Source: Acidobacteriaceae bacterium (lineage in GTDB: Bacteria > Acidobacteriota > Terriglobia > Bryobacterales > Bryobacteraceae). Taken from it: a DNA stretch of 32,692 bases. The stretch covers positions 1 through 32,692 of the forward strand of contig JAFASD010000434.1 of assembly GCA_019244945.1 (NCBI GenBank). Direction: 5' to 3'. The notes under the pieces are model-generated. The model had not been told where the DNA came from. It saw only the letters and a list, made by a program, of their open reading frames with translations, and did no database searches. This document shows, piece by piece, positions 1-32,692 of the stretch. Numbering within the stretch: position 1 is the stretch's first letter; the number at the start of each line of letters is the position of its first letter. Position numbers and translations under genes: made by a program.

Positions 1-788
1 TCGCGATTGGAACGCCTGAAGGCGTCATAAACGTTTCGATTTCTACGCCGGGTGCAAAGCACAAAGAGAACCCGTGCGCCGTACCCGATAGTGTGCAGGC
101 CGATGTTGTTGATGGAGTTGGCGTGGTCAAGATCCCGCTTTTTCCAGGGAAATTGGGCATCGATTTTGCTCGTGAACTGTCCAGTACTTTCGACCGATTC
201 AACGGCGTGGATCGCCTGGTGGTCGATCTAAGAGGTAATCCGGGTGGTGGAATCGGCGGCTTGCGCCTAATGAGTCTTATGGTGCCCGGCAAAGCACCAG
301 TAGGTTTCAGTATCGATCGCGCAACCGCGGAGCGCGGCTTTGATAAAACCGACCTTCCCCGTTTTGGAAGACTTCCGGCTTCAAAATTTGAGATACCCTT
401 GCTCGCTCTGCGCTTTGCACGAAAGAAATCCGTGGTGCTCGTCACTGAAGGCCTCGGACCTCGACAGTTTCACGGCCATATTGTGGTGCTCGTAAATGAG
501 CACACTGCGTGTGCATCTGAAATGGTTGCGCTATTTGCACGCGAAGAGGCAGGTGCAAAGATCGTTGGGATGACGACGCCTGGCAAACTCGTGTCTCATA
601 CCGGATTCAACGTTGGTCACGGTTTCACGCTCGCATTGCCCGTGGCCGCATACAGCAGTTGGAAGGGAACGCGTTTGGACGGAGATGGCATCGTGCCTGA
701 TTTTACTGTCGATTGGTCGTACTCGGATGCGCGAAAGGGCGTCGACAAACAACTCTCATCGGCGGTTAGCGTCTGCAAATCTGAGTGA
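1..788 (+). CDS. S41 family (C-terminal processing / tail-specific) peptidase, 5'-truncated by window edge
   Basis: Frame 3 is open from nt 3 with no stop, so the ORF-track start at 93 is internal. Motifs DLRGNPGGG and NEHTACASEMVA...TTPGK fit the S41 Ser/Lys-dyad catalytic domain. Confidence 0.75.
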   Translation, partial: AIGTPEGVINVSISTPGAKHKENPCAVPDSVQADVVDGVGVVKIPLFPGKLGIDFARELSSTFDRFNGVDRLVVDLRGNPGGGIGGLRLMSLMVPGKAPVGFSIDRATAERGFDKTDLPRFGRLPASKFEIPLLALRFARKKSVVLVTEGLGPRQFHGHIVVLVNEHTACASEMVALFAREEAGAKIVGMTTPGKLVSHTGFNVGHGFTLALPVAAYSSWKGTRLDGDGIVPDFTVDWSYSDARKGVDKQLSSAVSVCKSE

Positions 789-1069
789 TTTCAGATCTCC
801 CAGCCATGGACCCGAAAGCCCGGAAGTGCGCGAATCTGCACGGCACCGAGCTCTGTTCGCAAACGCGAGAGCATAGAGATATGTACGCCCGCACGCGCGA
901 AGAGTTTCTCGAAATCCTAGTCGATTTCGGACTAAGCTCCGGGGATTGAGACTACGAACCACGATTTTATGCTCCGGCGGCGAATGGCTTATGTGCTGCT
1001 GCTTGTCCTATCTTTGGTGGCCGACTTGCGTCAGTTGGCAGTTGAATATACTTTCTGTTTTTCCTCAAC

Positions 1070-2932
1070 TTACAACTGTAGGCCGATTTTAAGTACAACT
1101 TTCTTACTCGCTTCAAGCCATTCTGAGTTCAATTCCAGCAGTAGTTCTATTTCAGCTGTGCCCGGATTTCCCTCGACGTCTCTGACCTGAACCATCGTTC
1201 TTGCGAGCGGGAGCGTTGACGAATAGGGGAATTGAAGGTTGCGTCGACCTTTGCCTGGATGATCAACATATTGCTCAATCCATGCAGCAACCTCGTGCTG
1301 CAACTCGATGCTCGAACGTCCTTTGTTCTGCCACTGCATCCCTTCGATGCTATGGGCAATCTGACATGCCACTAATAGATGTTCCAATTCGCGTGATGTC
1401 AATGCTTCGGGAGAGCACACGCGCTGTTGATCTGAACTCTTCGGTGATTCGATTTCGTATAACGTTGGAATTTTCCAAAATACAGCCGCTCCGGTCCCGC
1501 GATCATATTCGAGTACTGCAAATCCTTGTTTAGAAAGCGCCGCGCCTGCAGAACGGGATAGCAGACCTTCGATGGGAGGCACCGTTTTGAAAAAAGCATT
1601 TTCCGCAATCGGAGAATGAGGCTGGAGCCCCGGAACTCTACCGTTCCTTAAGCCATGCATTTCTAAGCACCAGCCACGTTGCGCATAAGCCGTGATCATG
1701 CACGTACCGATTGCGTACGCAGCGTTTGACCACAAATAGTCCGACACTTTGGCTAGAGTCTCGGTATGCTTCCAGTTTGTGCGCGGGGACGTGTGATCCA
1801 AATAGGGATTGCGGAGTCTAATGCGCGGCAACGTCAATATGCAATATGAAGACTCTCGCGCTTTTCGAAACTCACGCCAGCCATACGACGAATCGTATGC
1901 GCATCTGTCGTCCCAATAGGTAGGGTCTTGCGAGAGTTCGGCAAACGATTTAGCTCCGAATGCATTGGGACCGATTGCGGAAATGATCGGTGCGTGTGCT
2001 ATCGCGGCAGCCGCACAGAGTCGTTCGAGCAGAAATGCATCTGGGTCGTTGACGTGGGGAGTGAATTCGTAGTCGGCGATCATCGCCAGACAAGGTCTAG
2101 CACGGGTGGGCCTATCTCTCTGAACGCGTTCCGCAGAATGGAACAGTAGTAATTTGCTCGACAGCTCCGATGATCGTTCAACTTCTCGAATCGTACTCAA
2201 CAGATCGTGCTTCGTTGCATGAATGACCTCAATTGCAACCAGCGGCTCGAAGTGTTCTTTAGTCGCTCGCTGTAGGTCCGACATAATCCAGTGCATTTCG
2301 TCGCGATTTACAGTGCGTTCGCCGTTCGCGTTTTCTCTTGGGTCGATATAACGATTTTCTGAATACTCCAGCAAGTATTCGAGACCGCGCCAGCTCGCCT
2401 CTAAAGACTGAAATTCTGGATGATGTAGAATCTCGTTAACTTGAGTTGACAAGATTCCTGGTATTTCAGGTTTGCTGCCGTGAGGTTCGTCCAGGAGGTT
2501 TCGCAATGCCGGCAGACATTCGACAATGTGGCTGGGACCAAAGTCGTCCATACATTCGAACCAGAGTTCCGCCTGCAGAACTTCCGCTGAACTCATCTCT
2601 TGTGATCGCCGGCACATGTGATTCAGAACGGCGATCTGAATACCAGGAGTCCCCACATAGTCAAAAACGGTCTTCGATTGTTGTCCCCGCGCTTTTTCCA
2701 GATCCTTTCTCGTCTTCGGCAAAGTCAGTTTCGTGAGAGGATGCGATTTCGCCTCGTTGCTCACGCGCCCTCTTCCAGGATCTGTTAAAGCACGAACAGG
2801 ATTAAGAGGGTTGTTCCCCGCGAAGTCTCCGATAACCAAAACTCTGACCGGAAGATCCGGCAAAAAGACACGCTCTACTCGCGTTTTGCGGGGTCGCCAG
2901 TGTTCTCCAGAGGGAGATTTTTTCGTTCGCAT
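1070..2932 (-). CDS. Fused TssB-like / TssC-like contractile sheath protein (single polypeptide, 620 aa)
   Basis: The N-terminal ~155 aa carry TssB motifs: LPVRVLVIGDFAG versus LPLNILVLGDFKG, and FECMDDFGPSHIVECLPAL versus IERMIDFGPDAIVSKLAPF of the tssB at 9667. From aa ~165 the protein is collinear with the TssC at 10208: EILHHPEFQSLEASWRGLEYLL, AMIADYEF, AHAPIISA, LTLPRIRLRNPY, YLWSNAAYA. One uninterrupted ORF with an ATG start. Confidence 0.8.
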   Translation of the reverse strand: MRTKKSPSGEHWRPRKTRVERVFLPDLPVRVLVIGDFAGNNPLNPVRALTDPGRGRVSNEAKSHPLTKLTLPKTRKDLEKARGQQSKTVFDYVGTPGIQIAVLNHMCRRSQEMSSAEVLQAELWFECMDDFGPSHIVECLPALRNLLDEPHGSKPEIPGILSTQVNEILHHPEFQSLEASWRGLEYLLEYSENRYIDPRENANGERTVNRDEMHWIMSDLQRATKEHFEPLVAIEVIHATKHDLLSTIREVERSSELSSKLLLFHSAERVQRDRPTRARPCLAMIADYEFTPHVNDPDAFLLERLCAAAAIAHAPIISAIGPNAFGAKSFAELSQDPTYWDDRCAYDSSYGWREFRKARESSYCILTLPRIRLRNPYLDHTSPRTNWKHTETLAKVSDYLWSNAAYAIGTCMITAYAQRGWCLEMHGLRNGRVPGLQPHSPIAENAFFKTVPPIEGLLSRSAGAALSKQGFAVLEYDRGTGAAVFWKIPTLYEIESPKSSDQQRVCSPEALTSRELEHLLVACQIAHSIEGMQWQNKGRSSIELQHEVAAWIEQYVDHPGKGRRNLQFPYSSTLPLARTMVQVRDVEGNPGTAEIELLLELNSEWLEASKKVVLKIGLQL

Positions 2933-3052
2933 AGAAACATCTTCGTGTTTGGAGCAGCTTTTATGCGCCTCCGTAGCGAACGCATTTGTTCTCGGTACGG
3001 GAGCGTCTACTTGAGCCTGTGAAGTGCATGATGTTGAGCGGTCGAGAACACG

Positions 3053-4309
3053 TCACTTACGGAAATCCTGCTCGGTAAGTCCAGGAACTGCGGCAATCTT
3101 CGCGAAACGCATCTGAATGGCACGCTGGCTAGAATCTGGTTTAAGCTGCATGATGGTCGGATATTGGCTTCGCCCGAAGGGTTTGTATTGTGAATATAAG
3201 ATTTCACGGGTAGGCCCGACCTTGAGAGTGCACCTTACCGTTGTCGGTAGCGATTGATCGTTCAGTGTGACGTAGTAGACCGCTAAATCATTTTTCGCTT
3301 GGATCGTGGTAGGTGTTGCCGTTCCAGGATCTGCGAGTAGCTCAACGTTATTCCCACCCAAAATATCCAGGACATTCGGCAGCTGAAAGTCCCGAAAAAG
3401 ACGCACAAAGTCTTGAAGTGATGGTTCTACCCACGCCACCGCCGGTTTGAGCTTTGCTTTGGATCGGGTTGAAGCGTCAATAACAGAGATCGTTTCGTGG
3501 CCAGCACCGTTGATATCCATCAAAGCCATACCAGGAATTTTCCAATTCGCCTTGATGCTCCAGGCCGTGCTCTTTCCGTCTTCCGACCATATTGTTGCTT
3601 CGCCGGAGGCAGTGCCAGAACTCAGGTCCGACATCCCCTCTTTCCCGCCCAGAGCTTGGATTAGCGACGCTAATCGTTGCTTCCCGAATAGATGTCGGGT
3701 CTCCAGCGTGGGTGTCAGAACAAAGCGATCAACCGTCTTTTCCTTATCGGCTTCAAGTAATACCCGAGAAGTTGCAACCTCGTAATTCGGGTTGTGTTTT
3801 GCTATTTGAATTTGGATGGTACCCGGTTGCAGTCCCGAGACAGTCAGTTTCCCGTCAGTGGTCTTGTAATTCGTGGTTTTACCTTTTTCATCTGTTAGCG
3901 AAACCTCGCATTCAGCCGGCACACAAGTGAGGTTAAGGGGGCCTGCGACTTTGATTTTCTTATTAGAGCTTTCGACCTGCTGAGGCCTGAGCGCGTCCAA
4001 AACGCTTGCGGGCGCACCAGCAGCTTTCAACTGATCGAATTCCGAGTCAGTAAGTGGCGCGGCAAGATTTCTTTTCTTGATGGCCAAAACAATGCGGTTC
4101 TCTGGTATTACTTTCCTTTCCACCCACTGCACTACTTCCTGGAACACTATGGGTGGCCCCTGAGTAATATCAGGCGGCCGCGTTCGCTGTCTGGCTCGGG
4201 GAGTTGTTTGACCGCCTCGGGCTTCGAGTGCTGCTTGCGTTGCCACTGGTCCAGACGACGCTACTTGAATCAGGCAAAAGCTCAAAGCGATAATTGCGAA
4301 GAATTTCAT
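3053..4309 (-). CDS. Secreted hypothetical protein (signal peptide; PEGA-like beta-sandwich segment)
   Basis: The ORF runs 3053..4366. The internal ATG at 4309 gives the signal peptide MKFFAIIALSFCLIQVASS and removes the overlap with the upstream gene (stop at 4332). NLTCVPAECEVSL...GLQPGTIQIQIAK resembles a PEGA-type domain. The C-terminal half is unassigned. Confidence 0.55.
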   Translation of the reverse strand: MKFFAIIALSFCLIQVASSGPVATQAALEARGGQTTPRARQRTRPPDITQGPPIVFQEVVQWVERKVIPENRIVLAIKKRNLAAPLTDSEFDQLKAAGAPASVLDALRPQQVESSNKKIKVAGPLNLTCVPAECEVSLTDEKGKTTNYKTTDGKLTVSGLQPGTIQIQIAKHNPNYEVATSRVLLEADKEKTVDRFVLTPTLETRHLFGKQRLASLIQALGGKEGMSDLSSGTASGEATIWSEDGKSTAWSIKANWKIPGMALMDINGAGHETISVIDASTRSKAKLKPAVAWVEPSLQDFVRLFRDFQLPNVLDILGGNNVELLADPGTATPTTIQAKNDLAVYYVTLNDQSLPTTVRCTLKVGPTREILYSQYKPFGRSQYPTIMQLKPDSSQRAIQMRFAKIAAVPGLTEQDFRK

Positions 4310-4331
4310 AGCCCCGTCACAGTGCACTTTC

Positions 4332-5438
4332 CTACGGCACCTCGGTTTCGGCCTTTTTGGCCTCAATCACCGTGTGTCTTAGCTGTCGAGCTTCGCGAAA
4401 ATCGGGATTTCGGCGTAAAAGAAAATCCAGTACGCGTCTTGCTTTGTCGTATTCACCCGCTCTGTACAGCTCTTCAGCTCTTTGCATGACTTCAGCCAAC
4501 GCGCTTTCAGACAGCGGCACCCGCGGCGCCGTAGTTCCTGTGGCTCCCGTGTTCGGAACTCTCGGTAGTAGCGTGGAGTTGTTAATCGATTGCTGTTGTG
4601 ATGATCCGCTAGCCTGGTTTGTCGGAACTTCAGTGGAGCCGGTCTTTGCTATCTGCGGTGCATTCTGTCCCGCATACGACCTGTACGTAGCGGCTTTATC
4701 TTTGTAAGGCTTCGCAGCTTCAGGTGACGTTTGCCTCTGGGCAAGGATTTCCTCCCATTTTGCTAGCGCCGTATAATACCGGGTTTGGAGATCCAGATCT
4801 CTTGGAGGTTGGAAATCTTCTAGTCTTGTGACGTAATTGCCAATCTCATCCATACCGTCTGATTCCGGAGGTGGTGAGTTCAATGCCCATTTCAGCTCTT
4901 GTGATGCGTCGAAGGTCAAGTATTCGCGCTGCATAAAGCCGATGGGAAACGCTCGACCGTCGCGCACAAGCTGCACCTTGATCCAGTGAGGCTCCGTTGC
5001 AGGTAGCTCAAGAACGTGAATCGATTCTCCGCGCTCTGCCTCGTAAAGCGATTTTGATATGAGTGAAGGAGCGACAAAAATTGAAACTCTCGCCGGTTTT
5101 ATCTTTGCTGTCGTTAAAGAGGGTGCCAGAACTGGACGCGATTGAAACATGTCCTTCACGCGACTGGCAACTCCCGTTTCGGCAAGCGCAATCAGAATTA
5201 CAGCGCCGACGAGCGCTGCGGCCGTAACTTTGAGCCAAGTCGGAAATGGCGGGAAAAATACCCGTTCCCAAGAACTGCGACGGAGTTGGTGTAACTTGCG
5301 TTTCTGCCTCGCTAATTCAGCTTCGGCGTGCCGCCACTGTGGTGAGCGTTTTACATCCTCGTCCTTGATAGCCCTTTGGAGTTCCTCTATATCCTTCGTG
5401 ATTTTCTGGATCTCTAATTGCCGGCGGTCAGGACTCAT
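4332..5438 (-). CDS. Single-pass membrane protein with SH3b-like and C-terminal TPR-like segments
   Basis: ATG 5438 overlaps the kinase stop by 11 nt (ATGAGTCCTGA). It has a charged N-terminal coiled-coil and one TM helix (WLKVTAAALVGAVILIALAETGV). An SH3b-like stretch follows (ARVSIFVAPS...GESIHVLEL...HWIKVQL...GFM), then an S/T/Q/P-rich linker and a TPR-like helix pair (AEELYRAGEYDKARRVLDFLLRRNPDFREA). Confidence 0.55.
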   Translation of the reverse strand: MSPDRRQLEIQKITKDIEELQRAIKDEDVKRSPQWRHAEAELARQKRKLHQLRRSSWERVFFPPFPTWLKVTAAALVGAVILIALAETGVASRVKDMFQSRPVLAPSLTTAKIKPARVSIFVAPSLISKSLYEAERGESIHVLELPATEPHWIKVQLVRDGRAFPIGFMQREYLTFDASQELKWALNSPPPESDGMDEIGNYVTRLEDFQPPRDLDLQTRYYTALAKWEEILAQRQTSPEAAKPYKDKAATYRSYAGQNAPQIAKTGSTEVPTNQASGSSQQQSINNSTLLPRVPNTGATGTTAPRVPLSESALAEVMQRAEELYRAGEYDKARRVLDFLLRRNPDFREARQLRHTVIEAKKAETEVP

Positions 5439-7881
5439 TGCTGCCCCGTTCCCTAGAATGTTCGCGAATGCGGGTTACCAACTGTTCTAGAAGTGCTCGT
5501 TTGACCTTTTTCTTCAATTGGAGCAAGCGCGGGTGATTGGGTGCAATGGCCAGCCCATCTGTAACGCGTTGCTCTGCCGATGGCAGTTGCCCTGCCTCTA
5601 TGTCGTTCTCGGCTAGGCTGTAGAGATTTTCTGCCCGAAGCCGACGAGCAAGCCGCCTTTCCGAGAATTCACTGCTGCAAAGCAGTTCGAGCGATTTCGA
5701 GTATTGGCCGGTTTCTCTGGCTGCCCATGCAGACGTCAACGCATTTTCGAAGGTCGGCTGAGAATTCAAACCAGCGCTTACAACTTCTGCCTTCTCCTGA
5801 AGATCGCTATCAGGATCAGATTCAAGGAGGATTCGCGCAAGCACGTCACTTGCAAGCCGATACTCCTCCATTGCTACATAGAGGTTCAATTGCCGGCGTC
5901 GACCCTCAAGCACGACCTGTCTAGCGGCTCGAGCGGGGCTATCCCTAACTCCCAGCACTATCTCCCCCAGATATGGGTGATCTTTCCAAAAGAACCGCAA
6001 AGCGCGCCAATCAGATAACGCTTCGGCAAGACTTGCCGGTCCCTGAGCTGTTTGTCCAGTTTGCCTTAGCGCGAGGAGCGCATCCAAAACCCCGCACACC
6101 GGATGATGGATGTGGACGGCCTTGAGGCTATCCAGTAATTCACGCGCTCTGTCCAGTTTTCCTTCAGCAAGCGTGTGCAGTACCGCGTTGGCCTCTTCTT
6201 CGAACATCCGATGTAAGCTACGAACGTGCTCGCTCTCCGCTCGTGCTAAGTCATCCCCGCCGCAAAAATCCGAATAGGCGTCATACCAAAGCGCGGACTC
6301 CTCATACCGGTGTTGATGACGCGCCGCTTCCGCTTCTTTCAATAGCTTGGTCGCATTATCAAGCTGAATGTTGTCTTCCTGCTCCCGGAGTTCTATGTAA
6401 TCCGATAAACGTAAGAGCTCCAGCGTGCCGCCATACCGCATCCCCTCTTCTATATGTTTCTTTGCGTCCGCGTAGGCGTGAGCGGCGATTTGAGTACTTG
6501 CCTTGGCGGCTTCTGCCATGGGCAATAGCTCACGATGGAACGCAAAGACGCTTGAATGACTAGGGGACCGCCGCATGACTTGATTTGTGATGTTATATGC
6601 ATTTGTGTAATCACCTTCCTTGGCAAGTTGCCGGGCGTATCGGCGCACTGCACCGTCAATTTCGCGACGCAAATCCGTAATCTTAGAAGACGTTTCTCCC
6701 TTGTTCTCGATGGATTCCAATTCTTTCGAAATAGACAGCACTCGGTTAAAATCGCTTTCACTTGTAGCGTGACAGAGTTCGCTGTATAGCTCGTCCACCT
6801 TCTCGTCCAACTGCTTCGCTTCATCCAGGAGTACCGTTAATTGGTCGGGAGTCGCAGGTATGGTGAGTTGGTCTGATCGTGCATTCTGAATGCTTTCCCA
6901 AGCTTTCATGAAATCCTCGGGACTGCGAGGACGATTTTCGGGATCTTTCGCCATCGCCCGATGCACAAGTCGTGCGAAAAGGAGCATCCGCGTTTTCTCT
7001 GGACTCTCCTTGGCATGCTCCAAGGTGTCAATGGGCAAGCAAGGTGGAGGAGGATAAAATTGGATAGCGGCGAGAGCATCTTCCAAGTCTTCTGTTCGAA
7101 CGGTCTTAGACAAGGGGTGCTCACCCATCAATGCTTCATAACAAATCACGCCCAGCGCGTAGATATCGCTCTTCGCCGTAGGGTTGCTAAGTGACTCTGG
7201 CGCCCAGTACAGGGGTGTCCCCGTTGCCATCTCGAGCTCAGGTTCGTTTACAGGCTTGCAGACTCCGAAATCCACCAATGTGACCGCATCGTGCTTCCCG
7301 ACCATGATATTGGCCGGCTTAAGATCCCTATGCAGAAAGCTATTTTCATGGGCGTGCTGAAGCGCCGAGCAAATCTGTTTAAGCATGAAGTACCAGCGAT
7401 CCAAGGGGATCTTGCCTTGCTGCTTGAACAGCGTCTCCAAGGTCTCTCCTTCGACGAATTTCATGACAAGAAACCCATATGCGTTTCCGTCGTTGGAGAA
7501 GGTTCCGAAGTCGTAGAGATCGGCGATATTGGGGTGAGTTAGCGTTGTTAGGGCGTGGAGCTCGTTTGCAAATGTCTGGTCAAGTGAGTTGACAGTTTTG
7601 ACTGCTACCTTTCGTTTCGGGCCGTTCCGCACTTCATAGCCGGAAAATACCTTTCCCATCGATCCGGCTCCAATTTGTTCGACAATTCTCCACTGCTGCT
7701 GTCCGAACAATACAGATGGGACCCGCTCTGTGGAATCCTCGCTTGAACCGAATTCGCTTGTGTTCCAATCGCTGCCGGTGATGGGCTCTTCTGCTGCGAA
7801 TGCCTTGGCTGACATGACTACATGCCTTGGCAACTCGGCCAGCCGCCTCAGGTATTCGGTCGGCTTTTCGTTCAGGAGCAT
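5428..7881 (-). CDS. Hanks-type Ser/Thr protein kinase with ~500-aa C-terminal helical-repeat region
   Basis: Kinase subdomains GAGSMGKV, VAVK, HRDLKPANI, DFG and TPLYWAPE are present. No TM helix is seen in the long helical C-terminal region. The ORF opens with TTG at 7902, but ATG 7881 has GAGG 7 nt upstream and is preferred. Confidence 0.85.
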   Translation of the reverse strand: MLLNEKPTEYLRRLAELPRHVVMSAKAFAAEEPITGSDWNTSEFGSSEDSTERVPSVLFGQQQWRIVEQIGAGSMGKVFSGYEVRNGPKRKVAVKTVNSLDQTFANELHALTTLTHPNIADLYDFGTFSNDGNAYGFLVMKFVEGETLETLFKQQGKIPLDRWYFMLKQICSALQHAHENSFLHRDLKPANIMVGKHDAVTLVDFGVCKPVNEPELEMATGTPLYWAPESLSNPTAKSDIYALGVICYEALMGEHPLSKTVRTEDLEDALAAIQFYPPPPCLPIDTLEHAKESPEKTRMLLFARLVHRAMAKDPENRPRSPEDFMKAWESIQNARSDQLTIPATPDQLTVLLDEAKQLDEKVDELYSELCHATSESDFNRVLSISKELESIENKGETSSKITDLRREIDGAVRRYARQLAKEGDYTNAYNITNQVMRRSPSHSSVFAFHRELLPMAEAAKASTQIAAHAYADAKKHIEEGMRYGGTLELLRLSDYIELREQEDNIQLDNATKLLKEAEAARHQHRYEESALWYDAYSDFCGGDDLARAESEHVRSLHRMFEEEANAVLHTLAEGKLDRARELLDSLKAVHIHHPVCGVLDALLALRQTGQTAQGPASLAEALSDWRALRFFWKDHPYLGEIVLGVRDSPARAARQVVLEGRRRQLNLYVAMEEYRLASDVLARILLESDPDSDLQEKAEVVSAGLNSQPTFENALTSAWAARETGQYSKSLELLCSSEFSERRLARRLRAENLYSLAENDIEAGQLPSAEQRVTDGLAIAPNHPRLLQLKKKVKRALLEQLVTRIREHSRERGSNES

Positions 7882-8220
7882 GCCACCGCCTCTGGGAGAC
7901 AAACATTATAATACCGGCGATACGACTAAGCGTGGAACTCTTTGCCTGCCAGCCGCGTCGCCTACGCACAGCTGTTAATAGTGCTCGCTAACAGAACGAA
8001 TCTCACGACGAGATGCGCGTGAGTGAAACGAGAGTCGTTGACAAACGCTGAGTACGTGCGGTTGTATCGTGTTCGCCCGACCCTTGAAAAAGTGCCCCAT
8101 TCGTAAGTTCGGTACTTGAGATGCCGTTGAGAACCCAATTCGCCTGCCTTATTCCGTACTCAGATGTGATATGATTATGCGCCCATAGGAGGTTTTCTGA
8201 CGGCGAGCGCCACAGCGATT

Positions 8221-9654
8221 ATGGATTGGGCGGCTTTGGGCGCTGCCGCCGTGAATGGGGAAATGCCGGCGGGCGTTCCGTGCAGCAGCGAAGCCTCGTA
8301 CCACACGCTGGAAAGGACTGTGGGTAGTCTCGGCGCCAGCCAAGAAGACTTGGAAGAAGCATTGCAAAGCGCGGCGTCACTCCTCGAATTGAGGGGTAAA
8401 GACTTTCGCGTCGCGATATACGCCACTAAGGCGCTTTTCAAGACGGAGGGGATCGAGGGGTTAGCGGACGGGCTTGCCTGCATTCATGCCATGGCGAAGA
8501 ACTTCTGGGAAGCCGCGCATCCGAAGCTGCAATACCGCGAATCGTGGTTCGGAAACCTCAGCGATTTTGTTCGATCAGTTCTCACGAATATCGATTCGCA
8601 GCAAACTGTGGCAATCGAACGCTGTGCCGATACTGCAAGCGATCTGGGCGAGTTCCTTGAGCACAAACTCGGAAAACAGCTCAACTTCAACACAATCGCC
8701 GTCGATCTCAGGAAGCTCATTCCGCGCAAGAAAGACACTGCACCGCCCGAACCTGCGCCCCCGAAATCTGCGGCTGAATCTCCGAAGGTCCTTCCCCTGA
8801 GTGCGCCCCCGGACGAGCTCAGCAAGCCGATCACAGCCATCCCCCTACCGCCCCCGGCCGGTGCGCCGACGGCACTCCAAGTCCGAAACGCTCTGCTGAA
8901 AGATGCCCATACCGCAAGGAAACACAACCGCGCAGAATTATGGCCCTACCGGGCAGTTCGCACTGCGGCCTGGCGGCAGATCACTAAACCCTTGACGTAC
9001 GATTCGCAACTCGCGAGTATTCCGCCCCCCTCGGAGTACCTGATTCGATCTCTCGCTGAACTCACGGGTTCGGCCTCGTGGGACGATCTCTGCGACAAAT
9101 CAGAGCAAGCGATCCCCGAGCACCCGCTGTTTTTGGATCTGCATATTCATTCGGCGAAAGCCCTGAGTGAGTTGGGCGGCGCTCACCAGCTCGCGGCGGA
9201 GTTCGTGCGCTCCGAGGCGCAGCTCTTTCTTGAAGAGTTTCCGTGGGTCGCAGAGTTGAAGTTCAATGACGGAACTCCTTTTCTCAGCGATTCCGCGCGC
9301 GCGTTCTTAACCGTGAAGGCCCAATCGGCCGAAGTACCGAGTACCCGGAGCACAATTTCGACTCGGCGGAAAAGGTTTGAAAACCTGATTGAACGGATCA
9401 GGGCGCTTGTGCAGGCGAACCATCCAGAGTTAGCACTGGCCGCTCTGGGCGCTCTCGATTCCGAGATAACGCGCTTTTCCCTGGAGGAATGGGATTCCGA
9501 AATCTGCGTAGAAGTATTTGAACTTTGGCTGAACGTGCTCGATCCCTTGCGCGGCTCGGACACACGGAAAAGCGAACTTTTCAACTCTGTCTTTGCCCGG
9601 CTGATCTCCATTGACCCCGGGAGAAAGATCGGGTTGGGCGAAATACAGGTTTGA
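8221..9654 (+). CDS. tssA: T6SS TssA/VasJ-family protein (ImpA N-terminal-like domain)
   Basis: First gene of the plus-strand T6SS operon, directly upstream of tssBC. It has an ImpA_N-like N-terminus, a Pro/Ala-rich linker (PPEPAPPKSAAESPK...PPPAGAP) and a helical C-terminal domain, as in VasJ/TssA-type proteins. Confidence 0.7.
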   Translation: MDWAALGAAAVNGEMPAGVPCSSEASYHTLERTVGSLGASQEDLEEALQSAASLLELRGKDFRVAIYATKALFKTEGIEGLADGLACIHAMAKNFWEAAHPKLQYRESWFGNLSDFVRSVLTNIDSQQTVAIERCADTASDLGEFLEHKLGKQLNFNTIAVDLRKLIPRKKDTAPPEPAPPKSAAESPKVLPLSAPPDELSKPITAIPLPPPAGAPTALQVRNALLKDAHTARKHNRAELWPYRAVRTAAWRQITKPLTYDSQLASIPPPSEYLIRSLAELTGSASWDDLCDKSEQAIPEHPLFLDLHIHSAKALSELGGAHQLAAEFVRSEAQLFLEEFPWVAELKFNDGTPFLSDSARAFLTVKAQSAEVPSTRSTISTRRKRFENLIERIRALVQANHPELALAALGALDSEITRFSLEEWDSEICVEVFELWLNVLDPLRGSDTRKSELFNSVFARLISIDPGRKIGLGEIQV

Positions 9655-9666
9655 TAAAGGAGAAAC

Positions 9667-10200
9667 ATGCCAGAAGACGATGACTTAGTCGCACCGATTC
9701 AGCGAATCAATATCACTGTGGAAGCCCATACCAAAGGCCAGCCCGAGGGCGAGCTACCACTGAATATTTTAGTGCTTGGAGACTTTAAGGGAAGACCTGA
9801 TGAGCTTCCTTTGTACCTCCCAACACAGGCCGTACATTCCCGGTCCGAGATTCCCGGCGCACGAGACGTACGAGGTACCAGGTCGATTACCAAGGACACT
9901 GATTTCGAAAGGGTACTGCGCGAGATGCATGTGACTATCGACTTGGACATTGGCGACACGGCATACGAATACAAAATTGAACGAATGATCGATTTTGGTC
10001 CGGATGCGATTGTTTCCAAACTCGCCCCGTTTGCGAAATTAGTCGAAATACGCCAAGCGTTGGAATCATTACTGACGCCTTTGAAAAACCCGCACGGGGT
10101 TCGAAAACTGCTCGAAGATGCGGTGCGGGACGAGTCTAAGCGCGAAGCGCTGGTTACTGCGATGGGAATTGAAAACGCCGAGGCGAGCGAAGGCAATTGA
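9667..10200 (+). CDS. tssB: T6SS small sheath subunit TssB (VipA)
   Basis: Motifs IQRINITVE, ELPLNILVLGDFKG and MIDFGPDAIV; 177 aa. AAGGAG lies 4 nt upstream of the ATG. Sits immediately 5' of tssC. Confidence 0.9.
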   Translation: MPEDDDLVAPIQRINITVEAHTKGQPEGELPLNILVLGDFKGRPDELPLYLPTQAVHSRSEIPGARDVRGTRSITKDTDFERVLREMHVTIDLDIGDTAYEYKIERMIDFGPDAIVSKLAPFAKLVEIRQALESLLTPLKNPHGVRKLLEDAVRDESKREALVTAMGIENAEASEGN

Positions 10201-10207
10201 GGGCACA

Positions 10208-11770
10208 ATGTCGCACATTTTCGAAAAGGTGAGCAACACCCAGGTCGCTGACCAAGAAAACCCGATAAAAGCTCCAGTAGTGGCTGAGTTACTGGATACC
10301 GCCGTCCAACAATTCCAAGAACAAGCGGGCACGACGGAGTTATACACCGAAGGAACGGGCAAAGATAAGAAAGAAAAACGAATTCCGATCCGTGAAGCGT
10401 TCCTTTGCATTCTTGCGGAAGTTCTGCGGAACGGGAACGAAACCAAACCGATTAATGAAATCGTGGTGAAGGAGCTGATCAAAGAGCTTGACATCTTCAT
10501 GAGCGCCGAGCTGGACAAAATTCTTCACGATGCTCGTTTTAAAAGGCTTGAGGCGGCATGGACGCAACTCAAATATCTAGTCGACCATGCGGATTTCCGA
10601 AGGAATATAGAGATCAACGTGTTGAACATCTCGAAAGATGAGTTGCGCGAGGACTTGGAGAACCAGGCACCGCGCTCCTCATTCTTGTACAGGGTCGCTT
10701 ACCAATTCGATTACGGCCAATTTGGCGGCCACCCGTACGGCGCGATGATCGCCAATTATGACTTCGGACCGAATTCGCCTGACATGTCGCTATTAAGAAA
10801 CATCTCACGGATTGCAAATTGGGCGCATGCGCCGTTCATCGCGGCTGCGTCACCGGAGTTTTTCGGTGTGCGTGAGTTCCGCGACCTCTCATATCTCACC
10901 GATCTGGATCAGATCGTCGAAGGTCGCAAGCCTCAGAACACCGAGTGGCTTGAGTTTCGAAAAACGAAGGAGGCGCGATGTGTCGGATTGACATTGCCGC
11001 GCTTTCTGCTGCGCTTACCCTACGGTAATCAAAAGCCAACTAAGACATTCGGGTATACCGAGAGCGTGACCAATCATGACGCTTATCTTTGGGGTAATGC
11101 GGCGTTCGCGTTTGCCACGCGCCTAACTGAAAGCTTTGCCAGGAACCGCTGGTGCGCGAACATCATTGGTCCTCGCGGGGGCGGAGCTGTCAAGAATCTT
11201 CCATTGCATATCTTCCCCACGCTTGGAGGCAGCATGGGGGCTAAAATTCCGACGGAGATCATGATCCCGGACGAGCGTGAAGGGGAACTGGCGAGAGCCG
11301 GATTTATACCGCTTGCGATCAGGAAAGAAACCAATGAAGCCGCGTTTTTCTCAGCTAATTCATGCCAGGTTCCTGCTTGGTTTGGGGACGGCGACGAGCA
11401 AATGATCGACCAAGCCAATTTTAAGCTCAATACCATGCTGCCCTATACATTCATGATTAGTCGCGTAGCGCACTATATCAAGGCCATGCAGACAGAAAGA
11501 CTGGGGCTGAACTACAGCGCGACCCAGATGCAAAAAGAATTAGAGAAGTGGCTTCAGCAATATGTCGCAAATTTCGACGCGCAGCCGGAAGTTAGGGCGC
11601 GCCGGCCGTTCAGAGAGTTAGAGATCGTAGTCCTCCCCAAACCCGGCGACCCGGGCTGGTTCAGAGTACAAATATTACTGCGGCCGGACTTCAAATATCA
11701 AGGTGCGGATTTCAAATTGTCGCTCGTCAGCGAAATGGCTGAAAGGGCGCAGAAACAGCAGAACCAATAA
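10208..11770 (+). CDS. tssC: T6SS large sheath subunit TssC (VipB)
   Basis: Motifs ILHDARFKRLEAAWTQLKYLV, GAMIANYDF, AHAPFIAAASPEFFG, LTLPRFLLRLPYG and YLWGNAAFAFA. The ORF opens at 10118, but ATG 10208 follows GAGGG (4-nt spacer) and the tssB stop at 10200. Confidence 0.92.
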   Translation: MSHIFEKVSNTQVADQENPIKAPVVAELLDTAVQQFQEQAGTTELYTEGTGKDKKEKRIPIREAFLCILAEVLRNGNETKPINEIVVKELIKELDIFMSAELDKILHDARFKRLEAAWTQLKYLVDHADFRRNIEINVLNISKDELREDLENQAPRSSFLYRVAYQFDYGQFGGHPYGAMIANYDFGPNSPDMSLLRNISRIANWAHAPFIAAASPEFFGVREFRDLSYLTDLDQIVEGRKPQNTEWLEFRKTKEARCVGLTLPRFLLRLPYGNQKPTKTFGYTESVTNHDAYLWGNAAFAFATRLTESFARNRWCANIIGPRGGGAVKNLPLHIFPTLGGSMGAKIPTEIMIPDEREGELARAGFIPLAIRKETNEAAFFSANSCQVPAWFGDGDEQMIDQANFKLNTMLPYTFMISRVAHYIKAMQTERLGLNYSATQMQKELEKWLQQYVANFDAQPEVRARRPFRELEIVVLPKPGDPGWFRVQILLRPDFKYQGADFKLSLVSEMAERAQKQQNQ

Positions 11771-11784
11771 AGGAGAACTAAGAT

Positions 11785-12252
11785 ATGGCAGACGAAGCAA
11801 ACATGACGGTACCGGGAATTCAGGGCTCCTGCGATATTCAGGGGAGAGAGGGAACGATTCGCGTGCAGTACGTTGAACACAATGTCTCGAGGCCGTACGA
11901 CATTGATACAGGGCAGCCAACCGGCAGACGTGTACATTCACCGTTTGTGATCCGGAAAGAGGTGGACAAGGCCTCCCCACTTCTGTACCGCGACCTTGCT
12001 GAAGGCAAAAAGTACGATTCCGTGGAGCTCAAATGGTATCGCACGGCGAAAGACGGAAACCAGGAGCACTATTTCACAACGAAGCTCACGGATGCCCTGC
12101 TTGTTTCGATAAAGGCGTTAAAGAAGGATACGCAGGATCTATCATCGAAATCGTACAAGGACATGGAGGACGTGTCCTTTGTTTATAGGAGGATTGACTG
12201 GAAAGAAGAAACGAATGGCGTTGAGGCGTACGACGATTGGCGGAAAGCCTGA
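11785..12252 (+). CDS. hcp: T6SS tube protein Hcp
   Basis: 155 aa with the Hcp1-family signature GRRVHSPFVIRKEVDKASPLLY. AAGGAG lies upstream. Positioned between tssC and tssE. Confidence 0.9.
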   Translation: MADEANMTVPGIQGSCDIQGREGTIRVQYVEHNVSRPYDIDTGQPTGRRVHSPFVIRKEVDKASPLLYRDLAEGKKYDSVELKWYRTAKDGNQEHYFTTKLTDALLVSIKALKKDTQDLSSKSYKDMEDVSFVYRRIDWKEETNGVEAYDDWRKA

Positions 12253-12271
12253 TTGAGGTTGCTAGGACGCG

Positions 12272-12664
12272 GTGTCTGCGATTCGGTTGATCGAGCGGCT
12301 GCGGGGAGTAGCCAAAGGACGACTTTCGGTACAAAACTCAATCGAAAGCTACCTTCTGAATATATTGAACACGGTTGAAGGCGCGGTGCTTGCCAATCCG
12401 GCATATGGTCGGGCCGATTTTACGGACTTCCCATTCTCGAGTGAGCTGGCGCGCACTCTCGAGCGGCGTATCCCCGCGCTGGATCGTCGAGTTGAGAAAG
12501 TTCGTGTGCGCGTGCTGGAAGCGGAGATGCGCTTACCTGGGGAGCTTGCGTTTCTCGTGGAGTGGTGGCCAGCGAATTCCGCGGAGACCAATCGGTTCAT
12601 CGCGAAGCGAACGGACGACGGTCAGTTTCACATTCCCGATGTTCTGAACCGCGCATCGATATGA
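12272..12664 (+). CDS. tssE: T6SS baseplate wedge protein TssE (gp25-like)
   Basis: 130 aa with SIESYLLNILNTVEGAVLANPAYG, matching the gp25/TssE N-terminal motif. GTG start. The stop overlaps the tssF ATG (ATGA). Confidence 0.8.
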   Translation: MSAIRLIERLRGVAKGRLSVQNSIESYLLNILNTVEGAVLANPAYGRADFTDFPFSSELARTLERRIPALDRRVEKVRVRVLEAEMRLPGELAFLVEWWPANSAETNRFIAKRTDDGQFHIPDVLNRASI

Positions 12665-14436
12665 ACTTTAACCGCTATTTCGAAGAGGAGCTGACCTTTC
12701 TCAAAAACCTCGGGCCTGAGTTCGGGCGGCGCTGGCCGGAGTTGGCGCCCTTTCTGGGTTCTGATGATCCGAATGATCCCGCGTTCTCACGAGATCCGGA
12801 TGTGGACCGGCTCTTCGAGGGGTTTGCCTTCCTCACCGGTCGTATTCGTCAAAAGCTCGACGACGAGTTCCCGGAGCTAATTGATACGCTGCTCTCGGTA
12901 TTGGCGCCCGATCTGCTTCGGCCCCAACCGAGCGCAACCATCATCGAATTTGAGCCAATGCAAGGGCGCGTGCGCGGTGCAACGGAGATCCCGGCTCGCG
13001 AGGTAGAGCTTGGTGCAAAGCTCGGCAACGGTGCCGAGTGCCGTTTTCAAACCTGCTGGCCTGTCGAGGTCCTTCCGCTATCTCTCCAAGATGTCGCTTC
13101 CAAGGTACTTACAGATGGTGGTCTTGAGCTTCGCCTCAATCTTGTCTGGTACGACAAGGCGAGCCCTCCTGACCTTGATCGCTTGCGATTTCATTTGAGC
13201 GGTAAAGGCGCCGCCGATCTTTATCTGTGGTTTTGCGAACACCTGGTCAGGTGCGCGCTGACCGGTGCAGAGGTAGACCGGTCGATTCGGTTGCCCAAGC
13301 CCACTCCCCTGGGGTTCGTGCCTGGAGAGGCGCTCGTTTTGCAAACGGCGCCCTTCGACGGCGCCAGGCTTCTTCAGGAATATTTTGCCTTTAAAGCAAA
13401 GTTTCTCTTTGTCGAATTCTCTGGTCTCAAGGCGCTGCAAAAACTTGGCCGCCCGAAGGAATTTGCGTTATACCTGCGATTTCGGGACATTCCCGCACAC
13501 CAATTCGATCTCTCGCCAGCAAACTTTCGGCTGTTTTGCTGTCCGGCCGTGAACATGTTCCCGGCAGACTCCGATCCAATAGCCGTGACCGGCGAGAGGT
13601 ACGAGTATCCGGTTCAAGCCGCTGACAGCGACCTTTCCATCCACTCCATTCAGAGCGGCCAGGGATGGCTTGCGGGCACGAGAGAGCCCCGGGATTATGA
13701 GCCTTTCGTGTCCTTATCGCGCAAGCCCGATACAACTTACTACGACATAAAGTTTCGTCGGCACATTGTAACGGAGGAGCCACAGGCCTTCGTTTCTTTC
13801 GTGACACCCCGTCAAAAGGAACTGGTAGCCTCCCGAGAGACCGTGGTTTTTTCTCTGTTGTGCACGAACGGGTCCGCCGCCCAAACAGTGAAAGAGGGCC
13901 AGATTCATGACCAAACAAGCACGAGTCCGGAATATGCCCGGTTTCGGAACATCTCGCCCATTTCGCCATACGTTCCGGTTCCGACTTCGGCCGAGCGCCG
14001 GTGGCAACTGCTCTCGCACATGGTGCTGAGCCCCACCGCTCTCAACGATGTGGACAGGCTTGCCAGCATGCTCCGGATGTACAACATTCCGATCACTGCA
14101 GATCCACCAGTTGCACGCGCTAATATTCGACGAATTGAGAGTATCAGCGCAATGCGGGTGGCTCCCGCGGACTTCATGATGACCTCGGAACTCGACCCCG
14201 GCGGCTTTCGGGTCGGCGGCTATGGGGTCTCTGTACGCGGAACATCGGTTGAACTTGATATGGATGGCGAACAGTTCGCCTCTGAAGGCGATTTGTTCCT
14301 ATTCGGGTCCGTTCTGAACCACGTTTTCGGGTACTGTGCAACGCTGAACTCGGCTACGCGACTGACCGTGAAGAATACCGCTACTGGGACTGTACACCGC
14401 TGGACGCCTCACGTAGGCTCGCAGCCCGCTCTTTGA
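12661..14436 (+). CDS. tssF: T6SS baseplate protein TssF (ImpG)
   Basis: The N-terminus MNFNRYFEEELTFLKNLGPEFGRRWPELAPFL is typical of TssF. ATG 12661 forms an ATGA overlap with the tssE stop. The longer ORF from 12562 overlaps tssE by ~100 nt and is rejected. Confidence 0.9.
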   Translation: MNFNRYFEEELTFLKNLGPEFGRRWPELAPFLGSDDPNDPAFSRDPDVDRLFEGFAFLTGRIRQKLDDEFPELIDTLLSVLAPDLLRPQPSATIIEFEPMQGRVRGATEIPAREVELGAKLGNGAECRFQTCWPVEVLPLSLQDVASKVLTDGGLELRLNLVWYDKASPPDLDRLRFHLSGKGAADLYLWFCEHLVRCALTGAEVDRSIRLPKPTPLGFVPGEALVLQTAPFDGARLLQEYFAFKAKFLFVEFSGLKALQKLGRPKEFALYLRFRDIPAHQFDLSPANFRLFCCPAVNMFPADSDPIAVTGERYEYPVQAADSDLSIHSIQSGQGWLAGTREPRDYEPFVSLSRKPDTTYYDIKFRRHIVTEEPQAFVSFVTPRQKELVASRETVVFSLLCTNGSAAQTVKEGQIHDQTSTSPEYARFRNISPISPYVPVPTSAERRWQLLSHMVLSPTALNDVDRLASMLRMYNIPITADPPVARANIRRIESISAMRVAPADFMMTSELDPGGFRVGGYGVSVRGTSVELDMDGEQFASEGDLFLFGSVLNHVFGYCATLNSATRLTVKNTATGTVHRWTPHVGSQPAL

Positions 14437-14442
14437 TCGCCA

Positions 14443-15495
14443 ATGTCGCCCGACACGGTTCGCAGAACGTCGTTTTTCTCGCTGGTGGAAGCCATCGAAC
14501 GGTTTTGCCAGCCGCAGGCGACCGTCGGACAGCTCGGCCCTCCCCAATACGAAGTCCTGCGCTTCCGCGTTGATCCCTCCTTCGCCTTTCCCGTATGCGA
14601 TGTGTTGTCGCTGGAGCCTCCACAGGACGGAGAAGCCCAGTGGCCCTATTACACCGTCACAACAACATTTCTGAGTCTCCTGGGCAGCGGCTCGCCGCTC
14701 CCCGATCTCTACACCCAAGAGATCGTTCACGATCCCGAGCGCGGCGAAGCTAAGCGCGCGTTTTTTGATCTCTTTCACCACCGTCTGATATCGCTTTTTT
14801 ATCGCGTCTGGCGCAAGTACCGGTATGCTTTCACGTTTCGGGAGGACTGCAAAGACCCTTATTCGCTTCGCTTTCTCCTATTAACAGGTGCCGATCCCGA
14901 AAGTATTTTCGGGCAAACTGCCGTTGATGCAACCGTGTTTCTTCGGTACCTTCCGGTGTTCTATCGCAAGCCACGGTCTGCGTCGGCACTGGCGCCTCTG
15001 CTCCGGGACTTTCTGGGAGGGATTAACGTCGCGGTCGTCCAATTCATTCCCCGGAAAGTTCAGTTCGAAAGCTGGCAGCACAGCGCGATTGGCGCGCAAA
15101 ACAACTGTGTCGGTCGAAACATGCTCATCGGTGCGAAAGCGACAAGTCTCAACGCGGGATTTCGCGTATTAATCGGGCCGCTCACGTATGAGAGATACGT
15201 TGGGTATCTGCCAGAAGAACAGGGAATGCGACAAGTTGTGCAGCTCACAACATGGTTTACGACTGACCGGCTCGACTTCGATCTCGAGTTCCAGGTCGAA
15301 TATCAAAGTGTCCCACTCTTTTGGCTGGGACAAGCTTCAGCCGAGCATCATTACGCTCGGTTGTATAAGCTCAAGTGTTCCTTACTCGGCCGGACGACTT
15401 GGCTGCGGAATCCGGAAAGGCCACCGCATACCGGCCAGATCTCTTCCATAATTATGCCGACTTCGCCGACGTCTTCCACAACGATGGCGGCGTAA
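14443..15495 (+). CDS. tssG: T6SS baseplate protein TssG (ImpH)
   Basis: 350 aa with the N-terminal motif SFFSLVEAIERF. Size and position directly after tssF are typical of TssG. Confidence 0.85.
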   Translation: MSPDTVRRTSFFSLVEAIERFCQPQATVGQLGPPQYEVLRFRVDPSFAFPVCDVLSLEPPQDGEAQWPYYTVTTTFLSLLGSGSPLPDLYTQEIVHDPERGEAKRAFFDLFHHRLISLFYRVWRKYRYAFTFREDCKDPYSLRFLLLTGADPESIFGQTAVDATVFLRYLPVFYRKPRSASALAPLLRDFLGGINVAVVQFIPRKVQFESWQHSAIGAQNNCVGRNMLIGAKATSLNAGFRVLIGPLTYERYVGYLPEEQGMRQVVQLTTWFTTDRLDFDLEFQVEYQSVPLFWLGQASAEHHYARLYKLKCSLLGRTTWLRNPERPPHTGQISSIIMPTSPTSSTTMAA

Positions 15496-15510
15496 GGGAA
15501 GGTCCTCACT

Positions 15511-17238
15511 ATGGCCTCGCAAGCACTCAGTACCGCATATTTTACCTTCGAAGTCGAAGGATGTCCGACAGAATTTGGTATCTCCAGCTTTGAAGGGGAA
15601 GAGAGCATCTCCGATTTCTTCCGATTTGATTTGTCGCTTACAGCGACCGACGAGGACGTGGATTTCGACTCTGTGTTCAACTGCCCCGCGCGGCTAACGC
15701 TGCACTTTGAAACAAGCATCACCGTCTTTGAGGGGGTTCTCGCATGTTTTGAGCAGCTTGACGGAACCGACTACGTGATGAACTATCACGCAGTACTCGT
15801 ACCAAAGCTATGGCTGCTCACACTGAGCAAACACAACCGCATTTTTCAGAATAAAACGGTGCCTCAGATCGTCTTGGAAGTGCTGCGGCTGAATGGCTTC
15901 AAGTCCACGGAGTACGACGTCTCGGGTGTTCGCAAGAAATATCCACAACGCGAATACGTGGTCCAGTACCAGGAAACTGACTTCAATTTTGCCTCTCGGC
16001 TGCTGGAACACGAGGGCATTCTCTACGTGTTCAGTCAGGCGGACCCGAAAAAAATCCTTTTTTTGGACGCATCCCAGCAACTCGAGCCGATTCCTGGTGA
16101 TCCCGAGCTTTCCTATAGACCTCCGACCAATCAGGTTGCAACAAGCGAGTCGGTTTACGAGATCTCGATGCGGCAGAATATGCTCCCGAAGGAGTATCTT
16201 TTACAGGACTACAACTGGAGACGTCCATCTCTCGATCTGAATCAGAAAACCGACGTCGCGCCGAACGGGGCCGGCATCGTGATGGAGTACGGCGACCATT
16301 ATAGGGACAAGAATGAGGCGCGTCATTTGGCGCGAATGCGCAAGCAAGAACTGGCGTGGCAGAAAAGAGTGATGGATGGGCGAGGAACTTCTCCCCGGTT
16401 TCGCGCAGGGTCGTTGTTCACGATGCGAGATCACTTTCGTTTTGACGGCGAGTACCTGCTGACAGAAGTCCAGCATCACGGAACGCAAGGAGGCTCGGGC
16501 TTCGCTTCGACAGCAAGCGGCCAGCGTCCCGGTGTCGAGTACGGTAATCGGTTCAGCGCAATACCTTCCAGCATCCCTTACCGGCCACTCCGGAAGGCCG
16601 TCAAACCGAGACTTTACGGCGCTATGAACGCCAAAGTGGATGCAGCCGGAGACGGTCAATACGCGGAACTTGATGATCAGGGCCGCTACAAATTAATCAT
16701 GCCGTTTGATACGAGCGGCTTGAACGGAGGAAAGGCGACACGTTACGTCCGGATGGCTCAGCCTTATGCCGGCGAAGAATACGGCATGCATTTCCCTCTG
16801 CACAAGGGCGCAGAGGTTATCTGGACCTGCATCGACGGGGACATCGATAGACCGATCATCACGGGCGCCGTTCCTAATCCATCAAACGCGAGTCCCGTGA
16901 CAGAGCAGGTTCAGACCAAAGCAATAGTCCGCGATCACAGCGCAAATGAAATCCTGCTTGAGGGGGCGAGAGGAGAAGAGCAGATTCAGCTTCGCTCGCC
17001 GACCAAGAACAGCTGCGTCACGATCGGTCACGGTCCGTCGGATGGCGTGAATATTTACACCGAAGGCGCGGTCGTGTTGCATTCAGGCTCTGATCAGGTC
17101 TATATCGAAGCCGCGAATCAGATCACCTTAAAAGTAGGAGACAGCGTTCTGTACATGGACAAAGAGGGCAACATCCGCCTCGAAGGCAAGCACATTACCA
17201 TCAACGGCCCGGATATGGTTGATATAAATCCCGGGTAA
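15511..17238 (+). CDS. vgrG: T6SS spike protein VgrG (no C-terminal extension domain)
   Basis: 575 aa. The N-terminus is FEVEGCPTEFGISSFEGEESISDFFRFDLSL. The gp27/gp5-like core carries RYVRMAQPYAGEEYGMHFPLHKGAEV and DGDIDRPIITGAVPN, followed by a terminal beta-helix. Confidence 0.9.
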   Translation: MASQALSTAYFTFEVEGCPTEFGISSFEGEESISDFFRFDLSLTATDEDVDFDSVFNCPARLTLHFETSITVFEGVLACFEQLDGTDYVMNYHAVLVPKLWLLTLSKHNRIFQNKTVPQIVLEVLRLNGFKSTEYDVSGVRKKYPQREYVVQYQETDFNFASRLLEHEGILYVFSQADPKKILFLDASQQLEPIPGDPELSYRPPTNQVATSESVYEISMRQNMLPKEYLLQDYNWRRPSLDLNQKTDVAPNGAGIVMEYGDHYRDKNEARHLARMRKQELAWQKRVMDGRGTSPRFRAGSLFTMRDHFRFDGEYLLTEVQHHGTQGGSGFASTASGQRPGVEYGNRFSAIPSSIPYRPLRKAVKPRLYGAMNAKVDAAGDGQYAELDDQGRYKLIMPFDTSGLNGGKATRYVRMAQPYAGEEYGMHFPLHKGAEVIWTCIDGDIDRPIITGAVPNPSNASPVTEQVQTKAIVRDHSANEILLEGARGEEQIQLRSPTKNSCVTIGHGPSDGVNIYTEGAVVLHSGSDQVYIEAANQITLKVGDSVLYMDKEGNIRLEGKHITINGPDMVDINPG

Positions 17239-17296
17239 AGGTCTCGCAGCAAGTCGATCTAAGCATAAGGGCTAGGGCTCACAGGCTTTAATCAAT

Positions 17297-17764
17297 ATGG
17301 CTATCTATCACGCGAATGATTTAATCTTCGAACTCCCGGCGGGTCTCAAAGACAAAACCCACCACGTTTTCACGGTTACGGATGAGGGGCCTAGTCCTTT
17401 TAACATTGTGATCTCACGCGCTCTGGTGGACCCGAGTGAAACGATCCAATCATACGGCGCTCGGTTGATTGCCGATTTGCAGCGCTCGTTACCACGATTC
17501 AGTCTCACAAGTTATCAGGAGGTAAAGGTCGATGGCAGTCTCGCACTCAGAATCGAATACAGCTGGAACAGGGAGAATATCTCGATGCGCCAGGTGCAGT
17601 TCTCAATATTTCCCGCTGTCAATTCGGTTACGCGCAAAGTTATACAGATTACGGGCACAAGTTCGGGACCGCTTAGCGGCAACTGGGATGCTGCCTTCAC
17701 GACTTTGATTGCCACTATTCGACTTCAAAGCTCAGAAGATACTCCGCTGCAACAAAGAGCGTAA
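17297..17764 (+). CDS. DcrB/DUF1795-family protein, Eag-type T6SS effector chaperone
   Basis: 155 aa. The N-terminal YHANDLIFELPAGLKDKTHHVF pattern and the size fit DUF1795. It lies between vgrG and a prePAAR effector, which is the canonical Eag context. Confidence 0.75.
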   Translation: MAIYHANDLIFELPAGLKDKTHHVFTVTDEGPSPFNIVISRALVDPSETIQSYGARLIADLQRSLPRFSLTSYQEVKVDGSLALRIEYSWNRENISMRQVQFSIFPAVNSVTRKVIQITGTSSGPLSGNWDAAFTTLIATIRLQSSEDTPLQQRA

Positions 17765-17786
17765 CAGAAAAGAGCTGTTTGAGCAC

Positions 17787-18803
17787 ATGCCTTTCGCGGC
17801 ACGCATAGGCGATCCAATCGGACACAGTCCAACTATGAGCTGGTTGGTCGACGGATTGCTGATCGGCGCTGCGGTCGCCGCAGCGGGGGTGTTAATCGTT
17901 GGGACGGGAGGACTGGCGGCAGCAGCCATCGTTGGTGGAGTTGCGGCGACGGGCGCCGGCATAGGAGAAGTGCTCTCAACGATGAGTTGGGCACCAAAAG
18001 ACGTCGTTGGTGCAATTGTAGGCCAGTGTTCGGAAAACGTTCTGATAAACAAGAAATTCGCCGCGAGAGCTCATCCGGATTTAACGAACTGTTGTAAGCA
18101 TGAACCCTCTCAGCCTCCTATTGCTGAGGGGTCGGCAACGGTGCGAATTAATGGATTGCCCGCCGCGAGGGTGAGCGATCGCACGAGTTGTAGCGCCGCT
18201 ATCAGCAATGGTTCCATCAACGTACGAATAGGCGGCGGGCGAGTGCAGACGGATGTAATTCGGCCGGAAGATCTCGTTCCGGGATGGGTGAACGCAGCGT
18301 TATTTGCTGCAGGTCTCGCGAGTGCAATCATTCTTGCTGGACCCGTCGTTGCTGTGGCTGGTTTGATCGGGGCGTATGCTGGAGGCGGGATCGGCGCATA
18401 TGTTGGGGGCGAGATCTGGGGTGAAGGTTCGGATGCTCAGAAATGGGCGACGCTTGGTGGATCGTTCGTTGGCGGAGGACTCGCAGCAAAGGGCGGGGCT
18501 TGGTTCGACAAGAACTACGTCATTACGTCTGAGGGGCTGGGTTCGAACTTCGGAAATCTTCGAATTCGTCCCCGCTTGCCAGAGTTGGATGCGACCGGCA
18601 AGGTACATGGCGAGTTGCCTGACTACGTGCCAAGTAACTGGACGAGGGATCAGCTCGGGGATCTCAAGTCTGATCTGGAAAAGAGCATCGAATTTCGAAA
18701 ACAGGAGCAAGTGCAACTTGGTGAAGATGGGCCACACAGGGCTCGTATCAACGATGAGGAGCGTTTGCTTCGACAAATAAATAAGAAGTTAAGTGGCAGT
18801 TAG
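17787..18803 (+). CDS. prePAAR-TMD-PAAR-TMD T6SS effector with short uncharacterised C-terminal domain
   Basis: ATG 17787 is preferred because the ORF start at 17709 overlaps the chaperone gene. Residues 4-13, AARIGDPIGH, match the prePAAR motif AARxxDxxxH. Gly/Ala-rich TM helices span aa ~18-60 and a PAAR-like region spans aa ~75-150 (RINGLPAARVSDRTSC). A second Gly/Ala-rich TM region covers aa ~165-237, followed by a ~100-aa C-terminal domain with no motif I recognise. Confidence 0.85.
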   Translation: MPFAARIGDPIGHSPTMSWLVDGLLIGAAVAAAGVLIVGTGGLAAAAIVGGVAATGAGIGEVLSTMSWAPKDVVGAIVGQCSENVLINKKFAARAHPDLTNCCKHEPSQPPIAEGSATVRINGLPAARVSDRTSCSAAISNGSINVRIGGGRVQTDVIRPEDLVPGWVNAALFAAGLASAIILAGPVVAVAGLIGAYAGGGIGAYVGGEIWGEGSDAQKWATLGGSFVGGGLAAKGGAWFDKNYVITSEGLGSNFGNLRIRPRLPELDATGKVHGELPDYVPSNWTRDQLGDLKSDLEKSIEFRKQEQVQLGEDGPHRARINDEERLLRQINKKLSGS

Positions 18804-18825
18804 CAACGATCGAAAGGAGGATAGC

Positions 18826-19488
18826 ATGGAATACGCAGAGCATTTGATTCAGAGAATCTTGGACGCGCCTGATCACTCACGTGTCGCCGTTTTAGCCAAT
18901 GAATTGCTACGAGAGTTTCAGCGGGGGTACTCGGTTGAACGGCTTCGCCCTCTGCTAGCCAGCTATGACGGTGGAATAGTTGCAACTGCTGCCTGGATCG
19001 CTTCAGAGCTAGCGGAAACAGCGCGGCCTCTGCTGAGCGAAGTTGTACCTTTGCTAAAGCATCCTGCGAAAAGGGTCAGATTTCACGCATTGGATTGCCT
19101 TTTCTGGGCATCGATCGAGCAAGGATCGGAACTCGCCGCAGCATTTCGATTGCTGGGTGACGCGGATTCTGGTGTCCGCTGGAAGGCGATGCACCTCCTA
19201 GCGAGCCTTTCAGCTGAAAAGCTCCGAGCTGGTTTGAGGTTTCTGGCACAATCCGAAGGTGACGCGGAGCTCGCACGCGGCCTATCTTGGTTGATCTCCT
19301 CGGAAGCCGAGCGTCCTGAGATGATCCTTGCAGCCTTGGGATCGGACGATGCAATTATGCGCCGTTTTGCCGCCTTAGCTGCCGCCCGAAATCGGACCGA
19401 GCTGCTTGGGGACGTCTCCACAAGTGGAGATGATGAGGTCAGTGAGTTTGCACGCGGAAAAATGCGCCTTGCTCAACAGTCTGCCTAA
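18826..19488 (+). CDS. HEAT-repeat protein, candidate immunity protein for the upstream effector
   Basis: ATG 18826 is preceded by AAAGGAGG with a 5-nt spacer. The protein is all-helical with HEAT-like repeats (PAKRVRFHALDCL; DADSGVRWKAMHLL; SDDAIMRRFAALAA) and has no signal peptide. The immunity role is inferred from position only. Confidence 0.6.
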   Translation: MEYAEHLIQRILDAPDHSRVAVLANELLREFQRGYSVERLRPLLASYDGGIVATAAWIASELAETARPLLSEVVPLLKHPAKRVRFHALDCLFWASIEQGSELAAAFRLLGDADSGVRWKAMHLLASLSAEKLRAGLRFLAQSEGDAELARGLSWLISSEAERPEMILAALGSDDAIMRRFAALAAARNRTELLGDVSTSGDDEVSEFARGKMRLAQQSA

Positions 19489-19581
19489 ACGCGCAACGGG
19501 TACGTACTCGACAGCATCGACTTACTCGGTCGCCGATTATGGAGCTAATAGTTATTTAGTTCCTCAGATAGGACAACTATC

Positions 19582-19701
19582 ATGTTTTGGGTGCTTAGAA
19601 ACGCGACGAGAAAGCGAACCGAGGTAGTCTGGAGCAAAGGTCTCTTCTTGACTCCCCGAGGTTTCGAAGCTCAAGACGGTTTCATCAAATCGCAGCTGTA
19701 G
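19582..19701 (+). pseudogene. Relic of a tssK 5' end (39 codons, TssK N-terminal motif, then stop)
   Basis: It translates to MFWVLRNATRKRTEVVWSKGLFLTPRGFEAQDGFIKSQL*. The VVWSKGLFLTPRGFEAQD segment matches the TssK N-terminal consensus (W-x-x-G-x-F-L-x-P-x-H-F-Q-x-x-D). It aligns at ~30% identity to LVWRDGTFIVAQHFQASD of the full-length tssK at 21206. It has the same orientation as the main operon. Confidence 0.5.
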
Positions 19702-19727
19702 TTCCGGTCAATGCACAGTTAGCGGGT

Positions 19728-21206
19728 TCAGTGTTGGGGAGCGATAGGACCAGTAAACACTACAATCAACTCCAATGTGGGATCTTTGATTTCCGCCTGC
19801 TCCAAAAAAATTGCGATCTGAGTCGTCTCTACGAGGTCTTTCCAGATCGGTGCAGCGTCCGATGTTTCGGATAGGGCGAAGTATTGAAAGTCCTCTCGCG
19901 GGGCAATCACGCCAGGGCCGTTGGGCCTGTGCTCAAGCGGTATACCCGGTCCTGCGGCGCCCCGCATGCGAAAGACGCTAGTGTTCGGAGCCGGCTCGCC
20001 CGGTTTCCCGCGAACTGCGGTGCCAACCTTCGATTTGGCAGCGGTCGAAGTCAGGGCGCCCACCTTCGCCGGTTTATTCGATTCGGGCGGTAGTCTGAAT
20101 GCCTTGATTCCCAGGAGGAACTCACCATTTTCCAGATCCTCTTTCGGGATCGGATCCGAAATATAGAACTCCCCGTCTCTCGTGAGTGGAATCAAACGCC
20201 AGTTGGTACGCCGAGCCCCAGCGAGCAGGTCGCGAATTAATTGGATTAATTCTTTGAATGGTGCGCCCGGTGAAAGGTGATCATAGGCGGGCAATGTCGA
20301 GAAAATGCTGCAAAAGGCCTGCAAAGATCCCGCAAACTGTAGTAAAGTACGAAACATTTCTGCGGGGTGGCAACCCACTTGCCGGACTCCGGATGTTGTC
20401 GTCTCCGGAAGGGCAATGAGGTGCTTCAAGTCGACTATTTGACTGTTCAGCGTCTGCAACAGAAGGAGATCGCGGTAGGAATCGTACCCTGAGGATGCAG
20501 CAGAAGCCCGGTCAGAGGTGCCGATCTCACGAGAAAGTGACTCGCGGAACGAGACCAGGTGCTTCACAAGCTCATCGACAGATCCTTTGAGTGCGATGTG
20601 AGCTCCAAGTGTGAGACAAGGAGGGACAAACTTCTCGTCAGGAACAACAATTCGCTCGGGCCTGGACACGCGTGCAATAGGGAGCCATGAATAGCCATCC
20701 CGCTTTTCGGTCGAGAGGAGTAAAAGAAAATTCGGCACGGCAAACGTGATCGGATGGTGATCGTCGGGGCTGGCCTCTAGTTGCTCGGCATTGTCCGTTC
20801 CAATTAAGACAGTGTTTGAGATGTAGCGAATCGGCCTACTGGGACTACGGCCTTCTGGGACGAACACGTTCGCAGCATCCAACCGCGCTCGCGGAACAGC
20901 GAGCAAAATTTCGATCTGTTCGATATCCTTGAAGGCTGCGGAATCAACCTCACGTTCCAGATGAATGGCCGCGCCTTCGGGTATATCGAAGAGCAAACCG
21001 TCCGAGAAGATGCCGCTTGCCCGTGTGATCGAAATCGTGTTCCCGGCAATGTGCGTCTTTAGCTCTAAAAACCCCCAATCCGCGTGATAAGAAGCGAGAA
21101 AGCGGAACTGAAGCGCATCCTCAACGTAAAGGTCTGACGCCTGAAAGTGCTGCGCGACGATGAATGTGCCGTCACGCCAAACAAGTCTTTGCAATCTAGG
21201 TCTCAT
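19728..21206 (-). CDS. tssK: T6SS baseplate protein TssK (ImpJ)
   Basis: 492 aa. The N-terminus MRPRLQRLVWRDGTFIVAQHFQASDLYVE matches the TssK consensus. It is the only core T6SS gene on the minus strand. Confidence 0.9.
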   Translation of the reverse strand: MRPRLQRLVWRDGTFIVAQHFQASDLYVEDALQFRFLASYHADWGFLELKTHIAGNTISITRASGIFSDGLLFDIPEGAAIHLEREVDSAAFKDIEQIEILLAVPRARLDAANVFVPEGRSPSRPIRYISNTVLIGTDNAEQLEASPDDHHPITFAVPNFLLLLSTEKRDGYSWLPIARVSRPERIVVPDEKFVPPCLTLGAHIALKGSVDELVKHLVSFRESLSREIGTSDRASAASSGYDSYRDLLLLQTLNSQIVDLKHLIALPETTTSGVRQVGCHPAEMFRTLLQFAGSLQAFCSIFSTLPAYDHLSPGAPFKELIQLIRDLLAGARRTNWRLIPLTRDGEFYISDPIPKEDLENGEFLLGIKAFRLPPESNKPAKVGALTSTAAKSKVGTAVRGKPGEPAPNTSVFRMRGAAGPGIPLEHRPNGPGVIAPREDFQYFALSETSDAAPIWKDLVETTQIAIFLEQAEIKDPTLELIVVFTGPIAPQH

Positions 21207-21242
21207 CAGTTACACCATGCGCGGGCCGCCAGGGCTCCGAGG

Positions 21243-21974
21243 GTGCATTATAATACTGGACCACACCCGGAAACAAACGTGGATACTGAATCCAGCCCAG
21301 TACTGATCGGTCAGACAGAAACTGTAGCGCTCGCCTACCACGAATCGTTGACTTCAATCGCGCGTATCGATGAGGATATCCCAACCGATGCGTCCGAAGT
21401 GGCGGCATACGGAGAATCGCTGCGGGGCTTGGTGGATGACAATGCTGCCGACGCGCGCGCAATCGGCCAAAAGCACAACTATCCCGATCAGTGGTTGAAT
21501 TACTGTGAACATGCCGTTCACGCTTTCCTTGACGAAGTTGTTGTCAATCACAAGCGCGCACGAGATTTTGGTATCTGGTCACAAAAGGATCAGAACGCGG
21601 GTGAGACATATTTCACTCACCTCAACGAACTTACCGCGCAAAAGACCAATACGAAGCAGTTGGGAGACGTGCTCTCACTGTTCGCGCTATGCATGGAACT
21701 TGGATTTCGAGGTCTTCGCTCGCACGAAGACGTCGAAATGCGCCTTATTGCAATAACCGCTCGGATCGAGATTTGCGGATTCATAAGTCCGCCGGTTTCC
21801 GAGTACCCCCGGCTCCCCGAAGCCAAAAGAGACTCTGCCAATCGGGCACCCTTTCTCATTGGGGTGCTGGCCGCCCTGTTGCTCCTCTTGGTCTACGCCG
21901 TAATGGCGGTAACCCTAAATAGCAAAGCCGATGAGGTTAAAGCCAGTTTAGCCGAAGTGCAGGCCCGGCCGTGA
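21243..21974 (+). CDS. tssL: T6SS membrane complex protein TssL (DotU)
   Basis: DotU motifs AVHAFLDEVVVN, ETYFTHL and LSLFALCMELGFRGL, plus a C-terminal TM helix (PFLIGVLAALLLLLVYAVMAV). ATG 21147 would overlap the tssK 5' end by 60 nt. GTG 21243 (or GTG 21279) is therefore more likely, and the start remains uncertain. The stop overlaps the tssM start. Confidence 0.8.
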   Translation: MHYNTGPHPETNVDTESSPVLIGQTETVALAYHESLTSIARIDEDIPTDASEVAAYGESLRGLVDDNAADARAIGQKHNYPDQWLNYCEHAVHAFLDEVVVNHKRARDFGIWSQKDQNAGETYFTHLNELTAQKTNTKQLGDVLSLFALCMELGFRGLRSHEDVEMRLIAITARIEICGFISPPVSEYPRLPEAKRDSANRAPFLIGVLAALLLLLVYAVMAVTLNSKADEVKASLAEVQARP

Positions 21975-24900
21975 TGAAGGAATATTTTTGGCCGTCGGTC
22001 GCCGGTATCACCATTTTTGCAGCGATATTCTTCGTCGCGGACGGCCTTATTGGGCGTGCGAAGGTTTTGGTGTTGTCTGCGGCGGGTTCGGCTGTTGCAG
22101 CATTGGCGGCGTCCAGGCTATCAAAACGGAATGAAAGAGACACACACCGAGAAAGCGCAACGGTCGATTCGGGGCCAGTGCCGCAACCGCAGGCTGGTTC
22201 TCGGCCGAGCAACCTCCTGACCGATGTCGCCAAGATTTGCCGTTTGCTCAAGAAAGCGTCTGAGCGCGGCGTCGCCTTTCTTGTTTACGAGAAATGGCCT
22301 GCGGACCGTTCGGTTCTTGCCCATTCCGGCACGGGCTGCAAAGAGATCGTTAACCGTCCGGGAGGACGACTCAGCAAATCTTATGAGTTCTACATCGAGC
22401 TGGGCCTACAAATGGCCCTCGATCCGACTGTGTGGCGACGATTCTCGGCCGCACTTTCCGGATTCGCCGGAAATCAAAGCTCCGCGCGGGCGCTGATTCT
22501 GGTACGCGATCTACCCTGTGAGGGATCAGAGGAGGTTTCAGCATCTGATCAATGGCAAAAGGTAGTCTCAGTTGCTACCGCAGCAATCGGGGGTCGAATT
22601 CCTGTGTATGTAATTTATCGCGGACTCGAAAACGATTCCGATATTGGCTCTCTCTTCGCCAAATACGCTGGTTTTGTCCGACCAAACGACGCGCTTGGGG
22701 TGACTCTGCCCGTTCCATTGAATGTTAGCGAAGCAAATTGGACGGCTTATCAGGCCGGACGGATTGACACTGGAACAAATTCGCTTTTCACCCGTCTCGC
22801 TGAGCGATTACCTGTCCAGCTCGGCGTTCCAGACCAGACGGACAACCGCAGAGCCGCATTTCGATTTCCGCGATTCTTCCGGTGGTTTCCCAAAAGCCTA
22901 GGGACAGACTTGGTTGAGCAAACTGGAGCCGACCCGGATGCCGCTTTCCTGCGGGGCTTTTATTTTACTGGGATGGGTGTACGTCCGGTAATCGAATCTC
23001 CTCTTGCTGAAATCCCAAGCAAATCTGAATCGGATGCACATGCTCTGTTAAAAGGGCTTCGAGCGAGTCTTAGACTCAAGCGCGCAGCTTTGCGACCTGC
23101 TCGACTGTCCTACCCGGAAGCGCGGCGTCTCGAGCCGGAAGCTCCGAGGTTTCTCGAGGGTGTTTTCAACGTCGTTGTTGACGATCTGCGCCGCTGGTCA
23201 GGGGCACCGGCGCGCTGGATGCGAGTAGCATTCTTTGCTGGTCTCGGGCTTGCGACCGTGATCGGCGTATTGTTCATTCCGTGGTACAAGAACCATCGTC
23301 TTCTGAACGATGCACAGGCGGTATCGGTGCGGACTTCAACTTCAACAGACGTGTCGGACTCTCAGCGGGTAGCCGGTTTGATGGTTCTGGAAAAAGCCCG
23401 GATGTTGGTCGAACGCCTTCGCGATCACGAAACGAATGGCCGACCGTTTTGGTTTGGCTTTGGCTTCTACCAAGGCCGAAATATAGTGGGGGATGTCCAG
23501 CAGGCGTACTTATCCCACGTTCGATCGGAGCTTGTAAGTCCAACGCGTGAGGCGATGCGCGGTTTCTTGCAAGCCTTACCAGGTTCTCGCAGTTCGTTGC
23601 CGGAAGACACTCAGCCCAGCTTTAAGAATACATACGACACGCTGAAGGCCTACCTGATGATCACCTATCGCCCTGACAAGGTCGACAGCGAATTCCTCAC
23701 TGAAGCACTGACCAACTGGTGGATGAAAACCCGAAAATTCGACCGCAAAGATGTGCGCGATCTCGCGGCAAAACAATTCGCCGCGTTCAGTACGGATCTG
23801 ATCGAGAATTCGCCTGGTCGCATAACGCCGGGCTTGGAGGTTGATCGAGGCCGGAAGTATCTGCAGGCCTTTGGCGCGACCGAAGGCGTTTACGAGCGCA
23901 TAACGGACGACGCCTCCAAGAAGGTTCCGGAGATTGATTTCGCCGCGCTCTACTCGCAAAGCGCCCAGGTGATTGTGAAGACGCCGCGAGTTCCGGGCGC
24001 GTTTACCAAAGTGGGCTTTTCGCTCGTTTCGAAACAGCTGGCGCAAATTTCGCAGGCTTTCAAAGTCGAACAATGGGTAGTGGAGTTGCCGTCCATCGAC
24101 ACAGTCCAGGTGACGACAGATCTTCGTGAGAGGTACGAGAAGGAGTTCATCGCTGACTGGACTACCTTTCTCAAGCAGACCGATATTGTCGTCTGCCGAG
24201 CCCGCCTCCAAGATACGGCAAAGCAACTGCGCCTACTTTCGGGGGCGGACGGACAATCTGCACTGATGCAGTTGTTTGGGGTTGTTGCGCAGAATACTGA
24301 TGTGCCTTTCGCAAGTCCAATGTTTGTGCCGGTCCAACACATTGTCTCCCCTGATCCTGCAGCCACCCAGTCAATCGCGGACCTGAAAAAAGCTCTTTTC
24401 GAACTGTCCGATGCGCTGGCTTCCGCGCCCGAAAACGACGTGCGCTCGTCGGTCGGGGGTCAGATACGCAGTGCAAACTCTGCTGTTTATAACGTCAAGC
24501 AACTTGTGGTCGGAGTTGGCTCTCAAACGAGCGGAGAAGCCGGAGAACAAGAAAACGTTGTGCGCAAAGAAGTGATTCGTTTACTGGATCGTCCAGTAAG
24601 CGAGGCCGAGGCCTGCATTCCGGGACTCCAGTTCGGCGGATGTCAAAAACTTATGGCGGCCGTTGCCGGTTACCCGTTTGGCCGGCGCGGCGAGGCGACA
24701 GTGACCGATGTTGATACATCGATCGCATCTCTCAACCAGTTCTATCGTGATCGGCTAAGCGACGTAATTACTCATTCGGACAGCGGATACGCCCCGAATT
24801 CTGCGTCAGGGAAGCAGGTGAACGGAGACTTCGTACGGCTGTTGAATTGGTCAGAAAGAGTAAAGAAGGCTATCTCGGGTTCCAATGACGTCTTGATCCG

Positions 24901-25303
24901 AGCGTCGGCCACTCCGGGAATTAAATCAATCAAGTTGAAGGTGGATGGCCAAGAACAAGAACTCGTACTCGGGCGAGATGAGTTCCAGCGCTTTACCTGG
25001 AAACAATCTGCTGCTGGCGCGGAGATGAGTGTGGCGCTTGATGGAGGCGTTTCCGTTCCTGGTCCGCCTGCACCCGGTCCGTGGGGAATACTGAGGCTCT
25101 TCGATCAGATGCATTTGGTGAGGCGTTCGGATTCGGAGGTGTCGTTTGATTGGGAGATAAGAGAGAAGGAAACGAACCGTCCACTATTGAACGCAAGCGG
25201 GAAGCCATTGACCATAAGCTTTACTGTTAAGGGGGCGATACTCCCGCTGCTCGATCCGGCGAGCCGAGCGTTCGCGGGATGCCCCTCAAAGATAGCCGAG
25301 TGA
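21971..25303 (+). CDS. tssM: T6SS membrane complex protein TssM (IcmF)
   Basis: 1110 aa. It has two N-terminal TM helices, a cytoplasmic domain, a third TM helix (WMRVAFFAGLGLATVIGVLFIPWY) and a large periplasmic IcmF-like region. The GTGATG start (21971 or 21974) overlaps the tssL stop. Confidence 0.9.
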   Translation: MMKEYFWPSVAGITIFAAIFFVADGLIGRAKVLVLSAAGSAVAALAASRLSKRNERDTHRESATVDSGPVPQPQAGSRPSNLLTDVAKICRLLKKASERGVAFLVYEKWPADRSVLAHSGTGCKEIVNRPGGRLSKSYEFYIELGLQMALDPTVWRRFSAALSGFAGNQSSARALILVRDLPCEGSEEVSASDQWQKVVSVATAAIGGRIPVYVIYRGLENDSDIGSLFAKYAGFVRPNDALGVTLPVPLNVSEANWTAYQAGRIDTGTNSLFTRLAERLPVQLGVPDQTDNRRAAFRFPRFFRWFPKSLGTDLVEQTGADPDAAFLRGFYFTGMGVRPVIESPLAEIPSKSESDAHALLKGLRASLRLKRAALRPARLSYPEARRLEPEAPRFLEGVFNVVVDDLRRWSGAPARWMRVAFFAGLGLATVIGVLFIPWYKNHRLLNDAQAVSVRTSTSTDVSDSQRVAGLMVLEKARMLVERLRDHETNGRPFWFGFGFYQGRNIVGDVQQAYLSHVRSELVSPTREAMRGFLQALPGSRSSLPEDTQPSFKNTYDTLKAYLMITYRPDKVDSEFLTEALTNWWMKTRKFDRKDVRDLAAKQFAAFSTDLIENSPGRITPGLEVDRGRKYLQAFGATEGVYERITDDASKKVPEIDFAALYSQSAQVIVKTPRVPGAFTKVGFSLVSKQLAQISQAFKVEQWVVELPSIDTVQVTTDLRERYEKEFIADWTTFLKQTDIVVCRARLQDTAKQLRLLSGADGQSALMQLFGVVAQNTDVPFASPMFVPVQHIVSPDPAATQSIADLKKALFELSDALASAPENDVRSSVGGQIRSANSAVYNVKQLVVGVGSQTSGEAGEQENVVRKEVIRLLDRPVSEAEACIPGLQFGGCQKLMAAVAGYPFGRRGEATVTDVDTSIASLNQFYRDRLSDVITHSDSGYAPNSASGKQVNGDFVRLLNWSERVKKAISGSNDVLIRASATPGIKSIKLKVDGQEQELVLGRDEFQRFTWKQSAAGAEMSVALDGGVSVPGPPAPGPWGILRLFDQMHLVRRSDSEVSFDWEIREKETNRPLLNASGKPLTISFTVKGAILPLLDPASRAFAGCPSKIAE

Positions 25304-25317
25304 TTATCTGAATTACG

Positions 25318-26034
25318 CTAACCCCCTCGATGCTTCACTTCTTCAGGAGTGAGGTTTGTCTCGAAACTGCCGTACACTCTGAAAGGTTTGCCCTCTCTTG
25401 CTGCTACCTCCTGTGGAACAAAAACGGTCCATCTTCCGTGAACATTTCTTATCTCAAAACCTTCGTCGAAACCTCCGGGATTTCTGTACGTGGTAGTGGG
25501 TAGATAGGATCGGAGATCACGCACATCCACATCGCTCCAACTGGAGGGTAGCTCGAGTCCGTGCTGTCCTCTCCGATCTTTGTCATTTCGGGTGAACCCA
25601 AAATGATACGAATCTTTCTCGATCTCATAACGCTTAACATCGCCTCTTCCGATGTCACTTACTACAACATCGAAGTGCCCGAGTGAATTTTTCAAATCTA
25701 GGATAAATGGTTGCATGTTATATGGGTCCAAATGATGTCTGCCCGGTTTTGCCTTTGTCCATTTCACGATCCATGCTTTCCATTCATCAGGTATGCTGCC
25801 CAAATCGTAAGCGGTGCCGCTTCCTGCCACATAGTGCTCTAGCAGCGCTGCGGAGAATGGGGGACCCAATTTCAGATAGTGGTTGATGAATCGCAGTAAA
25901 TAAGGCCTTCCCCTACGAGGCGTGAGCAGCGCCACGTGAAGCGCCACATTTCCCAACTCGCGATGCTCCGCAGGTGAGTTCGGGTTTGGCAGACGGAAGA
26001 GGCTCCGTCGCCGTTTCGGCCATTGTTCCGCCAT
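25318..26034 (-). CDS. Hypothetical cytoplasmic protein (238 aa)
   Basis: The ORF runs 25318..26088. ATG 26034 has AGGAGG immediately upstream (3-nt spacer). No signal peptide, TM helix or recognisable motif. Convergent with tssM across a 14-nt gap. Confidence 0.6.
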   Translation of the reverse strand: MAEQWPKRRRSLFRLPNPNSPAEHRELGNVALHVALLTPRRGRPYLLRFINHYLKLGPPFSAALLEHYVAGSGTAYDLGSIPDEWKAWIVKWTKAKPGRHHLDPYNMQPFILDLKNSLGHFDVVVSDIGRGDVKRYEIEKDSYHFGFTRNDKDRRGQHGLELPSSWSDVDVRDLRSYLPTTTYRNPGGFDEGFEIRNVHGRWTVFVPQEVAAREGKPFRVYGSFETNLTPEEVKHRGG

Positions 26035-26180
26035 TATCCTCCTGATCGTGCAACAAAACCGCACCAAGGAGCAAGCGTTTTCTTTCAAACCACGCCTACG
26101 GTGAACCGCCAGGCGGACCTTCTCGCTCGGTTATAAAGTACGCAGATCGCACTCAGCGGATGGGCAATTTTCATTTGGTA

Positions 26181-26208
26181 TTGACAATGCCACTGAACGT
26201 GATATGCT
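26181..26208 (+). promoter_or_regulatory. Sigma-70-like promoter candidate for the gene at 26237
   Basis: TTGACA (26181-26186), then 16 nt, then TGaTATGCT (extended -10; hexamer 26203-26208). The -10 lies ~15 nt upstream of the AAGGAGG RBS and ~28 nt upstream of GTG 26237. Confidence 0.45.
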
Positions 26209-26236
26209 CCAATCCCGACTCATAAGGAGGAAGCGT

Positions 26237-26710
26237 GTGAAACGCTGTATCCTAACCATTTCAGGCGCGGCTGCACTTGTGCTGTTCGCGACGCCTCGGA
26301 CGGCGATATCGCAAGTGTCGAACGTACAATACACACTTGACGTATACGTGGCTTATACAGGTGCGGGAACCGTAGATGACAAGCACAAGATCTATGTCGT
26401 GCTATGGGATCCGGCCGATTTTGTGAAGGGCCTCACGATCACGCCTTTGGCTATAAAATCAACGTCGTCAAACGCTCGAACAGTCAGATTTGATCACCTG
26501 AACAAGACACCCATTTGCATCAGTGCAGTTTACGATTCGAGCGGAAGCTGGGACACTCGATCCGACCCGCCCGGAGGTTCATCGATGGGACTTTACAGCA
26601 AAGTTCCGGGACGACCCGCTCTCGTGCAACTAGATTCTGACACAGCCGCAAGGATCGATCTATCCTTTGGCGACAGCGTGAAGATGTGGTTTAAGACGGC
26701 GGCAAAGTAA
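26237..26710 (+). CDS. Secreted hypothetical protein (157 aa, signal peptide)
   Basis: GTG 26237 lies 6 nt after AAGGAGG (26224-26230). Signal peptide KRCILTISGAAALVLFATPRTAISQ. The mature part is beta-rich, with no recognised family. Confidence 0.65.
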   Translation: MKRCILTISGAAALVLFATPRTAISQVSNVQYTLDVYVAYTGAGTVDDKHKIYVVLWDPADFVKGLTITPLAIKSTSSNARTVRFDHLNKTPICISAVYDSSGSWDTRSDPPGGSSMGLYSKVPGRPALVQLDSDTAARIDLSFGDSVKMWFKTAAK

Positions 26711-27015
26711 CGCGCGACTCGGTGCGAATTTTCGGGCAACGAAGATCTTTCTCGTTACACCTGAGCTCCGTAGGTGCGAAATGGAGCCGACCGCGATAAG
26801 CATTTAGCTCAAATCGAGATGGCGCCTAGGTTCAAGCCGCGGAAGTTGGAATCCGACCCGCTCCCGAAAAGGAGCAGTTTACCGGATAGGCAGAGAGCAC
26901 CGGGCCGAGCTAGCAATTTAAAAACAATTACGCGGGAAAACAGCGCTGCTGCACATCAGGTCTTACGTGTAATTGTCGCAGCCATCAACCTGGTCTCGGC
27001 CCAAATTTCGTCAAG

Positions 27016-27741
27016 TCAACCGCCACTAATTAACACGGGATAATAGTACGCTGCTTGTTCTTGTCCTTGCTCCTCACGACGCATACCCAAATAGTAACGG
27101 CCCGGTTTCGCTGAGGAGAGGTCAAATGTCACTACGACGGCGATCTTCTTATCAGTTCCGGTCGTAGTTGCTGAGCCGAGGGCGATTGCAGTGCTTTCGG
27201 AGCGCGATTTCAGGATCGCCAATACATATCGGCCCGGATGACTGAATAGCGGAAGTGTGACGTGTAGCTCGTCGAGCTTCCTTGGGAGCGTTGCCAGCAC
27301 GCGCCCGTTTGCGGTATCATCTTCGCCCAGACCTCGAACCACGCCTTCATTTGTCAAGTCAACCGCGATAATTGCGGTTCCGCGCACCCGATTGGCTGTG
27401 AACAAGACGATCACAAGGATGCAGGCAAAACCGACGACTACTGCTGCCCAAATTGAAGCCGTTCGTTTGCGCCTGGCCGTCCGTTCCGCGCCTTCGATCT
27501 CGGCGAGGCGCGCATCGCGAATCGTCTTGAAATCGGCGAAGCACGGCGAACAGTGCCAGATGTGATCCCAGGCCGGATCGTCCCTGCCGATTCTGCGTTC
27601 GCCGAGCGCCCGCATAGTTTCGGGCGGTGGACATCCTACGCGCTCCGGGTTCGGGAACGCGTGGAGCAGGATCTCCTCTATCGGGTTATCGTCTTCCTGT
27701 TCAGCGGCCACGCAATCCCGTGTCTGGGCCGAGCTTGTCAT
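27016..27741 (-). CDS. Membrane-anchored anti-sigma factor candidate with ZAS (HxxxCxxC) motif
   Basis: HIWHCSPC (nt 27541-27564) matches H-x3-C-x2-C, preceded by a further Cys (GCPPPE). It has a single TM helix (IWAAVVVGFACILVIVLFTA) and a ~130-aa extracytoplasmic domain. It overlaps the 3' end of the sigma gene by 41 nt from ATG 27741, or 74 nt from GTG 27774. Confidence 0.6.
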   Translation of the reverse strand: MTSSAQTRDCVAAEQEDDNPIEEILLHAFPNPERVGCPPPETMRALGERRIGRDDPAWDHIWHCSPCFADFKTIRDARLAEIEGAERTARRKRTASIWAAVVVGFACILVIVLFTANRVRGTAIIAVDLTNEGVVRGLGEDDTANGRVLATLPRKLDELHVTLPLFSHPGRYVLAILKSRSESTAIALGSATTTGTDKKIAVVVTFDLSSAKPGRYYLGMRREEQGQEQAAYYYPVLISGG

Positions 27742-28225
27742 CGAGAACCCGGCGTAAGATACGTTTGGCGGCACGATATCGAGTCTCGGCCGTGCGCGGC
27801 TTTAGGTGCATGTCGCGATCGATCATGGAGCAAGGTTCGCCGGCCATATGCCGGAGAAAGATTTCTCGATCTTGCGCGTCCAGGTGTTCCAAGGCTTCAC
27901 GCACGAAGACCCGTTTTTCAATTTCATCCCGACGCCGCAGATCGGGAAGTGCTTCCACGTTTCCGTGCACAACTGTCACATCCTTCGACTGTTTGTTCAT
28001 GGCTGCACGATTTAGCGCCGTATTGATGGCGCGAGTGGCATACGCACGCAGGTTTTGAATGATGTGGAGCTTCCGCCCGACCCGCTCAGCAGCTCGAATC
28101 ACAACTGTTGGATCTTGCTCGCTACGAACAATCGCTTTGCCGGCTACGTCTAGAATGACTTCACGATCGGCATCGGGTACTGGAAGCCCAGTTTCGGTTC
28201 GGAGATCAACGCCATCCCAAGCCAT
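27701..28225 (-). CDS. ECF-type sigma-70 family factor (divergent, 174 aa)
   Basis: Region-4-like HTH LDAQDREIFLRHMAGEPCSMIDRDMHLKPRTAETRYRAAKRILRRVL and region-2-like NLRAYATRAINTALNRA. GAGG lies 4 nt upstream of ATG 28225. It is paired with a ZAS-motif membrane protein. Regions 2.1/2.2 are poorly conserved. Confidence 0.6.
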   Translation of the reverse strand: MAWDGVDLRTETGLPVPDADREVILDVAGKAIVRSEQDPTVVIRAAERVGRKLHIIQNLRAYATRAINTALNRAAMNKQSKDVTVVHGNVEALPDLRRRDEIEKRVFVREALEHLDAQDREIFLRHMAGEPCSMIDRDMHLKPRTAETRYRAAKRILRRVLDDKLGPDTGLRGR

Positions 28226-28416
28226 GACACCTCGAAAACACGTTTTCGCTCATCATTGCCGGAGCGCGGAATGCGGCGGCAAACCCCAATTGTAATCCGG
28301 GTGATTTTCTGAACAAGCGTCGAGACAAAAATATTTGCCGAGGGCTGCGGGAAAGGACGGTTTTCTTCCCATCTGTACGTGCGAGGGGCCATGTCCGGCG
28401 CCTCGGAGCTAACATT

Positions 28417-28722
28417 TTGCCAATCCCCGACGAACCTCAAAATTCAAAACCGAAAGCATTCATTGTGCATTATCAAGTCCGGGGCCGGCGGAAACGGCAG
28501 CCACTGACGAGCCGTTGTAGTACGGTTGAAGAAATCATTGACCTCGGCCAACGATCATTCCCGGCGTTCACCGAACGAAATCCCTGGATTTGTATTGACT
28601 CGAAACACGCGACCGTGTTCGTGGGTCTCGATCCCCAATCTCAATCGCGCAACCCCAACGCCATGAGCGACGATGCGTTGAGAAATAATATGTCTTCTGA
28701 CATGGAGTCTATCCAGCAATGA
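28417..28722 (+). CDS. Hypothetical small protein (weak call)
   Basis: The only support is an open frame whose stop forms an ATGA overlap with the next gene's start at 28719. TTG start with no clear RBS and no recognisable motif. Confidence 0.3.
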   Translation: MPIPDEPQNSKPKAFIVHYQVRGRRKRQPLTSRCSTVEEIIDLGQRSFPAFTERNPWICIDSKHATVFVGLDPQSQSRNPNAMSDDALRNNMSSDMESIQQ

Positions 28723-29105
28723 TAAGAAGCTTAGGAATTCTTCTGCTCCTTGCGGCATGTCTGTATGCTGACCAAGCCGCATCCTTTTCACACGGCGCGG
28801 ATCTCGATACCGTTTACGAAGCCGTTCTCAACCAGGTCAAGAAAGATGGTGCGGAGGTTGAGTCTGCGTCGAAGGATGCCGGAATCAAAACGGCAGTGAC
28901 GGTCACCGGGCACTACAAGCAGACGGGGTCATTTCTGGAAATCACATTCATTTCCGACGGCCCGGCACAGACTACTGTTCGGGTCACGGCATATGAAGAG
29001 AAGCGCTATAAAGGCTTGAAAACCGAGCCGTGGTCAACGCCGAAGGCTAACGAAAAAGAATCACAAGCAGAAGCGGCGAAGTTGAAGCAGGAGTTGGGGT
29101 GGTAA
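28719..29105 (+). CDS. Small lipoprotein (128 aa)
   Basis: MIRSLGILLLLAAC is a signal peptide with lipobox L-A-A-C. The mature domain is short and beta-rich, with a charged C-terminal helix. Confidence 0.65.
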   Translation: MIRSLGILLLLAACLYADQAASFSHGADLDTVYEAVLNQVKKDGAEVESASKDAGIKTAVTVTGHYKQTGSFLEITFISDGPAQTTVRVTAYEEKRYKGLKTEPWSTPKANEKESQAEAAKLKQELGW

Positions 29106-29127
29106 GTGTCGGGGAATCGAGCCACGC

Positions 29128-29868
29128 TCATTCGCCCCGTAAATCCCCGATCCCTTGACAAATACTTCCGACCGCTAGAGCCGAAGATCCTATAACACCA
29201 TACGCTGTAGCGGGGTTCGGAGCGATAAGCGTGCCTGTTGCAAGTAAGAGATTTCCAGCTGCTGTGACCGTTCCGGCGAGTATTTTCCCTATTCCATTGA
29301 AGATTTTCTTTTTCTTGTTGACATCAAGTTGAGTTGGTGCCGAGCTATTTGAGCCACTCATAAGCCGTTCCTTGATGCGTTTGAGTTCGTCCCGAGCTTG
29401 TTCCGCAGTTGCCGACGGCTTAGCCTCTCTGTGACCCAGCCTTTTTCTGGCGTAGTGGATGAGAATCGTAATTTCAGCGTCTGGGTCGTCAACTCCTGTA
29501 CCTCGCAGCAGTCGAACGTCTTCGTCAGGAATGGCGTTTCGCCGCAACTCTGCAAACGTGATATCTGGGGCTTCATCGAGGGCTGATAAAACGCCACTTT
29601 CTCGCATCTCATCTACGACGTGCTGAACATACCAATTGTCGAGTTCGTTGCCCAGAGCGTTCAGCAACTCGGGGTTGTCAGATCGCTCGCCAACAGCTTT
29701 TGCGAACCTTGCCGTTGACGACAATTTGCCAATTGCGTAAAGAAGCTCGTCCCCTTCGGGATGCATGTGGCGGCGGCGGTACGGTCTTACATGGGTTCGC
29801 GCCAATGCAGCCAAAAATTCCCGATATTCGCTGTCCGTCACGTTTGCCTTTCGCTCCGAATTTATCAC
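29128..29868 (-). CDS. Hypothetical protein with C-terminal glycine-zipper two-helix membrane tail
   Basis: GTG start at 29868, with ATG 29766 as an alternative. The ~180-aa helical N-terminal part has no recognised motif. A Lys-rich hinge (NKKKKIF) is followed by GIGKILAGTVTAAGNLLLATGTLIAP...AYGVIGSSALAVGSICQGIG. Confidence 0.55.
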   Translation of the reverse strand: MINSERKANVTDSEYREFLAALARTHVRPYRRRHMHPEGDELLYAIGKLSSTARFAKAVGERSDNPELLNALGNELDNWYVQHVVDEMRESGVLSALDEAPDITFAELRRNAIPDEDVRLLRGTGVDDPDAEITILIHYARKRLGHREAKPSATAEQARDELKRIKERLMSGSNSSAPTQLDVNKKKKIFNGIGKILAGTVTAAGNLLLATGTLIAPNPATAYGVIGSSALAVGSICQGIGDLRGE

Positions 29869-30198
29869 TGACCCAGCCTCGCTTGTCGCGAATTGATGCG
29901 TTTGACGTAAACACGAAATGAATTGTCGGCTGGCGTGAACCTACCAGCCGTCTAAGTTGACTTGGCCCGGCTTCCGGGATTCCAGAGCCCGCCAAACGCC
30001 TTTTCTTTCTTCGCATTCGCACCGGGCGACCCGTCGTCAACACTTTCTTTTGACTTCCCCTCGCCAACACCGCTCGGCAAAACAAAGTGTGTGACTTCCG
30101 GGTGACCCCGCCCGGCGCCTACCCCAATGCTCGAAAGGCGTTCGTCGCGTCTTTCACCCCTCCGCCACGGGGTCAGTTGTTGAAAGGCAAAAAGCACA

Positions 30199-31038
30199 GT
30201 GAACACACAAAACGCAACATCAGAAATCGTATCGAAGTCACTCGCCACGTTAGCCGAAGCGCTGGAAGCAGGAAACAGCGCAGCGTTGACCGCATACCTG
30301 AGCGTCATGGCACGCTTTCACAGGTATTCATGGGCGAATTGCCTACTGATTGCCGTGCAGCGCCCGAACGCGACGCACGTAGCGGGATTTCGAGCATGGC
30401 TCGGTTTAGGGCGGCATGTCCGAAAAGGAGAGAAAGGCATTGCCATTCTCGCGCCGATTATCACCAAGTGCAAATGGGACAAAAAAGACGAGCAGCACCG
30501 CGACAATAGCAGCACCGCCGAAGCCGTTGAACATTTGGTCGGTTTCCGTAGTGCATATGTCTTCGATATTTCCCAAACCCATGGGGAAGATCTCCCGGAG
30601 TTCGCCACTGTAAGGGGTGAGCCGAACGAATACCTACAACGGCTGAAGGCGTTCGTAGCTTCGCACGCGATCATGCTCGACTATGATGCCGCGATTGCGC
30701 CAGCGAAGGGCGTTTCGTTAGGCGGAAGAATCGCGCTCCTACCGAACCAACCCGCCGCGCAGGAATTCTCGACGCTTGTCCACGAACTGGCACACGAGAA
30801 GCTCCACAGAACAGAACGCCGTATCGAAACGACGAAAACAATTCGGGAGACCGAGGCGGAAGCTGTCGCCTTTGTAGTCTGCCACGGAATCGGACTCGAT
30901 ACCAACAGCGCTGCAGCGGATTACATAAAGCTGTACAACGGCAACCGCGCCACGCTCTCCGATTCCCTTCACTTCATTCAGTCAACCGCTGCCGAGATCC
31001 TCACCGCCCTTCAAAACGGCGCTGACCCCGCGCAGTAA
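30199..31038 (+). CDS. ardC: ArdC-type protein (ssDNA-binding N-domain + HExxH metalloprotease domain)
   Basis: YSWANCLLIAVQRPNATHVAGFRAWLGLGRHVRKGEKGIAILAP fits the ArdC-N/DUF1738 pattern. The C-terminal domain carries HELAHEKLH (HExxH). GTG start at 30199. Confidence 0.8.
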   Translation: MNTQNATSEIVSKSLATLAEALEAGNSAALTAYLSVMARFHRYSWANCLLIAVQRPNATHVAGFRAWLGLGRHVRKGEKGIAILAPIITKCKWDKKDEQHRDNSSTAEAVEHLVGFRSAYVFDISQTHGEDLPEFATVRGEPNEYLQRLKAFVASHAIMLDYDAAIAPAKGVSLGGRIALLPNQPAAQEFSTLVHELAHEKLHRTERRIETTKTIRETEAEAVAFVVCHGIGLDTNSAAADYIKLYNGNRATLSDSLHFIQSTAAEILTALQNGADPAQ

Positions 31039-31113
31039 ACCGCAACCAGTTACTTAACCACTCACACATCGGTCGGAGTAGGAATTAAATGATTACTCAT
31101 AACCCCCTCCACA

Positions 31114-31146
31114 GATCCGTACGAGCGGCATTCCCGCATACGGCTC
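31114..31146 (-). ncRNA. Group II intron domain V (catalytic hairpin)
   Basis: The minus strand reads GAGCCGUAUGCGGGAAUGCCGCUCGUACGGAUC. It folds as a 9-bp lower stem with the AGC triad, a 2-nt bulge (UC), a 4-bp upper stem (GCGG/CCGC) and a terminal loop, close to the domain V consensus GAGCCGUAU...GUACGGUUC. Confidence 0.7.
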
Positions 31147-31151
31147 CCGCC

Positions 31152-32636
31152 TCAGGTGAGGACGCCCATTCGCCGCAGAGGGTAGGGATGGCAAACGGTG
31201 GCGGGCGGAAACCAGCGGTCAATGAGCCGATACATTCTTTTCCAGGTGACCCGTTTCCGGCTCCCGCGCATTTTGAGCGCATGGTGCCAGTAATGGCCTA
31301 TCTGAAATCGAAAGTGCTGGATGGCCTTCAGGTTGGTCGGCACCCCGTGATAGCGAACAAATCCGCCCACCACAGAGCCGAGCCATTTCCCTTGTTGGGC
31401 AATGGGCTCGTGCCGGCGCCTGCTCAGTTCGGCCTTGATCTCCTGAAATTTCCTGCTCATCCGTTTCTTGGCTGTCCGGCGAACGACCGTATACATCCCA
31501 TTGCTTCTCTTCTTCCCACAAATGTGGGTGAAGCCCAAGAAGTCGAATGTCTCCGGCCTATCCTGGCCGCGCCTGAGACGGTTCGCAGCCGCGTACGGCC
31601 CAAACTCGATCAGCCGCGTCTTTTCCGGATGCAGCGCCAAACCGAACTTCTCGAATCGCTTCTTGAGTTCGGCCAGACACCGCTCCGCCGCCGCTCTGCT
31701 CTGAAATCCGATCACGAAGTCGTCCGCCCACCTTACGACGATCACGTCGCCGCTGAGGCTGTACGTCTTTCTCCAGTGATTGATCCAGAGGTCGAATACG
31801 TAATGAAGGAAAACGTTCGACAGCAGCGGGGAGATGACCCCGCCCTGCGGCGTTCCCTCATCGACAGCCTTCCATCTCCCTTGCTCCAGCACGCCGGCCT
31901 TGAGCCATTTGCGGATCAAACGCACGACGCGCAGATCTCCGATGCGATGCTCGATGAACTTCACGAGCCATCCGTGGTCAATCGTGTCGAAGAACCCTCG
32001 AATGTCCGCATCGACAATCCAGTCCACTTTCTTCGTCAGCATCCCGACGTAAAGCGCATCCAGGCACTTGTGCTGGCTGCGCCCCGGCCGGTAGCCGTAC
32101 GAGAACCCGAGAAACTCCGTTTCGTAGACCGCATTGAGAACCATGACACATGCGTACTGCACGATCTTGTCCTCAAGCACCGGCACCCCGAGCGGCCTCT
32201 GTTTTCCATTAGCCTTCGGAATGTAAGTTCGCTTGACGGGCTTTGCTCGGTAAGCCCCTCGTTTCAGCCTGGAGGCGAGATCAGCAAGGCAAGCTTCCAG
32301 ATCCTCCCCGTATTGCTTCCACGTCATCCCATCGATACCGCTCGCGGCCTCCCGCTTGAGGCTGATATACGCCTCCCGCAGGGTGTCCACGCTGGCGATG
32401 TGATGCATGAGGCTCGTGAACTTGAGCTTTCTCTCTCTGACTGCAACTTGACGTACTCGCCCCAGCGCGCTTTGCACCCTTTCCCGGCCTTGTATCCGGC
32501 GAGTGTTTTGCTCGGACGAGTTCCCCTTGGCCAGAGCGCTTCCCTCCATCCCCTCCGCCACCGGTTGTCTTCCGGCTTTGTTCGGGGACTTCGCAGGTAC
32601 TACCGCTCCGTCCGACTTCCACTGCTCGTGCATCAT
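31152..32636 (-). CDS. Group II intron-encoded reverse transcriptase/maturase (no En domain evident)
   Basis: RT blocks RPLGVPVLEDKIVQ, DADIRGFFDTIDH, GTPQGGVISPLLSNVFL, VRWADDFVIGF (YADD-type), HPEKTRL and FDFLGF, followed by a maturase/X-like region that ends HPYPLRR. Confidence 0.92.
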   Translation of the reverse strand: MMHEQWKSDGAVVPAKSPNKAGRQPVAEGMEGSALAKGNSSEQNTRRIQGRERVQSALGRVRQVAVRERKLKFTSLMHHIASVDTLREAYISLKREAASGIDGMTWKQYGEDLEACLADLASRLKRGAYRAKPVKRTYIPKANGKQRPLGVPVLEDKIVQYACVMVLNAVYETEFLGFSYGYRPGRSQHKCLDALYVGMLTKKVDWIVDADIRGFFDTIDHGWLVKFIEHRIGDLRVVRLIRKWLKAGVLEQGRWKAVDEGTPQGGVISPLLSNVFLHYVFDLWINHWRKTYSLSGDVIVVRWADDFVIGFQSRAAAERCLAELKKRFEKFGLALHPEKTRLIEFGPYAAANRLRRGQDRPETFDFLGFTHICGKKRSNGMYTVVRRTAKKRMSRKFQEIKAELSRRRHEPIAQQGKWLGSVVGGFVRYHGVPTNLKAIQHFRFQIGHYWHHALKMRGSRKRVTWKRMYRLIDRWFPPATVCHPYPLRRMGVLT

Positions 32637-32692
32637 CGGCGTGCGCCTTTCGGCTTCCCGACACGGCCTTGGCGTCTTCCCAAGGCGAGCAG

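What the first reader, a model, noticed from the sequence alone, without database searches (positions are those of the whole stretch)
1070..2932. Single-chain TssB-TssC sheath paralogue missing the segments that build the ClpV-recognised sheath domain
- **Fusion in one ORF:** a TssB-like N-terminus and a TssC-like body sit in one 620-aa ORF.
- **TssB-like part:** aa 27-39 LPVRVLVIGDFAG and aa 125-143 FECMDDFGPSHIVECLPAL.
- **TssC-like part:** EILHHPEFQSLEASWRGLEYLL, AMIADYEF, AHAPIISA, LTLPRIRLRNPY and YLWSNAAYA. All of these align in order with the canonical split pair at 9667-11770.
- **Missing segment:** the DFGP motif and the ILHH motif are 34 aa apart in the fusion. In the split pair they are ~166 aa apart (62-aa TssB tail plus 104-aa TssC head).
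- **Why it matters:** in solved VipA/VipB-type sheaths, the TssB C-terminus and TssC N-terminus form the surface domain that the ClpV unfoldase grips.
- **Inference:** the fusion would be a minimal sheath protomer that cannot be recycled by that route. It could act as an alternative sheath, a cap/terminator subunit or a regulator. I do not know of a described fused, domain-deleted T6SS sheath gene linked to a kinase.
Basis: partly seen in the sequence, partly recalled or inferred. Interest (0 to 1): 0.85.

Follow-up and report, generated by a model that had tools for sequence, protein, structure and literature searches.

The report
Kinase-linked single-chain T6SS sheath lacking recycling domain
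Next to an ordinary type VI secretion gene cluster sits a rare, fast-evolving gene whose two sheath proteins are fused into one chain without the surface domain used for recycling; it sits in a protein-kinase signalling operon and probably acts as a regulated accessory, not as the main sheath.

Summary
ORF 1070-2932 lies on the minus strand and encodes 620 aa. A TssB/VipA-like N-terminus (aa 26-148) runs directly into a TssC/VipB-like body (aa 156-620). The DFGP and ILHH motifs are 34 aa apart, against about 166 aa in the split pair at 9667-11770. An AlphaFold model (pTM 0.84) matches solved VipB/TssC chains. Only two short helices remain where the recycling domain (domain 3) should be.

An independent ortholog has the same contiguous fusion, and the N-terminus is under purifying selection, so this is not an assembly artefact. 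Only this one ortholog exists among about 15 billion proteins.

The gene is not unique in kind. Full-length TssB-TssC fusions act as the sheath in cultured genomes. Domain-3-less single-chain forms recur in metagenomes: as orphan genes, fused to Ser/Thr kinases, or fused to TPR or TIR domains. I found no paper describing either type.

The window copy is degraded relative to both. It keeps 70% of conserved TssC positions, has a shortened N-terminal arm, and has lost basic residues on one conserved helix. Its operon (kinase, membrane protein, periplasmic protein) resembles T6SS phosphorylation-pathway regulators.

Best reading: a kinase-coupled accessory or regulatory sheath-like subunit. The function remains inferred.

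The parts
1070..2932 (-). Single-chain TssB-TssC-like ORF, 620 aa, ATG start; stop codon at 1070-1072
   Evidence: ORF and translation. Pfam VipA, VipB and VipB_2 hits. The ortholog P0002 shares the long N-terminus. dN/dS is 0.35.
2489..2857 (-). TssB/VipA-like region, aa 26-148: beta-2 strand LPVRVLVIGDFAG through the DFGP motif and the following short helices
   Evidence: My TssB HMM gives E = 4.5e-10 for aa 26-148. Pfam VipA matches aa 116-148. The AF2 model places strands at 29-35, 97-103 and 118-124 with pLDDT 85-93.
2729..2806 (-). Lineage-specific insertion 1, aa 43-68, Thr-rich. Its end begins the conserved motif LTK[LF]TLPKTR[KR]DLE (aa 66-79), which runs past the insertion. Low model confidence. 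Candidate phospho-acceptor loop (inference only).
   Evidence: Absent from all 16 other sheath proteins aligned. Conserved between the window protein and P0002. pLDDT about 52-57.
2426..2512 (-). Junction, aa 141-169: two short helices plus an 8-aa loop that replace the whole recycling domain (domain 3)
   Evidence: Secondary structure of the model. Alignment against full-length fusions shows a gap of about 90-130 residues here. Spacing is 36 against 120-160.
1073..2467 (-). TssC/VipB-like body, aa 156-620 (sheath domains 2 and 1)
   Evidence: Pfam VipB and VipB_2. phmmer against PDB VipB gives E = 2e-44. Foldseek target-normalised TM-scores are 0.73-0.80 to 3j9g, 5myu, 5urw, 5n8n and 9n4v.
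2237..2356 (-). Lineage-specific insertion 2, aa 193-232, between the ILHH helix and the first domain-2 strand. It lies within the 82-aa stretch (aa 168-249) that the ortholog P0002 has deleted.
   Evidence: The model predicts a helix at 210-225 with pLDDT 51-63.
1328..1387 (-). Helix aa 516-535 (LEHLLVACQIAHSIEGMQWQ), the counterpart of the conserved TssC 'SRFAHYLKVxxR' helix. Three near-invariant basic residues are replaced (R to Q, K to E, R to W).
   Evidence: Conserved-column test (HMM positions 398, 404, 408). Its role as the Hcp 'attachment helix' is my inference from the pyocin and Myxococcus models (bioRxiv 10.1101/108233) and was not verified residue by residue.
3053..4312 (-). Upstream operon gene: secreted or periplasmic protein (419 aa from M19, N-terminal signal-like hydrophobic segment), no Pfam family
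   Evidence: There are only two homologs. One (P0407, 32% identity) lies directly after a transmembrane PpkA-like kinase and a PP2C phosphatase in another T6SS cluster.
4332..5438 (-). Upstream operon gene: single-pass (bitopic) membrane protein with one TM helix (aa about 67-90) and a C-terminal TPR
   Evidence: The L001 ortholog is 66% identical by tblastn. The architecture is collinear with the periplasmic part of the L014 kinase, but the similarity is not significant (E = 0.44).
5428..7902 (-). First operon gene: Hanks-type Ser/Thr kinase with a helical C-terminal domain of about 490 aa. VAVK, HRDLKPAN, DFG and APE motifs are all present.
   Evidence: Pfam Pkinase 157 bits. Sequence. The L001 ortholog keeps only the C-terminal domain at 79% identity.
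9667..11770 (+). Canonical split sheath pair: tssB 9667-10200 and tssC 10208-11770, followed by hcp. These are the comparators and the likely bulk sheath.
   Evidence: Pfam and NCBIfam hits. TssC scores 518.7 bits against a cutoff of 271.5.

Best explanation
The gene encodes a divergent single-chain TssB-TssC sheath-fold protein. It has lost the T6SS-specific recycling domain and works with the Ser/Thr-kinase signalling operon it belongs to, as an accessory or regulatory subunit of the adjacent T6SS rather than as the bulk sheath.

**Proposed mechanism (steps marked shown or inferred)**
1. Shown: the protein keeps sheath domains 1 and 2 and a C-terminal strand.
2. Shown: it lacks domain 3, has an N-terminal arm about 12 aa shorter than other sheath proteins, and has lost three conserved basic residues on the helix 'SRFAHYLKVxxR'.
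3. Inferred: it can dock onto sheath, baseplate or TssA surfaces that recognise the sheath core. It binds the Hcp tube poorly and cannot propagate the handshake. It therefore acts in sub-stoichiometric amounts, as a cap, a brake or a kinase-docking adaptor.
4. Inferred: the kinase receives an envelope signal through the single-pass membrane protein (TPR368) and the periplasmic protein (unk437). It then phosphorylates or recruits the sheath-like protein, possibly on the conserved Thr-rich insertion, to gate sheath assembly or firing.
For: **Sheath fold without domain 3:**

**Not the bulk sheath**
- A canonical tssB-tssC-hcp set lies 7 kb away.
- Only 26% identity to the local TssC.
- It keeps 70% of 82 highly conserved TssC columns, against 95% for canonical proteins and 87% for other short fusions.
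- Short N-terminal arm. VipA linker length is functionally critical, and altered subunits co-assemble and act as dominant negatives (PMC5797969).

**Still functional:** dN/dS is 0.35, against 0.16-0.28 for its neighbours.

**Kinase coupling**
- The operon order kinase (C-terminal domain only in L001) / membrane TPR protein / secreted protein / fusion is conserved in the only other genome that carries it. In both genomes it abuts T6SS genes, but on different sides: tssA in one and tssM in the other.
- Kinase plus domain-3-less TssBC occur as one polypeptide in three separate clusters, including cultured Roseisolibacter agri WP_284349991.1.

**The operon is T6SS-regulatory**
- The only distant homolog of the secreted protein sits directly after a transmembrane kinase and a PP2C phosphatase, in a cluster with ClpV, VgrG and a DUF4280 (PAAR-like) protein.
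Against: - There is no experimental evidence of any kind.
- No FHA protein or PP2C phosphatase lies in the window, so a classical threonine-phosphorylation pathway is not complete here.
- The L001 ortholog operon lacks the kinase catalytic domain, and its fusion has deleted 82 aa of the domain-2 core. This fits decay at least as well as regulation.
- Other domain-3-less TssBC genes are orphans far from any T6SS gene. The class may therefore have a T6SS-independent role.
- Adjacency to the T6SS rests on only two related genomes.
- The identity of the 'attachment helix', and the idea that the short arm blocks polymerisation, are my inferences.
Confidence: 0.4

Rival explanations
1. T6SS-independent kinase-coupled sensor or conflict module. 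The domain-3-less sheath fold has been co-opted as a binding or sensor domain, for example for tube-like or sheath-like assemblies from phage tails or incoming T6SS attacks. Its output goes through kinase, TIR or TPR partners. On this reading, the position next to the T6SS is historical.
For: - Short TssBC genes occur as orphans among housekeeping genes (P0328, P0350, P0169).
- One is fused to a C-terminal TIR domain and lies beside parAB, an HsdM methylase, a transposase and Fic.
- Two kinase fusions carry a TM helix between the kinase and the TssBC part. This is a receptor-kinase topology that would place the sheath-like part outside the cytoplasm.
- One is fused to TPR repeats.
- The window operon is flanked on its other side by S41 peptidase and CHAT-TPR genes.
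Against: - The window protein and its ortholog both abut T6SS genes.
- The secreted partner's only distant homolog lies inside a T6SS cluster.
- PADLOC has no model that matches the fusion.
- The window protein has lost the residues that most short-class members keep, so it may not share their activity.
- The phylogenetic link to the short class is unresolved.
Confidence: 0.2
2. A degenerating paralogue: a relic of a duplicated or acquired fused sheath gene, drifting under relaxed selection with little or no current function.
For: - It has the highest dN (0.307 against 0.078-0.165) and the highest dN/dS (0.35) among the seven gene segments compared.
- It has lost 30% of conserved positions; its ortholog has lost 51% and carries an 82-aa core deletion.
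- The family has only two members among about 15 billion proteins.
- It sits on a very long branch.
Against: - dN/dS is well below 1 across all segments, including the N-terminal 167 aa at 0.20.
- The reading frame is intact over 620 and 536 codons in two lineages that have diverged to dS of about 0.9.
- Lineage-specific insertions contain conserved motifs.
- The AF2 core model is confident.
Confidence: 0.2
3. An alternative, non-recyclable structural sheath that polymerises around Hcp in place of TssB/TssC. It would resemble an R-pyocin-type two-domain sheath and give single-shot firing without ClpV.
For: - Single-chain sheaths exist and are the only sheath gene within the 10 kb viewed on each side in the T6SS cluster of Chitinimonas koreensis.
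- Pyocin sheaths lack domain 3 and still contract (PMC5807055).
- No clpV gene lies in the window.
Against: - A canonical tssBC pair with high profile scores lies in the same cluster.
- The fusion falls below the NCBIfam cutoffs (203.6 against 271.5, and 30.5 against 97.25).
- The N-terminal arm is shortened, and basic residues on the conserved helix are lost.
- The ortholog lacks domain-2 core elements.
- The gene lies in a kinase operon, not with hcp.
Confidence: 0.07

Closest known systems
Canonical T6SS sheath heterodimer TssB/VipA + TssC/VipB (PDB 3J9G, 5MXN, 5N8N, 5URW)
   Same: It has the same fold for domains 1 and 2 (Foldseek target-normalised TM 0.73-0.80). The Pfam VipA, VipB and VipB_2 signatures appear in the same order. 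A C-terminal strand is predicted.
   Different: It is one polypeptide. The recycling domain (TssB C-terminal helices plus the first 92-104 residues of TssC) is reduced to two short helices. The N-terminal arm is about 12 aa shorter. There are two insertions. Only 70% of conserved TssC positions are kept. It scores below both NCBIfam equivalog cutoffs.
Natural full-length TssB-TssC fusions (640-680 aa; Chitinimonas koreensis, C. arctica, Thalassomonas actiniarum, Pseudothauera nasutitermitis; annotated 'contractile sheath large subunit')
   Same: TssB and TssC are encoded in one ORF in the same order.
   Different: These fusions keep the full domain-3 segments (DFxP to NEILHH spacing 120-160). 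In C. koreensis the fusion stands where tssB/tssC normally stand, directly upstream of hcp, tssF, tssG and vgrG. The window gene is an extra copy in a kinase operon.
Domain-3-less single-chain TssBC class from metagenomes and a few genomes (e.g. P0169, P0328, P0350; kinase fusions P0347, P0230 and P0153 = Roseisolibacter agri WP_284349991.1; TIR fusion P0130). I found no description of it in the literature.
   Same: It shows the same junction: the TssB part ends about 15 aa after DFxP, and the TssC part starts about 10 aa before NEILHH. Spacing is 36, against 18-60 in the class. It shows the same association with Hanks kinases and TPR proteins.
   Different: The window protein is much more divergent. 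It keeps 70% of conserved columns against a class median of 87%, lacks the canonical RVxITY arm, and has two private insertions. Its placement in the tree is unresolved. It lies next to a T6SS cluster, whereas the class members whose loci I examined are orphans.
R-type pyocin and phage single-chain sheaths (two-domain core, no recycling domain)
   Same: It shares the topology: a single chain with domains 1 and 2 only, which is the ancestral sheath core (PMC5807055, PMC4632598).
   Different: There is no sequence membership. Phage and CIS sheaths match only at TM 0.25-0.31 (query-normalised), E about 1e-5 to 1e-3. The window protein derives from TssB/TssC by loss of domain 3, not from a phage sheath.
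T6SS threonine phosphorylation pathway (PpkA/PppA/Fha1/TagR-type post-translational control)
   Same: A Hanks kinase together with a membrane component and a periplasmic component is encoded beside a T6SS cluster. A homolog of the periplasmic protein follows a transmembrane kinase and a PP2C phosphatase in another T6SS cluster.
   Different: No FHA protein and no phosphatase lie in the window. The kinase has no TM segment of its own. The operon ends in a sheath-like protein, which is not a known component of that pathway.

Membership tests
TssC/VipB sheath large subunit | Pfam VipB (PF05943) and VipB_2 (PF18945) above the gathering score | tested here: met
   183.9 bits and 32.8 bits, each against a gathering score of 27
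TssC/VipB sheath large subunit | NCBIfam equivalog TIGR03355 above its curated cutoff | tested here: not met
   203.6 bits against a cutoff of 271.5. The local canonical TssC scores 518.7.
TssC/VipB sheath large subunit | N-terminal helices that form the recycling domain, including the ClpV-binding helix | tested here: not met
   The alignment starts at TssC residue about 93 and at index 54 of the VipB chain 5ojq_A. Full-length proteins have 90-130 more residues at this point.
TssC/VipB sheath large subunit | Three-dimensional fold of sheath domains 1 and 2 | tested here: met
   AF2 pTM 0.84. Foldseek target-normalised TM 0.73-0.80 and probability 1.00 to five solved T6SS sheaths.
TssB/VipA sheath small subunit | Pfam T6SS_VipA above the gathering score, or NCBIfam TIGR03358 above its cutoff | tested here: inconclusive
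   Pfam gives 26.5 bits against 24, covering only profile positions 83-115. TIGR03358 gives 30.5 against 97.25. My own TssB HMM covers positions 31-124 at E = 4.5e-10.
TssB/VipA sheath small subunit | N-terminal beta-1 'handshake' strand joined to beta-2 by a linker of canonical length | tested here: not met
   A 12-column gap relative to 15 of the 16 other aligned sheath proteins (P0203 has a shorter gap at the same place) lies between RVERVFL and LPVRVLVIGDF. The TssB HMM alignment starts only at position 31.
TssB/VipA sheath small subunit | C-terminal helices contributing to domain 3 | tested here: not met
   The TssB-like part ends about 15 aa after DFGP. Only helix 141-148 remains.
Functional T6SS sheath (any form) | Polymerises around the Hcp tube, contracts, and is disassembled by ClpV/ClpB | not testable with these tools
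   Only a monomer model was possible. No clpV gene lies in the window.
Domain-3-less single-chain TssBC class (undescribed) | One ORF with TssB then TssC, and a DFxP to NEILHH spacing of 60 aa or less | tested here: met
   Spacing is 36. The distribution over 207 fused proteins is bimodal, with peaks at 20-40 and at 110-150.
Domain-3-less single-chain TssBC class (undescribed) | Common descent with the other short fusions | tested here: inconclusive
   In the NJ tree the window protein and P0002 sit on a very long branch, about 1.4 substitutions per site from every group.
T6SS threonine phosphorylation pathway | Hanks kinase plus PP2C phosphatase plus FHA-domain target encoded with the T6SS | tested here: not met
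   A kinase is present. No PP2C or FHA family was found among the 27 window ORFs scanned with Pfam. The related L014 cluster has both a kinase and a PP2C.
Phage / R-pyocin / CIS sheath | Sequence or close structural membership | tested here: not met
   Only remote fold matches: query-normalised TM 0.25-0.31, 6-14% identity.

The most novel reading that the evidence does not exclude
Domain-3-less single-chain TssBC proteins form an unrecognised functional module. It is a sheath-core fold released from the recycling cycle and reused as a docking or sensor element. It is wired to Ser/Thr kinases, in some cases as the extracytoplasmic domain of a receptor kinase, and to TIR or TPR domains. In this window it would be the output or adaptor of an envelope-sensing kinase pathway that gates T6SS assembly. 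One possibility is a phospho-controlled, non-recyclable cap or brake subunit that co-assembles with TssBC.
Probability: 0.2. Interest if true: 0.85.

Novelty: new variant of a known kind. Interest (0 to 1): 0.7.

Why it matters
**For T6SS biology**
- Sheath biology assumes a two-protein protomer whose T6SS-specific third domain exists so that ClpV can recycle it.
- A natural single-chain, domain-3-less derivative recreates the ancestral two-domain sheath topology inside a T6SS lineage.
- Its repeated linkage to kinases, both by operon and by gene fusion, would make a direct connection between phospho-signalling and the sheath testable. Until now that signalling has been tied to Fha and TssL, with one report of sheath phosphorylation in Francisella (bioRxiv 10.1101/370957, title and abstract only).

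**More broadly**
- Orphan, TIR-fused and receptor-kinase-fused relatives suggest the sheath core has been co-opted outside secretion.

**For annotation**
- These proteins are all labelled 'ImpC' or 'contractile sheath large subunit'. Counts of T6SS loci based on TssC hits therefore include them.

Tried and rejected
- **GTDB genome scan for orthologs**. It returned only two Endozoicomonadaceae loci. These turned out to be ordinary adjacent tssB and tssC genes that tblastn had joined. They are not fusions.
- **Exhaustive HMMER search of 1.84 billion representatives**. No further family member was found beyond P0002.
- **NJ phylogeny of the TssC core**. It could not place the window protein because of its long branch. 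I draw no conclusion about a single or multiple origin of the short class.
- **PADLOC scan**. The fusion matches no defence-system model. The kinase hits generic PD-T4-6 and mad6 kinase models, which I regard as family-level kinase similarity only.
- **Attempt to see the rest of the contig, in search of clpV**. The look-up used the reverse-transcriptase ORF and failed because there was no exact product match.
- **AF2 model of the secreted neighbour**. It was too poor to use for a fold search (pLDDT 52.9, pTM 0.30).
- **Similarity between the membrane TPR protein and the periplasmic part of the L014 kinase**. The two are collinear, but the match is not significant (E = 0.44). I treat it as a hint only.
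- **Mapping VipB K223 and D333 onto the fusion.** I abandoned this because the PDB chain numbering could not be reconciled.
- **Promoter and terminator scan**. It gave no more sites than shuffled sequence.
- **Four literature searches for natural TssB-TssC fusions or sheath-like defence proteins**. They found nothing relevant.
Full report
**1. What is in the window**

The finding's coordinates hold one ORF on the minus strand (1070..2932, ATG start, 620 aa). It is the last gene of a four-gene minus-strand operon. In order, the operon encodes:
- a Hanks-type Ser/Thr kinase with a helical C-terminal domain of about 490 aa (5428-7902);
- a single-pass membrane protein with a C-terminal TPR (4332-5438);
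- a protein with an N-terminal signal-like segment and no Pfam family (3053-4312);
- the sheath-like ORF.

A canonical T6SS cluster is transcribed divergently from this operon. It contains tssA, tssB (9667-10200), tssC (10208-11770), hcp, tssE, tssF, tssG, vgrG, a DcrB-domain protein, a PAAR/prePAAR protein, a HEAT protein, tssK (on the minus strand), tssL and tssM. No clpV and no recognisable tssJ lie in the window. The window comes from NCBI MAG assembly GCA_019240515.1, contig JAFAYG010000154.1.

**2.

Profile evidence:
- Pfam finds T6SS_VipA (26.5 bits against a gathering score of 24; aa 116-148), VipB (183.9 bits) and VipB_2 (32.8 bits) in that order.
- A TssB HMM that I built from six TssB sequences aligns aa 26-148 to profile positions 31-124 (E = 4.5e-10).
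- Both NCBIfam equivalog models are hit but fall below their cutoffs: TssC 203.6 against 271.5, and TssB 30.5 against 97.25.

Comparison with the split pair:
- BLASTP against the local TssC gives 26% identity. Fusion aa 156-614 aligns to TssC aa 93-506.
- In a common HMM coordinate system the spacing is 36 for this protein and 120-160 for full-length TssB-TssC fusions.

The published definitions of domain 3, the recycling domain, match the missing segments:
- TssB1 D117-L133 with TssC1 E39-E54 and S66-M86 (PMC5807055);

**3. Structure**

- An AlphaFold2 model built on an 85-sequence alignment has pTM 0.84 and mean pLDDT 79.6.
- After the ELWFECM strand there are only short helices (128-131, 133-139, 141-148), an 8-residue loop, and helix 157-169 leading into the ILHH helix. 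Domain 3 is therefore reduced to a two-helix stub.
- Foldseek matches every solved T6SS sheath large subunit at probability 1.00. Target-normalised TM is 0.72-0.80 for 3j9g, 5myu, 5urw, 5urx, 5n8n, 5mxn, 9n4v and 3j9o.
- Phage, pyocin-like and CIS sheaths match only remotely.
I read domain absence from secondary structure and alignments, not from a superposition.

**4. It is a real gene, but a rare and fast-evolving one**

- Only one relative scores above ordinary TssC level, both in the 5.8-billion-cluster search and in the exhaustive search of 1.84 billion representatives. This is P0002 (57% identity, 608 bits; the next best hit scores 183 bits).
- P0002 comes from an independent Logan assembly (L001). 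Its operon has the same order and again abuts T6SS genes, but next to tssM rather than tssA.
- P0002 shares the long N-terminus (LPSLPVQLIVIGDFAGN). The ATG at 2932 is therefore the better start, not the GTG at codon 57 used by the public gene call.
- dN/dS is 0.35 for the fusion (0.20 for aa 1-167), against 0.16-0.28 for six neighbouring gene segments. dN is about twice that of the neighbours. This indicates purifying but relaxed selection.
- P0002 has deleted 82 aa, comprising the ILHH helix and the first domain-2 strand and helix. Its operon's first gene lacks the kinase catalytic domain.

**5. How degraded is it as a sheath subunit?**

- Of 82 TssC columns that are at least 85% conserved in 81 canonical or full-length proteins, the window protein keeps 70% and P0002 keeps 49%. 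The local TssC keeps 88% and the canonical median is 95%.
- The losses include three near-invariant basic residues of the 'SRFAHYLKVxxR' helix: R to Q, K to E and R to W. I suspect this is the Hcp 'attachment helix' by analogy with the pyocin and Myxococcus models. I did not verify this residue by residue.
- At the N-terminus, the linker between a possible beta-1 strand (RVERVFL) and beta-2 (LPVRVLVIGDF) is about 12 residues shorter than in 15 of the 16 other aligned sheath proteins; P0203 has a shorter gap at the same place.
- VipA linker length is critical. Inserting two or more residues abolishes contraction, and the altered subunits co-assemble with wild type and act as dominant negatives (PMC5797969).
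- There are two private insertions. The first, aa 43-68, is Thr-rich; the conserved motif LTK[LF]TLPKTR[KR]DLE (aa 66-79) begins at its end and runs past it. The second, aa 193-232, has low model confidence.

**6. It is not unique in kind**

Among 389 sheath-family proteins retrieved, 207 are single chains with TssB followed by TssC and a measurable spacing. Their DFxP to NEILHH spacing is bimodal, with peaks at 20-40 aa and at 110-150 aa.

The long mode includes proteins from cultured bacteria: Thalassomonas actiniarum, Chitinimonas koreensis, C. arctica and Pseudothauera nasutitermitis. In C. koreensis the 674-aa fusion stands directly upstream of hcp, tssF, tssG and vgrG, with no separate tssB or tssC within 10 kb on either side.

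The short mode contains 57 proteins by the 60-aa cutoff. These end the TssB part and start the TssC part at the same places as the window protein. They come almost entirely from metagenomes and are labelled only 'ImpC'. Their contexts are unexpected:
- P0328 (seen on 15 contigs), P0350 and P0169 are orphan genes among housekeeping genes, with no T6SS gene within 10 kb.
- P0347, P0230 and P0153 each carry an N-terminal Ser/Thr kinase and a short TssBC in one polypeptide.
- P0153 is WP_284349991.1 of cultured Roseisolibacter agri.
- P0347 and P0230 have a TM helix between the kinase and the sheath-like part, which is a receptor-kinase topology.
- P0347 lies next to an ECF sigma factor.
- P0181 has N-terminal TPR repeats.
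- P0130 has a C-terminal TIR domain and lies by parAB, HsdM, a transposase and Fic.
- A 1127-aa architecture with a short TssBC followed by a full TssBC recurs on many contigs.

Short-class members keep a median of 87% of conserved TssC columns. A crude NJ tree cannot place the window protein, which is about 1.4 substitutions per site from everything. Common descent with the short class is therefore unresolved.

**7. The operon looks like a T6SS post-translational control module**

- The secreted protein has only one homolog beyond its ortholog: P0407, at 32% identity.
- P0407 overlaps the stop codon of a 656-aa kinase that has a TM helix and a periplasmic part with a beta-rich segment and TPR. 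A PP2C phosphatase precedes that kinase.
- That cluster also contains ClpV, VgrG, an EndoU toxin and a DUF4280 (PAAR-like) protein.
- The window's membrane TPR protein is collinear with the periplasmic part of that kinase, but the similarity is not significant (E = 0.44).
- The window kinase has all the catalytic motifs.

Three lines of evidence point to a functional coupling between the kinase module and the sheath-like protein in a T6SS setting: the conserved operon, its adjacency to T6SS genes in two arrangements, and the kinase-TssBC gene fusions found elsewhere.

**8. Interpretation**

Most likely (confidence about 0.4), the protein is a kinase-coupled accessory or regulatory sheath-like subunit. 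Possible roles are a cap, a brake or an adaptor at a sheath end or the baseplate.

What is shown:
- its fold and its losses;
- the operon;
- the recurrent kinase link.

What is inferred:
- where it docks;
- that it is phosphorylated;
- that it gates assembly.

Rival readings:
- a T6SS-independent sensor or conflict module, as the orphan, TIR and receptor-kinase relatives suggest (0.2);
- a decaying paralogue (0.2);
- a true alternative non-recyclable sheath (0.07).

**9. Novelty**

Four full-text searches found no paper on natural TssB-TssC fusions, domain-3-less sheath proteins, or sheath-kinase or sheath-TIR fusions. The only 'fused TssB' hits are fluorescent-protein tags. The sequences themselves are in public databases under generic names. 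I therefore rate this a new variant of a known kind. The individual gene is a rare, divergent example. The broader class that it led to is the more interesting result.

Noticed in passing
L005-L010, L011, L012, L013 (loci fetched): A recurrent metagenomic class of domain-3-less single-chain TssB-TssC proteins. Members occur as orphan genes in housekeeping neighbourhoods, fused to Ser/Thr kinases (two with a TM helix between the kinase and the sheath-like part), fused to TPR repeats, or fused to a C-terminal TIR domain. All are annotated only as 'ImpC' or 'sheath large subunit'.
   Followed up: partly
L015:10001-12025 (Chitinimonas koreensis GCA_000428465.1): A full-length 674-aa TssB-TssC fusion is the first gene of a T6SS cluster (followed by hcp, tssF, tssG and vgrG), with no separate tssB or tssC in the 10 kb shown on either side. 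It lies downstream of a sigma-54 activator. Natural single-chain sheaths exist in cultured bacteria but seem not to be discussed in the literature.
   Followed up: partly
L001:4215-5690: In the only other genome carrying the operon, the first gene encodes just the helical C-terminal domain of the kinase (491 aa, 79% identical). The catalytic domain is absent. The conserved unit is therefore the helical domain plus the membrane protein, the secreted protein and the sheath-like protein.
   Followed up: partly
window 8221-25303: The T6SS core cluster in the window (tssA, B, C, hcp, E, F, G, vgrG ... K, L, M) has no clpV/tssH, no recognisable tssJ, and no FHA or PP2C gene. A conserved 256-aa protein with no Pfam family (25318-26088, minus strand) follows tssM in both genomes.
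   Followed up: partly
window 17297-19488: A DcrB-domain protein (17297-17764) lies between vgrG and a PAAR/prePAAR protein (17709-18803). A HEAT-repeat protein follows (18793-19488). This is probably an adaptor, effector and immunity set.
   Followed up: no
window 30199-32636: An ArdC-N/M78-like protein (30199-31038) is followed by a reverse transcriptase with an RVT_1 domain (31152-32636, minus strand). This suggests a mobile element or retroelement at the edge of the T6SS island.
   Followed up: no
window 93-788 and beyond the window start (L002:11977-16522): Convergent with the sheath-like gene are an S41 peptidase, an 863-aa CHAT-protease/TPR protein and a small HTH protein. This neighbourhood has a conflict-system flavour.
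   Followed up: no
P0132 / P0389 / P0394: A 1127-aa protein carries a short or truncated TssBC followed by a full TssB-TssC in one chain. It is seen on many JGI and Logan contigs (up to 231 kb). It is either a tandem sheath fusion or a consistent read-through gene call.
   Followed up: no
window 10118-10208: The mechanical ORF for tssC starts at 10118 and overlaps tssB. The gene call in the NCBI record starts at 10208 (520 aa), which is the start used here.
   Followed up: yes

Follow-up and report, generated by a model that had tools for sequence, protein, structure and literature searches.

A T6SS-linked gene cassette of a split Hanks kinase, a LolA-like periplasmic protein and a fused TssB-TssC sheath paralogue as a probable post-translational control operon

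Four co-oriented minus-strand genes (1070-7881) adjoin a T6SS cluster on a contig of an Acidobacteriaceae bacterium (JAFASD010000434.1), from which the whole stretch of DNA that was analysed, 32,692 nucleotides in length, is referred to as the window. The cassette formed by these genes is probably a T6SS-linked post-translational control operon consisting of two recurring parts. The first three genes encode a kinase, a TM protein and a signal-peptide (SP) protein and are a split variant, without the PP2C gene, of a recurring T6SS kinase module and not a new kind of pathway. The fourth gene encodes a single-chain TssB-TssC paralogue without most of the ClpV-binding domain 3. The features discussed are listed below.

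1070-2932, minus strand, fused sheath (TssB-TssC) gene, 620 aa
3053-4309, minus strand, SP protein gene, ATG start; ORF open up to a TTG at 4366
4332-5438, minus strand, TM protein gene, ORF
5428-7881, minus strand, kinase gene, ATG start; alternative TTG further upstream at 7902
7882-8220, no strand assigned, divergent intergenic region common to the cassette and tssA, presumably containing both promoters
8221-25303, plus strand (tssK on the minus strand), T6SS structural cluster, from Pfam and NCBIfam matches

The kinase and TM protein genes share 11 nt (5428-5438), followed by a gap of 22 nt between the TM and SP protein genes (4310-4331) and a gap of 120 nt between the SP protein and fused sheath genes (2933-3052). 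The gaps between the cassette genes were without predicted terminators and, from this and the gene spacing, the four genes are likely to be co-transcribed. The start of tssA at 8221 lies 339 nt from the kinase ATG and 318 nt from the TTG, and a scan for consensus promoters and terminators gave matches that were not above shuffle expectation. A second contig (L001) holds orthologues of all four cassette genes, and comparison of the two gave dN/dS values of 0.17-0.35 at dS 0.58-0.85 for the four genes, which points to purifying selection on each of them and indicates that the cassette consists of real, selected genes and is more than a chance arrangement. The initial annotation had proposed a four-gene minus-strand operon with this spacing approximately 340 bp from tssA, and the ORFs were confirmed with the above dN/dS range. 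Public gene calls in this region were shorter (344 aa and 564 aa) than the ORFs of the initial annotation. The longer starts fit better than the public calls: alignments to homologues reach further upstream, and the sequence before the public start encodes the TssB motif LPVRVLVIGDF. A defence-system reading of the cassette was rejected, as the PADLOC matches to the kinase were generic kinase-domain matches and no other cassette gene was matched.

The neighbouring T6SS cluster had the gene order tssA, tssB, tssC, hcp, tssE, tssF, tssG, vgrG, an Eag/DcrB-like chaperone, a prePAAR-PAAR effector, a HEAT protein, tssK (minus strand), tssL and tssM, with tssL and tssM located 13 kb from the cassette on the opposite strand. 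Neither clpV nor tssJ was found in the window by Pfam and NCBIfam searches or by tblastn with ClpV and TssJ queries. PP2C was likewise not detected in the window (Pfam, tblastn) and the scanned ORFs gave no FHA or TagQRST-like match, by Pfam or NCBIfam, in agreement with the initial annotation, which had listed the PppA phosphatase, an FHA protein and TagQRST as missing. There was no obvious phospho-target in the window. An N-terminal extension of TssL was considered as a kinase target and set aside as probably the product of an over-long ORF overlapping tssK.

The kinase was identified by a Pkinase match (E 6.7e-46, aa 72-328 of the TTG-start ORF) and comprises a catalytic domain at approximately aa 65-321 followed by a helical TPR-like tail of ~490 aa (TPR_19 E 1.2e-4; dN/dS 0.165 relative to L001), with no TM segment predicted. 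The motifs GxGxxG, VAVK, HRDLKPxN, DFG and APE were all readable in the sequence and, with all catalytic motifs intact, the kinase should be active. The TM protein (dN/dS 0.28 relative to L001) begins with a cytoplasmic coiled-coil-like segment and crosses the membrane once, through a TM helix at aa 68-86. On the periplasmic side there follow an SH3b-like region, a low-complexity linker and, at the C-terminus, a TPR hairpin (Fis1_TPR_C E 6.6e-07). No match to a vWA domain was found.

The initial annotation had held that a membrane-spanning PpkA-type architecture was absent from the cassette. This claim was not supported: the homology of the TM protein to the C-terminal halves of single-chain kinases extended through all of its TM and periplasmic parts. 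It was collinear with aa 507-813 of the single-chain kinase of locus L006 (BLASTP E 1.25e-10), matched the membrane kinase of L011 (BLASTP E 4e-10) and aligned to the C-terminal halves of four membrane kinases over 244 columns (hhalign probability 99.0%, E 2.6e-18). The C-terminal TPR was kept in all eight of the eight kinase or TM proteins that precede SP-family genes. The kinase and TM protein are thus the split form of a membrane-spanning Hanks kinase that is a single polypeptide in related T6SS loci, where it combines a kinase domain, a helical region, a TM helix, an SH3b-like region in the periplasm and a TPR hairpin at the C-terminus. The window kinase may descend from either the membrane-type or the soluble-type kinase of L006 and L088.

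The N-terminus of the SP protein is a hydrophobic signal-like segment, and no Pfam or NCBIfam match was obtained for this protein even at E<=10. Word-index homology searches with the SP and TM proteins returned only the query itself and the L001 copy, and the resulting view of the SP protein as an orphan was overturned by an exhaustive profile search, which placed 191 representative clusters in the SP family at E<=1e-3. Family members are ~390-435 aa in length, a range that the SP protein fits. A structural model generated by AF2 from 50 family members had a pLDDT of 90.0 and a pTM of 0.71, whereas a two-sequence alignment gave a pLDDT of 37. Behind the signal peptide, aa 56-107 form a small helical domain and aa 120-197 a prealbumin/PEGA-like β-sandwich, which includes a CxPxxC motif that is invariant in the family (C129, P131, C134), and aa 200-418 form a LolA/LolB/RseB-like domain. 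The top Foldseek matches of the model were 3bk5, LolB, LolA and RseB/MucB with E-values down to 9.5e-08, and the LolA-like domain matched its targets at E 1e-7 to 1e-3 with TM-scores on the target of 0.5-0.57. The SP protein (dN/dS 0.19 relative to L001) is therefore predicted to be periplasmic with an unclosed β-barrel and helical lid of the LolA/LolB/RseB type. Its signal peptide was without a lipobox and the protein gave no PF12790 match.

SP-family genes directly follow a membrane Hanks kinase gene whose product ends in a periplasmic TPR in L006, L007/L008, L009/L010, L011/L012, L086 and L088. The order PP2C, membrane kinase, SP, tssL, tssM was present in three independent loci (L006, L007/L008 and L088), in each of which the kinase and SP genes overlap by 1-4 nt. 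The homology of the TM protein to the C-terminal halves of single-chain kinases, together with these related loci in which PP2C is present and tssL-tssM lie downstream, is the basis for regarding the first three cassette genes as a split variant of that module. Two of the three loci also have a soluble kinase at a sheath gene: in L006 a 723-aa soluble kinase is encoded directly upstream of tssB-tssC, and in L088 the gene for a 349-aa soluble kinase overlaps a fused TssB-TssC-like gene by 4 nt. TssJ (PF12790) was not found in L006, L007 or L088.

Four of seven distinct contexts of the kinase/SP pair were inside T6SS loci or their remnants (the window with L001, L006, L007/L008 and L088). Core T6SS genes were absent from the sequence available for L009/L010 and L011/L012, with a Tlde1-domain gene adjoining the kinase/SP pair in L011. 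In L086 the pair was located among housekeeping genes, and T6SS genes were absent within 10 kb of it. A GTDB scan anchored on canonical TssC gave 71 T6SS loci at an identity of no more than 53%, not one of which included an SP-family gene, and a metagenome scan with the family alignment identified three loci. The complete four-gene cassette is known from two contigs only, the window and L001, the latter of which is decaying: a single 15.1-kb deletion removed the kinase domain and the T6SS core together. With regard to the check suggested in the initial annotation, conservation of the cassette beside T6SS loci, the whole cassette was restricted to the two contigs, and the kinase/SP pair was present in several T6SS loci and also in L086, at a distance from T6SS genes.

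The fused sheath protein gave Pfam matches to VipA (E 6.5e-06, aa 116-148), VipB (E 4.7e-54, aa 225-487) and VipB_2 (E 9e-08, aa 512-600) and missed the NCBIfam equivalog cut-offs (TIGR03355, 203.6 bits vs 271.5; TIGR03358, 30.5 vs 97.25). The domain labels in the initial annotation were supported for a Pkinase without a TM segment, one TM helix, TPR, a signal-like segment and VipA/VipB, with SH3b a weak match in the TM protein (SH3_3 E 0.051). HMM coverage of the fused sheath extended over positions 34-125 of TssB and 80-487 of TssC, and the match to solved VipB/TssC chains (E ~2e-44) began only at the ILHxxxFQ helix. Alignment of the junction against concatenated canonical TssB and TssC showed that ~140 residues are missing, comprising the TssB C-terminal helix onward and ~75-80 N-terminal TssC residues, which is most of domain 3. 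Domains 1 and 2 are retained, with the N-terminal part of TssB, the core of TssC and its gpW/gp25-like domain at the C-terminus, and there were two lineage-specific inserts at ~aa 50-75 and aa 193-230. Domain 3, to which TssB contributes its C-terminal helix and TssC its N-terminal helices, is the site that ClpV recognises, and the pyocin sheath, which is not recycled, does not have it (PMC5807055).

The gene for this protein coexists with a full canonical tssB/tssC pair. Its dN/dS was 0.35, and its dN of 0.30 compared with 0.12-0.16 for the neighbouring genes corresponds to approximately 2-fold faster evolution. The L001 copy has lost a further ~85 aa including the conserved ILHHPEFQ...WRGL helix. 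In a neighbour-joining tree of TssC sequences the fused protein was on a long branch with 26-32% identity to all others, and its identity was 27-29% to the fusions of L003, L004 and L005 and ~22% to that of L088. A TssB-TssC fusion was found in none of the 71 generic T6SS loci. The distinct module put forward in the initial annotation was thus reduced, as its first three genes are a split variant of a recurring kinase module, and the fused sheath is unusual though thinly sampled. The linkage of the operon to the T6SS stood, and a role in sensing or assembly control is very likely.

It is conceivable, though we consider it unlikely, that the cassette is the remnant of a second T6SS cluster of the Acidobacteria type, which contained PP2C, a membrane kinase, SP, tssL, tssM, a soluble kinase and a sheath. 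PP2C, tssL and tssM would then have been lost by deletion, the kinase gene would have been split and the fusion would have arisen from a deletion across the tssB/tssC junction, with little or no present contribution of the cassette to the neighbouring T6SS. Removal of tssL, tssM and the soluble kinase converts the L088 order into that of the window, the fusion junction looks like one deletion that took out the 3' end of TssB together with the 5' end of TssC, and the dN and dN/dS of the fused sheath were the highest among the compared genes. Also in keeping with such an origin are the absence of PP2C and FHA partners and the further degradation of the L001 copy, where the T6SS core is deleted. 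However, the four window ORFs are intact and, at dS values reaching 0.85, their dN/dS ratios are far below 1, while a neutral ORF of 620 codons would be expected to have gathered many stops. Also against a remnant are the conservation of the kinase split in both the window and L001 lineages, with a coupling-type overlap, and the promoter region that the cassette and tssA have in common. A relic origin would in any case be compatible with a present function.

An alternative with still less in its favour, and improbable in our assessment, is that the SP protein is a periplasmic replacement for the missing TssJ in the TssL/TssM membrane complex and not a sensor, and that the kinase genes are merely co-located. 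TssJ (PF12790) was found neither in the window nor in the three loci with SP homologues immediately 5' of tssL-tssM, and the prealbumin-like β-sandwich of the SP protein is of relevance as TssJ is also transthyretin-like in fold. The SP protein is without a lipobox, however, and its largest domain has a LolA/RseB-like, ligand-binding fold. Its gene is moreover tightly coupled to the kinase in every readable context, with overlaps of 1-4 nt, and in the window, L001, L086 and L011 it accompanies the kinase gene and not tssL/tssM. It is very improbable that the kinase and LolA-like pair is a general envelope-stress module of the phylum, often but not specifically near T6SS genes, with targets outside the T6SS and the fused sheath as an unrelated neighbour, for although the L086 pair is among housekeeping genes, L009/L010 and L011/L012 are without core T6SS genes in the available sequence and the Foldseek matches include RseB/MucB-type LolA-fold proteins, which are envelope-stress sensors, four of the seven contexts are in T6SS loci or remnants, the L011 pair is beside a Tlde1-domain gene, the position between PP2C and tssL-tssM recurs, and in the window the cassette diverges from tssA and has a sheath gene as its last member.

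For the favoured reading, a T6SS-linked control operon, the following mechanism is proposed. The SP protein would sense an envelope cue such as a lipid, a lipoprotein or another envelope-damage signal and would dock on the periplasmic TPR/SH3b part of the TM half of the kinase. The TM protein would carry the signal across the membrane, and its cytoplasmic coiled coil may recruit or activate the separate catalytic subunit via the long helical tail of the latter. The kinase would then phosphorylate a T6SS component, possibly TssL or sheath proteins, and thereby license assembly of the neighbouring apparatus in a manner analogous to PpkA with TagR or RtkS. TssL is a natural candidate target because the kinase/SP pair is directly upstream of, and in the same operon as, tssL-tssM in L006, L007 and L088. 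The fused sheath protein, which keeps the polymerisation core (domains 1 and 2) without most of the ClpV handle, may enter or cap the sheath of canonical TssB/TssC, there acting as a regulatory subunit or as one that is not recycled, or may itself be a kinase substrate. The gene structures, homologies, fold, genomic linkage and purifying selection are established by the results above, whereas we infer what the ligand is, that the kinase halves interact, which protein is phosphorylated and what the fused sheath does.

A more far-reaching version, which we put forward only tentatively, is an Acidobacteria-like T6SS circuit in which a LolA/RseB-fold protein detects envelope lipid or lipoprotein damage and signals through a two-piece Hanks kinase to a dedicated sheath subunit, a single chain missing most of domain 3, which would serve as a cap, as a checkpoint in assembly or as an alternative sheath that does not depend on ClpV. 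If true, this would represent new gating and recycling of a contractile injection machine in clusters without ClpV. The 191-cluster family, to date annotated only as "hypothetical protein", can now receive a fold and a genomic role. The recurrence of its LolA/RseB-like members as partners of membrane Hanks kinases in T6SS loci of poorly studied soil lineages is new for sensing and provides a concrete and testable envelope-sensing candidate for the T6SSs of these lineages. The split kinase offers a natural experiment on communication between sensor and catalytic halves, and single-chain sheaths without the ClpV handle beside canonical TssB/TssC in clusters without ClpV bear on ClpV-free disassembly and on regulatory sheath subunits. 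To our knowledge, the post-translational control of T6SSs is understood almost exclusively from Proteobacteria (PpkA/PppA/Fha with TagQRST or RtkS), and neither natural TssB-TssC fusions nor a LolA-like partner of a T6SS kinase were found described in a literature search.

In the T6SS threonine phosphorylation pathway the PpkA kinase acts together with the PppA phosphatase and with Fha, its periplasmic activators being TagR/TagQST in P. aeruginosa or RtkS in Serratia, and PpkA phosphorylates TssL in Agrobacterium tumefaciens and Vibrio alginolyticus (PMC10482370). Common to this pathway and the window are a Hanks kinase with intact catalytic motifs encoded in the T6SS cluster, a kinase that spans the inner membrane, here as two pieces, and a periplasmic accessory protein, and a PP2C gene just upstream of the kinase is shared by the related loci L006, L007/L008 and L088 only and not by the window. 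Differences include the division of the window kinase into two polypeptides, a periplasmic part with an SH3b-like region and one TPR hairpin in place of the vWA of PpkA, and a LolA/RseB-like partner with no detectable sequence relation to a Pfam family. No PP2C or FHA protein was found in the window and, unlike the PpkA/TssL systems, tssL and tssM are 13 kb away on the other strand with no Fha reader found. The first three genes are not a new architecture but correspond to a PpkA/TagR-like phosphorylation input in which the periplasmic partner is new. With respect to LolA/LolB and RseB/MucB, aa 200-418 of the SP protein have the same predicted fold, whereas the protein is without curated family membership and has additional helical and β-sandwich domains, and its gene, unlike those of the Lol and sigma-E systems, is coupled to a kinase.

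The window sheath protein differs from canonical TssB/TssC in being fused, in its two inserts, in the loss of domain-3 helices and in scoring below the NCBIfam cut-offs, and resembles the R-type pyocin sheath as one chain without most of domain 3 (PMC5807055). The fusions of the metagenomic T6SS loci L003, L004, L005 and L088 are similarly single ORFs with VipA and VipB domains. Those of L003 and L004 are full-length end-to-end fusions and the sole sheath gene in their loci, unlike the window. The kinase-coupled fusion of L088 is non-orthologous and differs from the window protein in keeping domain 3 and being without the C-terminal VipB_2. The L005 fusion is like that of the window in that it also lacks most of domain 3 and occurs alongside separate tssB/tssC genes with no clpV nearby.

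Four genes on the minus strand beside a T6SS cluster encode a kinase, a protein with a transmembrane segment (TM protein), a signal-peptide protein (SP protein) and a sheath protein in which TssB and TssC form a single chain. The placement of these four ORFs in the initial annotation agreed with the ORFs in the window.

5428-7881, minus strand: kinase, ATG start, with an in-frame TTG upstream at 7902
4332-5438, minus strand: TM protein
3053-4309, minus strand: SP protein
1070-2932, minus strand: fused sheath
8221-25303, plus strand: T6SS cluster of tssA, tssB, tssC, hcp, tssE, tssF, tssG, vgrG, chaperone, effector, HEAT protein, tssK (minus strand), tssL and tssM

The kinase gene overlaps the TM gene by 11 nt, the next two gaps are 22 nt and 120 nt, and 339 nt are common to the cassette and the divergent tssA, which starts at 8221. 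The cluster at 8221-25303 contains 11 core T6SS genes, with an Eag/DcrB-like chaperone, a prePAAR-PAAR effector and a HEAT protein encoded between vgrG and tssK. No tssJ, clpV, PP2C or FHA gene was found in the 32.7-kb window, in keeping with the earlier statement that a PppA-type phosphatase and an FHA protein were absent. Among 71 background loci retrieved from GTDB genomes with the canonical TssC of the window, ClpV was encoded within 10 kb of tssC in 44.

Several other features of the region were recorded. Downstream of vgrG, at 17297-19488, what looks like a set of chaperone, effector and immunity genes encodes a 155-aa DcrB/Eag-like chaperone, a 364-aa prePAAR-plus-PAAR protein whose C-terminal domain is unannotated, and a 231-aa HEAT-repeat protein. 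The longest tssL ORF (GTG at 21147) has a 60-nt overlap with the start of the divergent tssK (21147-21206) and adds about 80 residues ahead of the DotU domain; translation of tssL therefore probably begins further downstream. Convergent with tssM is a 256-aa ORF on the minus strand (25318-26088) with no family match, which was kept in L001, a second contig bearing the cassette (85% identity, dN/dS 0.16), and could be an effector-related or immunity-related gene. A group II intron is located at 31072-32636 (minus strand), where a reverse-transcriptase ORF (31152-32636) is followed immediately by a match to Rfam Intron_gpII (31072-31148, 49.5 bits). Together with an ArdC-N plus M78/IrrE peptidase-like protein at 30199-31038 and, in L002, an HTH_17 gene past the start of the window, this intron hints at a region near or within a mobile element.

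The Pfam/NCBIfam scans identified a complete Hanks kinase domain in the kinase (E 6.7e-46), with every catalytic motif readable, and a C-terminal TPR and a weak SH3_3 signal (E 0.051) in the TM protein. A hydropathy scan detected no TM segment in the kinase and one in the TM protein (aa 68-86). In every readable context a Hanks kinase gene preceded the SP homologue or, at contig ends, the remaining C-terminal part of a truncated gene did. The complete kinase genes overlapped the SP gene by 1-4 nt or were separated from it by about 25 nt at most. Each of these kinases is one polypeptide that spans the membrane, comprising, from N to C terminus, a kinase domain, a helical or Pro-rich region, a TM helix, an SH3b-like periplasmic segment, a linker and one TPR hairpin. 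The 368-aa TM protein was collinear, from the TM helix through the C-terminal residue, with aa 507-813 of the kinase at one such locus, L006 (E 1.25e-10), and it matched the C-terminal half of the L011 kinase (E 4e-10) as well as a profile of four such halves (99.0% probability, E 2.6e-18, 244 columns in a profile-profile comparison). The C-terminal TPR was conserved in all eight proteins aligned. A membrane-spanning kinase architecture, reported as absent in the initial annotation, is therefore present, split into catalytic and sensor subunits. The window kinase may be the severed N-terminal half of a membrane kinase, or may derive from the soluble kinase, with its TPR-like tail, that some SP-family loci encode in addition (723 aa in L006).

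The SP protein had a signal-like segment in the hydropathy scan and no Pfam/NCBIfam domain match in the initial scans, and word-index searches returned only itself and the L001 copy. An exhaustive profile search recovered a family in which 191 representative clusters passed E<=1e-3 and 91 passed E<=1e-10; its proteins are mostly of 390-435 aa and align over their full length. An AlphaFold2 model built on an alignment of 50 members was confident (pLDDT 90.0, pTM 0.71). In it, the signal peptide precedes a small helical domain at aa 56-107, a β-sandwich at aa 120-197 and a C-terminal domain at aa 200-418. The β-sandwich holds C129, P131 and C134, invariant across the family, and has weak CarboxypepD_reg and prealbumin-like Pfam similarity. 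The closest structures to the C-terminal domain were outer-membrane lipoprotein-sorting proteins, including 3bk5 (E 9.5e-08), LolB, LolA and the RseB/MucB stress sensors. In public sources the relatives carry only the label "hypothetical protein". Public gene calls start too far downstream for the SP protein and the fused sheath (L002 8678-9712 and 10001-11695): the former, at 344 aa, loses its signal peptide and helical domain, and the latter, at 564 aa, its TssB LPxxxLVIGDF motif, so that the secretion signal and the fusion are both hidden.

The pair of membrane kinase and SP-family protein recurred in the following settings.

L006, L007/L008 and L088: PP2C phosphatase, membrane kinase, SP protein, tssL, tssM
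L011/L012: gene after the SP gene with a Tlde1 domain (T6SS effector family)
L009/L010: short contigs
L086: pair among housekeeping genes, with no T6SS genes within 10 kb

None of the 71 background loci contained an SP-family gene, so that the pair characterises a single subset of T6SS loci, whose TssC groups with that of Acidobacteria such as Terriglobus; it is not strictly confined to T6SS. The exact four-gene arrangement was seen on only two contigs. In cultured Terriglobus saanensis (L084, CP002467.1, 1-850), a 434-aa protein without a Pfam match overlaps the start of a PP2C gene beside tssM-tssL-tssK; by its size and missing annotation it may belong to the SP family, although the stretch fetched covers only 59 nt of its gene.

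The fused sheath matched VipA (E 6.5e-06), VipB (E 4.7e-54) and VipB_2 (E 9e-08) in Pfam, scored under the NCBIfam equivalog cut-offs, and sat on a long branch with 26-32% identity to every TssC compared. Alignment with concatenated canonical TssB and TssC, plus HMM coordinates, indicated that TssB is kept as far as the DDFGP...IVxxLP segment and that TssC resumes at the helix just ahead of ILHHPEFQ...WRGL. The junction lacks about 140 residues, comprising the TssB C-terminal helix with the rest of TssB and some 75-80 residues at the TssC N terminus. These segments form, in the sheath structure of P. aeruginosa, two of the three helices of domain 3, the outer layer with the ClpV-binding N-terminal helix, and the non-recycled R2 pyocin sheath is without this domain (PMC5807055). 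The core and the C-terminal gpW/gp25-like domain are kept and there are two inserts (about aa 50-75 and aa 193-230). By sequence, the protein is a rare paralogue without most of domain 3, including the ClpV handle.

Natural TssB-TssC fusions are rare, with none in the 71 background loci and no description found in the literature. Those seen in other loci were as follows.

L003 and L004 (metagenomic T6SS loci): full-length fusions as the only sheath gene
L005 (metagenomic T6SS locus), 874-11758: fused TssB-TssC of 585 aa without most of domain 3, then a second hcp
L088, 15864-18346: 349-aa soluble Hanks kinase with a 4-nt overlap with a 478-aa TssB-TssC-like fusion, just after tssM

L005 has two sheath/tube sets, the fusion and its own hcp standing beside a canonical tssB-tssC-hcp, and no clpV in the 19 kb seen; a HAMP-SpoIIE phosphatase is encoded upstream. 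L088 was reached via the SP family and not via the sheath. Its fusion is independent of the window fusion: it matches TssC of Acidobacteria (E 5e-45) better than the window fused sheath (E 3e-09), keeps domain 3 and has no C-terminal gpW/gp25-like domain. In L006 the tssB-tssC-hcp operon begins with the soluble kinase gene, so that a soluble kinase adjoining sheath genes is a repeated theme; the excess over the 0/71 background is suggestive and, with the small sample, not significant.

The only other contig with the cassette, L001, came from the Logan assembly of SRR31724283, and the two were compared at the codon level.

Selection on the cassette genes, window against L001
Kinase tail: dN/dS 0.165, 79% amino-acid identity
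TM protein: dN/dS 0.28, 72% amino-acid identity
SP protein: dN/dS 0.19, 75% amino-acid identity
Fused sheath: dN/dS 0.35, 56% amino-acid identity

With dS of 0.58 to 0.85, a 620-codon ORF that is still open would be under selection, and the kinase/TM split, with its short overlap identical in both lineages, is therefore no sequencing error. L001 aligned on both flanks of a clean 15.1-kb gap (window 6945-22086), its junction at 4171-4180 joining the kinase gene just past the catalytic domain to the start of tssM. The gap takes out the kinase domain, the common promoter region and all T6SS genes from tssA to the tssM start. What remains shows signs of decay, with tssM broken into two ORFs and an in-frame loss of about 85 aa from the fused sheath, including its most conserved helix. 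The joint loss of kinase domain and T6SS core fits functional coupling, although only one such event was seen and misassembly could account for it.

In the main alternative, the cassette would be left over from a second cluster of the Acidobacteria type. Taking tssL, tssM and the soluble kinase out of the L088 order leaves that of the window, and a single deletion over the tssB/tssC junction yields the fusion. Such an origin is plausible; the selection data oppose present non-function in the window lineage. It is less likely that the SP protein substitutes for the TssJ missing from the window, given that neither a lipobox nor a TssJ domain was found in it, or that the pair is a generic envelope-stress module, its RseB-like fold and L086 setting being set beside its recurrence with T6SS genes.

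The window thus combines a split membrane sensor kinase, a coupled periplasmic protein of predicted LolA/RseB fold and a sheath paralogue without the ClpV handle at a T6SS location. We infer all functional steps: the SP protein would signal an envelope cue to the TPR/SH3b sensor half, which would activate the separate catalytic subunit via helical cytoplasmic contacts, and the kinase would phosphorylate a T6SS component so that assembly is licensed. The fused sheath might be a regulatory subunit, or one that is not recycled, that joins or caps the canonical sheath; alternatively, it might itself be a substrate of the kinase. A LolA-fold partner of T6SS-linked kinases, at the family level, and single-chain sheaths without the ClpV handle would be of interest to T6SS specialists and are directly testable.

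Of the accessory module originally proposed, the location and T6SS linkage of the operon stand; a wholly distinct pathway does not, because the known kinase architecture is present in split form. The operon is best classed as a variant of the T6SS kinase control pathway, and not as something categorically new; it has a new partner fold and a split kinase, with PP2C and FHA locally absent, and is joined to the rare sheath paralogue. In P. aeruginosa, TagS and TagT resemble LolCDE, a possible link to Lol-like sensing. The proposed kinase licensing may find its parallel in PpkA with TagR or RtkS, and in PpkA acting on TssL (PMC10482370).
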